From IMG/VR virus record IMGVR_UViG_3300017971_000186: DNA of 47,312 bases. One strand, written 5' to 3'. Positions 1 through 47,312 of this stretch are shown here, in pieces; position 1 is the first letter of the stretch; each line of letters starts with the position of its first letter. A program made the position numbers and the translations under genes. The notes below the pieces were generated by a model. That model worked only from the letters and a program-made list of their open reading frames with translations. It made no database searches and was not told the DNA's origin. Source of the stretch: a virus. Taxonomy: Duplodnaviria > Heunggongvirae > Uroviricota > Caudoviricetes.

Positions 1-5
1 ATTTT

Positions 6-201
6 TAAAACTTCGGAAAGTTACTAAACTTTTTTCATTACTCATGTAGACAAGGAAAAGTTTACATGAAAGAAAAAATTTTTAAAACTTCGGAAAGTTA
101 CTAAACTTTTTTCATTACTCATGAAAGCCACAAAAAACAAACGTCAAAGAAAAAGTTTCTTAAAACTTCGGAAAGTTACTAAACTTTTTTCATTATTCAT
201 G
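6..201. repeat. Three copies of a 41-bp repeat separated by 36- and 37-bp A-rich spacers (array may continue left of the window)
   Basis: TAAAACTTCGGAAAGTTACTAAACTTTTTTCATTACTCATG at 6-46 and 83-123; the copy at 161-201 has one mismatch. Confidence 0.95.
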
Positions 202-256
202 ACAACAGAAAAAAATAATTGACTGTTAATATATACATTAGACAAGGGGAAATATT

Positions 257-865
257 ATGTCTATACTAATGAACGATAAATTAATTGGTGCTGTTATTAA
301 TGGCACAAACCAAACCGCAAGAAAAACAATTCGTGAATGGATAAACGTTCAATGTACTGGCCGTTATCGTATAAACCGTTTTGGTAATAAACTCGCTGAA
401 GTCATTGACCCGTCAGTAAATAACGAGACTCGCTGGTTAAATTTCAACCATAACTTTACAGGCGAGATTATATATACTAATAAAGCTAAAAGTATTTGGC
501 AAAACGGGAACAAAGTAAAAACTATAACAGATATAGATAAACTCGAAGTCGTACGAGAATATTTTAATATGTCCAAAGAGGACTGGGAAACCTTCGTAAA
601 AACTACCGACTTAGATACTCTAAATAGTTTAATGGATGAATGTATTAAAGAAGTCCAAACCCAGACTGAAATCGTTGAAATTCAACCAGTTAACTCGCTT
701 GTAACCATATCAAATGAATTTGCTTCACTCGCAATGGATTTTGAAAGCAGTGATGGATATTCCAGACAAGTCAATCCAGACACAATTAATACACAGGAAA
801 CGGAATTATATACCATACTCGCAATGGATTTTGAATCCAGTGACGGAATAACTCGCTATAACTAA
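257..865 (+). CDS. Hypothetical protein with duplicated C-terminal motif (LAMDFESSDG x2)
   Basis: 202-aa ORF, purine-rich SD (AAGGGG) upstream; internal ~30-bp duplication at 727 and 817. Confidence 0.75.
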   Translation: MSILMNDKLIGAVINGTNQTARKTIREWINVQCTGRYRINRFGNKLAEVIDPSVNNETRWLNFNHNFTGEIIYTNKAKSIWQNGNKVKTITDIDKLEVVREYFNMSKEDWETFVKTTDLDTLNSLMDECIKEVQTQTEIVEIQPVNSLVTISNEFASLAMDFESSDGYSRQVNPDTINTQETELYTILAMDFESSDGITRYN

Positions 866-891
866 AACTTAAACCAGACAGGAGAAAAAAC

Positions 892-1068
892 ATGGAGACT
901 GTAACTATAACACCAATGAACACAATAGAGATGATACCCGAAATGAAAGCATGTATAAATACTCTTCTCAAAACACAAGGTGAAAGGACAACGATAGAAT
1001 TTATCAAAGCCTTAAGCGGAATGACCAAAGAACAAGTCACCGGACTATTAATACTCTACGTAGACTAA
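892..1068 (+). CDS. Small hypothetical protein (58 aa)
   Basis: Read manually (METVTITPM...LILYVD*); AGGAG SD upstream; fills the gap between genes. Confidence 0.6.
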   Translation: METVTITPMNTIEMIPEMKACINTLLKTQGERTTIEFIKALSGMTKEQVTGLLILYVD

Positions 1069-1123
1069 TACGTAACAAAGATAATAATTAAATAACTAAC
1101 ATAAACCTTAACATGGAGGAACC

Positions 1124-1429
1124 ATGAACTCTATTCAAGACGCACTGCAAAATTCAACCAATGGCAAAAAAATCGTAATGAGAGCTAAGAAATACCGGAA
1201 AGATAATTATACCGCTCTCAGAGAACTCGCACATAAACGAATCGTTAAGGACGGTCATCATTTTATGTTCTTTAATCAGGCAAAGCCTTTTCTCAGTCGA
1301 ATAGTTAATAAGGGCACAACAGAGCAATATAATCATGCTGTAACCGCTCTCAATGCTCTTGAGACTGGATGGAAAGAGAAAGAAACTTGGAACAATGTAG
1401 CAAAAACTTTGGGAATGCCTATTAAATAA
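1124..1429 (+). CDS. Hypothetical protein
   Basis: 101-aa ORF, GGAGG SD. Confidence 0.75.
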   Translation: MNSIQDALQNSTNGKKIVMRAKKYRKDNYTALRELAHKRIVKDGHHFMFFNQAKPFLSRIVNKGTTEQYNHAVTALNALETGWKEKETWNNVAKTLGMPIK

Positions 1430-1443
1430 TTAAATAATTAACG

Positions 1444-1461
1444 GGGGAATAACTTCCCCCA
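1444..1461 (+). terminator. GC hairpin GGGGGA-ATAACT-TCCCCC (possible terminator or SD-sequestering stem)
   Basis: 6-bp intergenic inverted repeat; weak U-tract. Confidence 0.4.
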
Positions 1462-1473
1462 TAACTTTAATGA

Positions 1474-1683
1474 TTGGAATATATTATGTTATTTTTAAGT
1501 ATATGTATAGGTGTAATAATATTATTTGGTGCTTTCAGTCTTACTATGAAGATTGAAGCAAAAAGAGAAATTAGAGAAAGATCACCAGAAGAATTGCAGT
1601 CTTTCGAGACTGCTATTAATAAAATTCAAGCTTGGAACAATGGGACATATGATCCAATGATTAGAACAGCACATAATAAATAA
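1474..1683 (+). CDS. Small protein with N-terminal hydrophobic helix
   Basis: Hydrophobic MLFLSICIGVIILFGAFSL; start may be the ATG at 1486. Confidence 0.65.
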   Translation: MEYIMLFLSICIGVIILFGAFSLTMKIEAKREIRERSPEELQSFETAINKIQAWNNGTYDPMIRTAHNK

Positions 1684-1696
1684 GGAGATACAGACT

Positions 1697-2155
1697 ATGA
1701 AAACCATTAAGAAGATCGATATACAGGCAATGAAACAAGCCGATACAATATGTTTTAGAACTGAAAACTCTATTAGTACAGTGGAGTGCTATAAAAAGAA
1801 ATCTGACGATAACCCGTTCGATAGTGATCATGTATTTAACGTAGAATCGAAACAAAGATATATAAATTATAGCTACAAAAATAAGACATACTGTTTCAGT
1901 CATCACAGTATGTATGACTTCGAATTTTGCCCGTTAAAGACTGTTATCAGTTTATTACGGGAGAATGATACTATACAGTTAGTATGGTACCAAGGTGCCG
2001 GTGATACTGAAGATCTTAAAGAAAACGGTTTTGTTTCTGATCATTTGTACATTGAAATAATCAGGAAGGATAAAGTTAAATATAACTTCCTGATTCATGT
2101 TAGTACAGGTCGGGATAATTCTGCAAGAATGATTAAACATCACAAAAGGATATAG
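1697..2155 (+). CDS. Hypothetical protein
   Basis: 152-aa ORF, AAGGAG SD. Confidence 0.75.
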   Translation: MKTIKKIDIQAMKQADTICFRTENSISTVECYKKKSDDNPFDSDHVFNVESKQRYINYSYKNKTYCFSHHSMYDFEFCPLKTVISLLRENDTIQLVWYQGAGDTEDLKENGFVSDHLYIEIIRKDKVKYNFLIHVSTGRDNSARMIKHHKRI

Positions 2156-2160
2156 ATATT

Positions 2161-2673
2161 ATGAGTAACAATGAACTATTAAGAGTATGTGAGGATAATA
2201 ACATTGAACTCACAAAAAACGGCAATAATAAAATTATCCTCACGTGCTCACAGGAGATAGATAACTCTATCAAAGATAAGATTAAAGCAATCGTTTCTGA
2301 GAACACAGAAATAACTTACCAGATAGCACCAAAAGAAAGTACATTGGATGCAATCGAAAACATGTTTAAACATCTTGATATAAACTGTAAGGTCAATTTT
2401 GATACTAAGGAACGTCATGTAATTATTAATGTCGAAAGTAAGATAAATTTATATCTCGAAGATATAGCCAATATCAGAGACAGAATTGATAAAGATGGTT
2501 ATTTCGAAACATTTGAGATTTATTTAAATGGCAACAAAGTTTCTCTTTTAGCTGAAGAGATAACTCGAAACAATAATAGTCATGAGAAGATCATTAAAGA
2601 AAGTGATATTAAGGATTTCCTCATTACTTTGAACACTGCTGAAAGCTTTGAAGATCTATTAAATAAAATATAA
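2161..2673 (+). CDS. Hypothetical protein
   Basis: 170-aa ORF abutting the previous gene. Confidence 0.75.
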   Translation: MSNNELLRVCEDNNIELTKNGNNKIILTCSQEIDNSIKDKIKAIVSENTEITYQIAPKESTLDAIENMFKHLDINCKVNFDTKERHVIINVESKINLYLEDIANIRDRIDKDGYFETFEIYLNGNKVSLLAEEITRNNNSHEKIIKESDIKDFLITLNTAESFEDLLNKI

Positions 2674-2694
2674 ACCTTATCGGGGGAATTAACT

Positions 2695-3003
2695 ATGACT
2701 ATAAAGACATTGAAAGATTTAATTAACTCTGAAGAATATCAGATTTATGCAAGTGAAACTGTACACAGTATACAAGATCATTGCATTAATCCTAATCAAT
2801 ACGATACCGATGTAGATACTATGGAAGAACACAACGAAAACGGTATGTGGGGAGTGACTCATAATGATACTATCCAGAACTGGAGAGATTATTTAAATAA
2901 TGTTCTCGACCTGGATGAGGAAATTACTGAAGCCATTGAAAAAGAAATTGATGAATGCGAACAATGGCACATTGATAATGAATCAATCGAAGATATAATA
3001 TAA
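2695..3003 (+). CDS. Acidic hypothetical protein
   Basis: 102-aa ORF, GGGGG SD. Confidence 0.75.
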   Translation: MTIKTLKDLINSEEYQIYASETVHSIQDHCINPNQYDTDVDTMEEHNENGMWGVTHNDTIQNWRDYLNNVLDLDEEITEAIEKEIDECEQWHIDNESIEDII

Positions 3004-3010
3004 CGAAGGA

Positions 3011-3499
3011 GTGAATAACATGAAAATAACATTAGGTACAGTTAGTCATGCAACAATGAAACCAGAAGATCTTATCCCGTGTTTCTTAGATCTTCTGAAA
3101 GAACTGGATGAAAATAACGAGTATACTTCAGTTATTGCTGAAGGTGAAAAGATCATTAAATATAACGAAGAAAAAGAAGATCTTAATATTCCAGAGGACA
3201 AAGATTTAGACTGGGACAGTGAGAACGTTTCAGAATATCTCAATGAAGATCTTTGGAATGCACTTGATTCTTTTGCTCCGCCATATTGTTACTTCGGTGC
3301 CCATCCCGGTGATGGTTCCGATTACGGTTACTGGCCGTGTGACTTAGATGATATTGATTTCGACGGTATTAAAGTTTCAGACTTGTCTGAAGTCCCTGAT
3401 AACTATACCGGTGAATTGTTCTTAGTGAATGATCACGGTAACGTGACCTTTTACGAAGTTAAAGACGGTGAGACTAAAGAAATCTGGAGCATTGTATAA
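3011..3499 (+). CDS. Conserved phage-type hypothetical protein (FGAHPGDGSDYGYW motif)
   Basis: 162-aa ORF with AAGGAG SD (start may be ATG 3020); the motif resembles a family I recall from large phages, unverified. Confidence 0.75.
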   Translation: MNNMKITLGTVSHATMKPEDLIPCFLDLLKELDENNEYTSVIAEGEKIIKYNEEKEDLNIPEDKDLDWDSENVSEYLNEDLWNALDSFAPPYCYFGAHPGDGSDYGYWPCDLDDIDFDGIKVSDLSEVPDNYTGELFLVNDHGNVTFYEVKDGETKEIWSIV

Positions 3500-3688
3500 A
3501 TGATTGCTTTCCCTTCTCCCCCTGTCTGCACTACTTCATGGTCTGAATATTCATGGTCTGAATATATCAGATTACATGGTGTAGAGACTGAACCTGAATA
3601 TATAAATAGTTCTTTCGGTCTCTGGAAGAAAACAGGCCAGACTGATAATAAAGGCAATGCTCTTTATAGTCTGGTCAATCCCTCATAG
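3500..3688 (+). CDS. Small hypothetical protein with SWSEY tandem duplication
   Basis: Abuts the previous stop; 15-bp tandem repeat TCATGGTCTGAATAT at 3536-3565. Confidence 0.5.
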   Translation: MIAFPSPPVCTTSWSEYSWSEYIRLHGVETEPEYINSSFGLWKKTGQTDNKGNALYSLVNPS

Positions 3689-3765
3689 TAAATAAAAAAC
3701 CCAAATAACTATAATAGCTGACTTTAATAAGTTAGTGGAACCCTTATCATGAAAGGAGTCTTTCA

Positions 3766-4896
3766 ATGGCTCATAATTTATTTACAGCAAAAAACGGTTT
3801 AGTATCGGCTGCATATGCCATAGATGAACATGGTTTACCGTGGCATGAACTAGGACAAATGGTCAATCATGCAATGACCTGGAAAGAAGCTTATGAACTG
3901 GCTCAATTAGATTGGACGGTCGAAAAAAGGCCGTTATTCTTTAAGAATCCTTTATGGAAACCTGGAAGCACTGTACCTAAAGGATATGTTTTCCCGAATC
4001 AATTTGGTATCTTTCGTTCCGATTTAACTGGTAAGGAAAGCGCCCTTGGTATCGTAGGTAATACCTATGAACCTACGCAAAATATTGAAATCGGTGGATG
4101 GATTGATAATGTCTTAGAACAGATTGATGGTGCACATTATGAAGCTGCCGGAGTTTTAGGACGTGGAGAACGTGTCTGGGCTTTGGCCCGTGTCCCCTTT
4201 AACGCTTCCATCGGAAATGATAAACACGAAACATTTATCATGTTTATGAGTGCTCATGATGGAACTATGAGTAATACAATTATGCTCACCGATGTACGGG
4301 TAGTATGTCAGAACACTTTGAATTTTGCCTTATCTAAAGGCACTAAGGATGCAATGATTAAAGTAAGACATACCAAAGGTGCTAAAGAGAAACTTAATAA
4401 AATAACCACTGAGATTCAAACCGGATTAAAACAGGATATAAATTCTCTTAAAGAAAAGTTTGAAAAGATTATTACTCATAAAGTTACCAAAGAACTTTTT
4501 GCACAGACTATGACTCGTATCTTTGGTGAGAAATGGGAACAATCAGATAAGAAATCTGATAAAGCCCTTGAGATAGCTAAACTATTTAATGATAATGATG
4601 ATAATGCTATCCCGGAACAAGCTGGAACGGGTATGGCTTTGGTGAATGCTGTTACTAATTACGTGGATCATAAAAGACCTAGTAGAGTAACATCTACGTC
4701 TGGATATACTACTCAAGAACAAGCCCGTGCCGATAGTGCGTGGGTAGGTAGTGGTGCTCAATTAAAATCCAATGCTCTCGAAACTGTATTGGAATTAATT
4801 GAATCTCCTGAAGAGACTTCACATAATCCTAATCCTACAGTTCAAATGAAAGAAAAGAATGAAACCCTTGATAAGATCTTAGATCTTGTTGGTTAA
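3766..4896 (+). CDS. DUF932 / TIGR03299 phage-plasmid-like protein
   Basis: PWHELG, LDWTVEK, LGIVGNTYEPTQN, AGVLGRGERVW, HDGT and VRVVCQNTL match the DUF932 signature motifs; AAGGAG SD. Confidence 0.88.
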   Translation: MAHNLFTAKNGLVSAAYAIDEHGLPWHELGQMVNHAMTWKEAYELAQLDWTVEKRPLFFKNPLWKPGSTVPKGYVFPNQFGIFRSDLTGKESALGIVGNTYEPTQNIEIGGWIDNVLEQIDGAHYEAAGVLGRGERVWALARVPFNASIGNDKHETFIMFMSAHDGTMSNTIMLTDVRVVCQNTLNFALSKGTKDAMIKVRHTKGAKEKLNKITTEIQTGLKQDINSLKEKFEKIITHKVTKELFAQTMTRIFGEKWEQSDKKSDKALEIAKLFNDNDDNAIPEQAGTGMALVNAVTNYVDHKRPSRVTSTSGYTTQEQARADSAWVGSGAQLKSNALETVLELIESPEETSHNPNPTVQMKEKNETLDKILDLVG

Positions 4897-4900
4897 TATA

Positions 4901-4973
4901 TAACTCTGGCCGGTAGAGAGATAGGAACTCTCTACTGGGGGGACTTATCGATACCATAAGAGTTGAGAGTCCC
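4901..4973 (+). ncRNA. Candidate structured intergenic RNA
   Basis: 11-bp hairpin 4910-4938 plus alternative pairings 4902-07/4959-64 and 4940-45/4968-73. Confidence 0.35.
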
Positions 4974-5028
4974 GAAAAAGTATCGATAATAAATAACATA
5001 TCATAAATAATAAATATGGAGGTATCCA

Positions 5029-5583
5029 ATGAATACTAATGATCTTTTAAATTCTACACTTGATTTAATCAATGATGAAAATAGAACTATCGTTTTAACC
5101 TTCGTTAAAAAAGTTATCATTCCTGCAATGGTTCAAGAGAAGATGAATACTTCTAAACCTGAACAGAAAGAACTTAAAACACCAGTACAAACCACTTTGG
5201 AACTTCCAACTAAATCTGTATCTGAGAAAACAGATAAAGAACTCGACCCCCGTATCCCTAAAGGATCTAAGAACGGGCACAAGATTGAAAAGAAACGCAG
5301 TCTGGAAGATTGGGAGAAAGATTTAATGAGACAGGAGTTTATCGCTCTTAATGGAGAGATACACGAAGATGCCTGTCTGGAAATTAAAGATAAGTTATCT
5401 AGTAAGACTGCAATCTTCCAGGTTACCGGATTTATTTCACTGCTTCATAAGTATGTGAAGAAAGGTGAGATTGAACTTCGTGATATGGAAAGTTACTATG
5501 AATTTCAGAGACAAAAGAAGTCTGGAGTCAAGAAAAAGAAGAAAACTAATATCATAACGATAAGGAGAAGTAACAATGCCTAG
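5029..5583 (+). CDS. Hypothetical protein with basic C-terminus
   Basis: 184-aa ORF, GGAGG SD. Confidence 0.75.
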   Translation: MNTNDLLNSTLDLINDENRTIVLTFVKKVIIPAMVQEKMNTSKPEQKELKTPVQTTLELPTKSVSEKTDKELDPRIPKGSKNGHKIEKKRSLEDWEKDLMRQEFIALNGEIHEDACLEIKDKLSSKTAIFQVTGFISLLHKYVKKGEIELRDMESYYEFQRQKKSGVKKKKKTNIITIRRSNNA

Positions 5584-5809
5584 AGAATGTCCGGTTAATG
5601 GTAGTATATGTAATAAACTTGGAAATGATACCACTCAAAATGGTTCAATTTGTCGCAGTTGTGAACACCACGATTACCGAAAGATTAAATCTAACCTTGA
5701 AATATGCCCAGTAGATTATGGCATTGCTTGTGATAGACTTGGACGTGGTGGAACTTGTGAAGATAATTGTTATACCCAGTCTGGAGGTAAATCATGTATG
5801 AATATTTAA
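5576..5809 (+). CDS. Cys-rich small protein with two CPV-x3/4-C repeats
   Basis: AAGGAG SD; ECPVNGSICNKLG and ICPVDYGIACDRLG. Confidence 0.6.
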   Translation: MPRECPVNGSICNKLGNDTTQNGSICRSCEHHDYRKIKSNLEICPVDYGIACDRLGRGGTCEDNCYTQSGGKSCMNI

Positions 5810-6051
5810 CATGCTGTGTTGCAAGCACAGCAGAACTTATTAACGATATGACTGATAACGGAAGAAAGATAACAGCCAATACTTTCTTTAAACACGTCTC
5901 CCTCCAAGAAGTCAATGAACAGTTTGGATATACAGGAACGTGCATCCCTAGTATTAAAAAAGACTGGCATGTAGCGTACTATAAAAGTACTTATGACGGT
6001 CAAAGATGCTATTATCTTGTACATTCCGCTATAGAATATATCTATGTCTAA
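5794..6051 (+). CDS. Conserved phage-type hypothetical protein
   Basis: GGAGG SD; 85 aa, YEYLTCCV...WHVAYYKS. Confidence 0.75.
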   Translation: MYEYLTCCVASTAELINDMTDNGRKITANTFFKHVSLQEVNEQFGYTGTCIPSIKKDWHVAYYKSTYDGQRCYYLVHSAIEYIYV

Positions 6052-6054
6052 TAA

Positions 6055-6135
6055 AATGGAGTGGTCTAAATCACCGCCATTTGTATCGATTCTCCCAGAG
6101 ACAGCCCCGGTAAATCCGGGGATGACCACCCCATT
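6055..6135 (+). ncRNA. Candidate structured RNA element, copy 1 (P1 stem enclosing CCCCGG-N5-CCGGGG)
   Basis: 6055-65 pairs with 6125-35; inner hairpin 6105-6121; homologous element at 30861-30922. Confidence 0.45.
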
Positions 6136-6206
6136 ATATATAAAATATATCTAAGTCAAATCATTCCAGTTAATTATATTTAATAAAAGAGAGGTATTGA
6201 GGTATT

Positions 6207-6776
6207 ATGGAAACTATAAAATATAAAAACTACACAATTGAAATTCATGTTGATGAAGATCCCTTGAACCCTAGAACAGAATGGGATAATTTTGGATCAA
6301 TGGTATCTAAACATAGACGCTACGACTTCAATGATAAAGGCGCACCATATGACGTCGATTCGATACCCTTTGAGGACGTTATCTATCTACCCCTGTATCT
6401 ATATGATCACAGTGGTTTAACCATGAATACGACTGGCTTTGACTGTCCTTGGGACAGTGGTCAAGTCGGTTGGATCTACGTAGAGAAAAGCAAAGCCCTG
6501 TCTGAATTTAATTGGACAGAACTTAATGAAGAACGTATCGAAAAGATTAAAGATATTCTTCGGTCTGAAGTTGAGACCTATGACTGTCTATTAACAGATG
6601 CTGTCTACGGATACATTGTTAAAAATAAAGATGGTGAAGAGATCCACTCTTGCTGGGGCTTCTTTGGATATGATCATGAAAAGAGTGGGTTACTACCCGA
6701 TACTCGAAGCATTATTGATCACGATATAGACCATATTGAAAAAACTGAAGGTATTCAACAAGAATTAAAACTCTAA
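6207..6776 (+). CDS. Conserved phage/ICE-type hypothetical protein (LYLYDHSG...WDSGQVGWI)
   Basis: 189-aa ORF, GAGG SD; motif recalled from widespread mobile-element proteins. Confidence 0.78.
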   Translation: METIKYKNYTIEIHVDEDPLNPRTEWDNFGSMVSKHRRYDFNDKGAPYDVDSIPFEDVIYLPLYLYDHSGLTMNTTGFDCPWDSGQVGWIYVEKSKALSEFNWTELNEERIEKIKDILRSEVETYDCLLTDAVYGYIVKNKDGEEIHSCWGFFGYDHEKSGLLPDTRSIIDHDIDHIEKTEGIQQELKL

Positions 6777-6790
6777 CAGGAGATTAAATC

Positions 6791-7057
6791 ATGATAAAGA
6801 AAACTTTTAAATTTGACGGATATCATTCTAAGTTCTTAGGACGTAACGGTTCTTTTAAATGTTCCGGTCTCAGTCTGGGGCAATTTGAAAGTCCATTCGA
6901 AGGTGAAAGACCTTTCATAGAAATTAGACCTATAACAAGTAAAGGTCAACCTGGAAAATGTTTCATCGAAGTTCCTATATCTCATATGAGAGAATTAATT
7001 AATGCTCTTACTGAGATAGAAACTGAATGGATAGATAAAGAACAGGAGGGATTATGA
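6791..7057 (+). CDS. Hypothetical protein
   Basis: 88 aa, AGGAG SD. Confidence 0.7.
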   Translation: MIKKTFKFDGYHSKFLGRNGSFKCSGLSLGQFESPFEGERPFIEIRPITSKGQPGKCFIEVPISHMRELINALTEIETEWIDKEQEGL

Positions 7058-7263
7058 TTCAATGTAATCTACCCGAATCAATAGAAGTAAATGGTAAGAT
7101 ATTAAGAAAAGTAATTGGTAAATCTTATGAAGAGGCTTTGAAAGAAGCTAAACTTAATAAGAAAACTTATCGAACAGTAAAAGTCCTTCATAAGAATCTA
7201 CGTGGTAAGTTAGACCTCCACAATAAACCTTATGAACCGACAGTCTGGTTATTCACCAATTAA
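7054..7263 (+). CDS. Hypothetical protein
   Basis: ATGA-coupled to the previous gene, GGAGG SD. Confidence 0.7.
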   Translation: MIQCNLPESIEVNGKILRKVIGKSYEEALKEAKLNKKTYRTVKVLHKNLRGKLDLHNKPYEPTVWLFTN

Positions 7264-7276
7264 CCTGGAGATTATT

Positions 7277-7750
7277 ATGACTATTAAAAGAAAGACTCCC
7301 ATAACAGTTTATAAAGATGGATCAATTAATTTTCAATGCTCCTCTGAATTATACGGAACCACCGATGCCGGAGGCAAAGCCATACACGCTCTTAAGTCTG
7401 GCTTTGTCCCCCTTGGGGACGGGTGTGATTATATCCTTACTAAAAAGGATAAGAAAGATATCTTGGATCAATTAGATATGACCTGGAAAAAATTATTACA
7501 AGAAATGTTTAATATTCCAGAGGAGAACATGAATAATTATTGTTCTGACCTACATATCCTTTTCTCTGAAGAAGTCTGGAAGTGGTTGATGGATAACTAT
7601 GAGTTTCCTCAGAATATTAAGGTTCAATTAAGTAATGTTAAAGGCCAGTCTTGGTATGGGAAACAATTTATTGAGATTCCTTTTGTTTATACAGAATATC
7701 ATACAAAACGAAAGGATTATATTAAATCTTTAAATACCTCGAAAGGTTAG
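7277..7750 (+). CDS. Hypothetical protein
   Basis: ORF track 7232..7750; ATG 7277 follows GGAG and avoids overlap. Confidence 0.7.
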   Translation: MTIKRKTPITVYKDGSINFQCSSELYGTTDAGGKAIHALKSGFVPLGDGCDYILTKKDKKDILDQLDMTWKKLLQEMFNIPEENMNNYCSDLHILFSEEVWKWLMDNYEFPQNIKVQLSNVKGQSWYGKQFIEIPFVYTEYHTKRKDYIKSLNTSKG

Positions 7751-7779
7751 ACTTAAATAAATAATTAAATTTTTTTCTT

Positions 7780-7808
7780 ATCACTTTCTTTCCTAAATCT
7801 CGTATAAT
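7780..7808 (+). promoter_or_regulatory. Putative promoter, -10 TATAAT at 7803-7808 preceded by ATCTCG
   Basis: ATCTCGTATAATAT is identical to the promoter at 38206-38219; -35 poor. Confidence 0.5.
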
Positions 7809-7847
7809 ATATGATACCGAACCGTAATCTTTAAAAGGATATTCATT

Positions 7848-9146
7848 ATGAAGAAAGTACCTGAAAAACTAAAAAACATATTAAAAGAACCATTCGTAAA
7901 AACTCTTATTAACAGGTCTCAGGATGTAGATTATGAGACCTTAGTTAAAAGTCTTATTCCCGATATATTCAGTAAAAATCCTACAACAGTCTGTGATGCT
8001 GAAGGTAATTATACCGGAACTACTCTCGATCTTCAGTCTGCAATGTATAACTTTATGTCACGTAATGCCGTGATCAATATATCTAAGTACCATGCCATGA
8101 GAGGCACAGTCTTAAAAGATGGACAGCACCTTGTCTCAAAAGAAAATAGACACGGTAAAGTCGTTGGCCTTTCTTGTGCTAAAGATCTTTGGTCTTTTGG
8201 TATGAGAATAGTTGATGTTAATATCATGAAGTTCGATGATACCGGAGACTTCCGAGTCTTTAATGTTGTAGGTGTAGACGGTGAATGGTATGAAGGTTGG
8301 GAACGTATAGAGTTCATGCCCACTGCAAAAGAGAACGAGTTCTTTATTAAACTAGCTTCCAATGGAAAGATAACCTTTAATAATTTTATAGCTCCTCAAA
8401 GAAGATTTAATATCTTCTCCTCTAATTACTTTGTAATTAAAATAGCCCTAGCCCGTCTGGAAGATGAAATACAATATCTTGGTGGACTTATTAAACTTAT
8501 GAACGATAAAGGTATTGTCTTACCTCCCGAAGAGAAAAAGGAATGGCCTGAAACTACTAAACTTGGTAACGAGAAAAAAATTAAAATTAAATCAGTCACC
8601 TATGAAGTAGATATTCCTCCCTTGGTCGGGGAATATGCTATGATGCCCCTTAACCAAGATACTCTAGTAGAAGTCGTTAAAAGAAAGAAATGGCTAACAT
8701 ATAAGATCAAATCTCAATTACAGTTCTATATTCGTGGTGAAGAATACGCCAACTTTAGATATGCCAATCCTGATAAACCTTTCCCGCACTGGATGAAAGG
8801 TGTTGAATGGAAAGAATATAAATCACCTAAGAAGTTTACTGTTAATGCTAACTTCTTAAAGAAATTTGATGGTAATGAAAGATCTATCCTTAATCTTATG
8901 AAAGAAAGATCTTATAAAGAAAATGAAAAGAATCAATTCTATGCAGAATATGAATTTCTTAATAAGCTCCTCTTTGGTATTTCTGAAATCCCCGATTCTG
9001 TCAGAGATAAAGTGAAATTCTCAAAAGGCAGAACTAAATATGAACGTCTATTAATCTTTCAACCAGACGTAGGCATGTATGGTATCTCATTATTAAAAAA
9101 GGAATTTGAGAAAACTGAAACAGTTAATGAGAACTATAACGTGTAA
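7848..9146 (+). CDS. Hypothetical protein (432 aa)
   Basis: Long ORF, AAGGA SD; no family recognised. Confidence 0.85.
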   Translation: MKKVPEKLKNILKEPFVKTLINRSQDVDYETLVKSLIPDIFSKNPTTVCDAEGNYTGTTLDLQSAMYNFMSRNAVINISKYHAMRGTVLKDGQHLVSKENRHGKVVGLSCAKDLWSFGMRIVDVNIMKFDDTGDFRVFNVVGVDGEWYEGWERIEFMPTAKENEFFIKLASNGKITFNNFIAPQRRFNIFSSNYFVIKIALARLEDEIQYLGGLIKLMNDKGIVLPPEEKKEWPETTKLGNEKKIKIKSVTYEVDIPPLVGEYAMMPLNQDTLVEVVKRKKWLTYKIKSQLQFYIRGEEYANFRYANPDKPFPHWMKGVEWKEYKSPKKFTVNANFLKKFDGNERSILNLMKERSYKENEKNQFYAEYEFLNKLLFGISEIPDSVRDKVKFSKGRTKYERLLIFQPDVGMYGISLLKKEFEKTETVNENYNV

Positions 9147-9175
9147 TTTATTATAAAGTGTTGGAAATATTAAAG

Positions 9176-9204
9176 TTGACTTTTTGGTTGATTCAGGATA
9201 TATT
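9176..9204 (+). promoter_or_regulatory. sigma70-type promoter TTGACT-N17-TATATT
   Basis: -35 at 9176-81, 17-bp spacer, -10 at 9199-9204. Confidence 0.55.
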
Positions 9205-9210
9205 AAGTAG

Positions 9211-9300
9211 ATAAAGGGTGACACCCTCTTTTGAGGGCGTTCCTTTATTTGTGTTAATGCGCCCCCTCGGTTTTCAGCTTCCAGGGGGCGCAAACTATTT
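9211..9300 (+). ncRNA. Candidate small RNA with two GC-rich hairpins
   Basis: Hairpin 9211-9248; perfect 10-bp stem 9258-67/9283-92; directly after a promoter in a ~540-bp gene-poor gap. Confidence 0.5.
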
Positions 9301-9687
9301 AACTCATCATTTTCTCACAAGACGGTCTGAATGTCCTGGAGACTCGTTTATAATTTATTATAAAAGATCAAAAAAGAGTAGAAAAATATTATTATTTTTA
9401 CTTTCCAAATCTGATTTCTCAGATACAAAATAACCTCCCTAGCCCTATTTGGGGGACGGTACTTACAGTTTTCATCCCTAAGTGTTTTCAGTCTGTTATC
9501 ACAGAAAAATTCAAATTTACTTACACGCACATTGGGGTACTTAAAATTTCATTAAATTCAACAACAATTACTCGCTCAGTAAATAAATATCAATTCGAAA
9601 AATCCTCTCTCAAGATAGTATACGAGAGAGTCTTTAATATATGAATAAAATTAAGAACAATGTTACATATTAACAGGAGGTATAAGT

Positions 9688-10308
9688 ATGTATACTCCAT
9701 TAACTATCATTTCTGAAAACAAGAAAACTGGTGTCTCAATAAACTTTCCCATGAAAGGGCATTGTAGACCTAGTAAGTTATGTCAGAAACTTTGCTATGC
9801 CCGATCCGGACATATGGCTTTACCCAATACCGTGAAAAAACAGAACTATGTTTCTGATTACTTCACCGGTAATGATCTACTCAAAGTCATAGTCGAATGT
9901 AAAAACTGTCATGCAGTACGTTTAAATGGATGTGGTGATCTATTACCTGATCACGTGAATAATATTATTAACCTCGCTAATGAATGCCCTAAAACTATGT
10001 TCTATGGCATGACAAGGAAACCTGAAATAGCAAAGGTCATTAATGATCAATTACCTAATCTCAGATTATTATTAAGTATCGATGCTACAACTCCAAAGAA
10101 AGTCTGGAGTAAATTTCCAGGTAAGATGTGTTTTGGCCCTAGGAGAGACGTAGATACTGTTCCAGATGATCCCCGAATCATTATAGTATTTCCCTACCAC
10201 TGTCATGGTTCAGTAGTTAAAAACGTTCCTAAACATCCTCTGGACTGTCTTGCAGTCTGGCATGAAGTATCGGGATGTTTGGAATGTGCCCGGTGCTGGG
10301 ACTGGTAA
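9688..10308 (+). CDS. GP88-family (radical-SAM-like) phage protein
   Basis: Cx5Cx3CYA, RLNGCGD, YGMTRK and C-terminal GCxxCxxCW; GGAGG SD. Confidence 0.7.
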   Translation: MYTPLTIISENKKTGVSINFPMKGHCRPSKLCQKLCYARSGHMALPNTVKKQNYVSDYFTGNDLLKVIVECKNCHAVRLNGCGDLLPDHVNNIINLANECPKTMFYGMTRKPEIAKVINDQLPNLRLLLSIDATTPKKVWSKFPGKMCFGPRRDVDTVPDDPRIIIVFPYHCHGSVVKNVPKHPLDCLAVWHEVSGCLECARCWDW

Positions 10309-10317
10309 TGCATAGAG

Positions 10318-10346
10318 AAGCCCGACTGTCCGTAAAGGTCGGGCTT
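10318..10346 (+). terminator. 9-bp GC-rich hairpin after the GP88-like gene (terminator or processing stem)
   Basis: AAGCCCGAC/GTCGGGCTT; no U-tract. Confidence 0.45.
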
Positions 10347-10442
10347 ACTCCATGCCTTAAAGCGCGACTCAAGCACTTCTAATACGTAATATATATTTTT
10401 AACTCTACCTGTTCCAGGTAATTATAACAAGGAGAACATATA

Positions 10443-10805
10443 ATGGCATCAACATTAGTAAATCCAATGAACGAAAACGAATTAAAAGAATACGAAATTG
10501 AAATCATAAAGGATTGGTGGTATGATGGTACATGTGAGGATAAATTAGAAATACTCGATACAGTAAAAGATTATACCTGTAAAACTAATGGTAGTAAAAT
10601 CAAAAAGATCCTCGCTATTAAATGGGTACTGAAAAAGAAACAATGCCTTTTAGTAGATGGTGTATTACTGGATCTCTTTAGTGCCAATGTAGTTAATACG
10701 GTCTATGAATATCTTATTAATAATGATAAGAAAGACTTCTTTGTTAAACTCTTTAATACAAACATCACAACTATTATGAATCACTGTTACAAGTGTGTGA
10801 AATAA
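10443..10805 (+). CDS. Hypothetical protein
   Basis: 120 aa, AAGGAG SD. Confidence 0.75.
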   Translation: MASTLVNPMNENELKEYEIEIIKDWWYDGTCEDKLEILDTVKDYTCKTNGSKIKKILAIKWVLKKKQCLLVDGVLLDLFSANVVNTVYEYLINNDKKDFFVKLFNTNITTIMNHCYKCVK

Positions 10806-10806
10806 T

Positions 10807-11094
10807 ATGAAATTAACATGGATAAAACTCGAAAACATACTCCAAGATATGAAAAAGCATGATTTATTGTACGGTAGACAGTGGGTAATAAAAGAAGAGG
10901 CTTTAGTCTTTATAGTGAAACACTGGAAAGGATATTACCCTATTACCAAGACTACCATGATAAATACTTTTACTAAAGATTCAGAAGTACTAGAAATTAG
11001 AATAATCGACAACCAAACTATGAGTGATGAGAGATACGCTAAAGAGATACAGAAGTATACCAATAGATTTCAAATCGCTCTACAGGAGACTTAA
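10807..11094 (+). CDS. Hypothetical protein
   Basis: 95 aa, abutting. Confidence 0.7.
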   Translation: MKLTWIKLENILQDMKKHDLLYGRQWVIKEEALVFIVKHWKGYYPITKTTMINTFTKDSEVLEIRIIDNQTMSDERYAKEIQKYTNRFQIALQET

Positions 11095-11096
11095 CT

Positions 11097-11402
11097 ATGA
11101 ATAACAAAACTAAAGTGATCTTCCGTTTCTGGAAAATATCAAACGAAGTAATAGCTATCTTCCCCGAAGAACCCGGAAATACTAATCCTATGACCTGTTC
11201 GTCTTATGAACATATAGGCCAACACGGAGCCTGTAACCCTTACGGGATCATTCAGGAAAGTAGATTAGCTACTCCCGAAGAATATAAAGATCTTAAAGAA
11301 GAACTAGAAAGCATTGGTTATGATCTAACCATTATAAAAAGACATAGATATCACCATCTCGAAAAGAGAAGAGAAATTATAGTGTCTGGAGGATTATCAT
11401 GA
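11097..11402 (+). CDS. Conserved phage-type hypothetical protein (VIFR...AIFP...YEHIGQHG)
   Basis: 101 aa, AGGAG SD. Confidence 0.75.
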   Translation: MNNKTKVIFRFWKISNEVIAIFPEEPGNTNPMTCSSYEHIGQHGACNPYGIIQESRLATPEEYKDLKEELESIGYDLTIIKRHRYHHLEKRREIIVSGGLS

Positions 11403-12055
11403 GAACAACTAAAATCGAAACTTGGTGTCCTCTCTTTCCAGGGTTCTATAATACCCTGTATGATCTGGATACAGATAAAGTATTAGAAGGTTATAATGAA
11501 AATGACGATTGGCATCATGAAGAAAGAAAAGAAAAAGGATACAGTCTGGATGAAGAAATCGAATATGATGATCTTGAAATCGATAACGAAGGATATGAAA
11601 AAGCCCTCGCTAAAATCTTTGTTGAATTTGTAGAAAAGAAATTAAAACCATATGTTGTTAAAATAAATCTACAAAATGTATCATCCCCTAAACAGTATAA
11701 CTATGAAAACGACTCGATAAATATTGAAGTAGAAATTGATCTTGAAGCTATCAAAAAATTCTTTGAGAATAAAGAAGTCCTTAAATCTTATTCTACTTTC
11801 TTAAAAGCTATCTATACTAGCTGTGACGGTTTCATCTCATCCTATAGTAATGATGTAGATGTCTGGTTAGAAGATATCAAAAGATTACCAGACATAGAAA
11901 ACATTGAACATAAAATGGGAAGTATCCTAGAATTTATTCTGGAGTATGAAAAGGAACTTGTTCCAAGTGATGACGACCTAGAAATATACAATGCAGTAAC
12001 AGAACTTATTTCTGCAAGTGAATTCTGTTCACTCAAACAAAAAGAAGAGGAATAA
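11399..12055 (+). CDS. Acidic conserved phage-type hypothetical protein (FPGFY...SPKQYNY)
   Basis: 218 aa, ATGA-coupled, GGAGG SD. Confidence 0.78.
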   Translation: MRTTKIETWCPLFPGFYNTLYDLDTDKVLEGYNENDDWHHEERKEKGYSLDEEIEYDDLEIDNEGYEKALAKIFVEFVEKKLKPYVVKINLQNVSSPKQYNYENDSINIEVEIDLEAIKKFFENKEVLKSYSTFLKAIYTSCDGFISSYSNDVDVWLEDIKRLPDIENIEHKMGSILEFILEYEKELVPSDDDLEIYNAVTELISASEFCSLKQKEEE

Positions 12056-12098
12056 ACTGTAGTAGATCTTGTAACTCATAAAAAAGGATATACCCATC

Positions 12099-12269
12099 AT
12101 GAAAGAAAAAATATCTACCGCACTAGGCATAATTATGATCCTGGCTATTATGGCAGGTTCTATAGGAACATTCTCATGGTCATGGACAATCGGTCCAATT
12201 ATGGGAATATGCTTTATTACCGCCATAATTCTATGTATACATGAAATAACAACCAATAGAAAGGATTAA
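12099..12269 (+). CDS. Small two-helix membrane protein (56 aa)
   Basis: Read manually: MKEKISTALGIIMILAIMAG...IMGICFITAIILCIH; AAGGA SD. Confidence 0.6.
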   Translation: MKEKISTALGIIMILAIMAGSIGTFSWSWTIGPIMGICFITAIILCIHEITTNRKD

Positions 12270-12275
12270 CAAAAA

Positions 12276-12527
12276 ATGTCAGTAAAATATACAAAAAACC
12301 CTAATAATAAATTCCCCAGAGCTACCGGTATGAATGATAGTATCTATCACTTTAAAGATACTAATATCCCAGAGACAGAAATACTGAACGACCTACGACA
12401 GTCTGGAGCTATCATATATGAATATGAATCCAGTACTGTCCTAGTAAGACTCGATAACCCTGATCAATTCATCATTAAATTTAAACAAACTAAAAGTTGT
12501 AATCTGACATCTCTTAAAAAGGATTAA
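12276..12527 (+). CDS. Hypothetical protein
   Basis: 83 aa, AAGGA SD. Confidence 0.7.
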   Translation: MSVKYTKNPNNKFPRATGMNDSIYHFKDTNIPETEILNDLRQSGAIIYEYESSTVLVRLDNPDQFIIKFKQTKSCNLTSLKKD

Positions 12528-12530
12528 ACT

Positions 12531-12902
12531 ATGTACTTATCAGAACTCAAAGGATATGAAGGAACAGATACAGATCTTGGTACATCTCTCTATGAATACG
12601 GTCTGGCATGGAAGTTTATAAAGAAAGAAAATGAATATCGATTCTACTATAAAGTTAATGTTGCAGAAAAAGCAAACGATTGTGTATTTGATTGGGCCAC
12701 TGTAAATGCTGATATAGATTTTTGGGAAGAATATGATTGGGTCTCTAAAAATGACCTACTTAGTTTCCTGGGATTAACAGAGAATGAATTTAACAAGTTA
12801 CCTCTCCCTGTTAAAATCAGTGACCTAGTTAGTCATTCTGGATTCGAAAATGTCTTTGGTAGTTGTTATAATTCTTTCTCTATCACAACTAACCAGTATT
12901 AA
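12531..12902 (+). CDS. Hypothetical protein (cassette 1)
   Basis: 123 aa; SD supplied by the repeat. Confidence 0.75.
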   Translation: MYLSELKGYEGTDTDLGTSLYEYGLAWKFIKKENEYRFYYKVNVAEKANDCVFDWATVNADIDFWEEYDWVSKNDLLSFLGLTENEFNKLPLPVKISDLVSHSGFENVFGSCYNSFSITTNQY

Positions 12903-12936
12903 ATGACAATCTGACATCTCTTAAAAAGGAAATATT

Positions 12937-13194
12937 ATGAAATATCAAAACTTACTTAATCGATACAATAATTTAGAAAAAGAAATTAAAGAAGCATTAA
13001 AAACTGAGATCAATAAAAGTAAGACCAAATCAAAACATATCGATAGTAACGCTATCAAAGTAAATGTATTTGATTATGAGGAACTAGTAATAATTAATTC
13101 CAAATTAACTTTTTTGGATGCAGAAGGTCTACATTATTCAATTTATTGTGAATGTGAATTAACTGACTTAATTGATATCCTTAAGAACATATAA
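12937..13194 (+). CDS. Hypothetical protein (cassette 2)
   Basis: 85 aa; SD supplied by the repeat. Confidence 0.75.
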   Translation: MKYQNLLNRYNNLEKEIKEALKTEINKSKTKSKHIDSNAIKVNVFDYEELVIINSKLTFLDAEGLHYSIYCECELTDLIDILKNI

Positions 13195-13248
13195 ATCAAA
13201 AGAAACTAAAAGTTATAATCTGACATCTCTTAAAAAGGATTAACCAAT

Positions 13249-13542
13249 ATGGATTATCAAGAATTAAGATTTGTATATAGTCATACCGGATTCCTTAAGA
13301 ACATATATAAATCAAAAAAGACTAACCGATACTATGCCCTGCAATGGGATAACGGATATAGTCAATATCCCCACTTCTATTCAGCCACAAAAGATGGCGA
13401 AGCCGATTGCCCAATCAAGAAAGAAGCTATCCAATACTTCATATTCCCGGAAGGCCATGAACACTATGGAGAGATCCTAAAAGAAAGTGTAAGAGCTGAA
13501 TTATTATTAAAGAGCTTAAAGGAGAAAAAGGAAAATGAATAA
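13249..13542 (+). CDS. Hypothetical protein (cassette 3)
   Basis: 97 aa; SD supplied by the repeat. Confidence 0.75.
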   Translation: MDYQELRFVYSHTGFLKNIYKSKKTNRYYALQWDNGYSQYPHFYSATKDGEADCPIKKEAIQYFIFPEGHEHYGEILKESVRAELLLKSLKEKKENE

Positions 13543-13756
13543 TAAAATTGTTAAAGCCCGTAGGACTCTGACCGCCATAGGTAAGAAATACGGTCTCACA
13601 TTTGATAAGAAGCATCATTACTATACAGGGAATGCTTATGTGAATAATAAAGGTGAAACTTTACCTACTGTATTCAGAGAAGGAACTGATGAGTATAAAC
13701 TTCAATACATAGATGGATGTTTTCACCCATTCCTCGTACAGAATAACCAGGAGTAA
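13535..13756 (+). CDS. Hypothetical protein
   Basis: 73 aa, AAGGA SD. Confidence 0.7.
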   Translation: MNNKIVKARRTLTAIGKKYGLTFDKKHHYYTGNAYVNNKGETLPTVFREGTDEYKLQYIDGCFHPFLVQNNQE

Positions 13757-13762
13757 AAATTT

Positions 13763-14086
13763 ATGAAGATCCAAAACCAAGATTTAATCATTAAAAGAGT
13801 TACTTTCACATCTTCATCCTTAAAAGAGATCATGATAAAACATAAACAATTAAACGAAGATGGTTATAAAATAGTCGAAGTCAATCTTACCAATGATGGG
13901 TGTGAAGGTGTACTGGAAAAAGAATTATCCATAGCAGATTACATCAAACAAAATCCTAAACTCGAAACTGAAGATCCCGACTTTCCTATGAAAGAATGGA
14001 GACTCGCTGTCTCTAATGAGGAGACCCGTCTGGGTTATGATAGCTGGGTGACTCATCAAAAAGAACAACATAATATCAGAAAATGA
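13763..14086 (+). CDS. Hypothetical protein
   Basis: 107 aa, AGGAG SD. Confidence 0.7.
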   Translation: MKIQNQDLIIKRVTFTSSSLKEIMIKHKQLNEDGYKIVEVNLTNDGCEGVLEKELSIADYIKQNPKLETEDPDFPMKEWRLAVSNEETRLGYDSWVTHQKEQHNIRK

Positions 14087-14277
14087 ATAAACAGAAATAC
14101 AAAATTGAGTATACTGATTCCAAGAATAAATTAACCAAAGTTTTCTTTGTAGACCGACCATTTAACTCTGCATTGAAACAGGCAAAAACATTTATCAAAC
14201 GAAATACTCACTTAAATATTAAACTGCTTTATAAAAATTGGAGTAGCAAATATAACTTTGGTTGGAAACAAACCTAA
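14083..14277 (+). CDS. Hypothetical protein
   Basis: 64 aa, ATGA-coupled. Confidence 0.6.
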   Translation: MNKQKYKIEYTDSKNKLTKVFFVDRPFNSALKQAKTFIKRNTHLNIKLLYKNWSSKYNFGWKQT

Positions 14278-14291
14278 ACCTGGAGGTAGCA

Positions 14292-14459
14292 ATGGCTCGT
14301 TATTATAATATTACTATTCATAGAAGAATTAAAGTACAAGATCCTTTACCCGATAACTGTACTATTGAAACTCTTGAGGACGAAATCTCTGTTGAATATC
14401 CTTTCGATGTTGAAGAAATCGATGGAGAAGTATCTGCAAACCTAGAAGATTCGGACTAG
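14292..14459 (+). CDS. Small acidic hypothetical protein
   Basis: ORF track 14262..14459; ATG 14292 follows GGAGGT. Confidence 0.65.
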   Translation: MARYYNITIHRRIKVQDPLPDNCTIETLEDEISVEYPFDVEEIDGEVSANLEDSD

Positions 14460-14460
14460 T

Positions 14461-14545
14461 TCAGTCTGGAAATCCCGTTCCCCAAATCAGTCTGGAAATT
14501 CAGCCTGGATTTCAGTCTAAAATAGTCAGAATCGACTTGTCTGGT
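14461..14545 (+). repeat. Intergenic cluster of CAGTCTGGAAAT-like motifs
   Basis: CAGTCTGGAAAT at 14462 and 14488, CAGCCTGGAT at 14501, CAGTCTAAAAT at 14513, GTCTGG at 14539. Confidence 0.85.
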
Positions 14546-14583
14546 AAAACTTAAATCAGTGTCCCCCAATCAAGGAGAGAATT

Positions 14584-14844
14584 ATGCCAGAAATCAAAAG
14601 AATCAATAACCAATTGTATGGGATTGAGCAATTTGGTGCACCTGGAAGCTTATCAACCCCGACTATTGCCGGAGTTCATTTCAATCCCGGTGAATTAACC
14701 AAGAAAGAACGTGAACATGCCAGAGCAGTCGCCTGTGTATCTTTTATCAGACTTATCTGGTATGCTCAGGAAATGAATAAATCAAACTGTTCATATAAAC
14801 AAGCAGTAATAACCGTTAACAAACGTATCAAGGAGTTAAACTAA
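14584..14844 (+). CDS. Hypothetical protein
   Basis: 86 aa, AAGGAG SD. Confidence 0.7.
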   Translation: MPEIKRINNQLYGIEQFGAPGSLSTPTIAGVHFNPGELTKKEREHARAVACVSFIRLIWYAQEMNKSNCSYKQAVITVNKRIKELN

Positions 14845-14978
14845 TGACTGGATGGTGGAATTTAACCTTCTCTGGAGTTGATGAACTCAACGATCTTGAT
14901 AGAGAACACATAGCAGAACTTATTAAAGAAGGATATACTTCTGGTGAAATCATACACCACGAAGATGAAGAAGAATAA
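14844..14978 (+). CDS. Small acidic protein (44 aa)
   Basis: Read manually: MTGWWNLTFSG...EHIAELIKEGYTSGEI; TAATG-coupled, AAGGAG SD. Confidence 0.6.
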   Translation: MTGWWNLTFSGVDELNDLDREHIAELIKEGYTSGEIIHHEDEEE

Positions 14979-14984
14979 ACCTGT

Positions 14985-15034
14985 TTTAAGCCTGTCTGGA
15001 ACTGAGAGGTAGCTGAATACCTCTTCAGTCTGGA
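14985..15034 (+). ncRNA. Candidate hairpin element, copy A
   Basis: TTTAAGCCTGTCT leader plus 40-nt hairpin containing ATACCTCT; homologue at 18780-18829. Confidence 0.45.
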
Positions 15035-15070
15035 TATGGCCTGAAAACCTATTTAAACGTACAATGAGAG

Positions 15071-15262
15071 GTGATTATGAAATTACAAGGATGGATCATA
15101 ATAAATAAAGATAAAAAATTCGCATGGGATGATAACACAGAGTTCTATACTGACTTTAATATAGCCAGCATACGTACAGTAGAACTCACACAAGGTACTG
15201 AACCTGGAACTCAGTTTGAAGTAGTTCCCGCTACCCTTACCTGTGAGGCATTGAGAGACTAA
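15071..15262 (+). CDS. Hypothetical protein
   Basis: 63 aa, GAGG SD. Confidence 0.65.
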   Translation: MIMKLQGWIIINKDKKFAWDDNTEFYTDFNIASIRTVELTQGTEPGTQFEVVPATLTCEALRD

Positions 15263-15513
15263 TGCATATCACAAGTATAGATCAAATAAACATGAATGAA
15301 CTTCCCATAGAAGTTCAGAACGAAATTAAATCAGCCGATAGCCTAGAGTTCCGTGGATTACACGGTGTCCAGGAAATCCTGGGACGTGGAGACTCAAAGA
15401 TCATTTTCTGTCTGGCAGTAACATATAAAATTCTATCCAAGTCATTCCAGGTCTGGAGCTACGGATCAGATAAATGGCAATGGTCTTGGATGAGTGGACT
15501 AAGACCGTCTTAG
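15262..15513 (+). CDS. Hypothetical protein
   Basis: 83 aa, TAATG-coupled. Confidence 0.65.
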   Translation: MHITSIDQINMNELPIEVQNEIKSADSLEFRGLHGVQEILGRGDSKIIFCLAVTYKILSKSFQVWSYGSDKWQWSWMSGLRPS

Positions 15514-15638
15514 GTCTTTCCCCCAGTCTGGCCAGAAACAGTCTGGAATCGCCCCTGTCTGAGTTCCCAGTCTGGAAATATCAAATTTAGGGGTAACCCC
15601 CCTCGTTTTTAACCCCACTTTTGATAGTCGGGAACCAG

Positions 15639-15716
15639 TTTCCCCAAGTCAAATACCCAAATGAGCAAGTGAAATTATTCTTCTCTACAGTCAACAACCA
15701 ATTTCCCCAAGTCAAA
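15639..15716. repeat. 15-bp direct repeat TTTCCCCAAGTCAAA x2
   Basis: 15639-53 and 15702-16. Confidence 0.9.
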
Positions 15717-15887
15717 GACTCGGTTTGGGAAGACATTAACTTACTTTGATCAGTCAATTACCCTGTGTAAATTTACTTATACAGATAACAAAAGATTATT
15801 AATATATGATTGTAGGAACTAGGAAATCGGTTCCGGGTTTTGCAGGGAGAATAAATTTTTTCAAAATACTCGTTGGAAATTCCCGAC

Positions 15888-16033
15888 ATAGTTCCTGGTA
15901 TTGACTTACCCATTATTCTATTCAAGGTAATGGGTAAGTACTCAAGTTTTCCCTGACATAGTTCCGAGTTCATAGTTCATGATGGTATAGTTCCTGGTAC
16001 TGACTTACTCATTATTCTATTCAAGGTAATGGG
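15888..16033. repeat. 47-bp direct repeat x2 (2 mismatches) overlapping a 12-bp inverted repeat
   Basis: 15888-15934 and 15987-16033; ACTTACCCATTA/TAATGGGTAAGT at 15904-15/15928-39. Confidence 0.9.
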
Positions 16034-16147
16034 CATACTGATACATATTAATTTTCTCTTACAGAGTTATTATATGGATAGGATACAGATATACTTAATG
16101 GATAGTTTATAGGTTATTAGATATAGGGGATAGGGATAATTACATTC

Positions 16148-16167
16148 ATATTACTAATTAGTAATAT
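16148..16167. repeat. Perfect 20-bp AT-rich palindrome
   Basis: ATATTACTAATTAGTAATAT. Confidence 0.9.
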
Positions 16168-16556
16168 ATAGGGGGATATGTTTATAGGTATAGACATATA
16201 GTAAGTTAATATATTAAGATAATAATGGGATTTGTATAAATCCCTTTCAGTGCCCATACATAGTTACTTAAGAAATGCCTTAAAGGGTTCCACATTTTTA
16301 TAGGTGCTATGTGTGGGTTTTTTATTATAAAGATATGGATATTGATGAGTAAGAGGATTACCTTAAAATTGTTATTTGATTTATAGATCGTGTTTATTAC
16401 TATATAGACCATAGTTTAAAGATATAGGACGACTGATTTAATAGAGATTAATACGGACGCACCATATAGGACGTTGGTATTTGATAGTATTAAAATGTTA
16501 TATTACTGGATAAAAAAGGTAATTGGGTATATATAATGTTATATGGAGGTAAGAAT

Positions 16557-16727
16557 ATGGATAAAGTATCGTTACAGGTTAATTTAGGATATAGTTCAGA
16601 TAAGCTAAGTGCTTATGGGCTGATTGAGGATAAGCCGAGGATTATAATAGTGAGAGATTTCCCGGAGTTATTTAAACAGGTACGTGGATTGGGGATAAAG
16701 CTTGAGGATTTAACAAGGAGTAAATAA
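16557..16727 (+). CDS. Small hypothetical protein, paralog of 17902..18084
   Basis: ATG 16557 after GGAGG; shares LQxNLxY and DKPRIIIV. Confidence 0.75.
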   Translation: MDKVSLQVNLGYSSDKLSAYGLIEDKPRIIIVRDFPELFKQVRGLGIKLEDLTRSK

Positions 16728-16729
16728 TC

Positions 16730-16885
16730 ATGTTGAAGATATATTATAAAAATGTAAAAATATGTCCTTTCTATAAAGACAAAGAAGTTGAAGTTGGAAA
16801 AGGTTGTATTTATTGTTCTTATTTTAAAGAAAAAAAAGCTGATTATGTAGTCTGTGAATTTTATGAAAAAGATTGGAAGAAATAA
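16730..16885 (+). CDS. Small Cys-containing protein (51 aa)
   Basis: Read manually: CPFY...GCIYCSY...VCEF; AAGGAG SD. Confidence 0.55.
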   Translation: MLKIYYKNVKICPFYKDKEVEVGKGCIYCSYFKEKKADYVVCEFYEKDWKK

Positions 16886-16887
16886 TT

Positions 16888-17229
16888 ATGGCATATGAAA
16901 ATCAGATAAAATGTATTGTTTGTGGGATTAGTATCCCGGATGTCCCGGAGGATGCTACTTCTGAAGAGTTATTATGTGAAAGTTGTTATGAGAGGTTGGG
17001 CTATTTGGATAAGTATCCGAGAGTAGGTGATTATTGGATAGTTAGTAATCAATATTTACCTGATGGATTTGGTAGAGCTGCTTCGACTTATTATTATATC
17101 GTTGATTCAGAGGGTAGGATATTTCATCATAAGGATAAGAAGTGGCGTATTAAAAAATTGAAGGATATAACGACTTTTTATTTTAAGAGTGAAGATGAAG
17201 CAAGGAGATATATAGAGGAGGAAATGTAA
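16888..17229 (+). CDS. Hypothetical protein with N-terminal CxxC...CxxC zinc finger
   Basis: ORF track 16873..17229; CIVC and CESC. Confidence 0.7.
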   Translation: MAYENQIKCIVCGISIPDVPEDATSEELLCESCYERLGYLDKYPRVGDYWIVSNQYLPDGFGRAASTYYYIVDSEGRIFHHKDKKWRIKKLKDITTFYFKSEDEARRYIEEEM

Positions 17230-17231
17230 TT

Positions 17232-17900
17232 ATGAGAGTTAATATAAGTGCAGATGGTAGTCGTGGCTATAAGATAGGTGATAAGGATTTATTAAATTCA
17301 TTGCCTGTTGGTTCCGAGATTGATAAAATTAGGTTGGTTAAATTTAGATCGGGAACTGAGTATGAGCGTTTAAGTTTGTTGGTGGATTTTCATTTTGACT
17401 TTGATGCTGATATTAGTCCTGATCGTACTATGGAGGTTGTATTAAGATACAATGATGGTTACAAGGGTAATATTATAAATAGTTGTGCCCGTATGGATGA
17501 GAGTCTTGAGAAGGTTAGTGATGTTAAGATGGCACCTTACATAGAGTGTGGTGCAATTGTAAAAGGTATTCGGTTTCGGGGATACCTTCATCAGGAGTGT
17601 ATCTGGATAGATTATGAGGCATATGATTTAAAGAATGTTTTTGTTATTGTATTGGGTGACCCTGATGATTTCCCGGATTTGTTGGTATCGAAATATGAAG
17701 TGAAGTTATTTAAAGTTAGGGTATCTCGTAGGGAGGATTTATCGGAGAGTGATATGGATGCTGAGGATTTAGAGCAGGAAGTAGAGGACATCTACTTTTA
17801 TGATACTATTACAGCGGAGAAGGCTATTGATGAGTTGTTTCAGGAGGTTCCGATAAACTTACCTGAGAATTATAATATTTATTCAGAGAGGGCATGTTGA
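17232..17900 (+). CDS. Acidic hypothetical protein
   Basis: 222 aa, GAGGAGG SD. Confidence 0.75.
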   Translation: MRVNISADGSRGYKIGDKDLLNSLPVGSEIDKIRLVKFRSGTEYERLSLLVDFHFDFDADISPDRTMEVVLRYNDGYKGNIINSCARMDESLEKVSDVKMAPYIECGAIVKGIRFRGYLHQECIWIDYEAYDLKNVFVIVLGDPDDFPDLLVSKYEVKLFKVRVSRREDLSESDMDAEDLEQEVEDIYFYDTITAEKAIDELFQEVPINLPENYNIYSERAC

Positions 17901-17901
17901 T

Positions 17902-18084
17902 ATGAATAAAATTGAATTACAGATTAATCTTCATTATTCAGATAAGGCAATAAGTGCTTTTGGGATTATTAAGGATAAACCGAGAATTATTATAGTGGAT
18001 AATTTCCCGACCTTATTGGACAAGGTACGGAGCTTTGGAATAAAGATTGAGAATTTAATCTTAACATTTCAGCCAGAGGACTGA
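17902..18084 (+). CDS. Small hypothetical protein, paralog of 16557..16727
   Basis: Clear protein similarity to 16557..16727. Confidence 0.75.
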   Translation: MNKIELQINLHYSDKAISAFGIIKDKPRIIIVDNFPTLLDKVRSFGIKIENLILTFQPED

Positions 18085-18212
18085 TTATGAAATTTATCAT
18101 ACAGCTATTTGTAAAAATTAAAAAGATCATATGGGATAATGTGATCAATCCTGATGAAGATGAAGAGGATTTTGTCGGTAGACAATGGTAACCCATTAAA
18201 CCAGAAATACTT

Positions 18213-18449
18213 ATGGAAGAAGTTATATTTATGGATACATTTAAGTTTACCCGATACAATGAATTTGAAAGTAATGGTTTGATTAACTGCATAGTTTCTT
18301 TTGTTCCTGCGGTGACCATCGAATGTAATCCTCCCTATGTACGGGGAGTTAAAACTTCTACTTGGATTAAGTTTCGACCTGATCATGTACCTAGTTCTCA
18401 AGAGGAGCTTGAGACTTGTTTAGGTATGTCAATTTTATCATGGGAGTAA
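18213..18449 (+). CDS. Hypothetical protein
   Basis: 78-aa ORF; start uncertain. Confidence 0.55.
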   Translation: MEEVIFMDTFKFTRYNEFESNGLINCIVSFVPAVTIECNPPYVRGVKTSTWIKFRPDHVPSSQEELETCLGMSILSWE

Positions 18450-18455
18450 ATAATT

Positions 18456-18770
18456 ATGATACAGCATCCAGTATTCTTACGATGTGTTGGTGATAAGACT
18501 ATTATCACTACAATAATTCCTACAGAGGAATTAGGTATTCCGATTAAAGATGACATGTTTATTATAGCGACTACGGGTAGTTCTATTTATACAAATAACA
18601 ATCCTTCAATTACTTTGGATAGTAGAACACTTATACGACCAGAAGCATATTTAAAAACTATTAAACAGGAAGATGAAGATATCAAGGGCAATAGTATAGG
18701 GGGAATATTAAGATTGCCTATATGGTTTGTGCGTAAAGTTAAAAGTATTATGGAACAGATGGGGTGTTAA
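18456..18770 (+). CDS. Hypothetical protein
   Basis: 104 aa, GGGAG SD. Confidence 0.7.
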   Translation: MIQHPVFLRCVGDKTIITTIIPTEELGIPIKDDMFIIATTGSSIYTNNNPSITLDSRTLIRPEAYLKTIKQEDEDIKGNSIGGILRLPIWFVRKVKSIMEQMGC

Positions 18771-18779
18771 TAAAGGCCG

Positions 18780-18829
18780 TTTAAGCCTGTCTATGGTTCA
18801 GGGATAGTAAGATACCTCTGAACCATAGA
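18780..18829 (+). ncRNA. Candidate hairpin element, copy B
   Basis: TTTAAGCCTGTCT leader, perfect 12-bp stem 18790-801/18818-29, ATACCTCT at the same offset as copy A. Confidence 0.45.
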
Positions 18830-18875
18830 TGTGCTCTCTATGGCTTTGTATTTAATTATAAAGGAGATTAAGATC

Positions 18876-19178
18876 ATGGATAATACATTTATTAAAAATA
18901 TCAGAGATTATGTAGAGTTACATCGTTGCCCAAAGACCGGGATTGCCTGGATAAAAGATGGGACTACGGGTTTAGGGCATAGTGCTCATGCTAATATCGA
19001 TTCAAGTGGTAGTGTAAGTGGAATGAAAGCACAGGGATTTTGGAATAAGAAAGATAGAACTGTGAGAAGTCACGGGTTTATTTATAATATCGATTCTTAT
19101 GTTGTTGGTAGTGAACTGGATAAGATTGCTGCTAAGAATTGCCAATGTGAAGCTTGTATTGACAGAAGAAAAGTCTGA
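18876..19178 (+). CDS. Conserved phage-type hypothetical protein (GIAW..DG.TG.GHSAHANID)
   Basis: ORF track 18831..19178; ATG 18876 after AAGGAG. Confidence 0.75.
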   Translation: MDNTFIKNIRDYVELHRCPKTGIAWIKDGTTGLGHSAHANIDSSGSVSGMKAQGFWNKKDRTVRSHGFIYNIDSYVVGSELDKIAAKNCQCEACIDRRKV

Positions 19179-19203
19179 TCAAAAAAGAGAGGGTATATCA
19201 ATT

Positions 19204-19533
19204 ATGCAATTTGAAACACTTGAAGGATATATAATTTATCATTTTGTTACTAAAGACATCCGATATGAATTTGATGAAGAAGACAGCCCCTTCTGGAATA
19301 AAACCCATACCTGGATAATGATTGAAAATATACAAGTTACTATTAAGTATCAAAAAAATGGGAGAAAATTATTGAATCAATTTATTGAATCACTCCTTCC
19401 CGATACAGGAATAGTATTAAATGCATCTCCTTTAGATAGTGATTTATCCTTTGAACAACTTCAAAAATGGTATATCTCTCAAGGTTTTAAACAAATAGAT
19501 GAACGAAATCTATCTTTATATTTAATTCGATAG
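19204..19533 (+). CDS. GNAT-like acetyltransferase fold protein (tentative)
   Basis: G-x-x-LL..FI segment and C-terminal IVLNA...LQKWYISQGF typical of GNATs; ORF track 19099..19533. Confidence 0.5.
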   Translation: MQFETLEGYIIYHFVTKDIRYEFDEEDSPFWNKTHTWIMIENIQVTIKYQKNGRKLLNQFIESLLPDTGIVLNASPLDSDLSFEQLQKWYISQGFKQIDERNLSLYLIR

Positions 19534-19567
19534 ATTATAAAGGTTTTTTATCGAAAGGTTATTAATT

Positions 19568-19810
19568 ATGAATATCTCTGTTGTCTTAGTTGATCATGAT
19601 ACATTGGTTACAAATAAAGCTAAGGTGATTGCTTCTAATATACCCATAGTTCAATTTGATGCTATGGCGAAAAAGAAGGGTTTTAATATTAAGAAACAAG
19701 ACACCTCTCTTACCGGATACTATTACGCAAATGATGAAGGTACTTGTTTAGTTTCCTGTCCTTCTTTCCATGAAAAGGATAGTATCATTACCTACGAAAT
19801 ATGGAAATAA
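19568..19810 (+). CDS. Hypothetical protein
   Basis: 80-aa ORF. Confidence 0.65.
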   Translation: MNISVVLVDHDTLVTNKAKVIASNIPIVQFDAMAKKKGFNIKKQDTSLTGYYYANDEGTCLVSCPSFHEKDSIITYEIWK

Positions 19811-19886
19811 ATATTTCTTCCTACCTATAACTATAATATTTCCAGATACATATAATTTATATTTAAAAGATCTTAGAAGAATTTCC

Positions 19887-19915
19887 TTGAATCCTTTTCT
19901 GAGATCTCTTATAAT
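19887..19915 (+). promoter_or_regulatory. sigma70-type promoter TTGAAT-N17-TATAAT with GAGATCTC in the spacer
   Basis: Direct reading; near-identical promoter at 27842. Confidence 0.8.
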
Positions 19916-19923
19916 GATTAATA

Positions 19924-20325
19924 ATGGAGGTTTTTATGAGTAGAGAATTTATAGAGAATACAAATAAAGAAATGCGGAGCAACAAAAGTATGAATACTGA
20001 AACAAAACAATTAATCGAACAATTATCTTTTTCTCAATATGGAGAAGAGTGTAATCATATAAAAGTATCAGAGTTAATCAAAATCAAAGATGAATGTATC
20101 GCTCGGGTAGAAAACTCTGGTAGTGAAGGAATCTATTGTGAAATTGCTCGTTGGAATCCAAAGACACAAAAGTATCAACGTTTTGCTTTTGCTAAATTCC
20201 TTGGTGGTGAAATCCTGGATTGGGATTATAAGACCTGTGCCAAGAACGTCACAGAATATTTAAATGATGCTTGGGAAATTTGTGAAGATGAACCTATTAT
20301 CCATCACATGGAAGATTGGAGTTAA
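19924..20325 (+). CDS. Hypothetical protein
   Basis: 133 aa; start may be ATG 19936 after GGAGG. Confidence 0.7.
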   Translation: MEVFMSREFIENTNKEMRSNKSMNTETKQLIEQLSFSQYGEECNHIKVSELIKIKDECIARVENSGSEGIYCEIARWNPKTQKYQRFAFAKFLGGEILDWDYKTCAKNVTEYLNDAWEICEDEPIIHHMEDWS

Positions 20326-20330
20326 TAATT

Positions 20331-21257
20331 ATGAGTATCAAAACTTTGAAAAAGATAAAAATGTTATCAAAAACCAATAGGATATTCTTCTCTAATGGGA
20401 AAGCTCATTTCACGAATCATAAAGAACATGGTTGGATATGGGTTACCATAGATTCAGAAATGGAAGAAGGACATTACACATTCAGTAAGGGTGAACTATT
20501 AAATATGGGTTACTCTGATATTCCAGAAATGAATCTCGGTGTTGATTTAAATGCTGAGATGCCTATGGTTGATGTCACAGATATCCCATACGAGATTGTG
20601 AATTTCGTAAGTAACGATAAAGATAATTCTTTATCAGGGATTTATTTCGATAAAGAACATGAATGTATTGTTGCGACTGATGGCCGGATCTTATACACTC
20701 ATGAATTAAAAGATATACCGGAATCGATTTTAATAAGACCTGAGTTCTGGAAACTGTTACACCATTTTAAACTAACTCAGATATTCTTTAATGATAAGTA
20801 TTCTATTGCAAAAGGTGATGGTGTTACAATTATCTGTGAGCTTATTACTAGAGAAGTCTATCCTTCCTGGTTTCACTGTGTTCCTAAAGGGAATACCCAT
20901 ATCGAAATCACCGATAAGATTAAGAAGGATATTCTTAAAGCTCTTAAATTATTAAAGCCTCACTATATCTTGAATATGTTTGTGGTATTTGATGGTACTG
21001 ATATTAAAGTTGTGAGTGGTGCAGGGCTTTCTTTTAAAATCAATATTGGTGTTGAATTGTTTCCTGATAAGGTTATTATGCTTGATGCTAATAATTTAAA
21101 GAAGGTCTTAAAGCTTGCACAGGGATATATAAATTTTCCCAAATCAAAGAAACACGCAGTAACTATTTCAAATAATGATTCGACTTCTTTAATTATGCCT
21201 TTCCCGTTACCGGATGATTCAATGCTCAATACTACTTTTGTAGAATTTAATGGATAG
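20331..21257 (+). CDS. DNA polymerase III beta (sliding clamp)-like protein
   Basis: LSGIYFD...IVATDGRIL and MLDANNLKKVLK match beta-clamp domain motifs; ORF track 20316..21257. Confidence 0.65.
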   Translation: MSIKTLKKIKMLSKTNRIFFSNGKAHFTNHKEHGWIWVTIDSEMEEGHYTFSKGELLNMGYSDIPEMNLGVDLNAEMPMVDVTDIPYEIVNFVSNDKDNSLSGIYFDKEHECIVATDGRILYTHELKDIPESILIRPEFWKLLHHFKLTQIFFNDKYSIAKGDGVTIICELITREVYPSWFHCVPKGNTHIEITDKIKKDILKALKLLKPHYILNMFVVFDGTDIKVVSGAGLSFKINIGVELFPDKVIMLDANNLKKVLKLAQGYINFPKSKKHAVTISNNDSTSLIMPFPLPDDSMLNTTFVEFNG

Positions 21258-21498
21258 AAAAATAAATATGACAGTTGATGAAGCTATAAGAATTGCTAAA
21301 GAACAGTGTAAAAATCCTTATGCCCAATCATATCTAAAAAATATTTCTGAATCGATAGAACTTGGTGGTTTAAATGGTATGGCTGTTGATTCATTTAAAC
21401 TTCAGATATTATATGCATTGAATAATATGAAGACATGGCGTGGGGAGACTGCACGAGAAGTAAAAAAAGTACTTAAAAAATACACACAAGGAAAATAA
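21250..21498 (+). CDS. Hypothetical protein
   Basis: 82 aa, overlapping start. Confidence 0.7.
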   Translation: MDRKINMTVDEAIRIAKEQCKNPYAQSYLKNISESIELGGLNGMAVDSFKLQILYALNNMKTWRGETAREVKKVLKKYTQGK

Positions 21499-21499
21499 C

Positions 21500-21691
21500 A
21501 TGATTAAAAGCATACGTAAAATGTTCGAAGATTTAGTGATTGATTTATCACCGGAGAACTTGAGTTGTGATGGTGAGATTAGTTCTTCAGAAACTAAAAA
21601 ACGCTATAATGATATCATGCGTAAGTGGAGTAAATTGGAAGCTATGGCTGGACGTGATGTATCAATTCAGGAAATTGAAGAAGGGATGTAA
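21500..21691 (+). CDS. Hypothetical protein (LSPENLSCDGE motif)
   Basis: 63 aa, AAGGA SD. Confidence 0.7.
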   Translation: MIKSIRKMFEDLVIDLSPENLSCDGEISSSETKKRYNDIMRKWSKLEAMAGRDVSIQEIEEGM

Positions 21692-21696
21692 TAATT

Positions 21697-22251
21697 ATGG
21701 ACTTTAATATTATTGGTTCAATGGAACATCATCTTGAAAAAATTGCTGATAATAAAACCGATGTCATCTTTTATGATAGTGATCTTGCTACTATTGAACT
21801 TAAAGGACTTACCTATATTCTTACTGTTGCAGGGGAATATGAATTTACTTATAAAATGAAAAATTATAATAACGAAAATTTTCATAAAGTTATTGATGAA
21901 TTAACTGATGATAAAATAAAAGAAATTAATTCTAATGGTGATATGAATAAATGGGGTTGGTTTTCCATAGAGATATGGGAAAACAATTCATTGATTTATA
22001 CTCTTGATAATTATCCGATCACCTATGATGAAGCAATTGATACTTATATCAAATTTACCGCTAATGTTTTTAAATACATGGAAAAATTGGATGATGCCCT
22101 TATAAAAGCGGAGGATGTTTTTTGGGCATCGATTGCTAATAGTTTCCCGGAAGCCGAGAGTGGGGATATTGATCCTATTGTTCTACAAGGATATAAAAAT
22201 ACTAACAAAGCTACTGTTAAACATTGGCTATTTAATAATATTAAAAATTGA
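21697..22251 (+). CDS. Hypothetical protein
   Basis: 184-aa ORF. Confidence 0.75.
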   Translation: MDFNIIGSMEHHLEKIADNKTDVIFYDSDLATIELKGLTYILTVAGEYEFTYKMKNYNNENFHKVIDELTDDKIKEINSNGDMNKWGWFSIEIWENNSLIYTLDNYPITYDEAIDTYIKFTANVFKYMEKLDDALIKAEDVFWASIANSFPEAESGDIDPIVLQGYKNTNKATVKHWLFNNIKN

Positions 22252-22377
22252 GAGGAAAAAGAATGGCACAAATTATACAGTCATTCAATTCTTATAGTGG
22301 GATTTACTACAATAATTCTGAGTTTCATTATAGGTCATTGAAATAATTATTACGGTCATTTAATTAAGGAGTAAGAT

Positions 22378-22761
22378 ATGGAATTTGAAAATATACCTGA
22401 AGAATTAAAAGAAAGAGTCGAAGATTTAAGACGTGGGAGTGCTACCATTGAAGCCCTAGTGAATGAAGCTATCGAACAAGCTGATAATTGGAAGGATGCA
22501 CAATCAAATATAAAGGCTTCTATGGACAGTTTAATTCAGGAAGCACAAGAGACCAAGGTTGATTTGGGTGGTGCTGAAGAAGTCATCCTGGAAGGTTGGT
22601 CTATTGCTGACATTAAAAGTCAAGCGGAAGATGATGGTCATGAAATTACTGATGAGCAAGCAATCAATATTCTCAGATACCTGAAGCAACATTTTGATGC
22701 TACCATTGGGATCAATTGGGAAGTTATTAGTTCTGCTATTGCTGAGGAGCTTAGTAACTAA
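22378..22761 (+). CDS. Acidic hypothetical protein
   Basis: 127 aa, AAGGAG SD. Confidence 0.75.
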   Translation: MEFENIPEELKERVEDLRRGSATIEALVNEAIEQADNWKDAQSNIKASMDSLIQEAQETKVDLGGAEEVILEGWSIADIKSQAEDDGHEITDEQAINILRYLKQHFDATIGINWEVISSAIAEELSN

Positions 22762-22916
22762 TGAATGAATCATGGAAATGTACTGAGTGTGGGTACTTCA
22801 TTGAAGATAATGAAGGTGAAAATGGTATCAATGGTATTGTTGTAGAGGGTGATAAAACCTATGCTGATGATCCATGTCCCATGTGTAATGGGAAAATGCT
22901 TAAAGTAGAGGAGTAA
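22761..22916 (+). CDS. Small zinc-ribbon/rubredoxin-like protein (51 aa)
   Basis: Read manually: WKCTECGY...CPMCNG; TAATG-coupled, GAGGAG SD. Confidence 0.65.
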   Translation: MNESWKCTECGYFIEDNEGENGINGIVVEGDKTYADDPCPMCNGKMLKVEE

Positions 22917-22919
22917 TAT

Positions 22920-23525
22920 ATGACTTATGATGTATATGGATATAAGACACAAGAGGATTTTGATAATCGTGATTATGTGGTTGTTGATGAAGGATTAACT
23001 AGAAGAAAAGATGCTATGAAAATTGGTAAAGATTCTCTCAATGAATATGCTGTAATAAAAGTACAATCTGATGATAGAGAGTTTATTGAAATTTTGAATA
23101 TTAGAACTGGTGTTTTAGATACAGCAAGTATTAAACCGGATATGTTGGATGAGCAATTGATCAATAATGCTATTGATATAGCATGGGAAGAAGCTATTGA
23201 AGGTAAGACTCAAGATGAGATTGAAGAACTAGGTGATTGTTGGGAATGTTCTGATACTACTTACCTTTATGGATTCATTAAGGATGCTGATGATAAATAT
23301 ATTCCTGATCCTGATCAGGACTTATCGGTTATCGTTAATATGGGGAACGGTTGTACTCTTCAGATATTGCAATCAAAATACATAATAGATAATGTTGGTT
23401 TTTGTTCACCATGCTATCCTGGGCAAGCTGATCTGGATAGTGATGGAAATTTGACTGCATACATTTTACCGCCTGAATATTTTATCAAAGGTGAATTTGA
23501 TACATCTAAAATCAGAGAGATATAA
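22920..23525 (+). CDS. Acidic hypothetical protein (CSPCYPGQ motif)
   Basis: 201 aa, GAGGAG SD. Confidence 0.75.
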   Translation: MTYDVYGYKTQEDFDNRDYVVVDEGLTRRKDAMKIGKDSLNEYAVIKVQSDDREFIEILNIRTGVLDTASIKPDMLDEQLINNAIDIAWEEAIEGKTQDEIEELGDCWECSDTTYLYGFIKDADDKYIPDPDQDLSVIVNMGNGCTLQILQSKYIIDNVGFCSPCYPGQADLDSDGNLTAYILPPEYFIKGEFDTSKIREI

Positions 23526-23623
23526 AAATTAGTCCCGATCAGGTATAAACATATCCATTATCGGTTTATTTATACCCTGAAGGGTATACAAATCAAATAT
23601 ATGCTGTAACGTATAAGGAGAAT

Positions 23624-24010
23624 ATGATTATGGAAATTACAGGAAATGAATGGAAAATTATAAATCATATCGTTAAATATGGATGTATAACTTGTAAGAA
23701 TCATGATAATCTTATGGCTAGAGGTATACAGATATGTGATAGTAATAGCCTTGAAATTAGAGGTGAGTATATTGAATTCGATTTATCAGGTGATGATACC
23801 TGGATAACCGAACCTATTCTTATTTGGTGTGAAGAATGTCAAACTATCTGGTTAGATAGAAGAAAGTCTGTTGCTGATGACATTTTAAATCTTAAATTCC
23901 AATTGGATAATGGAAATGTACTTACTGATAATGAAATGGTTGATTGGAAAAAGAAAAGTGAATCTTGGAAAATCACTGAATATTTAAATAATAATTTTGA
24001 ACTGGAATAA
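23624..24010 (+). CDS. Hypothetical protein with CxxC pairs
   Basis: 128 aa, AAGGAG SD. Confidence 0.7.
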   Translation: MIMEITGNEWKIINHIVKYGCITCKNHDNLMARGIQICDSNSLEIRGEYIEFDLSGDDTWITEPILIWCEECQTIWLDRRKSVADDILNLKFQLDNGNVLTDNEMVDWKKKSESWKITEYLNNNFELE

Positions 24011-24021
24011 GGAGAACAATT

Positions 24022-24282
24022 ATGAAAATTACTTATTCGAAAATCGCTTATGTTACATGTCCTTCCGGAATACTGGATGAAATAACTTCATCCCTTAATT
24101 GTATTGCTGAGGGTGATGGTCAAGCTGTTGTTAATATCGATACCCTTACCGAATGGCTCAATGAAGAAGAAAATAAAGATGATATAAGTTTATATAAATT
24201 TCTTGTTGGGATTGAAAAAGAACTTGATAAAGAAGTTAAAGAAAATGGTGAACAGATTGGTGAAGTAATTTTTAGTTCTTAA
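24022..24282 (+). CDS. Hypothetical protein
   Basis: 86 aa, AAGGAG SD. Confidence 0.7.
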   Translation: MKITYSKIAYVTCPSGILDEITSSLNCIAEGDGQAVVNIDTLTEWLNEEENKDDISLYKFLVGIEKELDKEVKENGEQIGEVIFSS

Positions 24283-24292
24283 GGAGACTGAA

Positions 24293-24577
24293 ATGATTAA
24301 AAATATATTAAATGAAAATGGTTATACGAATAACATAAGTGGATTGATCGATGCTTTATCAGATTTATCTAATGAAGATGAAACACAAACCCAACTATTA
24401 AAACTTCTTTCAACTAAATTTGATAAGATAAATTCTGTCTTGGTATCGCTTATAGAAACAATCAAAAAAGATTTCGGAACTGGTAATGGGGATGAAATTG
24501 ATGAGAATCTTTTGAATTACCCTGAACTAGCCTCAATTTATCATAATGCTGTTAAAACCTTAGAGGAAACTGAATAA
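24293..24577 (+). CDS. Hypothetical protein
   Basis: 94 aa, AAGGAG SD. Confidence 0.7.
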   Translation: MIKNILNENGYTNNISGLIDALSDLSNEDETQTQLLKLLSTKFDKINSVLVSLIETIKKDFGTGNGDEIDENLLNYPELASIYHNAVKTLEETE

Positions 24578-25002
24578 TGATTAAAAAAGTCATCAAACAT
24601 AAAGGTAAAAGAATTACCCGACTCTACCTGCAAGCCGGAGATGAAGTACAGACCAGTGAAGAGACTCTTCGGGAAACTGCTACTTATATTACAGGTAATA
24701 CTTTTCAAATCCATGATACTGATTTAATGGTGCCTTATTATATCAGTGAAGAATATCATGAGACTAAATATTTACCTGTTGAGTATGATAAGAAAGGTGC
24801 TTATGTTGATATCCCCAAAGGATATAATTATTTAGGTCAAGAAGATTTCATTATCAATCTTGAAAAGATTAAGCCTCCTGATTATGAAATGATAGCATTA
24901 AAGGCAAAATATACTGAGGAGGCTTGGGTAAATGAAGTAGTCAAAGGCGGTACTCTATTTGGCTATGAGACATGGGTAAAAGAAAAATCACAGGAGAAAT
25001 AA
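24577..25002 (+). CDS. Hypothetical protein
   Basis: 141 aa, TAATG-coupled. Confidence 0.7.
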   Translation: MIKKVIKHKGKRITRLYLQAGDEVQTSEETLRETATYITGNTFQIHDTDLMVPYYISEEYHETKYLPVEYDKKGAYVDIPKGYNYLGQEDFIINLEKIKPPDYEMIALKAKYTEEAWVNEVVKGGTLFGYETWVKEKSQEK

Positions 25003-25005
25003 TTT

Positions 25006-25197
25006 ATGATTAATTCTAAACAAGAAAAACAATATGTCGAGAACCAAGGAGTACGATGTCCGCATTGTAACTCCGATGAATTGGATGCTGGAGAGCCACA
25101 AGCTGATGGCGCTGAGATTATCGTTGAAATAACCTGTAATAGTTGTCGTGAAATATGGAAAGATCTATACAAATTAGCGGGTATCATAGAAGACTAA
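25006..25197 (+). CDS. Small zinc-ribbon protein
   Basis: CPHC...CNSC; AGGAG SD. Confidence 0.7.
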   Translation: MINSKQEKQYVENQGVRCPHCNSDELDAGEPQADGAEIIVEITCNSCREIWKDLYKLAGIIED

Positions 25198-25253
25198 GTT
25201 CAATGATTCAAAGTATTTATATTAAACTTATAGGAGAAAATTGAGTATATTAT

Positions 25254-25511
25254 ATGATACAGAAAAAATCATGTGTGAAGATAAAACCACTGGGAACGAT
25301 TTGTGAATATCTACATGGTCTCAGTGGTTTTGTCGTTAAGACACGAAAAAAAATTATTACAAAAAGAACTTATGAATCAAATTGGAATCCAGTTAAAGTT
25401 GGTGAAACTACTGAATACTGTGTTGATCTTTCTGCTCATAGTAATCGGGAACTGGATACTAGCATGCCCAAACAGTTTTGGTTTGAAGCTGAACAATTAA
25501 CGGAGGTATAA
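25254..25511 (+). CDS. Hypothetical protein
   Basis: 85-aa ORF. Confidence 0.65.
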   Translation: MIQKKSCVKIKPLGTICEYLHGLSGFVVKTRKKIITKRTYESNWNPVKVGETTEYCVDLSAHSNRELDTSMPKQFWFEAEQLTEV

Positions 25512-25512
25512 A

Positions 25513-25818
25513 ATGTCTATAAATACACTGACAAAATTCGAAATTCAAAAAATACTTGTAATTTCTACAGCACATATAACTTTGAAAGATAATAAGCATT
25601 TGGAATATGATGCTATCTTTCCAGATAAAGCTAAATTAATTGTCGATAAATTCAATTACGGATATTATATCTGTGTCTCTAATAATCCCATTAAAAATGA
25701 ATTCTATTCCGATGCTGTTTGGAATCTAATCCAATTGGCCAAGGATCAGGGATGCCAATATTTAAAATTGGATCGTGATGGTCAAATCTATAATGAACTT
25801 GAAAAATTTGATTGGTAG
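25513..25818 (+). CDS. DUF5983-like protein (tentative)
   Basis: LVISTAHIT...YGYY...AKDQGCQYLKLDRDG...FDW pattern; GGAGG SD. Confidence 0.6.
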   Translation: MSINTLTKFEIQKILVISTAHITLKDNKHLEYDAIFPDKAKLIVDKFNYGYYICVSNNPIKNEFYSDAVWNLIQLAKDQGCQYLKLDRDGQIYNELEKFDW

Positions 25819-25830
25819 GAGGAGGTTCTG

Positions 25831-26169
25831 ATGATTTTCAGATATAATAAATATCCAAAAGAAAAATTATTAAATTATGTAGATGCTTTTTATATAAAAT
25901 CTTTTGAATGCTGTTGTCCCGATATGGCTTTCCATATTTTTGCCAAATATTTTCTCCATTATGTTGGAACAAATATAGAAGATCATGGAGGAGATTGGCC
26001 TATTAAAATTCATGTAGATAGTTCTCCAAGAGAAGCATTGGATTTACTTTTCTGCCCTCATTGTGGTGAAAGAGTAATTCTCTATCTTGAAGATTTTAAA
26101 TGTGAAACTTGGGAACAATGGGAAGATGCTATAAAAAAAGTTTTTAAAAAAGAAAAGAAAAAAAAATAA
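25831..26169 (+). CDS. Hypothetical protein with Cys motifs
   Basis: 112 aa, GGAGGAGG SD. Confidence 0.7.
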   Translation: MIFRYNKYPKEKLLNYVDAFYIKSFECCCPDMAFHIFAKYFLHYVGTNIEDHGGDWPIKIHVDSSPREALDLLFCPHCGERVILYLEDFKCETWEQWEDAIKKVFKKEKKKK

Positions 26170-26178
26170 GATATAGTT

Positions 26179-26490
26179 ATGGCAAAGATATATTATGCAA
26201 AAAATTTAAGAGATCTAGGTATGGGCTGGAGGTTCATAGAGAAAAATTTACCTGAATTGATGTTAAAACTTGAAACCTTGGACTTCTCTGAGACACATGT
26301 TCTCTTAACCGAAGAACCTGAGAATGACCTGGAAAAAATCTTTATAAAATATCAGGATAATAATGAAATAGGTGCACTTGTTAAAGAGAATAAAGATTTA
26401 CACCATACTTCAATGAGTGTAGGTGACATCGTTGCTAATGAAAGCGGTACTTATTATTGCGATAATGATGGTTGGGTAAAACTTAATTAA
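26179..26490 (+). CDS. YodL-like domain protein
   Basis: HTSMSVGDIV...YYCDNDGW matches the YodL signature. Confidence 0.65.
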   Translation: MAKIYYAKNLRDLGMGWRFIEKNLPELMLKLETLDFSETHVLLTEEPENDLEKIFIKYQDNNEIGALVKENKDLHHTSMSVGDIVANESGTYYCDNDGWVKLN

Positions 26491-26504
26491 AAGGAAATAT
26501 AACT

Positions 26505-26774
26505 ATGAGTAATAAAAATTTAGCAGTGCGTTATACTGTCCGATGTGGTGAGTATGAATTTAATGGAACCACTATCCTTACTGGAAATCAAAATGATGCT
26601 GATGAAGATATTGTTCATGATAATTTCATCACTTTTTATGATGACGTGGATGAGGATGATATGGAAAAAGCTTCCAGTTATCTCTATTGTGCTGGTGAAG
26701 TTGGTATCAAAAAGATCAATTGGATAGAGATCACTGAAGAGGAAAAAGCTGTTCTTAATAAAGTGGGAATATAA
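26505..26774 (+). CDS. Acidic hypothetical protein
   Basis: 89 aa, AAGGA SD. Confidence 0.7.
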   Translation: MSNKNLAVRYTVRCGEYEFNGTTILTGNQNDADEDIVHDNFITFYDDVDEDDMEKASSYLYCAGEVGIKKINWIEITEEEKAVLNKVGI

Positions 26775-26791
26775 ATACCAAGGAGCAATAA

Positions 26792-26944
26792 ATGGATGCA
26801 AAAACTTTAGTTGATGAAGGAGTATGTGTCTCTTTTTCAGAAGCAAGGAGATTGTTATCACAGGTTCCCAAATCAAAGATAAAAGAAATGATTGAGAAGA
26901 AACGTTCGGAGAAAGAAAAGAAAACCTTAACGGATAAGGAATAG
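26792..26944 (+). CDS. Small basic protein with S4-like N-terminal motif (50 aa)
   Basis: Read manually: LVDEGVCVSFSEARRLLSQ; AAGGAG SD. Confidence 0.55.
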   Translation: MDAKTLVDEGVCVSFSEARRLLSQVPKSKIKEMIEKKRSEKEKKTLTDKE

Positions 26945-26946
26945 TT

Positions 26947-27159
26947 ATGAGTGAAATGAAACTGACAATACATAAAAATAATCTGAATAATGATAAGGGC
27001 AATGGTGGTCTTGAGATTAACATCCCCGGATGTAAAGGAAACCCTACCGATGCTGACGGTAATGGACAGATCTTTATTGAGCATATTCAAGGAAAAGTTT
27101 TAGTCCATGTATGGAATGATAAAGAAGATCCTAAAACCTTAACAATTGATGAGGAATAA
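26947..27159 (+). CDS. Hypothetical protein
   Basis: 70 aa, AAGGA SD. Confidence 0.7.
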   Translation: MSEMKLTIHKNNLNNDKGNGGLEINIPGCKGNPTDADGNGQIFIEHIQGKVLVHVWNDKEDPKTLTIDEE

Positions 27160-27160
27160 A

Positions 27161-27526
27161 ATGAATCCTTTATTAAAACAAATTCAAAATATTTTAGATG
27201 AAATGGCTGATTGTGATGAATGCATGCTCAATGATCATCACATGTATCATCTTCGAGCAATTGAAAATATCCTATCTGAATTAAAAAGAAAGAGACAAAT
27301 TGTCATCATTCTTGATGGTGGTTTGGTTGAACAAATTTTTACTGAAGATGATTCTGAAGTATTGATCATCGATAAAGATGTCGATAGTGCCGATGACGAA
27401 GAGATCCAGAAATTCAATACTAAATCTACTGGTGACTTCGAAGGGACTGCCAGGATCGCTAATCTTGAGAATGAAGTTGTAATAGGAGGAGAAGCCAAAG
27501 AATTATTTGATGAATTTCACCAATAA
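27161..27526 (+). CDS. Acidic hypothetical protein (IILDGGLVEQI)
   Basis: ORF track 27146..27526; ATG 27161 after GAGG. Confidence 0.7.
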   Translation: MNPLLKQIQNILDEMADCDECMLNDHHMYHLRAIENILSELKRKRQIVIILDGGLVEQIFTEDDSEVLIIDKDVDSADDEEIQKFNTKSTGDFEGTARIANLENEVVIGGEAKELFDEFHQ

Positions 27527-27841
27527 AAGGTATTAGATATGAATGAGCTTTCCCTTGTGACCGAGATTGAATTTCAAGAATTTATGAAAGATAAGACATT
27601 CAATATTAATAATATTAGGAATGCAACTCAATTCTTTGTCAAAGGAGATATTATAGCAATAGCTTTCTTTGATAATGAAACCCCAAAAAATTCAAAGTTC
27701 TATCTTTTAAAGGAGTAAAATGTTATGAAATCACCCGATATCTGCCTCATTCTTCTTGCTATTTTTCTTATAGCATTTGCCATTACGCCTTTCGTATGTA
27801 TGTAAAAATCATATAATTAAATGTATTCTAAAAGATTCATA

Positions 27842-27870
27842 TTGAATCTTTATCTGAGATCTCTTATAAT
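27842..27870 (+). promoter_or_regulatory. sigma70-type promoter TTGAAT-N17-TATAAT with GAGATCTC in the spacer
   Basis: Direct reading; near-identical to 19887. Confidence 0.8.
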
Positions 27871-27886
27871 AATTAAGGAGGATATA

Positions 27887-28087
27887 ATGCCTCAATACCT
27901 GAGATTAAAGAACCAAGATATAATGGAAACAGAAGCTATGAATAAATTTAAATTGATGCTCTTATTAACCAGGAAAGTAAAAGCCGGATACTTCAAGAAT
28001 AAAAATGAATTAGAAACCTGGATGATCGATAATAAATTTTCCTTTATGGAAAGGGCACAATTAAAATGGATGGAGTATGCCATTTAA
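27887..28087 (+). CDS. Hypothetical protein
   Basis: ATG 27887 after AAGGAGG; ORF track 27821..28087. Confidence 0.7.
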   Translation: MPQYLRLKNQDIMETEAMNKFKLMLLLTRKVKAGYFKNKNELETWMIDNKFSFMERAQLKWMEYAI

Positions 28088-28101
28088 CCAGGAGGAAGGA
28101 T

Positions 28102-28269
28102 ATGATTGAAATTGGAATAAAATATCGAAGCACATTAGACAATGATATTGTTGTTGTCGTTGCTATTGAACCTCCCGTCATTGAACGGGAAGGTGATATA
28201 GTTGTATTAGACAATGGAAAAAAATGGGATGAAGCATCATTCTTAAATTACCATGTAAAGTGCGATTAA
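28102..28269 (+). CDS. Small hypothetical protein
   Basis: ATG 28102 after GGAGG/AAGGA; ORF track 28066..28269. Confidence 0.65.
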   Translation: MIEIGIKYRSTLDNDIVVVVAIEPPVIEREGDIVVLDNGKKWDEASFLNYHVKCD

Positions 28270-28314
28270 TAATAATGAGGATAATAATGAGGATAATAAT
28301 GAGGATAATAATGA
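28269..28314 (+). repeat. 12-bp tandem repeat ATAATAATGAGG x3.8
   Basis: Units at 28269, 28281 and 28293, partial at 28305. Confidence 0.95.
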
Positions 28315-28505
28315 AAATAAATGAAAAAGATTTTATGGCTAAACGTCGAAGAAAAGAATTGCCAAGAAAGATCGGGAGAATCATTCTCTTTATTTTTCTT
28401 GTGGCAATAGGAGGAATAGCAATTTTTAAATTTAACCCAGCACAATATTTCTCTAAAGGATTCAATTCACATATTTCTTTAGAAGGTACAATAAATGAAA
28501 AATAA
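28275..28505 (+). CDS. Single-TM membrane protein with repeat-encoded N-terminus (MRII)n
   Basis: In-frame ATGs at 28275, 28287, 28299 and 28311; hydrophobic IILFIFLVAIGGIAIF. Confidence 0.65.
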   Translation: MRIIMRIIMRIIMKINEKDFMAKRRRKELPRKIGRIILFIFLVAIGGIAIFKFNPAQYFSKGFNSHISLEGTINEK

Positions 28506-29070
28506 TATTCAAGAAACAGCAATTAATAAATTTGGAGAGTTATTTACAAAAGGTATTGGATATCTTTTAAAAGCATGTAAGCTATATGTTAAAACAATAG
28601 ATGACAATCCAGATGCAATATACGATTTTCAAGAAGCCTATCCTGATATTTCCTCTACTGCATGGCGCAGGTTTGAATCTGTAGGAAGAGGTTCTCTTCA
28701 TGTAAAACTCCTCACTAATCTTACAACAGGGGCAAAGAAACTTGGAAAATGTTCTTTTGCAGAACAATCTAAATATGTAGAAGAACCTCTAGATGTTTTA
28801 TTACCAAATAATGATGTGTTGAAAGTAAGTATACATAATCTTCAACCAGATCAAGTAAAACAAGTTTTTGCTTCTGACCATATTCGTAATCGATCAGAAC
28901 AAAGAGCTTATATTGAATCCCTTAAAACTACCAAAGCTATTGAAACTTCACAAAAAGAATCAGCAGATATTTCTCTCCCTTATCAAATAAAAAGGGGAAA
29001 ACTTATAGTAGGTAATGTCACTTTCACTAAAAGTGACTTGGTGAGAATTTTGGTACAATTGGAGAAATGA
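28495..29070 (+). CDS. Hypothetical protein
   Basis: 191-aa ORF. Confidence 0.75.
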   Translation: MKNNIQETAINKFGELFTKGIGYLLKACKLYVKTIDDNPDAIYDFQEAYPDISSTAWRRFESVGRGSLHVKLLTNLTTGAKKLGKCSFAEQSKYVEEPLDVLLPNNDVLKVSIHNLQPDQVKQVFASDHIRNRSEQRAYIESLKTTKAIETSQKESADISLPYQIKRGKLIVGNVTFTKSDLVRILVQLEK

Positions 29071-29891
29071 TGGATTATGATGAAATTTTAGATGCCTTCA
29101 ATTGCTTTCATGCTAATAGGTATATCTTTCATGTATGGGATATGGAACAGCTTTATGAAGGATTTAAAACACTCTCAAATTATAACATATTTTTTGAAGA
29201 TATACATGTAAGTCTTGCTAAAAAAGACCCAGAATTATTAGTTGAAAAAGCCTGGGTATCTTTTTTAGAATATAATAAAGAGGCTATAGATTTATATTAT
29301 ACAGGTATCCCTACAAGACCTTATGACAAAGACAAAACAATTAATGAGAGAAAAGAATATAGACAGATTTATCATAATCCCGAGCGTCTAAAAACATTAT
29401 TTTTAAATAAACCTAGACTTGGATTTTGTAAAAATTGTGGAAATCTACGAATACATTTTATAGGTTTATGTAAAAAACCTTGTAGACATTGTAAAGGTAA
29501 TCGAATAAATAGACATAAAGATAAACAATTCTTTTCAAACCTTTCTCTTCTTCAACCAAAACTGAAAGATATTAAACCACCATCAGGTTATCAGTCTATT
29601 GATGAATGGGCTAAATCCGTTGGGATAACAAAACAAAAAGCTTCTTATTTGATTAATAGAGGTAGAGTACTTTTACTATGCAAAGGAAGAAATTTATTTA
29701 TAAAGAAAGGAGAGCCATTACCATCTCAAAAATATAAAACTATAGAAAATCAATTAATAAAAGAATTACTGAAAACAATTACTTCAATGGCTCAAGAAAA
29801 TCCGAGTACACAATTCTATTATAATCCTCATGAAATAAAGGATCTTATCCTTTATAAAAAAGATACTTCAAACCAGGAGAAAAATAAATAG
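29067..29891 (+). CDS. Hypothetical protein with Cys cluster and possible excisionase-like HTH
   Basis: CKNC...CRHC; SIDEWAKSVGITKQKASYLINRGR. Confidence 0.7.
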   Translation: MMDYDEILDAFNCFHANRYIFHVWDMEQLYEGFKTLSNYNIFFEDIHVSLAKKDPELLVEKAWVSFLEYNKEAIDLYYTGIPTRPYDKDKTINERKEYRQIYHNPERLKTLFLNKPRLGFCKNCGNLRIHFIGLCKKPCRHCKGNRINRHKDKQFFSNLSLLQPKLKDIKPPSGYQSIDEWAKSVGITKQKASYLINRGRVLLLCKGRNLFIKKGEPLPSQKYKTIENQLIKELLKTITSMAQENPSTQFYYNPHEIKDLILYKKDTSNQEKNK

Positions 29892-30800
29892 ATGGAACTT
29901 ACGGTCTTAAGTTACGGGGGCGGACAAGACAGCACCACTTTACTTTACAAGTACGCCCTCGATAACAATTTCAGAAAAAAATATGCACCAGGACGGCTTT
30001 TGGTGATCATGGCCGATACTGGTGATGAGCATCCCCATACCTATAAACATATACAATTTATAAAGGAATTCTGTTCTCAAAATGTAGTAGAATTTGTTCA
30101 TCTTACAAACGACATGGGATTCCACTCTCCCGACTGGCAAACATTAAGATTTTTCTATAAAACAAAAAATAGAATTGGAAGCAAATGTTTTCCCAAAACT
30201 TGTACCGAAAGACTTAAATTGAGACCTATATATAAATATCTCGAATACTGGATTCAAAAAGAATATGGATTTAAATCAGGAAGAAAGAAAGGATTGAAAC
30301 AATTTGCTGAAACATATGATAAAATCAATATGCTTATCGGTATTGCCAAAGGAGAAGAAAAACGTGTTAACAAGGGTGAGCGCCCAAAATGGCAGGAGAA
30401 AGCCATAGAGGTTATCTATCCACTCATAGAGATGGGAATGGATAGAAAGGATTGCCAGGATTACATGGCCTCTACGGGCTTGCATGTGCCTTATCCATCG
30501 AACTGTTTATTATGTCCTTTCATGAGTGAGATCGAACTTTTATGGTTGTACAGATTTTATCGTGAGGACTATGAGGAATGGGAGCTACTGGAACGAAATA
30601 AAATCAGAGCCAATGCTCTTGAAGGAGACCCTACCAAATCCAAAAATTCAAGAGGAGAGATTGTCCCGAACATGGGAGTTTGGGGTGAAAAGTTATTACC
30701 TCAGATTTTAGAAGAAACGATCAAGAAACATGGACATATGTCCAATGATGAATTAAATGAATACAAATTTAATCATGGATGTAATCAGTCGAAGTATTGA
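29892..30800 (+). CDS. Phosphoadenosine phosphosulfate (PAPS) reductase-family protein
   Basis: PP-loop SYGGGQDS, ADTG.E, CT..LK, IGIA..E..R, YPL and SNCLLCPF. Confidence 0.8.
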   Translation: MELTVLSYGGGQDSTTLLYKYALDNNFRKKYAPGRLLVIMADTGDEHPHTYKHIQFIKEFCSQNVVEFVHLTNDMGFHSPDWQTLRFFYKTKNRIGSKCFPKTCTERLKLRPIYKYLEYWIQKEYGFKSGRKKGLKQFAETYDKINMLIGIAKGEEKRVNKGERPKWQEKAIEVIYPLIEMGMDRKDCQDYMASTGLHVPYPSNCLLCPFMSEIELLWLYRFYREDYEEWELLERNKIRANALEGDPTKSKNSRGEIVPNMGVWGEKLLPQILEETIKKHGHMSNDELNEYKFNHGCNQSKY

Positions 30801-30860
30801 TGTGTATGATTATGATGGGAACCCCGGTGTTGCCAAGGAAAATTGAAGAAATAAATATAT

Positions 30861-30922
30861 AATTGTGGTGGGACAACCCCGGAAAAGCCGGGGAGAAATG
30901 AGATGATGGGAGCCACCCCATT
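30861..30922 (+). ncRNA. Candidate structured RNA element, copy 2
   Basis: CCCCGG-AAAAG-CCGGGG (30877-93) and CCACCCCATT (30913-22), as at 6105-6135. Confidence 0.45.
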
Positions 30923-31001
30923 TAAATTGAGAAAAATAATATAAATTTATGGTATAATTAAAGTCAAGTACAATATTTCCAAGTAGATAGGAGAAAAAAT
31001 C

Positions 31002-31244
31002 ATGAAACAAAAAGTCTTTTTACTTATCTTATGTCTCGCTTTTGTAGCACAGATATATGCTTCAAGAACCTGGTCAACGACTCCCGCAGAAGATGCGGAG
31101 TATATGTTAAAAACTTTTAAGATTCTAGGTCCACTGATTGTAATGGTCGGAGCACCTCTCATCTTAACAATTATTATTGTTAGTGCAATTCAAATACTTA
31201 AACACGGTGGAACGCTTGTCGCTGATATTTTTAAAAGGGAGTAA
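31002..31244 (+). CDS. Small membrane protein (signal peptide plus TM helix)
   Basis: Two hydrophobic stretches; AGGAG SD. Confidence 0.7.
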   Translation: MKQKVFLLILCLAFVAQIYASRTWSTTPAEDAEYMLKTFKILGPLIVMVGAPLILTIIIVSAIQILKHGGTLVADIFKRE

Positions 31245-31247
31245 TTT

Positions 31248-31550
31248 ATGACAAAGAAAATAACTGAAATAATATTTCCTGAACGCAAAGCAGGTGTACG
31301 GAATATGCAATGTTTAAATGATTACGATGAGATCATTCTCTTTCCACTTAACGAGAATGATCTTCTTGTTTTCAATAAGATTGGTCAATTGATTGCCATT
31401 GCATCTGAAAATTTTAAACAAGTATTTTACTTTACAGATAAACATTTAATTGAAAAATATTTTGTTGATTACAAGAAAAAAGAAACACATTATAAAGGTA
31501 TCGTTCTTAGTACTTGGGATCACAAATACATTTTCGGAGAGGATTTTTAA
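31248..31550 (+). CDS. Hypothetical protein
   Basis: 100 aa, GGGAG SD. Confidence 0.7.
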   Translation: MTKKITEIIFPERKAGVRNMQCLNDYDEIILFPLNENDLLVFNKIGQLIAIASENFKQVFYFTDKHLIEKYFVDYKKKETHYKGIVLSTWDHKYIFGEDF

Positions 31551-31551
31551 T

Positions 31552-31755
31552 ATGAAAGCTATATGTCCCAATAACCCGGATCATAAAACATTTGAAACTG
31601 TTGCCCATGTCTCCCAGGACTGGAAAGTAGATGAAACAGGTAATTTTCTTGAAGTTGTCGATGAATCAGTTGAGACCGTTGCATTCCCTAATCCAGATAA
31701 CACTTGGACATGCTGTACCTGCGGAGCTGAAGCCACTGTCACTGTAGAAGATTAA
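31552..31755 (+). CDS. Small zinc-ribbon-like protein
   Basis: ATG 31552 after GAGG; ICPNNPDH...WTCCTCG. Confidence 0.7.
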   Translation: MKAICPNNPDHKTFETVAHVSQDWKVDETGNFLEVVDESVETVAFPNPDNTWTCCTCGAEATVTVED

Positions 31756-31774
31756 TCAATAAAGGATAAAAATT

Positions 31775-32122
31775 TTGCCTAATTTACCTGAATGTATGTT
31801 CAAATTATTTGATGTAAATACAGAGAGTTTTATTCAATTTATAAAATCAGAATTATCCGAAAATAACTCATTATCTGAGGAAGAAATTTTTAATACAATA
31901 AATAAAGATTCTTCAGAAGAACCAGAAATTAAAACCGAGAAATTATCCCTTATCTTTTCTAATCCAGGATATTGTGATGAGGAAAATATTTCAATAAAAA
32001 GATTTTTTATAACAGGATCAATTCCAGATATTGAAAATGCTGTAGAGAAAATCAAATTACTTAAAGATATTGATTATTCATATATCACATATACTTGGAA
32101 AAAAGAAATGGAAAAATCGTAA
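31775..32122 (+). CDS. Hypothetical protein
   Basis: 115 aa, TTG start after AAGGA. Confidence 0.6.
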   Translation: MPNLPECMFKLFDVNTESFIQFIKSELSENNSLSEEEIFNTINKDSSEEPEIKTEKLSLIFSNPGYCDEENISIKRFFITGSIPDIENAVEKIKLLKDIDYSYITYTWKKEMEKS

Positions 32123-32166
32123 ATAAAAAAATCAATATCGCACATAACCATTAAAAAGGATTCAAT

Positions 32167-33234
32167 ATGGATTATTTAATTACAGGCGTTACAGGTCTAT
32201 TAGGTAGTCATATCTTTTTTGAATTGCTTGAAAAAATTATTAGATATAATTCATCATCTAAACTTTTTTTATTAATTAGACCTTTTAATAATATGACTCC
32301 TATAGAAAGAGGCATAAATATTTTTGCTCCAGAAAATATTCCAGAATTCATAAAGAAATATTCAATAAATATACTTAAAGAAAGGTTTCAAATTATCCCA
32401 TGTCATTTAAATTGTAAAGAATTATTTCATATAATTTCTAATATTGATACTAAGAAATTGACAGTAATACATTGTGCCGCTTCAACAAATTTAATGACAG
32501 ATAAAGCTACAGAACAAGAACTTTTATTAAATAATAATTTGGGAACTATAAATTTGATAAATAATATCGATAGTAAAAAACTTTATAAATTTATTTATAT
32601 AAGTACAGCATTTGTAAATAGAATTAAAAATATTTATAGAAATCCCTATGAAGAAACTAAATCAACTATGGAAACATATATATCAAGTTATTGTAAAAAA
32701 TATAATATTCATTATCAGATATTACGACCTTCAGTTATCTGTGGTCGTTTAATTGATTTCCCTTTATATATTACTTTAAAATTTGATGTATTCTATGGTT
32801 GGGCATACTTTTTTTATAGATATAAAATGGATATGCCAATTAGAATCCACATTAATTTAAATGAAACTCTTAATATTGTTCCTGTAGATTATGTTGCTAA
32901 AATCATATGTAAATCTATCAATGAAGATTTTACAGAACTTAATATAATAAACCCAAATCCTCCATTACATAAAGAATACTTTTCCGTTATTTTAAATATG
33001 CTAAATGTAAAGGAATTTGAATTTGTTGATAAATTTCCAAATAATTTAAATAAATTTGAAAAATTATATTACAGAACTGTAGGTAAAACTTTCGCTCCTT
33101 ATATTACTGTAGATAATCAAAAATATAATTCTAATTTATCCCATGAAATATTTAATTCAATTCAATATCCAGATGTTTTGGAACATTTCTCTGGATTGAT
33201 TAAATATGCCATAGATAAAGAATTTAAACCATAA
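32167..33234 (+). CDS. Extended SDR / NAD-dependent epimerase (male-sterility/thioester-reductase-like)
   Basis: ITGVTGLLGS Rossmann motif, IHCAA, YISTAFV, YEETK (YxxxK) and RPSVICG. Confidence 0.85.
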   Translation: MDYLITGVTGLLGSHIFFELLEKIIRYNSSSKLFLLIRPFNNMTPIERGINIFAPENIPEFIKKYSINILKERFQIIPCHLNCKELFHIISNIDTKKLTVIHCAASTNLMTDKATEQELLLNNNLGTINLINNIDSKKLYKFIYISTAFVNRIKNIYRNPYEETKSTMETYISSYCKKYNIHYQILRPSVICGRLIDFPLYITLKFDVFYGWAYFFYRYKMDMPIRIHINLNETLNIVPVDYVAKIICKSINEDFTELNIINPNPPLHKEYFSVILNMLNVKEFEFVDKFPNNLNKFEKLYYRTVGKTFAPYITVDNQKYNSNLSHEIFNSIQYPDVLEHFSGLIKYAIDKEFKP

Positions 33235-33254
33235 AAATGAAAGGATGGTAATAG

Positions 33255-33578
33255 ATGTTTCAATTATGTCTATGTATCGAAGCTCCTATGGCCAGGAATG
33301 GATTGGAAGGTTATTCTTTAGGAGAACATTATTTCTGTGAATATAAAGAGAAAGATAAAAATGGTAGACCATATTACCAAGTTTATCCTGATTATGGTAA
33401 TAGTGGTTACTATGAGACATGTGGTACTGGAATTTTCAAAAAGTTTTTTAAAATTATTGAAACTGTACCACCAATTGAAGAGAGCGATTCAGTTATTGAC
33501 TGGTTAAAGAAAATGGAAAGACAATGTCCTAAAATGGACAAAATCTATTATGAGATGGCTACAAAATTAATTCAATAA
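33255..33578 (+). CDS. Hypothetical protein
   Basis: 107 aa, AAGGA SD. Confidence 0.7.
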   Translation: MFQLCLCIEAPMARNGLEGYSLGEHYFCEYKEKDKNGRPYYQVYPDYGNSGYYETCGTGIFKKFFKIIETVPPIEESDSVIDWLKKMERQCPKMDKIYYEMATKLIQ

Positions 33579-33627
33579 TTTAAATTTGTAAATTAAATAT
33601 TTATTCACAATTTTCAAAGGAATTATA

Positions 33628-34134
33628 ATGACAACCAAATTAGATTCAAAAGTAAAGAAAAAACGTTTTAAAGAACGTATTCAAAAAGAAGATAAAAAGA
33701 AAAAAGTTATTCTTTTAGCCCTTTTAAATCAATATGGTAACGGTAAGAAAGTTGCAGAAGCACTGGGTAAATCCCCCCAAACTATTTATGAACAAATGAA
33801 ACGTTTAGGAATTGATAACGATTATGGTTACCTGGAAGGAGAACCAAAAGATCCTGAGAAAAGAAAAGAATGGTTTGAGAATATTCTGAAAAAGAATAAA
33901 TATAACATTCAAAATACTGCAAAAGCATTAAAGACCAGTGTGTCTTCAGTCCGTGCTCGAATCAAGAAATTAGGGATACATGTAAATGTCACAGATGAAC
34001 AAGAAAAAGTTATCATTGAAGCTTTATTTCATCAATTTAAAACTGCTGGAAAAGTTGCGACTGCATTATCGATTAATGAAAAAACACTTAAAACAAAAAT
34101 GAATCTATTAAAAATCAAAAACAATAAAAAATAA
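33628..34134 (+). CDS. Protein with three tandem Fis-type helix-turn-helix repeats
   Basis: GNGKKVAEALGKSPQTIYEQMKRLGI; YNIQNTAKALKTSVSSVRARIKKLGI; KTAGKVATALSINEKTLKTKMNLLKI. Confidence 0.75.
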   Translation: MTTKLDSKVKKKRFKERIQKEDKKKKVILLALLNQYGNGKKVAEALGKSPQTIYEQMKRLGIDNDYGYLEGEPKDPEKRKEWFENILKKNKYNIQNTAKALKTSVSSVRARIKKLGIHVNVTDEQEKVIIEALFHQFKTAGKVATALSINEKTLKTKMNLLKIKNNKK

Positions 34135-34171
34135 TTATCCATTCCATGTTACTTTATATTCAAAATTTTTC

Positions 34172-34200
34172 TTGTAAATTCCTTCCCATAAAAATATAAT
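34172..34200 (+). promoter_or_regulatory. sigma70-type promoter TTGTAA-N17-TATAAT
   Basis: Direct reading. Confidence 0.6.
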
Positions 34201-34218
34201 GAAATATAAACAATACTT

Positions 34219-34289
34219 TACTCCACTGATGATTAATGATGACTTCAAGGGCACTGGCTACTTCCTGGTGCCCTTGACATTTAGGAGTA
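34219..34289 (+). ncRNA. Candidate small RNA or leader between tandem promoters
   Basis: TACTCC/GGAGTA closing stem around a perfect 10-bp stem 34245-54/34268-77. Confidence 0.35.
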
Positions 34290-34332
34290 CCTACCAATAA
34301 CTTTCTCACAAGTAAATGCTAAAACTTTAATC

Positions 34333-34361
34333 TTGTTTATTTGAAATTTTCTGGGTATAAT
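34333..34361 (+). promoter_or_regulatory. sigma70-type promoter TTGTTT-N17-TATAAT
   Basis: Direct reading; upstream of the 686-aa gene. Confidence 0.6.
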
Positions 34362-34443
34362 TTATTAAGATTTTGTAATGTCCTCGAAATATTGAGGTTA
34401 AGTAATATGGATCATACACATTAAAATTAAAGGAGTTACTTTT

Positions 34444-36504
34444 ATGTACAAATCTTTTATTCTTATCGTTTTATTTTTATTAATTACAGTTAATGCCCAG
34501 GACTTATATATTACAGGTAAGGTTCTGGACAACAATAACAGTCCGATGTTTGGCGTTATTGCGACATTAAAAGGACAAGGTATTTCTGATACTACCGGTG
34601 CTGATGGTATCTATATCTTATCAAAACTTTCCAATGATATTAAAAACCAATCTTCAGTATCCCTTAATACAATTAAATATGATAACTCTCGACTCTGGTT
34701 CCCGGTTCTTAAGAAAACTCAGGTTTCTATTAAGGTATATAATCTGAGTGGTCAAAATGTCTTCACTGCTTTAAACCGAAAACTTGATCCTGGTAACTAT
34801 TCAATTAATCCTGCCACTGGTTTATCAGCACAAATGTATATCGTTCAATTAAAGATTGGCAATAAAGTACATAACTTTAAATCACCAAGTCTCTATGATA
34901 GAGGTAAACCAAGTTTAACCCGGATCGGGGACAATGCCACAATCAGTGGTGGTGTCTTTGCTAGATTATCACAAGATGATATTAATGATACTCTAAATCT
35001 GATTAAAGATAACCAAGTACTCTCTACTACCAATATCAGTGAATGGATTGATACCCTACCGGATCTGTTTGTCATACAGAGAGATATCTATGGAAACTTA
35101 TACTTACCTATGTTTTTCCCTGATACAATCAGCCTTATCCAAGCCAATATTACTGGTGATGATATCAATGGTACCAAGACCGCTGAACTCTGGCATAATA
35201 CTTCCAGTAATACCTATAGTGGTTTCGTTTACTTCATTTATTCTGTAGGTACAAATAAATATAATGTGTATGTGGATGTATTTAATAACCAAGATAAACT
35301 TATCGGTCAAAGTCCAAATATTCTTTTCAATAGTATAGCTGGTGATATTGAAATTCCTCCCTTTAGTGCAGAAAATGCAAAACCAGAAGTACAGATTATA
35401 GGAAATGATACTACTGTTAGTATCTATGATACAATCCATATTACCTGTATTGCCACTGACCCTATCGGTAGCAGAGGAATCTCAAAATGGGAACTGGATA
35501 TTAATGGTGAAGGATTTAAAGAAACAAGCACAGGTGACACCTCAGTGATTGTTCCCGATGTCACCGGACAAAGAAATGGTGATATGGTCTATGTGGTTCG
35601 AGTTACTGATAATGATGGTAACACATCTTCAGATCAAATAACTGTTACAGTGGTCAAAGATGAGCCTATAGCGAGTACCTTTGTTGAAGGACAGTGCAGA
35701 CCTTCTTTCCTCGTTAATAACAGTGACTCTATGATTGTTGTAGGAGATACAGTTATTCTTCATGGTACTGCCACAGATGGCTATGGTCACATTGTAAAAT
35801 GGGAATGGGACATTGGGAATACCGGAACATTTGTTACAGATGAATCTGCTACAGATACCAGTAAATATGAATATGTTATTCCAATGAACTCAGATTCTGT
35901 TATTGAATGTGTCCTTCGGGTTACCGATGATGATGGTAATACTGCTTTGGATACTGTTACACTTAAAGTTCTTTTCCTATTTAATGGTGAGTATAAGATA
36001 AAATCGAAAAATCAATCTACCATGTTCGGTAAATTACAGAATAATGTATACCAATATCATTGGTTTCCTTTACCTCCTATCGATGTCAGTTTCAGTTATG
36101 ATTTCTGGTTTGATACTACTACCTACAGTTTAGGTAATTACTTTGAAGCAATAAAATACTGTAACGAGAAATCAAAAGGTGCTGGATTGGATACAGCTTA
36201 TACTTATACTGATAGTTTGGATATTCAAATGGATCTGACCAAGAATGGATTCCGAATTTCTACTGAAGCTGAATTCCATTACGCATTTAATAATGGTGTA
36301 GTGGTCCTGGGAGAGATCAGATTGAATGATAAATATGAAAATGCGATTCCAGGTGAATCACAAACTGATTATACTGGTCCATCAGTAATTGATCCAATGG
36401 TAAAATTTACTATGACCGAAAGTTTCTTCAATAGAGGAAATTATTATTCATACTTTCCAACATATAATGGAGCTAAATATTTACTTGTTCGCACTGTGGA
36501 ATAA
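34444..36504 (+). CDS. Secreted multidomain protein: signal peptide, carboxypeptidase-regulatory-like, CTD/FlgD-like, PKD-like Ig repeats, C-terminal FGE-sulfatase (C-type-lectin fold)-like domain
   Basis: Signal MYKSFILIVLFLLITVNA; ITGKVLD...ATLKG; IKVYNLSGQ; W.WD..G and RVTDxDG x2; AIKYCNEKS...GFRISTEAEFHYA. Confidence 0.75.
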   Translation: MYKSFILIVLFLLITVNAQDLYITGKVLDNNNSPMFGVIATLKGQGISDTTGADGIYILSKLSNDIKNQSSVSLNTIKYDNSRLWFPVLKKTQVSIKVYNLSGQNVFTALNRKLDPGNYSINPATGLSAQMYIVQLKIGNKVHNFKSPSLYDRGKPSLTRIGDNATISGGVFARLSQDDINDTLNLIKDNQVLSTTNISEWIDTLPDLFVIQRDIYGNLYLPMFFPDTISLIQANITGDDINGTKTAELWHNTSSNTYSGFVYFIYSVGTNKYNVYVDVFNNQDKLIGQSPNILFNSIAGDIEIPPFSAENAKPEVQIIGNDTTVSIYDTIHITCIATDPIGSRGISKWELDINGEGFKETSTGDTSVIVPDVTGQRNGDMVYVVRVTDNDGNTSSDQITVTVVKDEPIASTFVEGQCRPSFLVNNSDSMIVVGDTVILHGTATDGYGHIVKWEWDIGNTGTFVTDESATDTSKYEYVIPMNSDSVIECVLRVTDDDGNTALDTVTLKVLFLFNGEYKIKSKNQSTMFGKLQNNVYQYHWFPLPPIDVSFSYDFWFDTTTYSLGNYFEAIKYCNEKSKGAGLDTAYTYTDSLDIQMDLTKNGFRISTEAEFHYAFNNGVVVLGEIRLNDKYENAIPGESQTDYTGPSVIDPMVKFTMTESFFNRGNYYSYFPTYNGAKYLLVRTVE

Positions 36505-36537
36505 ATGATCTGATATATTCACAAATTCCTTCAAGTT

Positions 36538-36570
36538 AAAAAGGGGCGCTTTCTCAGAGTGTCCCTTTTT
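36538..36570. terminator. Bidirectional rho-independent terminator
   Basis: AAAAAGGGGCGCT-loop-AGTGTCCCTTTTT with A/T tracts on both sides. Confidence 0.7.
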
Positions 36571-36605
36571 TATTTTACACACAAATCATTCCAAGGAGAT
36601 TTCAT

Positions 36606-36821
36606 ATGGATTTATCTACACTTACTCCGTATCGTAAAGGACTTATCACATCCACCAAAAAATTAAACGAACCATTTAAAGAATGCTTATATGATATAGG
36701 AACAAAAGAATACGAAGAATGGTGGAAAGGTTACTGTGATGGTACAGAACTTTTAATGTTAGAAATTAATCTTTATTTCTTGAACCAAAAAAGCACGAAT
36801 GATATAATAACCATTAAATGA
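36606..36821 (+). CDS. Hypothetical protein
   Basis: 71 aa, AAGGAG SD. Confidence 0.7.
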   Translation: MDLSTLTPYRKGLITSTKKLNEPFKECLYDIGTKEYEEWWKGYCDGTELLMLEINLYFLNQKSTNDIITIK

Positions 36822-36838
36822 TCTTTTTTTGATATAGG

Positions 36839-37078
36839 ATGGTTATTATGTGGTTATTAGATTTATTTTTCTGGTGGAAAAGAAAAAAACAAAAAGGATA
36901 CTTTTTTATTCCTGAAGAACCAAATGAAGAAGAATGTGCTGCAATGCAAAGAGTGTGGAATAAAATTAAAGATGCAAATCTAACATTTGAAATCGTTAGC
37001 GCGACACAACTTGCACGAGTTCTAGTTCATTACAAAGTAGAAGGTTTTGCAGATAAAAAAGTTACCCCGGTTGACTGA
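36839..37078 (+). CDS. Hypothetical protein
   Basis: 79 aa; 3' end overlaps the convergent - strand gene. Confidence 0.6.
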   Translation: MVIMWLLDLFFWWKRKKQKGYFFIPEEPNEEECAAMQRVWNKIKDANLTFEIVSATQLARVLVHYKVEGFADKKVTPVD

Positions 37079-38075
37079 TGATCTCTTTTAGTTTTAATTT
37101 AACGAGTTCTGGATCATTTTCATAAAGGATGGCTTCACCACCGGCCTCTTTCCAACTCTCTATATTTGAAACCCGATCATCGATGAGAACTGAGTCGGGT
37201 TCAGCCCATTGATATTTGTCAATATCAAGATACAAAGTTGTTCCTGGAATATTTTTATCTACCCAATTTTTCTTTCCACCAGGAGCCCATTTAAATAATC
37301 CTGGTGAGGACAGCAAAACAGGATCATATTTCTTTACCACTTTCCAAAGCTCTTCACCTTTGGGCATCCATTCCATTTCAGACCAGAACTCAGCCCCCTT
37401 CTCTTCAATCTTATCATACATGTATTGCTTCTCTTCCTCGGAAGCATCATCTGCTAAACCTTTGGCAACTTTCGGTCCTAGCTTCCTGATAGCCTTGTCA
37501 CAGTCGGTGATACAACTATCCATATCGAGATACACTTTTATTTCTCTTTTTGCTGTGACACCTTTTCCCAATTCCTGCTCTATTTCTTCTTTCCTTTTTA
37601 TGGAGCGTTGCAATACCGTTTGAATGGTAAAAGGAAACTTCTTCATTAAGGCATCGATATCATCCATGACCTTAAGATTTTCAATTTCCCACTTTGGTCT
37701 TTTTGATAAAGGTTTGACATTTTCAGAAAGGATATTAACAATATCTAATAACTCATTTTCAGAACTCTCACTTGTGGTTTCTTTTTTACCTGTCAACTTA
37801 TTAAATAACACAAGCAAATCATCCGCTTGCTTAAAAACTTTATGAGGTCTTTTGAAAACAATATTCTTTTCCTGAGCAGTTTTTAAATCTGCCATTATTC
37901 TTGAAAAAAGATTCCCATAATTTTCCATCTTACTTTTAACCTGAATCTCTTTCATACTTAATTTGGGATTCTCAAAAGAGATCCGCATCATTATAGGAAC
38001 TATATCCCATACCTCTTTATAGTTCTCTAAACAATTCGCCAACACTTTTATCTGATGAGAAATTAAATATTTCAT
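37062..38075 (-). CDS. HAD-superfamily 5'(3')-deoxyribonucleotidase-like protein with N-terminal extension
   Basis: VYLDMDS, FWSEMEWMP, LLSSP, KKNWV and LIDDRVSNIESWKEAGGEAILY. Confidence 0.8.
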   Translation of the reverse strand: MKYLISHQIKVLANCLENYKEVWDIVPIMMRISFENPKLSMKEIQVKSKMENYGNLFSRIMADLKTAQEKNIVFKRPHKVFKQADDLLVLFNKLTGKKETTSESSENELLDIVNILSENVKPLSKRPKWEIENLKVMDDIDALMKKFPFTIQTVLQRSIKRKEEIEQELGKGVTAKREIKVYLDMDSCITDCDKAIRKLGPKVAKGLADDASEEEKQYMYDKIEEKGAEFWSEMEWMPKGEELWKVVKKYDPVLLSSPGLFKWAPGGKKNWVDKNIPGTTLYLDIDKYQWAEPDSVLIDDRVSNIESWKEAGGEAILYENDPELVKLKLKEIISQPG

Positions 38076-38188
38076 TATAACCCTTTCTTTGTAAACAAAG
38101 GCAATAATATCAAAAGATTATTAATTTAATTTTTTCTCTTGTAAAGGTTTGATATAAAAGAAAATAGACTTCTGCCCCAAGAAAAACC

Positions 38189-38217
38189 TGGAATCTCTTT
38201 AAGAGATCTCGTATAAT
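38189..38217 (+). promoter_or_regulatory. sigma70-type promoter TGGAAT-N17-TATAAT with GAGATCTC
   Basis: Direct reading; same family as 19887 and 27842. Confidence 0.7.
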
Positions 38218-38233
38218 ATATTGTGGAGGAATT

Positions 38234-39418
38234 ATGAACAAATCAACAAAATTCAGAAAGCTCTTAAATGTAATGCAACTCCTTAATTCCGAGGAAGATG
38301 CATGTAAAAAGAAGAAAAACAAAAGATATAGAAAACCTCATTTAGGACTCTTAAACGAGTATTCATCCAATAGAATACCCAACAGTTTAAGCTCTCATGA
38401 TCTTGAAAACAGGATCGCTGAACTTGGATTCGATACTGCTGTCCAGGATATTAAACATGGCCCAGTGGTTACCCGATATGAACTGAAATTATCAAAAGGT
38501 GTAAGGATTGCTCAGATTAAAAAGATCACTGAAGATATCGCAATGGCTTTAATGTCATCCAATATCAGAATCCAAGCACCCATTCCAGGTACAGCTTGTG
38601 TTGGAATAGAAATGATGAATGAAACAAGATCCATTATCGGTTTCCGTGATATCTTTACCACTGATTCCAATACCAAGATTCCCATCGTACTTGGAACCGA
38701 TACTATTGGTAATCCAAAAATAATCGATTTGACTACTATGCCTCATCTTTTAATCGCAGGTCAAACTGGATCAGGTAAATCTGTATGTATAAATAGTATT
38801 CTTCTTTCAATATTATTTACTCGAACACCAGATGAATGCCAGCTTGTCCTTGTCGATCCCAAGAGAGTGGAAATGGCGTCATATAATAATTTATCCCACC
38901 TGAGATGCCCTGTGGTTACCGAGCCCTCAGAAGCGGTGCATGTGTTCTCAGATTTAATTGAAGAAATGGATCGTAGATATAAACTCTTAGCTGATTATCG
39001 AGTAAGAAATATCGAAAGTTTTAATAAAAATTCCGATACAAAACTTCCTTATATAGTAACTGTGGTTGATGAGATGGCTGATCTCATGATGACTTCAGGT
39101 AAAGAACTTGAGAAAATGATCGTACGGTTGGCTCAATTAGCCAGAGCAGTAGGTATCCATCTGGTACTTGCAACTCAAAAGCCTATCGTTAAAGTTATCA
39201 CTGGTCTTATTAAATCCAATATGCCTTCAAGGATCTCATTCCAAGTATCATCCAAAAATGATTCCAGAGTTATTCTTGATTGCAATGGAGCTGAAGCTCT
39301 GGCCGGTAAGGGAGATATGTTAATGATTTATCCTGGTGCTTCTGAACCTGAACGATATCACGGTGCCTGGATAAGTGATGATGAAATTAACTGTGTAACT
39401 GATTATGTAAGAGGATAA
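38234..39418 (+). CDS. ftsK: FtsK/SpoIIIE DNA translocase motor domain (no N-terminal TM region, no gamma domain)
   Basis: GPVVTRYE, IRIQAPIPG, MPHLLIAGQTGSGKS, VVDEMADLMM, ARAVGIHLVLATQKP, DSRVILD..GAE.L.GKGDML; ends right after the motor. Confidence 0.93.
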   Translation: MNKSTKFRKLLNVMQLLNSEEDACKKKKNKRYRKPHLGLLNEYSSNRIPNSLSSHDLENRIAELGFDTAVQDIKHGPVVTRYELKLSKGVRIAQIKKITEDIAMALMSSNIRIQAPIPGTACVGIEMMNETRSIIGFRDIFTTDSNTKIPIVLGTDTIGNPKIIDLTTMPHLLIAGQTGSGKSVCINSILLSILFTRTPDECQLVLVDPKRVEMASYNNLSHLRCPVVTEPSEAVHVFSDLIEEMDRRYKLLADYRVRNIESFNKNSDTKLPYIVTVVDEMADLMMTSGKELEKMIVRLAQLARAVGIHLVLATQKPIVKVITGLIKSNMPSRISFQVSSKNDSRVILDCNGAEALAGKGDMLMIYPGASEPERYHGAWISDDEINCVTDYVRG

Positions 39419-39419
39419 T

Positions 39420-39674
39420 ATGAGCAACGAATTTCTTAATGAGATACAATTTAATAAAAAGGTCCAATTAAAAAGACCTAAGAAGCAGAAGAAAAAAGGA
39501 TATAAAAGAGTGCCACAAAAAATTATGCGGTTGGCTTTCTTTCTTGTAACTTTATATGTCCTTTTCTTAGGTGGTCGTTACTTCCTGGAAGGCTTTGTTG
39601 CTTTCTGTCGAGGAACTGAGCACAAACCTTGGAGTGAAGTTGTTAAAGATTATAAAGAATTTCAAGAGGAATAA
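39420..39674 (+). CDS. Single-TM membrane protein
   Basis: Basic N-terminus followed by LAFFLVTLYVLFLGG. Confidence 0.7.
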   Translation: MSNEFLNEIQFNKKVQLKRPKKQKKKGYKRVPQKIMRLAFFLVTLYVLFLGGRYFLEGFVAFCRGTEHKPWSEVVKDYKEFQEE

Positions 39675-39677
39675 ATT

Positions 39678-39998
39678 ATGTATGCCGATGAACGTTTCGA
39701 AAATATGAAAAAGAATGTTAATCCGATCTTTATGATTATTGGAATGGGCATAAGAATAGGTTTATTATTACTATTACTCTGTTGTGGAAAATTCGCCTGT
39801 GACTGGGCGGTCAATAAATCACATAACTCAGTCAGTACTTATGAAATCGAAAAATATAATAGATCAAAATTACGAGTTATCAGAGATTTAAAATCCACTG
39901 GATATATCGATAGTAAAGAATTAAAGAAAAGAGTTCAAGAAGTATACCGAAATTCAAAACAAAAATATATAAAGGAATACAGAACCGATGAAAAGTAA
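39678..39998 (+). CDS. Membrane-anchored protein
   Basis: IFMIIGMGIRIGLLLLLLCC; GAGG SD. Confidence 0.7.
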   Translation: MYADERFENMKKNVNPIFMIIGMGIRIGLLLLLLCCGKFACDWAVNKSHNSVSTYEIEKYNRSKLRVIRDLKSTGYIDSKELKKRVQEVYRNSKQKYIKEYRTDEK

Positions 39999-41022
39999 TT
40001 TACCTCCAACAGCACCTAAACAGAATAAGACAGATAAATTACAGTATGATATGATTTACCTCATTGTTGGTAGTTTCATACTCTATGTTATTTATCAAAT
40101 ATTTGAATTTATATTCAGACCTCTTAGAATGTTATCCCAGGATGAAGTTGAAGAGAGATTTGAACGTATCATACATGAAAAAAGGATGGCACGAAGAGTC
40201 AGAACAATTGATGATCCCAATGATCCTATGAATCAATTCAAAGTTCGATTCATTGATAAAGATCTCAAATATAAAAGAGACAAAGAAAATAATCAGATAT
40301 ATTTTGCCTGGTTTCAGGAATGGCAGAGTGGTAACATCATTGACTCTGATTTAAGATGGGCTCCCGAAGCTCTGGATACTGATAACACTTTACGTTCCAA
40401 TTTTATTCAGTATATGAAGATTCAATATCAACTCCATAAAAAAGCCAGTATTGTTAAACGGATGCTTTTCCTGAATACTATCTATAAGTATTATCCAGAA
40501 CTCTCTCCTAATATGAGAGGGCTAGCAAATGATTTATCTAATTATGAAGAAGAAAATACTGAGATCGAGATTGAGAATGAATTAAGAAAGGAAATCCAGA
40601 AATACGGATTGCCAGAAGAAATTGTCGATTATCTGGTTAAGAAGGATATAAATGCCAGTACATTACGAAAAGAGGCTAAACAATTAAAAGGATATATCGA
40701 AGCAGGACATACTGCAGAAGCCAGTATCTGTGTCTTGGAAAATAAATTTTCCGATGATGCCTTTGCTCCCATTGAATTAATCTGTAAATATGGGTTACCT
40801 ACAAAAGTTGGTGTTGCATATGTTTTGGGTTACCTCAATGATGATGAAGTAGTTGAAATCAAAAATCTGATGCAACATGTACAGGAAAATTACGGAACAT
40901 ATGCCTGGGACATCATTCCAGGTAAAGATAAGACTGCTTATGATGATATATTGGATGGCGAACTTGAAAGATTAACAAACAAAAAGATTGTTAAAAAATT
41001 AAATGAAAAGGTTTGCGTATAA
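39988..41022 (+). CDS. Membrane-anchored hypothetical protein (344 aa)
   Basis: N-terminal TM MIYLIVGSFILYVIYQIF. Confidence 0.8.
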   Translation: MKSNLPPTAPKQNKTDKLQYDMIYLIVGSFILYVIYQIFEFIFRPLRMLSQDEVEERFERIIHEKRMARRVRTIDDPNDPMNQFKVRFIDKDLKYKRDKENNQIYFAWFQEWQSGNIIDSDLRWAPEALDTDNTLRSNFIQYMKIQYQLHKKASIVKRMLFLNTIYKYYPELSPNMRGLANDLSNYEEENTEIEIENELRKEIQKYGLPEEIVDYLVKKDINASTLRKEAKQLKGYIEAGHTAEASICVLENKFSDDAFAPIELICKYGLPTKVGVAYVLGYLNDDEVVEIKNLMQHVQENYGTYAWDIIPGKDKTAYDDILDGELERLTNKKIVKKLNEKVCV

Positions 41023-41492
41023 TGATGGATTTAAAGATGTTAAAAGAGAAAGCTCAAGAATGTATTAAGGATTCTAAGGCGCAATTGGTAGCAACTGAGA
41101 ACCTACCTCCTATGCTTTTTGGAGTAACAGATAAATATGAGCTTATCTTTTATGATATTGATTTAATTACTGCTGAAGATATAACGAAATTCAGAAAACA
41201 ATTCAAACAATTAACCGCTAAATACAATGCTTTTATATTAATTGCAGATCTTTTATCCTATGAATCAGAAAAAAAAGATCTGGATTCTGAATTTATAGAA
41301 GAACACCCCCACACAGTCAGCGCTTTAACTTGTATTATTTATACCGATAGAGAAGCTTTTGAACGAAAATATAAATATTTAAGTAATAAATTTAATTTCG
41401 TTGACAGTGGTTGGGTATATTTCACCGGTGATGAAGATGGAACATTTTCGAATCCTTTTTTTCGAGGAAATTCCATCGAGCATCATCAATAA
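41022..41492 (+). CDS. Acidic hypothetical protein
   Basis: ORF track 41013..41492; TAATG-coupled start. Confidence 0.7.
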   Translation: MMDLKMLKEKAQECIKDSKAQLVATENLPPMLFGVTDKYELIFYDIDLITAEDITKFRKQFKQLTAKYNAFILIADLLSYESEKKDLDSEFIEEHPHTVSALTCIIYTDREAFERKYKYLSNKFNFVDSGWVYFTGDEDGTFSNPFFRGNSIEHHQ

Positions 41493-41529
41493 AAATCGAT
41501 TAAATTGAGGTATTTTTCTAGGTAAAAAA

Positions 41530-41586
41530 TTTTTAATTGATCTCAATTAAAAAAGTGTTGACAGGTTTTTTATTCCTGTTTATTTT
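41530..41586 (+). promoter_or_regulatory. Promoter TTGACA-N17-TATTTT with an upstream 11-bp inverted repeat
   Basis: -35 at 41558-63, -10 at 41581-86; TTTTTAATTGA-TC-TCAATTAAAAA at 41530-53. Confidence 0.7.
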
Positions 41587-41639
41587 AAACCTTACTACCT
41601 CAAATTATTAAACTTACAATATCAGAGCGAGGAAAATGT

Positions 41640-42038
41640 ATGAGTCATTACGTTGACATAGTGACAATAATCAACGATAAAGATTCTTTGGTTAAAGCCT
41701 TGATTCGAATGGGTTTTACCGAGGAGCAGATTGAGATATTTGATATAGCAAATAAGTTAAATGATTGGCAAGGAAATCCAACAGAAAAACTAGGTCATAT
41801 TATTATCCGTAAAGAACATATTGGTAATTACCATAATGACTTCGGTTTTGAACAAACTGTTGAAGGAAATTATATAGCTCATATTGATGAAGCAAATGGA
41901 TATGGTGAAGAGTGGCAGAAGAAACTTTTCACTTATTATAATGTTGAAAGGGCCAAATCAGAATATGATTCAATGTGTTTAAGTTATGAAGAAACTGTTG
42001 ATGAAGAGGATCGTATAGTATTAAGAGCTTATGTATAA
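41640..42038 (+). CDS. DUF1257 (Ycf35-like) protein
   Basis: MSHY..I.T.I.D.DSLVKAL..MG...DFGFE...GNY pattern; neighbours typical of the family. Confidence 0.7.
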   Translation: MSHYVDIVTIINDKDSLVKALIRMGFTEEQIEIFDIANKLNDWQGNPTEKLGHIIIRKEHIGNYHNDFGFEQTVEGNYIAHIDEANGYGEEWQKKLFTYYNVERAKSEYDSMCLSYEETVDEEDRIVLRAYV

Positions 42039-42351
42039 TAATATTCAAAAATTTTTTCTACAAGATGTAAGTATAGTAATGACAATAGTTTTTTCTATTG
42101 TGGCTTTTATTATTGCTATTATGATTACCTCAATCATTATAAATATTAAACATAGAAAGAAAATGATAAACATTCTTAAATCCGATGATAAAATTCCTGA
42201 CTTAATGAATCGTTACAATTTAATCATGCATGGAATAAGAAGTACTTTTGAAGAGCATGGTTTTATAAAAGAACATGAATTTATTCATGATAGCACTATT
42301 ATCAAACTATTTGAAGAAGCAAATCAAAAAAGGAATGAAAACAATGCCTGA
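42031..42351 (+). CDS. Membrane-anchored hypothetical protein
   Basis: N-terminal TM helix. Confidence 0.65.
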   Translation: MYNNIQKFFLQDVSIVMTIVFSIVAFIIAIMITSIIINIKHRKKMINILKSDDKIPDLMNRYNLIMHGIRSTFEEHGFIKEHEFIHDSTIIKLFEEANQKRNENNA

Positions 42352-42553
42352 AATAAAATTAACATTTGAATGGGATGGTAAAACTGTCCATAAAGAAACT
42401 GAGGGCTTTGTAGGTAATGAATGTATTGAAAAAACTGAATTTATTGAAAAAGCCTTTGGTAATAAAACAGAAAATAGAGAAATGAAATCAGAGTATTATC
42501 AAGATACAGAGGTAGATAATGAAGAAGAAAACAGAGATTTTAACACCTATTGA
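42344..42553 (+). CDS. DUF2997-like protein
   Basis: MPEIKLTF..DG..V..ETEGFVG.EC...T..IEKAFG; ORF track 42275..42553. Confidence 0.7.
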   Translation: MPEIKLTFEWDGKTVHKETEGFVGNECIEKTEFIEKAFGNKTENREMKSEYYQDTEVDNEEENRDFNTY

Positions 42554-42709
42554 ATTAGTATTCGACGGTGAGCGGGTATTCAGTCCATGGTTTCACCCGA
42601 AAATTGCTCCGGTTTTATGTACTCTATGCAAAGAGAAATGCAATAAAAATAAAAAGGAAAAATGTTTTAACATTAATCCATACTGTGGTTAAAAATAAAG
42701 GAGGCTTAC

Positions 42710-42964
42710 ATGGCCCTTTTAGCATTTATCGGACTTATCGCTATACTGATCTTTCTTAGAAAGATCATGAATGCTATAGGAAAATCATTTGATGCTCTGT
42801 CACATGATCTATCTGACAGAGCTGTTTCAAACATAAATACACAAAGACAAATCTCGAAAGAAACAAAAAGGATTCGAGAAAAAATTAACACAATTAAAGG
42901 AAACGGAACCGACCATGAATATTGGACCAATGTCCAGAAAGAAATTGATGGTCTCACAAAATGA
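42710..42964 (+). CDS. Membrane-anchored small protein
   Basis: MALLAFIGLIAILIFL; GGAGG SD. Confidence 0.7.
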   Translation: MALLAFIGLIAILIFLRKIMNAIGKSFDALSHDLSDRAVSNINTQRQISKETKRIREKINTIKGNGTDHEYWTNVQKEIDGLTK

Positions 42965-42973
42965 GGTTTTATT

Positions 42974-43594
42974 ATGGATTTAAAATATCACCCTGACTTC
43001 TGGGAATTCTATACCCTAAACAGAGAAGAAATTGATTATATTTTAAATTTTCACATTATGAAATTTGTGAAAATTGTTGAACCATGTGAGATGTTTCAAC
43101 ACCTCATTTTAAAACTAGCTGAATCCGAGTTACTTGAACAATATGATCTTTCAAAAGGATGTTATTTAAAAACATATTTTGTACATAAAGTTCAAGGCTA
43201 TGCCCTTCATTACATAAGAACAATATCACGAAGACCTAAATTTTTCCCTATTGATATGTATATCACAATGCGTGAAAATAATAGTGATGGTGAAGAAAGG
43301 AATAATAATAAAACCCTTAAAAATCATATTGATTATACTACCCGGCCTAACTTTAACGAAACAATAGATGATACTTTGATCTCTGATGAAACCATGAAAT
43401 ATCTAAGAAATCAACTCAATGATATAACTTATTTCATTGCATGTCTTTATCTTCTGGATTGTTATTCAATGAAAGAAATTCAAGATACTGCAAAAGTATC
43501 CTACAATACAATCCTCAGAAAAATTACAAAAATTAAACAAATAGTATATAAGTTTTCAAAGTCAAAGGATAATGAATATGCCACATGCAAATAA
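42974..43594 (+). CDS. sigma70-family (ECF-sized) RNA polymerase sigma-factor-like protein
   Basis: Region-2-like EQYDLSKGCYLKTY...ALHYIR; region-4 HTH YSMKEIQDTAKVSYNTI. Confidence 0.65.
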   Translation: MDLKYHPDFWEFYTLNREEIDYILNFHIMKFVKIVEPCEMFQHLILKLAESELLEQYDLSKGCYLKTYFVHKVQGYALHYIRTISRRPKFFPIDMYITMRENNSDGEERNNNKTLKNHIDYTTRPNFNETIDDTLISDETMKYLRNQLNDITYFIACLYLLDCYSMKEIQDTAKVSYNTILRKITKIKQIVYKFSKSKDNEYATCK

Positions 43595-43775
43595 TTATTC
43601 CAAAGACATTATGAATTATTTAAAGTCAAAAGTAGATAGGATAACTTATACTATAGCATCTTTTTATTTTCTGAATAACTATTCATTTAAAGATATTCAA
43701 AACGAATTAAATCTATCCTACAATAAAATCCTTAATAGAATTTTAGTAATAAAGCAGATAGTCAATCAATTTTAA
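43572..43775 (+). CDS. Stand-alone sigma region-4-like HTH protein, paralog of the preceding gene's C-terminus
   Basis: ITYTIASFYFLNNYSFKDIQNELNLSYNKIL vs ITYFIACLYLLDCYSMKEIQDTAKVSYNTIL. Confidence 0.7.
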   Translation: MNMPHANNYSKDIMNYLKSKVDRITYTIASFYFLNNYSFKDIQNELNLSYNKILNRILVIKQIVNQF

Positions 43776-43792
43776 ATTCAAGGAATTGAAAA

Positions 43793-45355
43793 ATGGAAAA
43801 TAAAGAACACATCTTTTCAAATTATATACGTGCCGGTTATACAATTTTGTGGATACAGACCCATGAAGAACATAGGGCGATAAGAACCCTAGCAAATGAA
43901 ATGAACAAACTTGACAAAGGAAATTATAAATTTTATTCTTGGGACAGAGTTGATGGAATCAAACTCCGAGAAATAAATGATAATAATATCCTTTTAGAAA
44001 ATAAATTAGATATAAAAACTAAAACAGATGATCCAATGTTGGCTCTTAATTGGATAAGTTCAGAAGAGGTGGAAGAGAATTCTATCTTTTTTCTATTAGA
44101 TTTCCACCATTATATTAAAAAAGATTTTATTCAACGAAAAATACGAAATATAATTCCAATCTGCAGATCTACCGGTAGAGTTTTGGCTGTTGTTTCTTGC
44201 TGTTCATCAATACCAGATGAATTAAAGAAAGAAATAACTGTAATTGATTTTAAACTTCCAAATACAAATACTTTAAGAAAAGTATGTCAACGAGCTTATG
44301 AAAACGCTAGATCAGTTGAAGATTCCATAGAGTACCCCAAAAACGATACTTCCCTTATTGAAGCAGCCTTAGGAATGACATCTGATGAAGCTGAGAATGC
44401 TTATTCTCTTTCCATTGTTGAAAGAAAATGTCTTGACATTAATGTTATTAATAGAGAAAAAGCCACAGTTGTTAAAAACACAGGGCTCTTAAATGTTATT
44501 AGTGTAACAGAAACTCTTGATGACATTGGTGGACTTGATAACCTTAAAGAATGGCTCCTGGTTAGAAAGAATTGTTTCACTGAGAAAGCCAGAGAATATG
44601 GAATACTTCCTCCCAAAGGTGCCCTATTCGTAGGCCCTCCTGGAACCGGGAAATCTCTTGTTGCAAAAGTTATCGCCAATGTTTGGGAACGACCATTATT
44701 CAGTCTTGATGTAGGTGCACTCTTAGGCAGTCTTGTAGGAGAATCAGAAGAGAAAATAAGAAGATGTCTCAGTATCGTTGATGCAAATGCTCCCTGTGTC
44801 TTACGAATAGATGAAATCGAAAAAGCTTTTCCTAATAATAAAAGTGGGCATGTTCATGAGACTTCTCAAAAAATGCTAGCAACACTTTTAACCTGGATGG
44901 CTGAAAGAACAACTGATGTATTCATTGCAGCTACTTCAAACGATGCAACGAAACTACCTCCTGAACTAATTCGTGGTGGTCGTATGGATGCAATCTTCTG
45001 GGTTGATTTCCCTTATGATAGTGAACGAGAGAAAATTATCTCAATACATTTGGGAAAAATAAATCGTGACCCCAGCAACTTCGACATAAAGCAATTAGTT
45101 AAATCCACTAAAGATTTTAGTGGATCTGAAATTGAAGTTTGGATTAATGATACTCTGAAATTTTCATTCAGCAAAAATCAGGAAATCTCCACTGAAGATC
45201 TTGTTACAAGTGCTAAAGAAGTATCACTTACAGCACAGCTTTATGCCGAGGATATTAAGAAAGGCCGTGAATGGTCTGAAAAACGTAGAGTGAAAAAAGC
45301 TTCAATAGAGATGAAGGCTGAACAGGTAATAGGTAAAAGGAAATTAAACTTATAA
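43793..45355 (+). CDS. Ycf46-type AAA+ ATPase (degenerate N-terminal plus active C-terminal AAA)
   Basis: LLDFH; DDIGGLDNLKEWL; PKG.L..GPPGTGKS; GSLVGESE; IDEIEK; LPPELIRGGRMD. Confidence 0.9.
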   Translation: MENKEHIFSNYIRAGYTILWIQTHEEHRAIRTLANEMNKLDKGNYKFYSWDRVDGIKLREINDNNILLENKLDIKTKTDDPMLALNWISSEEVEENSIFFLLDFHHYIKKDFIQRKIRNIIPICRSTGRVLAVVSCCSSIPDELKKEITVIDFKLPNTNTLRKVCQRAYENARSVEDSIEYPKNDTSLIEAALGMTSDEAENAYSLSIVERKCLDINVINREKATVVKNTGLLNVISVTETLDDIGGLDNLKEWLLVRKNCFTEKAREYGILPPKGALFVGPPGTGKSLVAKVIANVWERPLFSLDVGALLGSLVGESEEKIRRCLSIVDANAPCVLRIDEIEKAFPNNKSGHVHETSQKMLATLLTWMAERTTDVFIAATSNDATKLPPELIRGGRMDAIFWVDFPYDSEREKIISIHLGKINRDPSNFDIKQLVKSTKDFSGSEIEVWINDTLKFSFSKNQEISTEDLVTSAKEVSLTAQLYAEDIKKGREWSEKRRVKKASIEMKAEQVIGKRKLNL

Positions 45356-45362
45356 AAAACAC

Positions 45363-45388
45363 TGTCCCTTTTTCATTAAAGGGACAGC
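45363..45388. terminator. 10-bp hairpin between the AAA and DUF3150-like genes
   Basis: CTGTCCCTTT-TTCATT-AAAGGGACAG. Confidence 0.5.
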
Positions 45389-45413
45389 ACTTATTAATGA
45401 TAGGAAAATAATT

Positions 45414-46421
45414 ATGGATATATTTAAAGATGGTGTTTTAGTTGAAATTAAAGTGCGGTTCTGGACTGGAGCAAAAATCCTGACTGCTCAAGACTTGGGA
45501 TTAGAAAAAGACACTATATCTAATGTTTATCTTCTTGGTAAGAAGATGCTCGTTCCAAAAGAAACCATACATAAATTCAGATCTATTGAAAGTAAAGCTC
45601 GGTTTCTAGTTGAGACGAACAGTTTTAAATTCCCTATAAGTTCAGCACGGTTTGTACCCAAAAAGAAATTTTTAAAAATACTGCAAACTCTTCAGGAATA
45701 TCAGGAGGCATATAATAAATTAATCGATAACCTGATTGTTGATTACGACAAATTACGAAAAGAGATGCTACCTATTTATGAGGAAGCAGCCAAAGCTGCC
45801 TATAACCGACAAACAAAAATAGGTGTTCATGAATTCAGTATTGAAGGTAAAGAAAACGAAGAGGAAGAATTCGTCACAAATTTTCTTGACCGAATAAAAT
45901 CATACTATCCAAGCACAACTTCATTAAGAAATAGGTTCTCTTTAACCTGGAATATATTTGAAATTGCTCTACCGAAAATGAGAAAAGTTTCTGAAGATAA
46001 AATTGCAAAAGAGAATATTGCCTACGATGTTTATCAGAAAGAGGCCCAAGAAAAGATTGGTTCTTTTATCAATGAGGTTGTTACAAATCTTCGTGAACAA
46101 GTAGTAACTCTTTGTGATAAAATCGCCACCAATATGAAATCAGGGAAAATTGTTAAAGGCCCTACTATTAATTCACTTAAAAAATTTATTGATGATTTTT
46201 CAGAACTCAATTTTGTTGGAGATGTGAGCATTGAAAAACAATTGCTTGATTTAAAAAATAATTTTTTGGAGAAACATACTTCTCCCGAAATAATAAAAAG
46301 TGATGATCTTCAGCTAGAATTAAAACGTAAATTAAATTTAATAGTAAAGGAAGCAGGAAATGTCTCTGATATAGATGAAGTAACAGGTCAGTACCGTAGA
46401 AAAATTCAATGGGTAGATTAA
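45414..46421 (+). CDS. DUF3150-like protein (tentative)
   Basis: GVLVEIKVRFWTGAKILTAQDLGL...GKK.LVPKE...F; coiled-coil-rich. Confidence 0.6.
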   Translation: MDIFKDGVLVEIKVRFWTGAKILTAQDLGLEKDTISNVYLLGKKMLVPKETIHKFRSIESKARFLVETNSFKFPISSARFVPKKKFLKILQTLQEYQEAYNKLIDNLIVDYDKLRKEMLPIYEEAAKAAYNRQTKIGVHEFSIEGKENEEEEFVTNFLDRIKSYYPSTTSLRNRFSLTWNIFEIALPKMRKVSEDKIAKENIAYDVYQKEAQEKIGSFINEVVTNLREQVVTLCDKIATNMKSGKIVKGPTINSLKKFIDDFSELNFVGDVSIEKQLLDLKNNFLEKHTSPEIIKSDDLQLELKRKLNLIVKEAGNVSDIDEVTGQYRRKIQWVD

Positions 46422-46466
46422 TCTCATTTCGTAGTAATATTTGCTCTGTATTTAAGGAGGCAAAAA

Positions 46467-46724
46467 TTGGAAATTACTGAAATAAAAGTAACAATGCATA
46501 GAAGCAGAAATGTAAGAGCTTTTGTTGATATTGTTCTTGATGATTGCTTTATTGTCCGAGGATTGAAAATTATTGAAGGAGCGCAAGGGCACTTTGTAGC
46601 AATGCCAAGCAGAAAAACAAAAACTGGTAAAATTGTAGATATGGTACATCCAATACAAAATGAAACCAGAATACTTATTGAAAATGCCGTATTAGATGAA
46701 TACGAAGCGGAGCTAAACAAGTGA
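46467..46724 (+). CDS. spoVG: SpoVG family nucleic-acid-binding protein
   Basis: MEITEIKV...AFVDIVLDDCFIVRGLKIIEG..G.FVAMPSRK...DMVHPI; TTG start after AAGGAGG. Confidence 0.93.
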   Translation: MEITEIKVTMHRSRNVRAFVDIVLDDCFIVRGLKIIEGAQGHFVAMPSRKTKTGKIVDMVHPIQNETRILIENAVLDEYEAELNK

Positions 46725-47312
46725 AAAAGAATCCCTCTCAATGGATAGTAAGCAAATACGGCAAAGAAGAAGAAAATTATTACCTAAAACTTTTAAAAAA
46801 ACATTTCGGTAAAGATAACGTATCAACGTTCGAAGAACATCCAGATGCAATGATAAGTATCATCTGGTCCCGCACATTCGATGAAATATGTGGAAAAAAT
46901 TACCAGAAAAAAAGAATTCCTCAACGAAAACAAAAAGCCATAAAAGAAAAAATCCTACAAAAATTAAGATCTAAATATGGTCGCTGGATAAACTTAACCA
47001 ATATAAAATTCAAAGGTGTAGGGAATGCTTCCTACCAAACTAACTTCAATAGAGTATATAAAATAAAAAATAGCGGGATATTGTATGGGAGCCCGAATAG
47101 GGGCTCCTGTGGGAATATCTTCGTCACCTCACACTGCATTGAGCGACTAGAAGAACGAGTGGATCCAAGGGCATACAGCCCCCTCACAGAGGATTTAAAA
47201 AGGATTTATAAAACTGACCCAACTAGTGCTGATATCCTAGTCGGATTAATCTTAAATAGCAATAAAGAATATGCTATGAAAGATGGTTATTGCTATTTAA
47301 ATATTCGAATGG
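46721..47312 (+). CDS. Hypothetical protein, truncated by the window end
   Basis: Read manually: open from GTG 46721 (GTGA-coupled) to the end of the window; contains FVTSHCIERLEER. Confidence 0.65.
   Translation, partial: MKKNPSQWIVSKYGKEEENYYLKLLKKHFGKDNVSTFEEHPDAMISIIWSRTFDEICGKNYQKKRIPQRKQKAIKEKILQKLRSKYGRWINLTNIKFKGVGNASYQTNFNRVYKIKNSGILYGSPNRGSCGNIFVTSHCIERLEERVDPRAYSPLTEDLKRIYKTDPTSADILVGLILNSNKEYAMKDGYCYLNIRM

Follow-up and report, generated by a model that had tools for sequence, protein, structure and literature searches.

The left end of the window (the whole stretch analysed, 47,312 nt) carries a 12-kb block of small early-type genes, part of a phage genome of 470 kb, over which copies of the word GTCTGG are spread almost entirely on one strand (Table 1). 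In all relatives that carry the field, it begins roughly one gene upstream of the DUF932 gene, and the slot of the phrog_6186 gene is filled by unrelated genes in three field-less genomes. The 189-aa phrog_6186 protein yielded a confident structure model with no clear match among solved structures; the 86-aa protein had no family match and a poor structure model, and a search of these two proteins for a DNA-binding fold or family found none. An FtsK/SpoIIIE motor gene lies at 38234–39418, 23 kb away from the field, and the phage also encodes its own RecA/UvsX-like, UvrD and PDDEXK genes. Repeat-rich non-coding regions flank the module: the left one (X1) contains a 14-bp tandem array of ~18 units plus 78-bp repeats and coincides with the genome-wide minimum of GC skew and with a switch of gene strand, and the right one (X2), which may be a DNA end, pac site or regulatory region, holds a 47-bp repeat and a switch from C-rich to G-rich sequence. 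The 13-mer CCAATTTCCCCAA is common to both. The initial annotation had the field leading to a putative origin at its right end, which is not supported by the position of the skew minimum, ~400 bp left of the window start and not at 15.6–16.5 kb. The record itself is a circularly closing contig with an overlap of only 58 bp.

Table 1. Features of the GTCTGG-bearing module, in window coordinates.
Feature	Position	Strand	Remarks
X1, right part of a ~1.25-kb non-coding repeat region	1..256	.	reaches ~1 kb left of the window
Cluster of 4 reverse GTCTGG within 220 bp	661..879	-	points to the module's left edge
Inverted pair CCAGAC...GTCTGG	3637..3674	.	left start of field
GTCTGG field, consensus (C)(A)GTCTGG(A)	3669..15575	+	30 exact copies
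DUF932 (PF06067) gene	3766..4896	+	
189-aa protein, phrog_6186	6207..6776	+	in all four field-bearing genomes
Intergenic array upstream of 86-aa gene	14464..14544	+	3 exact and 2 one-off copies (GCCTGG, GTCTAA)
86-aa gene	14584..14844	+	dense arrays on both flanks; in field-bearing relatives
Stable post-gene hairpin	14985..15034	+	GTCTGG in both arms; z = -4.3
Last array, after last gene	15526..15575	+	3 exact copies and GTCTGA; directly before boundary hairpin
GC-rich terminator-like hairpin	15589..15603	+	AGGGGTAACCCCCCT, then T run; kept in L077 and L081
X2, ~0.9 kb non-coding, repeat-rich	15604..16535	.	conserved blocks GAACCAGTTTCCCCAAGTCAA and TCAAAAGATTATTAAT

An exact scan of the window recovered all 30 + strand copies at every position listed in the initial annotation, and seven copies on the − strand (661, 762, 776, 874, 3637, 9063 and 11888), all left of 12 kb. 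The initial annotation gave "about 6" reverse copies and missed their non-random placement, with four of the seven clustered at 661–879. The 35.7 kb scanned to the right of the field contain no GTCTGG on either strand where local composition predicts 5–6, and the absence claimed beyond 15575 in the window is exact. The window total of 37 compares with 9.6 ± 3.1 in dinucleotide shuffles, of which 0 of 100 reached 37. A strand-specific count over the whole genome, a check already proposed, gave 71 + and 54 − copies in window orientation, with 30 of the 71 packed into the 12-kb field; elsewhere the word occurs at chance level on both strands, and the background of one copy per 15 kb assumed earlier is corrected to ~1 per 10 kb per strand. 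When the field is compared with the remainder of the genome, no 6-mer stands out more than GTCTGG, which is enriched ~25-fold in the block (30 copies where 1.1 would be expected, p = 2.7e-32). The field has 13 copies of CAGTCTGG and the other 457 kb have two, and one-mismatch variants of GTCTGG are not enriched. The field is unique within the 469.6-kb genome, being the only dispersed k-mer field in it that is not caused by protein repeats.

Within the field, the two orientations stand at 30:3, and the copies follow a gradient: the rightmost 1.1 kb holds a third of them (10), and the other 20 are spread across the 11 kb to its left. Twenty-two are within genes, most copies thus being intragenic and without the extended consensus, and the eight intergenic ones are all confined to right-end gaps totalling 0.3 kb, while the gaps to the left of these, 1.4 kb in all, have none. 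The array upstream of the 86-aa gene has a 13/26-bp pitch and the extended form TTCAGTCTGGAAAT, and L077 and L081 carry this array too. Apart from one hairpin, no significant RNA structure was found in the arrays; the hairpin at 14985–15034 has a twin outside the field at 18780–18829, with the same leader and no GTCTGG. The field covers at least four terminator-bounded units and is sharply bounded on the right by the GC-rich hairpin. The reverse cluster, of a kind expected in only ~4e-5 windows genome-wide, lies antisense within + strand genes, next to the left non-coding repeat region (X1); outward-pointing copies are present at both module edges.

Three related metagenomic phages, L077 (21+/5−), L081 (21+/4−) and L084 (12+/3−), have in common with this genome the word, its consensus, the start point, the dense terminal cluster and the boundary hairpin. 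Their block genes are mostly non-orthologous, and the field is therefore a property of position and not of genes. Three slightly more distant relatives have no GTCTGG field; in the closest field-less relatives, L079 and L082, no replacement word was found, and L082 stops short of the terminal cluster. Inverted pairs or hairpins like that at 3637–3674 occur in L081, L083, L084 and L085.

It is highly improbable that the excess is no signal at all, arising as a by-product of the block's composition, codon use or foreign origin. The GC content of the block is slightly higher (0.34–0.38) and its GC skew lower than in its right neighbour, and the amino-acid sequence alone lifts the expectation from 2 to 5 copies; however, the 22 coding copies exceed all 2,000 synonymous shuffles within genes (5.0 ± 1.9, maximum 13), as well as a codon permutation null (2.0 ± 1.4). 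The coding copies of the three field-bearing relatives also exceed the synonymous null, all 2,000 shuffles in L077 and L081 and all but one of 2,000, which reached the observed count, in L084. In addition, eight copies are non-coding, the one-mismatch neighbours show no parallel rise, and non-orthologous genes carry the word in relatives; synonymous nulls, non-coding copies and non-orthologous carriers refute this reading at the level tested. GTCTGG is used in all three frames (V-W, x-L-x with a rare CTG codon, and S-G), as first described, and the initial inference that amino acids do not explain it stands, the excess being independent of coding. The proposal of an oriented cis signal marking one genome domain holds, having survived the codon-aware nulls and the comparison with relatives, both of which had been suggested as checks.

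Chi is a short asymmetric word read by a host end-processing helicase-nuclease of the RecBCD/AddAB type on the strand that has its 3′ end at a DNA break, whereupon the enzyme changes from degradation to RecA-loading. By analogy, there is about an even chance that the (C)AGTCTGG(A) field is a Chi-like array for such a host nuclease, set in an end-proximal early module that is likely a long terminal repeat. GTCTGG, probably as (C)AGTCTGG(A), would act like the host's Chi and would be crowded into the early-gene module (~250–15600), which would adjoin an exposed DNA end, most likely in the non-coding gap at 15.6–16.5 kb. A nuclease that loads at the right end and travels leftward would encounter 10 copies in the proper orientation within its first 1.1 kb and a further 20 over 11 kb, and one entering at the left edge would meet the four reverse copies at 661–879; the module would be protected, and its repeat copies could recombine into a circle or concatemer. 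The module itself is probably a long direct terminal repeat of the phage that assembly has collapsed into a circle. This reading draws support from the strict, asymmetric core, enriched when its one-mismatch variants are not; from the polarity and right-end gradient; from the + orientation, which is the one read by a RecBCD-type enzyme coming from the right; and from the reverse cluster at the opposite edge, which suits the two ends of a terminal repeat. Retention by position in relatives, the singularity of the field among dispersed k-mers and counts on two other phages, K and CBB, point the same way.

Phages LLS of E. coli (20/23 Chi) and MD8 of P. aeruginosa (32/32), both lambdoid, carry Chi in one orientation clustered at the right end, and a matching geometry is published for the Chi-rich phage P1 (Zheng et al. 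2025, Genome Res, PMC12315714). As in these phages, the word here is short and asymmetric, the most enriched oligomer, and almost all on one strand beside a putative genome end, in an orientation suited to an enzyme entering from that end; it also occurs in coding sequence in several frames, with codon use no explanation. They differ in that their word is experimentally known Chi, with a known host and mapped cos/pac, whereas the present one is a putative Chi and its field makes up 2.6% (12 kb) of a 470-kb genome, in a phage with its own RecA-like gene. Our own counts on GenBank records found, in Staphylococcus phage K, 20 copies of the host Chi GAAGCGG (13+/7−) within its 8.5-kb annotated terminal repeat and not one over the 21.5 kb that follow, and in the Pectobacterium jumbo phage vB_PcaM_CBB, nine copies of GCTGGTGG (7+/2−) in its annotated terminal repeat (22.5 kb, with small + strand genes) vs three in 27.5 kb outside. 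The + copies of CBB lie in the right 60% of its repeat and a − copy near the left end, and this repeat includes a DUF932 gene, like the GTCTGG module. Both are blocks of small co-oriented early-type genes with non-coding bounds that hold nearly all copies of the word, drop sharply outside, and show both orientations with a + excess and tight inverted pairs, as here; they differ in being annotated terminal repeats with a known host Chi, where the present module is a probable repeat. GTCTGG is also denser here (2.5 per kb, for a 6-mer), and its two orientations are spatially separated, the reverse ones being found at the left edge. The module showed no detectable sequence similarity to genes of the CBB or K repeat. 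The T5 first-step-transfer DNA and the SPO1 host-takeover module are terminal-repeat early modules that likewise pack numerous small, co-oriented early genes into 10–20 kb between non-coding repeat regions; in T5 and SPO1 both terminal redundancy and first entry have been demonstrated, whereas here they are putative.

It is rather unlikely that GTCTGG instead serves as the target of a sequence-specific DNA-binding protein made by the phage, for which the dense terminal arrays of 13-bp pitch would be the primary site (operator, packaging or partition) and the intragenic copies would be orientation-dependent roadblocks silencing the early module, as in L5 stoperators. The arrays at 14464–14544 and 15526–15575, with their longer consensus and 13/26-bp spacing, lie on either side of a small conserved gene that, among the relatives, is restricted to those with the field, and a lineage-specific word fits a co-evolving protein/site pair; a similar module in the distant relative L251 contains TAGCAA-N5-CGTGCCA sites that are intergenic and operator-like. 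However, neither the 86-aa nor the 189-aa protein shows a DNA-binding fold or family, a 6-bp core with zero mismatch tolerance is unusual for repressor sites, most copies are plain cores inside genes, and a fixed-polarity transcription roadblock would not act at 661–879, antisense in + genes. Stoperators, reportedly the sites of the L5 gp71 repressor in cluster A mycobacteriophages (Brown et al. 1997), also number in the tens and are asymmetric, in one orientation relative to transcription and in part intragenic, but they are 13 bp long, genome-wide and mostly in short intergenic gaps, with a known repressor, whereas the GTCTGG field is local, has a 6-bp core and has yielded no repressor. It is likewise rather unlikely, slightly more so, that the word acts in RNA, tagging early sense transcripts for a sequence-specific endoribonuclease (T4 RegB-like) or an RNA-binding protein (shut-off or stabilising), even though all 30 field copies are on the sense strand of co-oriented genes, two of them overlap Shine-Dalgarno sequences (GTCTGGAGG at 5779 and 11384) and a terminator-like hairpin closes the field. 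The field crosses the terminator-bounded units, co-oriented small genes at 0.9–3.5 kb and beyond 16.5 kb lack the word, intergenic copies are limited to the right edge and do not extend across all untranslated gaps, the arrays are nearly free of significant RNA structure, and the reverse-strand cluster and inverted pairs are left unexplained. T4 RegB cuts GGAG in early mRNAs, with sites mainly in translation-initiation regions; its word is similarly short, sense-strand and concentrated in early transcripts, sometimes in ribosome-binding sites, but here 2 of 30 copies are so placed, and a reverse-strand cluster is present.

A replication or translocation signal appears improbable, whether a primase start (primer AGUCUGG, template 5′-CCAGACTG-3′), a polar fork barrier by an origin at 15.6–16.5 kb, or a KOPS/clt-like guide for the FtsK-like motor. 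The repeat-rich gap with its local base switch and the motor gene in the window are compatible with it, and the flanking C-A preference might fit a primase cryptic base plus initiating purine; against these, the skew minimum lies at the window start, the field is one-sided and spans just 12 of 470 kb, and primase sites would be needed genome-wide, where the word is at chance on both strands. KOPS (FtsK), SRS (SpoIIIE) and clt-TRS (Streptomyces TraB) are guide sequences of DNA motors, polar short words like GTCTGG, and an FtsK-family motor is encoded here; however, such words have mirrored orientations on the two sides of a target site and are recognised by a gamma/winged-helix domain, neither form of which is detectable in the phage protein. 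Among the analogies initially offered, Chi and a first-injected or end-proximal region thus fit best, KOPS/SRS is weakened because the motor lacks a detectable gamma domain and the field is confined to 12 kb, and parS-type and primase sites found no support.

The Chi-like reading is itself weakened by the phage's own RecA/UvsX-like, UvrD and PDDEXK genes, and in lambdoid phages Chi richness accompanies the absence of a recombination module (PMC12315714). It is further weakened by the sense-strand placement of all field copies, which would also allow RNA-level reading, and by the lack of a replacement word in L079 and L082, though the L082 sequence does not extend as far as the terminal cluster. 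The 6-bp core is also shorter than most known Chi, that of B. subtilis, AGCGG, being 5 bp. End protection by host Chi is a trick already known in other phages; if the Chi-like reading is true, the word would mimic the host's signal to stop degrading and start recombining, shielding an exposed DNA end of this phage.

An exact scan recovered the 30 + strand copies of GTCTGG that the initial annotation had placed between 3669 and 15575 (the field), and, again in agreement with it, found no copy on either strand beyond 15575 in the window; the reverse copies number seven, not about six, and all are confined to the first 16 kb as claimed. The window, whose ORFs nearly all run on the + strand, corresponds in reverse complement to positions 4462-51773 of one 469,617-bp contig with a GC content of ~34%, which closes on itself via a 58-bp overlap and is recorded as a complete virus. 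The whole genome contains 71 + and 54 - copies, and 42% of the + copies fall in the 2.6% of the genome occupied by the field. With the rest of the genome as reference, no 6-mer in the block is more enriched than GTCTGG (30 vs. 1.1 expected, p = 2.7e-32), whereas its one-mismatch variants occur at background frequency; the six-base core is therefore strict, and the word is short, asymmetric and over-represented, as is expected of Chi, the type of word that host RecBCD/AddAB reads at a DNA break on the strand whose 3' end lies there, after which degradation is attenuated and RecA is loaded. Flanking preferences among the field copies are weaker (C at -2 in 19/30, A at -1 in 18/30 and A at +1 in 18/30), and the 8-mer CAGTCTGG occurs 13 times in the field and twice elsewhere in the genome. 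The 88 copies beyond the first 16 kb are scattered over both strands at chance level, lack the flanking CA and show no strand bias, and a sliding-window search across the genome revealed no second dispersed field, the remaining local k-mer excesses being protein or tandem repeats.

The excess persisted in the strand-specific k-mer densities and codon-aware nulls that had been proposed as a check. Twenty-two of the 30 copies are intragenic, at any relative position in the gene and in each of the three frames (as V-W, as x-L-x using the rare CTG codon, or as S-G), a placement that led us to reject the word as a promoter of phage or host RNA polymerase. Sigma-70-type promoters in a scan of 1-18 kb were no more numerous than in shuffled sequence. 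Synonymous shuffling per gene yielded 5.0 ± 1.9 coding copies (maximum 13 in 2000 trials) and codon permutation 2.0 ± 1.4, vs. 22 observed, so the earlier contention that amino-acid use does not explain the motif holds. A compositional artefact is excluded by these nulls, applied to both the window and its relatives, and by the non-enriched one-mismatch variants; the field itself is real and well defined.

Copies become denser toward the right edge of the field, where the last 1.1 kb holds 10, a third of the total. All eight intergenic copies fall within ~0.3 kb of gap sequence between 14.46 and 15.6 kb, vs. none in the ~1.4 kb of intergenic gaps at 3.6-14.4 kb. The longer form TTCAGTCTGGAAAT, at a pitch of 13/26 bp, characterizes these terminal arrays, to which the extended consensus is restricted; intragenic copies share ~9 weakly defined positions. 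Hairpins and a repeat-rich gap mark this boundary (see table), and to its right 35.7 kb contain no GTCTGG on either strand vs. 5-6 expected from local Markov models (P about 0.003-0.006), which may reflect avoidance or chance. To the left of the field, 0.9-3.5 kb is free of copies, and beyond it lies the reverse cluster, of which about 4e-5 such windows are expected genome-wide.

Features of the window and of the compared phage contigs (L-numbers; metagenomic or IMG/VR)
Feature	Location	Strand	Remark
GTCTGG, reverse copies	661, 762, 776, 874, 3637, 9063, 11888	-	exact window scan
Reverse cluster	661-879	-	four copies in 220 bp
DUF932 gene	3766-4896	+	inside field
Gene for 189-aa protein (phrog_6186)	6207-6776	+
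86-aa gene	14584-14844	+
Stable post-gene hairpin	14985-15034	+	GTCTGG in each arm
Hairpin twin	18780-18829		outside field; identical leader, without GTCTGG
GC hairpin	15589-15603		marks end of field
Gap after GC hairpin	15604-16535		~0.9 kb, non-coding, repeat-rich
Copy-free stretch	15576-47312		continues to about 51279 (genome coordinates)
Gamma-less FtsK/SpoIIIE motor	38234-39418		3' of field
AAA ATPase	43793-45355		3' of field
DUF3150	45414-46421		3' of field
CCAGAC/GTCTGG inverted pairs	window 3637-3674; L081:2742-2760; L083:4830-4880; L084:1-35; L085:590-625
Inverted Chi pairs, phage K	403/436, 4595/4615, 6235/6246		tight
S-V-W-x tetrapeptide proteins	L063:11678-12571; L076:2428-3531	-	rich paired-copy loci; 12-bp repeats TTCAGTCTGGAx
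Gly/Ser-rich repeats	L018, L036, L038		rich paired-copy loci
Telomere-like tandem repeat	L079:300-400		~8 units of TATTTAGTTAGGGG
Sigma-70-type promoters	L251:1200-13500		~14, near-identical

The reverse cluster adjoins a large non-coding repeat region, which begins ~1 kb before the window and ends at position 256; it contains ~18 tandem 14-bp units GTTCCCTGTGCTC(A/G), along with ATATGCGCCAC in three copies, a 78-bp repeat in four to five, and a G-rich patch. Because the cumulative GC-skew minimum of the genome and a gene-strand switch both fall within it, this region is a better candidate for an origin or regulatory hub than the gap at 15.6-16.5 kb, the side of the field on which the initial annotation saw a putative origin. 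A rare 13-mer, CCAATTTCCCCAA, is common to both non-coding regions, which also hold three of the only four genome-wide occurrences of TTTCCCCAA on this strand. Between them (-1000 to +256 and 15604-16535) lie ~35 small + strand ORFs, so that the block containing the field (the module, ~250-15600) consists of many small, co-oriented genes without assigned function, fenced by non-coding DNA, as in long terminal repeats that carry early or host-takeover genes. Taken together, the field on the right and the reverse cluster on the left give outward-pointing copies at both module edges, many right and few left: the 30:3 polarity and the density gradient face the 15.6-kb boundary and the four reverse copies face the other edge, the DNA ends at these edges being putative. 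No terminase large subunit was detected with PF03237 or PF17289, and a search for homologues of the gene that follows the gap on the right found none. Several genes 3' of the field (DUF3150, the AAA ATPase and the FtsK/SpoIIIE-type motor) have a plasmid/ICE flavour, as does the DUF932 gene.

Neither single proteins and a DUF932 alignment (best 40% identity) nor the conserved boundary block as query retrieved a close relative from IMG/VR or JGI metagenomes; the relatives compared here, reached through DUF932-protein homologues, are metagenomic contigs in which gene order is the same. Three of them, L077 (21+/5-), L081 (21+/4-) and L084 (12+/3-), have a field with the same consensus, which bears out the conservation that the initial annotation had suggested looking for. 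In each, the field starts about one gene 5' of DUF932 and has its dense cluster in the last kilobase. The right boundary is reached in L077 and L081, both of which share the hairpin and downstream conserved blocks with the window, while the L084 contig stops short of it. For L077 and L081, no synonymous shuffle had as many coding copies as observed, and the L084 count was reached by 1 of 2000. The field is absent from L079/L080 (5+/2-), L082 (0/2) and L085 (3/1), whose DUF932 proteins are only slightly more distant. Gene content is mosaic, with orthologues in L077 or L081 for only about one-third of the window's field genes; lineage-specific genes also bear GTCTGG, and about half of the word's orthologous positions are conserved, the rest having turned over. 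The field is thus a property of place and not of genes, and these comparisons argue that it is kept by selection on DNA (or transcript) and is evolutionarily labile.

No replacement word emerged from the field-less relatives L079 and L082: AGTTAGGG in the former was rejected as a local tandem repeat, and the latter offered weak candidates only (CACAGT, 10:2). L079 also has a telomere-like tandem repeat left of the syntenic module. Hairpins or inverted pairs with CCAGAC/GTCTGG arms (stems 7-15 bp) occur even in field-less relatives, and comparable inverted pairs of Chi are found in phage K.

Chi arrays at phage DNA ends have been described: 20 of 23 Chi in phage LLS, and all 32 Pseudomonas Chi in MD8, occupy the strand that RecBCD reads when it enters from the right, and in both phages they are concentrated at the right end; P1 has 50 Chi, and its terminal-repeat recombination requires RecBCD/RecA (Zheng et al., 2025; PMC12315714). 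Our own counts from GenBank records gave 13+/7- copies of the Staphylococcus aureus Chi GAAGCGG inside the annotated 8,486-bp terminal repeat of phage K and none in the 21.5 kb that follow, and 7+/2- copies of GCTGGTGG in the annotated 22,456-bp terminal repeat of Pectobacterium phage CBB (378 kb) and three in the next 27.5 kb. The + copies in CBB lie in the right 60% of the repeat and one - copy near its left end, and the repeat comprises ~52 small + strand genes. The module, here a repeat candidate only, is similar to the K and CBB repeats in make-up, polarity logic and the sharp drop outside, and shares with that of CBB a DUF932 gene within a block of small genes; in tblastn searches its proteins showed no similarity to either repeat at E ≤ 1e-3.

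When a word is strict and asymmetric, peaks in density at one boundary, is reversed at the other, sits in whatever genes occupy the block and is absent outside, it bears, by analogy with these phages, the signature of a Chi array at phage DNA ends. Given the likeness in make-up, polarity and drop, we read GTCTGG as a Chi-type word of the host RecBCD/AddAB and the module as end-proximal, probably a direct terminal repeat of ~15-16 kb collapsed by assembly, a reading to which we assign about an even chance; the right edge would match a P1-like pac-proximal region equally well. Chi richness correlates with the absence of a recombination module in lambdoid phages (Zheng et al., 2025; PMC12315714), a trend this phage does not fit, as it encodes RecA/UvsX-like, UvrD and PDDEXK proteins of its own; end protection would still be useful to it. 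Searches of the literature for the word itself yielded primers only. Genome contigs scanned for the host, with the secreted 686-aa protein as query, contained a single weak match, in an archaeal MAG. Paired copies of GTCTGG were found at 76 loci in viral contigs; the rich ones, which are coding tandem repeats, among them proteins with long S-V-W-x runs (DSVWNSVWSSVW...), were set aside as irrelevant to the field.

Since the field genes all run on the + strand, the sequence alone is also compatible with a RegB-like tag in RNA, for which the word would lie on the sense strand throughout; such a tag would leave unaccounted for both the reverse cluster and the confinement of intergenic copies to the right edge, and the field covers at least four terminator-bounded units, making this improbable. 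Binding by a phage protein, in the manner of a stoperator or an array-binding factor, would suit the 13-bp-pitch arrays flanking a small conserved gene, but the core is very short and strict and none of the module proteins tested matched a DNA-binding family or fold, and we consider it unlikely. Of two candidate readers, the 86-aa protein had no family matches and a model pLDDT of 63. The other, the 189-aa protein, comes from a very large family, comprising 8,594 clusters at 50% identity, in which D, H-S-G and W-D-S-G motifs are invariant; its model (pLDDT 95) had no Foldseek match and no clear solved-structure counterpart, the best VIA-align hits (Z 7.1 over ~60 residues) being small inhibitor proteins, e.g., the AcrIF24 N-terminus and T7 Gp1.2.

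A KOPS/SRS-like guide for the FtsK-like motor is weakened as an explanation, because only FtsK alpha and motor domains were identified in the protein, a search at E ≤ 1 of its last 94 residues and of the two ORFs that follow having detected no gamma (winged-helix) reading domain, and because the field is one-sided and local, without mirrored long-range polarity. A primase site or fork barrier has no support, and the skew minimum lies away from the gap. It is also unlikely that the word is read by a phage-specified machine and not as host Chi, giving a 12-15-kb domain of a huge genome a direction in which, for example, first-entering DNA would be pulled, paused or handed over; candidates would be the gamma-less motor together with three partner genes for membrane-anchored proteins, or one of the small, uncharacterised proteins whose presence coincides with that of the field. 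Such a reader would make the word a novel kind of phage-encoded oriented DNA signal.

Other polar words were seen in the compared phages. In the DUF932-bearing IMG/VR phages L139, L140 and L125, GGTTAGCA is found 13-18 times, confined to one strand and to intergenic sequence at about one copy per gene, flanked by a T-run, cgGTTAGCAaa and then tct ~15 nt downstream, and looks like a phage-specific promoter. L251, a more distant relative with a homologue of the 86-aa gene, has promoters of the form GTTGACAaag-N14-TATAT and 10 intergenic sites of the form TAGCAA-N5-CGTGCCA, grouped within a non-coding gap and directly upstream of promoters, which together look like the promoter/operator system of an early module. 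Unlike the field, the words of L139/L140 and L251 are intergenic with a long flanking consensus. Two further DUF932-bearing IMG/VR phages, L124 (TGATCC, 24:0 between strands in 11 kb, mostly intragenic) and L109 (TAAGCG, 16:0 in 13 kb), possibly contain additional Chi-like or reader-specific fields.

Most probably, the field is one more instance of a phage strategy already known, here using a new word; as the principle is already published, it is a useful new case and not a new mechanism. If GTCTGG is indeed a host Chi, the phage sequence alone would yield the Chi-type word (CA)GTCTGG of the end-processing nuclease of an uncultivated marine-sediment host, together with the location of the physical ends or terminal repeat in a 470-kb phage, neither of which could otherwise be seen without cultivation. 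The word would then be usable as a marker for host prediction, with a host chromosome expected to be rich in and skewed for it, and the borrowing of host Chi as an end guard would reach beyond lambdoid phages and P1 to include huge phages.

Follow-up and report, generated by a model that had tools for sequence, protein, structure and literature searches.

A non-coding gap of about 1 kb in the genome of a huge phage reads best as the boundary of an operon and not as an origin of replication that divides two replichores. Judged from its sequence, it has about an even chance of being a composite hub of control elements from which an early-type operon of ORFan genes is launched, the extreme base bias beside it being the imprint of R-loops. 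Nowhere in the genome is DNA poorer in C and richer in G and T than in the leader and the first four genes of this operon. Their non-template strand has lost C and A and gained T and G, a direction of change that is consistent with deamination of a strand that is often single-stranded.

The DNA analyzed (the window, 47,312 nucleotides, to whose numbering positions refer unless they are called genome positions) is the reverse strand of bases 4,462–51,773 in one virus contig of 469,617 bp. The contig is taken as a complete circular map because its ends overlap by 58 bp. The genome has 34% G+C, is about 92% covered by ORFs and is laid out in long runs of co-oriented genes that switch between strands; the gene map is a crude longest-ORF call. 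The upstream gene ends with a stop codon at 15513 and the downstream gene starts at ATG 16557 behind GGAGG, and the gap therefore comprises 15514–16556 (genome 35,230–36,260). It contains no credible gene, no tRNA by folding and no Rfam family. Genes of the + strand flank it on both sides, as the original prediction stated. None of the neighbors matches Pfam or PHROG, and all are ORFans: one protein has zero homologues among 5.8 billion proteins, and a protein of 222 aa has no family and no usable Atlas match. For a left-flank gene the closest homologues (64 and 56% identity) are on contigs of 1–1.5 kb. The features of the gap and of the tract that begins in it are collected in Table 1.

Table 1. 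Features in and beside the gap, in window positions.
Feature	Positions	Strand	Basis or detail
Terminator-like hairpin and T-run closing the upstream operon (last ORF 15262–15513)	15589–15610	+	5-pair stem, 4 GC; −7.3 kcal/mol, z −2.9
C-rich patch (on +: C 25%, G 16%)	15514–15800		GTCTGG ×3 (15526, 15541, 15570), 31-nt repeats, shared box
Possible leftward unit: 56-codon ORF (TTG start) or non-coding RNA	15587–15757	−	ORF search, codon positions; weak evidence for a real gene
Inverted copy of gene-upstream motif (sense form TTAATAATCTTTTGA)	15789–15808	−	32 nt before the TTG at 15757
Pair of 47-nt direct repeats (distance 99 nt), an ATAGTTC box before each copy	15878–16033	+	4 ATAGTTC boxes in all
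Easily melted stretch resembling a DNA unwinding element	16042–16241		Nearest-neighbor stability, 99.95th percentile of 200-bp genome windows
C-depleted, G/T-rich tract (C 8%)	16063–17789	+	Change-points, genome-wide rank, codon-position composition, GC4 skew +0.52
Seven TATAGG boxes, + strand only	16108–16470	+	7 vs. ~0.2 expected; densest ATAGG cluster of the genome
Promoter-like site TTACAT-N16-TAATAT under a 20-bp palindrome	16140–16167	+	Read from sequence; context compared with consensus promoters of the genome
Candidate small RNA of ~150 nt	16174–16326	+	Long hairpin 16252–16318, then U6; −28.3 kcal/mol, z −5.3; unit z −4.8
Weak look-alike of main promoter class	16503–16559	+	Same 29-nt spacing to TATAAT; then GGAGG 16546–16550, ATG 16557

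The C-rich patch holds two 31-nt direct repeats (15626–15656 and 15689–15719), a box shared with a second hub described below (15642–15658) and, at 15752–15763, a variant of the 12-nt core with one mismatch; a 15-nt repeat reported before is present at 15639 and 15702. The 31-nt repeat appears as an LTWGNW duplication inside the 56-codon leftward ORF. As a conserved gene this ORF was rejected, having no true homologues and only weak matches to repeat proteins, and the product of the leftward unit may therefore be RNA. The motif that stands inverted in front of it is 20-fold over-represented in the genome (16 exact 12-mer cores, 0.8 expected), and at least 12 intergenic copies have the sense form 11–68 nt upstream of a gene start. 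It recurs in the window at 38111–38125, and in some places it is part of an 18-bp palindrome. Probably it represents a second class of promoter or regulator site. A leftward transcript fired from it would explain the C-rich patch, which would then be G-rich on its own sense strand like every other transcription unit here, and with such a transcript no switch of fork direction is needed to account for the C-rich side.

The repeats in the middle of the gap are as described before. ATAGTTC occurs at 15888, 15958, 15972, and 15987, and the copies of the 47-nt repeat (15888–15934 and 15987–16033) are 96% identical. The 12-bp stem attributed to this repeat exists (15904–15915/15928–15939) but is perfect in the first copy only, with −17.9 kcal/mol against −6.7 in the second.

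The right half of the gap contains the promoter-like sites. The perfect 20-bp palindrome was correctly placed at 16148–16167; it covers the spacer and the −10 element of the site at 16140–16167, and from this arrangement looks like an operator. That site is not listed by a sigma-70 scan of the gap, in which sites were no commoner than in shuffles (12 vs. 19.1). The strong terminator hairpin downstream, taken with the promoter-like site, suggests a transcript of about 150 nt. This candidate has two hairpins and, in addition, the long terminator hairpin, which its centroid structure retains; Rfam has no match for it, and folds of the whole region are not significant (z −1.3 and −0.9). The 10-nt repeat noted earlier at 16422 and 16464 belongs, in both copies, to the TATAGG boxes. 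The look-alike promoter before the first gene matches the upstream element at 6 of 11 positions, the consensus being drawn from about 13 sites elsewhere. Promoters of this main class have a T-rich element similar to the T4 MotA box, then, 17–19 nt farther on, an extended −10 (yGTATAATA), and after it an ATAGG start region; about 13–15 well-matching copies occur in the genome, mostly before genes, for example at 7771–7810 in the window.

Base composition changes sharply inside the gap. The counts first reported are exact (19 C and 8 G at 15601–15660; 2 C and 16 G at 16081–16140), and the jump in skew is far beyond chance. By change-point analysis the C fraction drops from about 0.17–0.20 to 0.08 at 16063 and goes back up at 17789. 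The tract so delimited takes in the right half of the gap together with four ORFs (16557–16727, 16730–16885, 16873–17229, and 17232–17900); no other 1.5-kb stretch of the 469.6-kb genome is skewed as strongly (|skew| 0.51; 99.9th percentile 0.487). GC3 skew is −0.21 in the ORFs on the left and +0.66 in the four on the right. The step is thus present at synonymous sites and is therefore not an artefact of amino-acid usage or of the coding strand, which bears out the original prediction on this point. In the tract, C makes up 0.078 of the non-coding DNA and 0.086, 0.118, and 0.051 of codon positions 1, 2, and 3, with T3 raised and A3 lowered. Since non-coding DNA and all three codon positions are depleted to a similar extent, the cause acts on DNA or RNA and not on proteins.

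Avoidance of palindromes or restriction sites was considered as a cause and rejected: GC-containing palindromes are at the 0.5th percentile in the gap tract and at the 65th in the corresponding block beside the second hub, so that avoidance is not a shared explanation. An argument from gene-to-gene patchiness against a regional cause was dropped because the heterogeneity is not significant. Some selective cause for the C-poor tract is nevertheless conceivable.

The shape of the bias is asymmetric. The C-rich patch extends for about 300 nt only, and the strong G excess for 1.7 kb, after which it fades; the far edge of the skewed zone is diffuse, with a plateau of the log-likelihood ratio (LLR) at 23.5–34 kb. 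Such a profile, sharp at its onset and slow to fade, points to a process starting at the gap, unlike a switch of fork direction with a defined terminus. Of the skew inversion claimed earlier, the jump is real, but there is no inversion of sign on the scale of a replichore, total skew to the left of the gap being about +0.05.

Skew plots are the usual shortcut to replication origins. In this genome raw cumulative GC skew tracks gene orientation, and its minimum (genome 52,160) lies in a divergent gap at an orientation switch, about 16 kb from the place where the original prediction required it, an outcome that the prediction itself had named as refuting it. The whole-genome cumulative minimum of GC3 skew does coincide with the gap, because GC3 reverses only between 16.5 and 28 kb of the window, and at fourfold sites only the 1.7-kb tract is left of the reversed zone. 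When total or GC3 skew is fitted with two segments, one of the boundaries falls at the gap (best fits at genome 35–37.5 kb); the GC4, AT4, and AT3 partitions have their boundaries elsewhere.

Almost everywhere, the + strand of the genome has an excess of G at synonymous sites, whichever way the genes run (coding-strand and strand terms of 0.09 and 0.16 for GC3, −0.13 and 0.15 for GC4). It is also T-rich at these sites in either gene orientation, the GC strand term being about 0.15–0.17. A uniform one-strand bias suggests replication that is largely unidirectional or resembles a rolling circle, and this skew pattern of the “unidirectional type” has been reported in roughly 30% of huge phages (PMC7162821). 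In the fit of fourfold sites, the block that departs most is one of + strand genes at genome 237,500–260,000 with 40–41% G+C and negative GC4 skew, which may be foreign DNA.

The second hub lies at genome 51.5–53.1 kb, just beyond the start of the window (it also takes in window 1–270). It is a non-coding stretch of 1.6 kb at a divergent gene switch and includes the raw cumulative minimum. True tandem arrays, which the gap lacks, are present here: 4.4 copies of a 77-nt repeat, 2.5 of a 20-nt repeat, and 16 of a 14-nt repeat, together with a C-rich patch and promoters. Among the blocks of the genome, the genes to the right of this hub rank second in skew (GC4 +0.62 and AT4 −0.40, compared with +0.52 and −0.43 downstream of the gap). 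Of the 12-mer core AGTSAAATACCC the genome has exactly three copies, two in this hub and one in the gap, and each copy lies in a C-rich patch. The 9-mer TATAGGACG is present twice in the gap and once in the 52-kb hub, each time shortly before the first gene (about 90–135 nt from it in the gap, about 265 nt in the hub), and in the hub it follows a good −10 element. The order of the boxes is the same in both places, and the distance from the first box to TATAGGACG is about 780–815 nt in both. Apart from the shared boxes there is no extended similarity between the two hubs in DNA or protein, and a duplication of the hubs or of their genes was rejected for this reason.

Gap and 52-kb hub face outward from a 16-kb segment into hyper-skewed genes. 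Downstream of 13 consensus promoters elsewhere in the genome, skew is ordinary (0.06–0.31), and the imprint is therefore specific to the two hubs. The 52-kb hub is at least as good an origin candidate as the gap.

Arrays of VIPR guide RNAs, which have 9–16 tandem GGY/NN pentamers per RNA (bioRxiv 10.64898/2026.04.26.720920), were considered for the gap and rejected, as it contains no run of four or more GGY/NN units. A run of five GGYNN pentamers exists just once in the genome, on the minus strand at genome 52,067–52,091, in the C-rich patch of the 52-kb hub, and is shorter than the arrays of these RNAs.

Read as a control hub, the gap would work from left to right. The hairpin with its T-run would stop the upstream operon; the inverted gene-upstream motif would probably fire a short leftward transcript, leaving 300 nt C-rich on the + strand; the repeat boxes, which resemble protein-binding sites, would follow; the promoter guarded by the palindrome would probably yield the RNA of about 150 nt; and the rightward operon of small ORFan genes would be launched. 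Transcription from the hub could then form persistent R-loops over a G-rich non-template strand beside an easily melted segment. R-loops are favored by G-rich transcripts over C-rich templates (PMC4412123). Anatomy, composition, motif statistics, and the twin layout are directly observed; we infer the direction of transcription, the R-loops, the early timing, and any priming of replication. The result of the sigma-70 scan, the lack of homologues of the leftward ORF, the non-significant folds of the whole region and the weak match of the promoter before the first gene to the phage consensus count against a control hub; moreover, C depletion begins 500 nt upstream of that promoter, and this reading therefore needs the putative start site farther upstream.

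Several known systems share part of this anatomy. Early-operon control regions and operon boundaries of large phages, with promoters, small RNAs, and operator palindromes behind a terminator, resemble the gap in its terminator-like hairpin beyond the last upstream gene, its promoter-like sites (one of them under a palindrome) and the Shine-Dalgarno sequence ahead of the first ORFan gene of the operon; unlike these, the gap is 1 kb long in a genome that is mostly ORFs, is extremely skewed and has a twin module 16 kb away in which boxes and spacing recur. Promoters with GC-skewed R-loops (CpG-island promoters, mitochondrial OH/CSB, ColE1; PMC4412123) have, like the gap, an excess of G on the non-template strand immediately past the putative start and G clusters at the start itself; the gap differs from them in lying in a low-GC phage, and its R-loop is putative.

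In a possible but less probable reading, the gap is a working origin built of a promoter and an unwinding element, in the logic of T4 oriF/oriG, ColE1, or the T7 primary origin. A transcript starting at about 16.17 kb would form an R-loop in the easily melted, G-skewed DNA and prime the rightward leading strand, and the opposite fork would copy nearly the whole circle. In T4, oriF (uvsY) and oriG (gene 34) consist of a promoter and a downstream A+T-rich unwinding element; they are primed by an R-loop, and the non-template strand is left single-stranded (PMC3016281). These are the building blocks proposed for the gap (a putative promoter, a segment resembling an unwinding element and a putative R-loop), and origin function is therefore a serious rival. 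As in oriF and oriG, the promoter-like site would read into very unstable duplex at a transcription-unit boundary, the non-template strand is biased as single-strandedness would produce, and no sequence motif is required beyond the promoter and the unwinding element. Unlike T4, the phage has a replisome of PolA/DnaB type, and the skewed tract of 1.7 kb is far longer than a minimal origin of about 100 bp.

Several observations are in favor of such an R-loop-primed origin. The segment at 16042–16241 is among the least stable duplex DNA of the genome (top 0.05%), G clusters occur at the putative start, and the non-template strand is the most G-skewed of the genome. The cumulative GC3 minimum is at the gap, as is one boundary of the total and GC3 fits, and the one-strand bias suits largely unidirectional replication. 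The imprint is also absent downstream of the 13 ordinary promoters. On the other side, the GC4, AT4, and AT3 boundaries lie elsewhere, there is no sharp terminus, and the twin at 52 kb has the same imprint, far richer iterons (16 × 14 nt and 4.4 × 77 nt) and the raw minimum. Searches for an initiator, a DnaA box, and an RNase H gene gave nothing, and the replisome genes are about 75 kb away. DnaA-type 9-mers within one mismatch are absent from the intergenic DNA, which is a weak test; two such matches begin at 16556, overlapping the ATG of the first gene, and at 16625, within the body of this gene. A search for a MotA homologue gave no match in the phage and is uninformative, since the control was silent too. 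Iteron origins (lambda ori, plasmid oriV, T4 oriE) are comparable insofar as the gap has direct repeats beside an A+T-rich segment. They differ in that its repeats are paired (31 and 47 nt) or irregular short boxes, three or more regularly spaced repeats of 12–22 bp are absent, and no initiator gene is recognizable.

A more speculative proposal, to which only a small probability is given, joins transcription and replication in both hubs. They would be twin launch modules facing outward, at which transcription-coupled R-loops prime replication and drive immediate-early expression; the same R-loops would have rewritten 1.7–3 kb of downstream DNA to 8–11% C, and the modules would bracket the 16-kb segment with its polar field of hexamers.

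The hexamer is GTCTGG. It forms a plus-strand field at 3669–15575 and a minus-strand group at 661–874, so that the copies point away from a place between 0.9 and 3.7 kb and accumulate at both hubs. The gap may, improbably, be the junction between a separately evolving 16-kb segment (257–15513) and the phage backbone. The shared boxes and GTCTGG clusters would then be sites for binding at the ends of a segment that is mobile or invertible, or else an array for segregation or packaging, and the composition step a seam between DNAs of different history. Such a junction would fit the abundance of GTCTGG (29 copies in 12 kb of the segment, 1.7–7.5 expected), with 10 copies within the 1.1 kb that precede the gap and four inverted ones at 661–874 near the other hub, the inversion of the boxes at the two ends, and a GC4 skew of −0.43, the most negative of all minus-strand gene blocks. 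It is opposed by the spread of the hexamer through the interior of the segment, by the lack of extended homology between the hubs and by the absence of a recognized transposase, recombinase, or terminase in or adjoining the segment. The hyper-skewed tract lies outside the segment, and a junction leaves it unexplained.

Less probable still, and quite unlikely, is the bidirectional origin of the original prediction, dividing two replichores and marked by the C-to-G switch. The local V shape of the skew between co-oriented genes and the GC3 minimum agree with it. The genome-wide skew contradicts it: there is no second replichore, the reversed zone takes up at most 12 kb of 470 kb (at fourfold sites, the 1.7-kb tract), and the raw cumulative minimum is at 52,160. 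What survives of the claim that the gap is the phage ori is thus an origin-like anatomy and the GC3 minimum, and not a bidirectional origin that divides the skew. An assembly chimera of two genomes near 16 kb, to which the abrupt change of composition could point, is very nearly out of the question, given that the contig closes on itself, that boxes from both halves of the gap recur in the 52-kb hub, and that the same promoter and gene-upstream motifs are found on both sides and all round the genome.

Relatives of this phage were sought at several levels. IMG/VR scans seeded with six proteins gave no relative of synteny grade, a scan for the shared box gave 10 single matches, judged to be at about chance level, and a metagenome scan for the repeat pair gave nothing. 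Phages in GenBank have nothing similar at the DNA level, and their replication proteins are only about 31–37% identical. The phage also carries inteins with a LAGLIDADG endonuclease, one in a radical-SAM protein and one in the large subunit of ribonucleotide reductase. In a PolA frame of 1,272 aa the halves of the polymerase are about 1.2 kb apart, and the insert is probably another intein (intein and PolA loci at genome 71,669–73,762, 204,003–208,085, and 428,090–431,878).

To our knowledge, the replication origin of an uncultivated huge phage has yet to be mapped. The present case shows that the skew shortcut can mislead in such genomes: the raw minimum marks an orientation switch, the synonymous-site minimum marks a tract of 1.7 kb, and the overall bias of the genome favors one strand. 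The functions that the phage expresses earliest may be encoded by the hyper-skewed first genes, and the twin modules are two concrete candidates, both clonable, for sites of R-loop formation and of origin activity. If the proposal of R-loop-primed twin modules is true, they would represent a previously undescribed architecture of origin and early region for huge phages.
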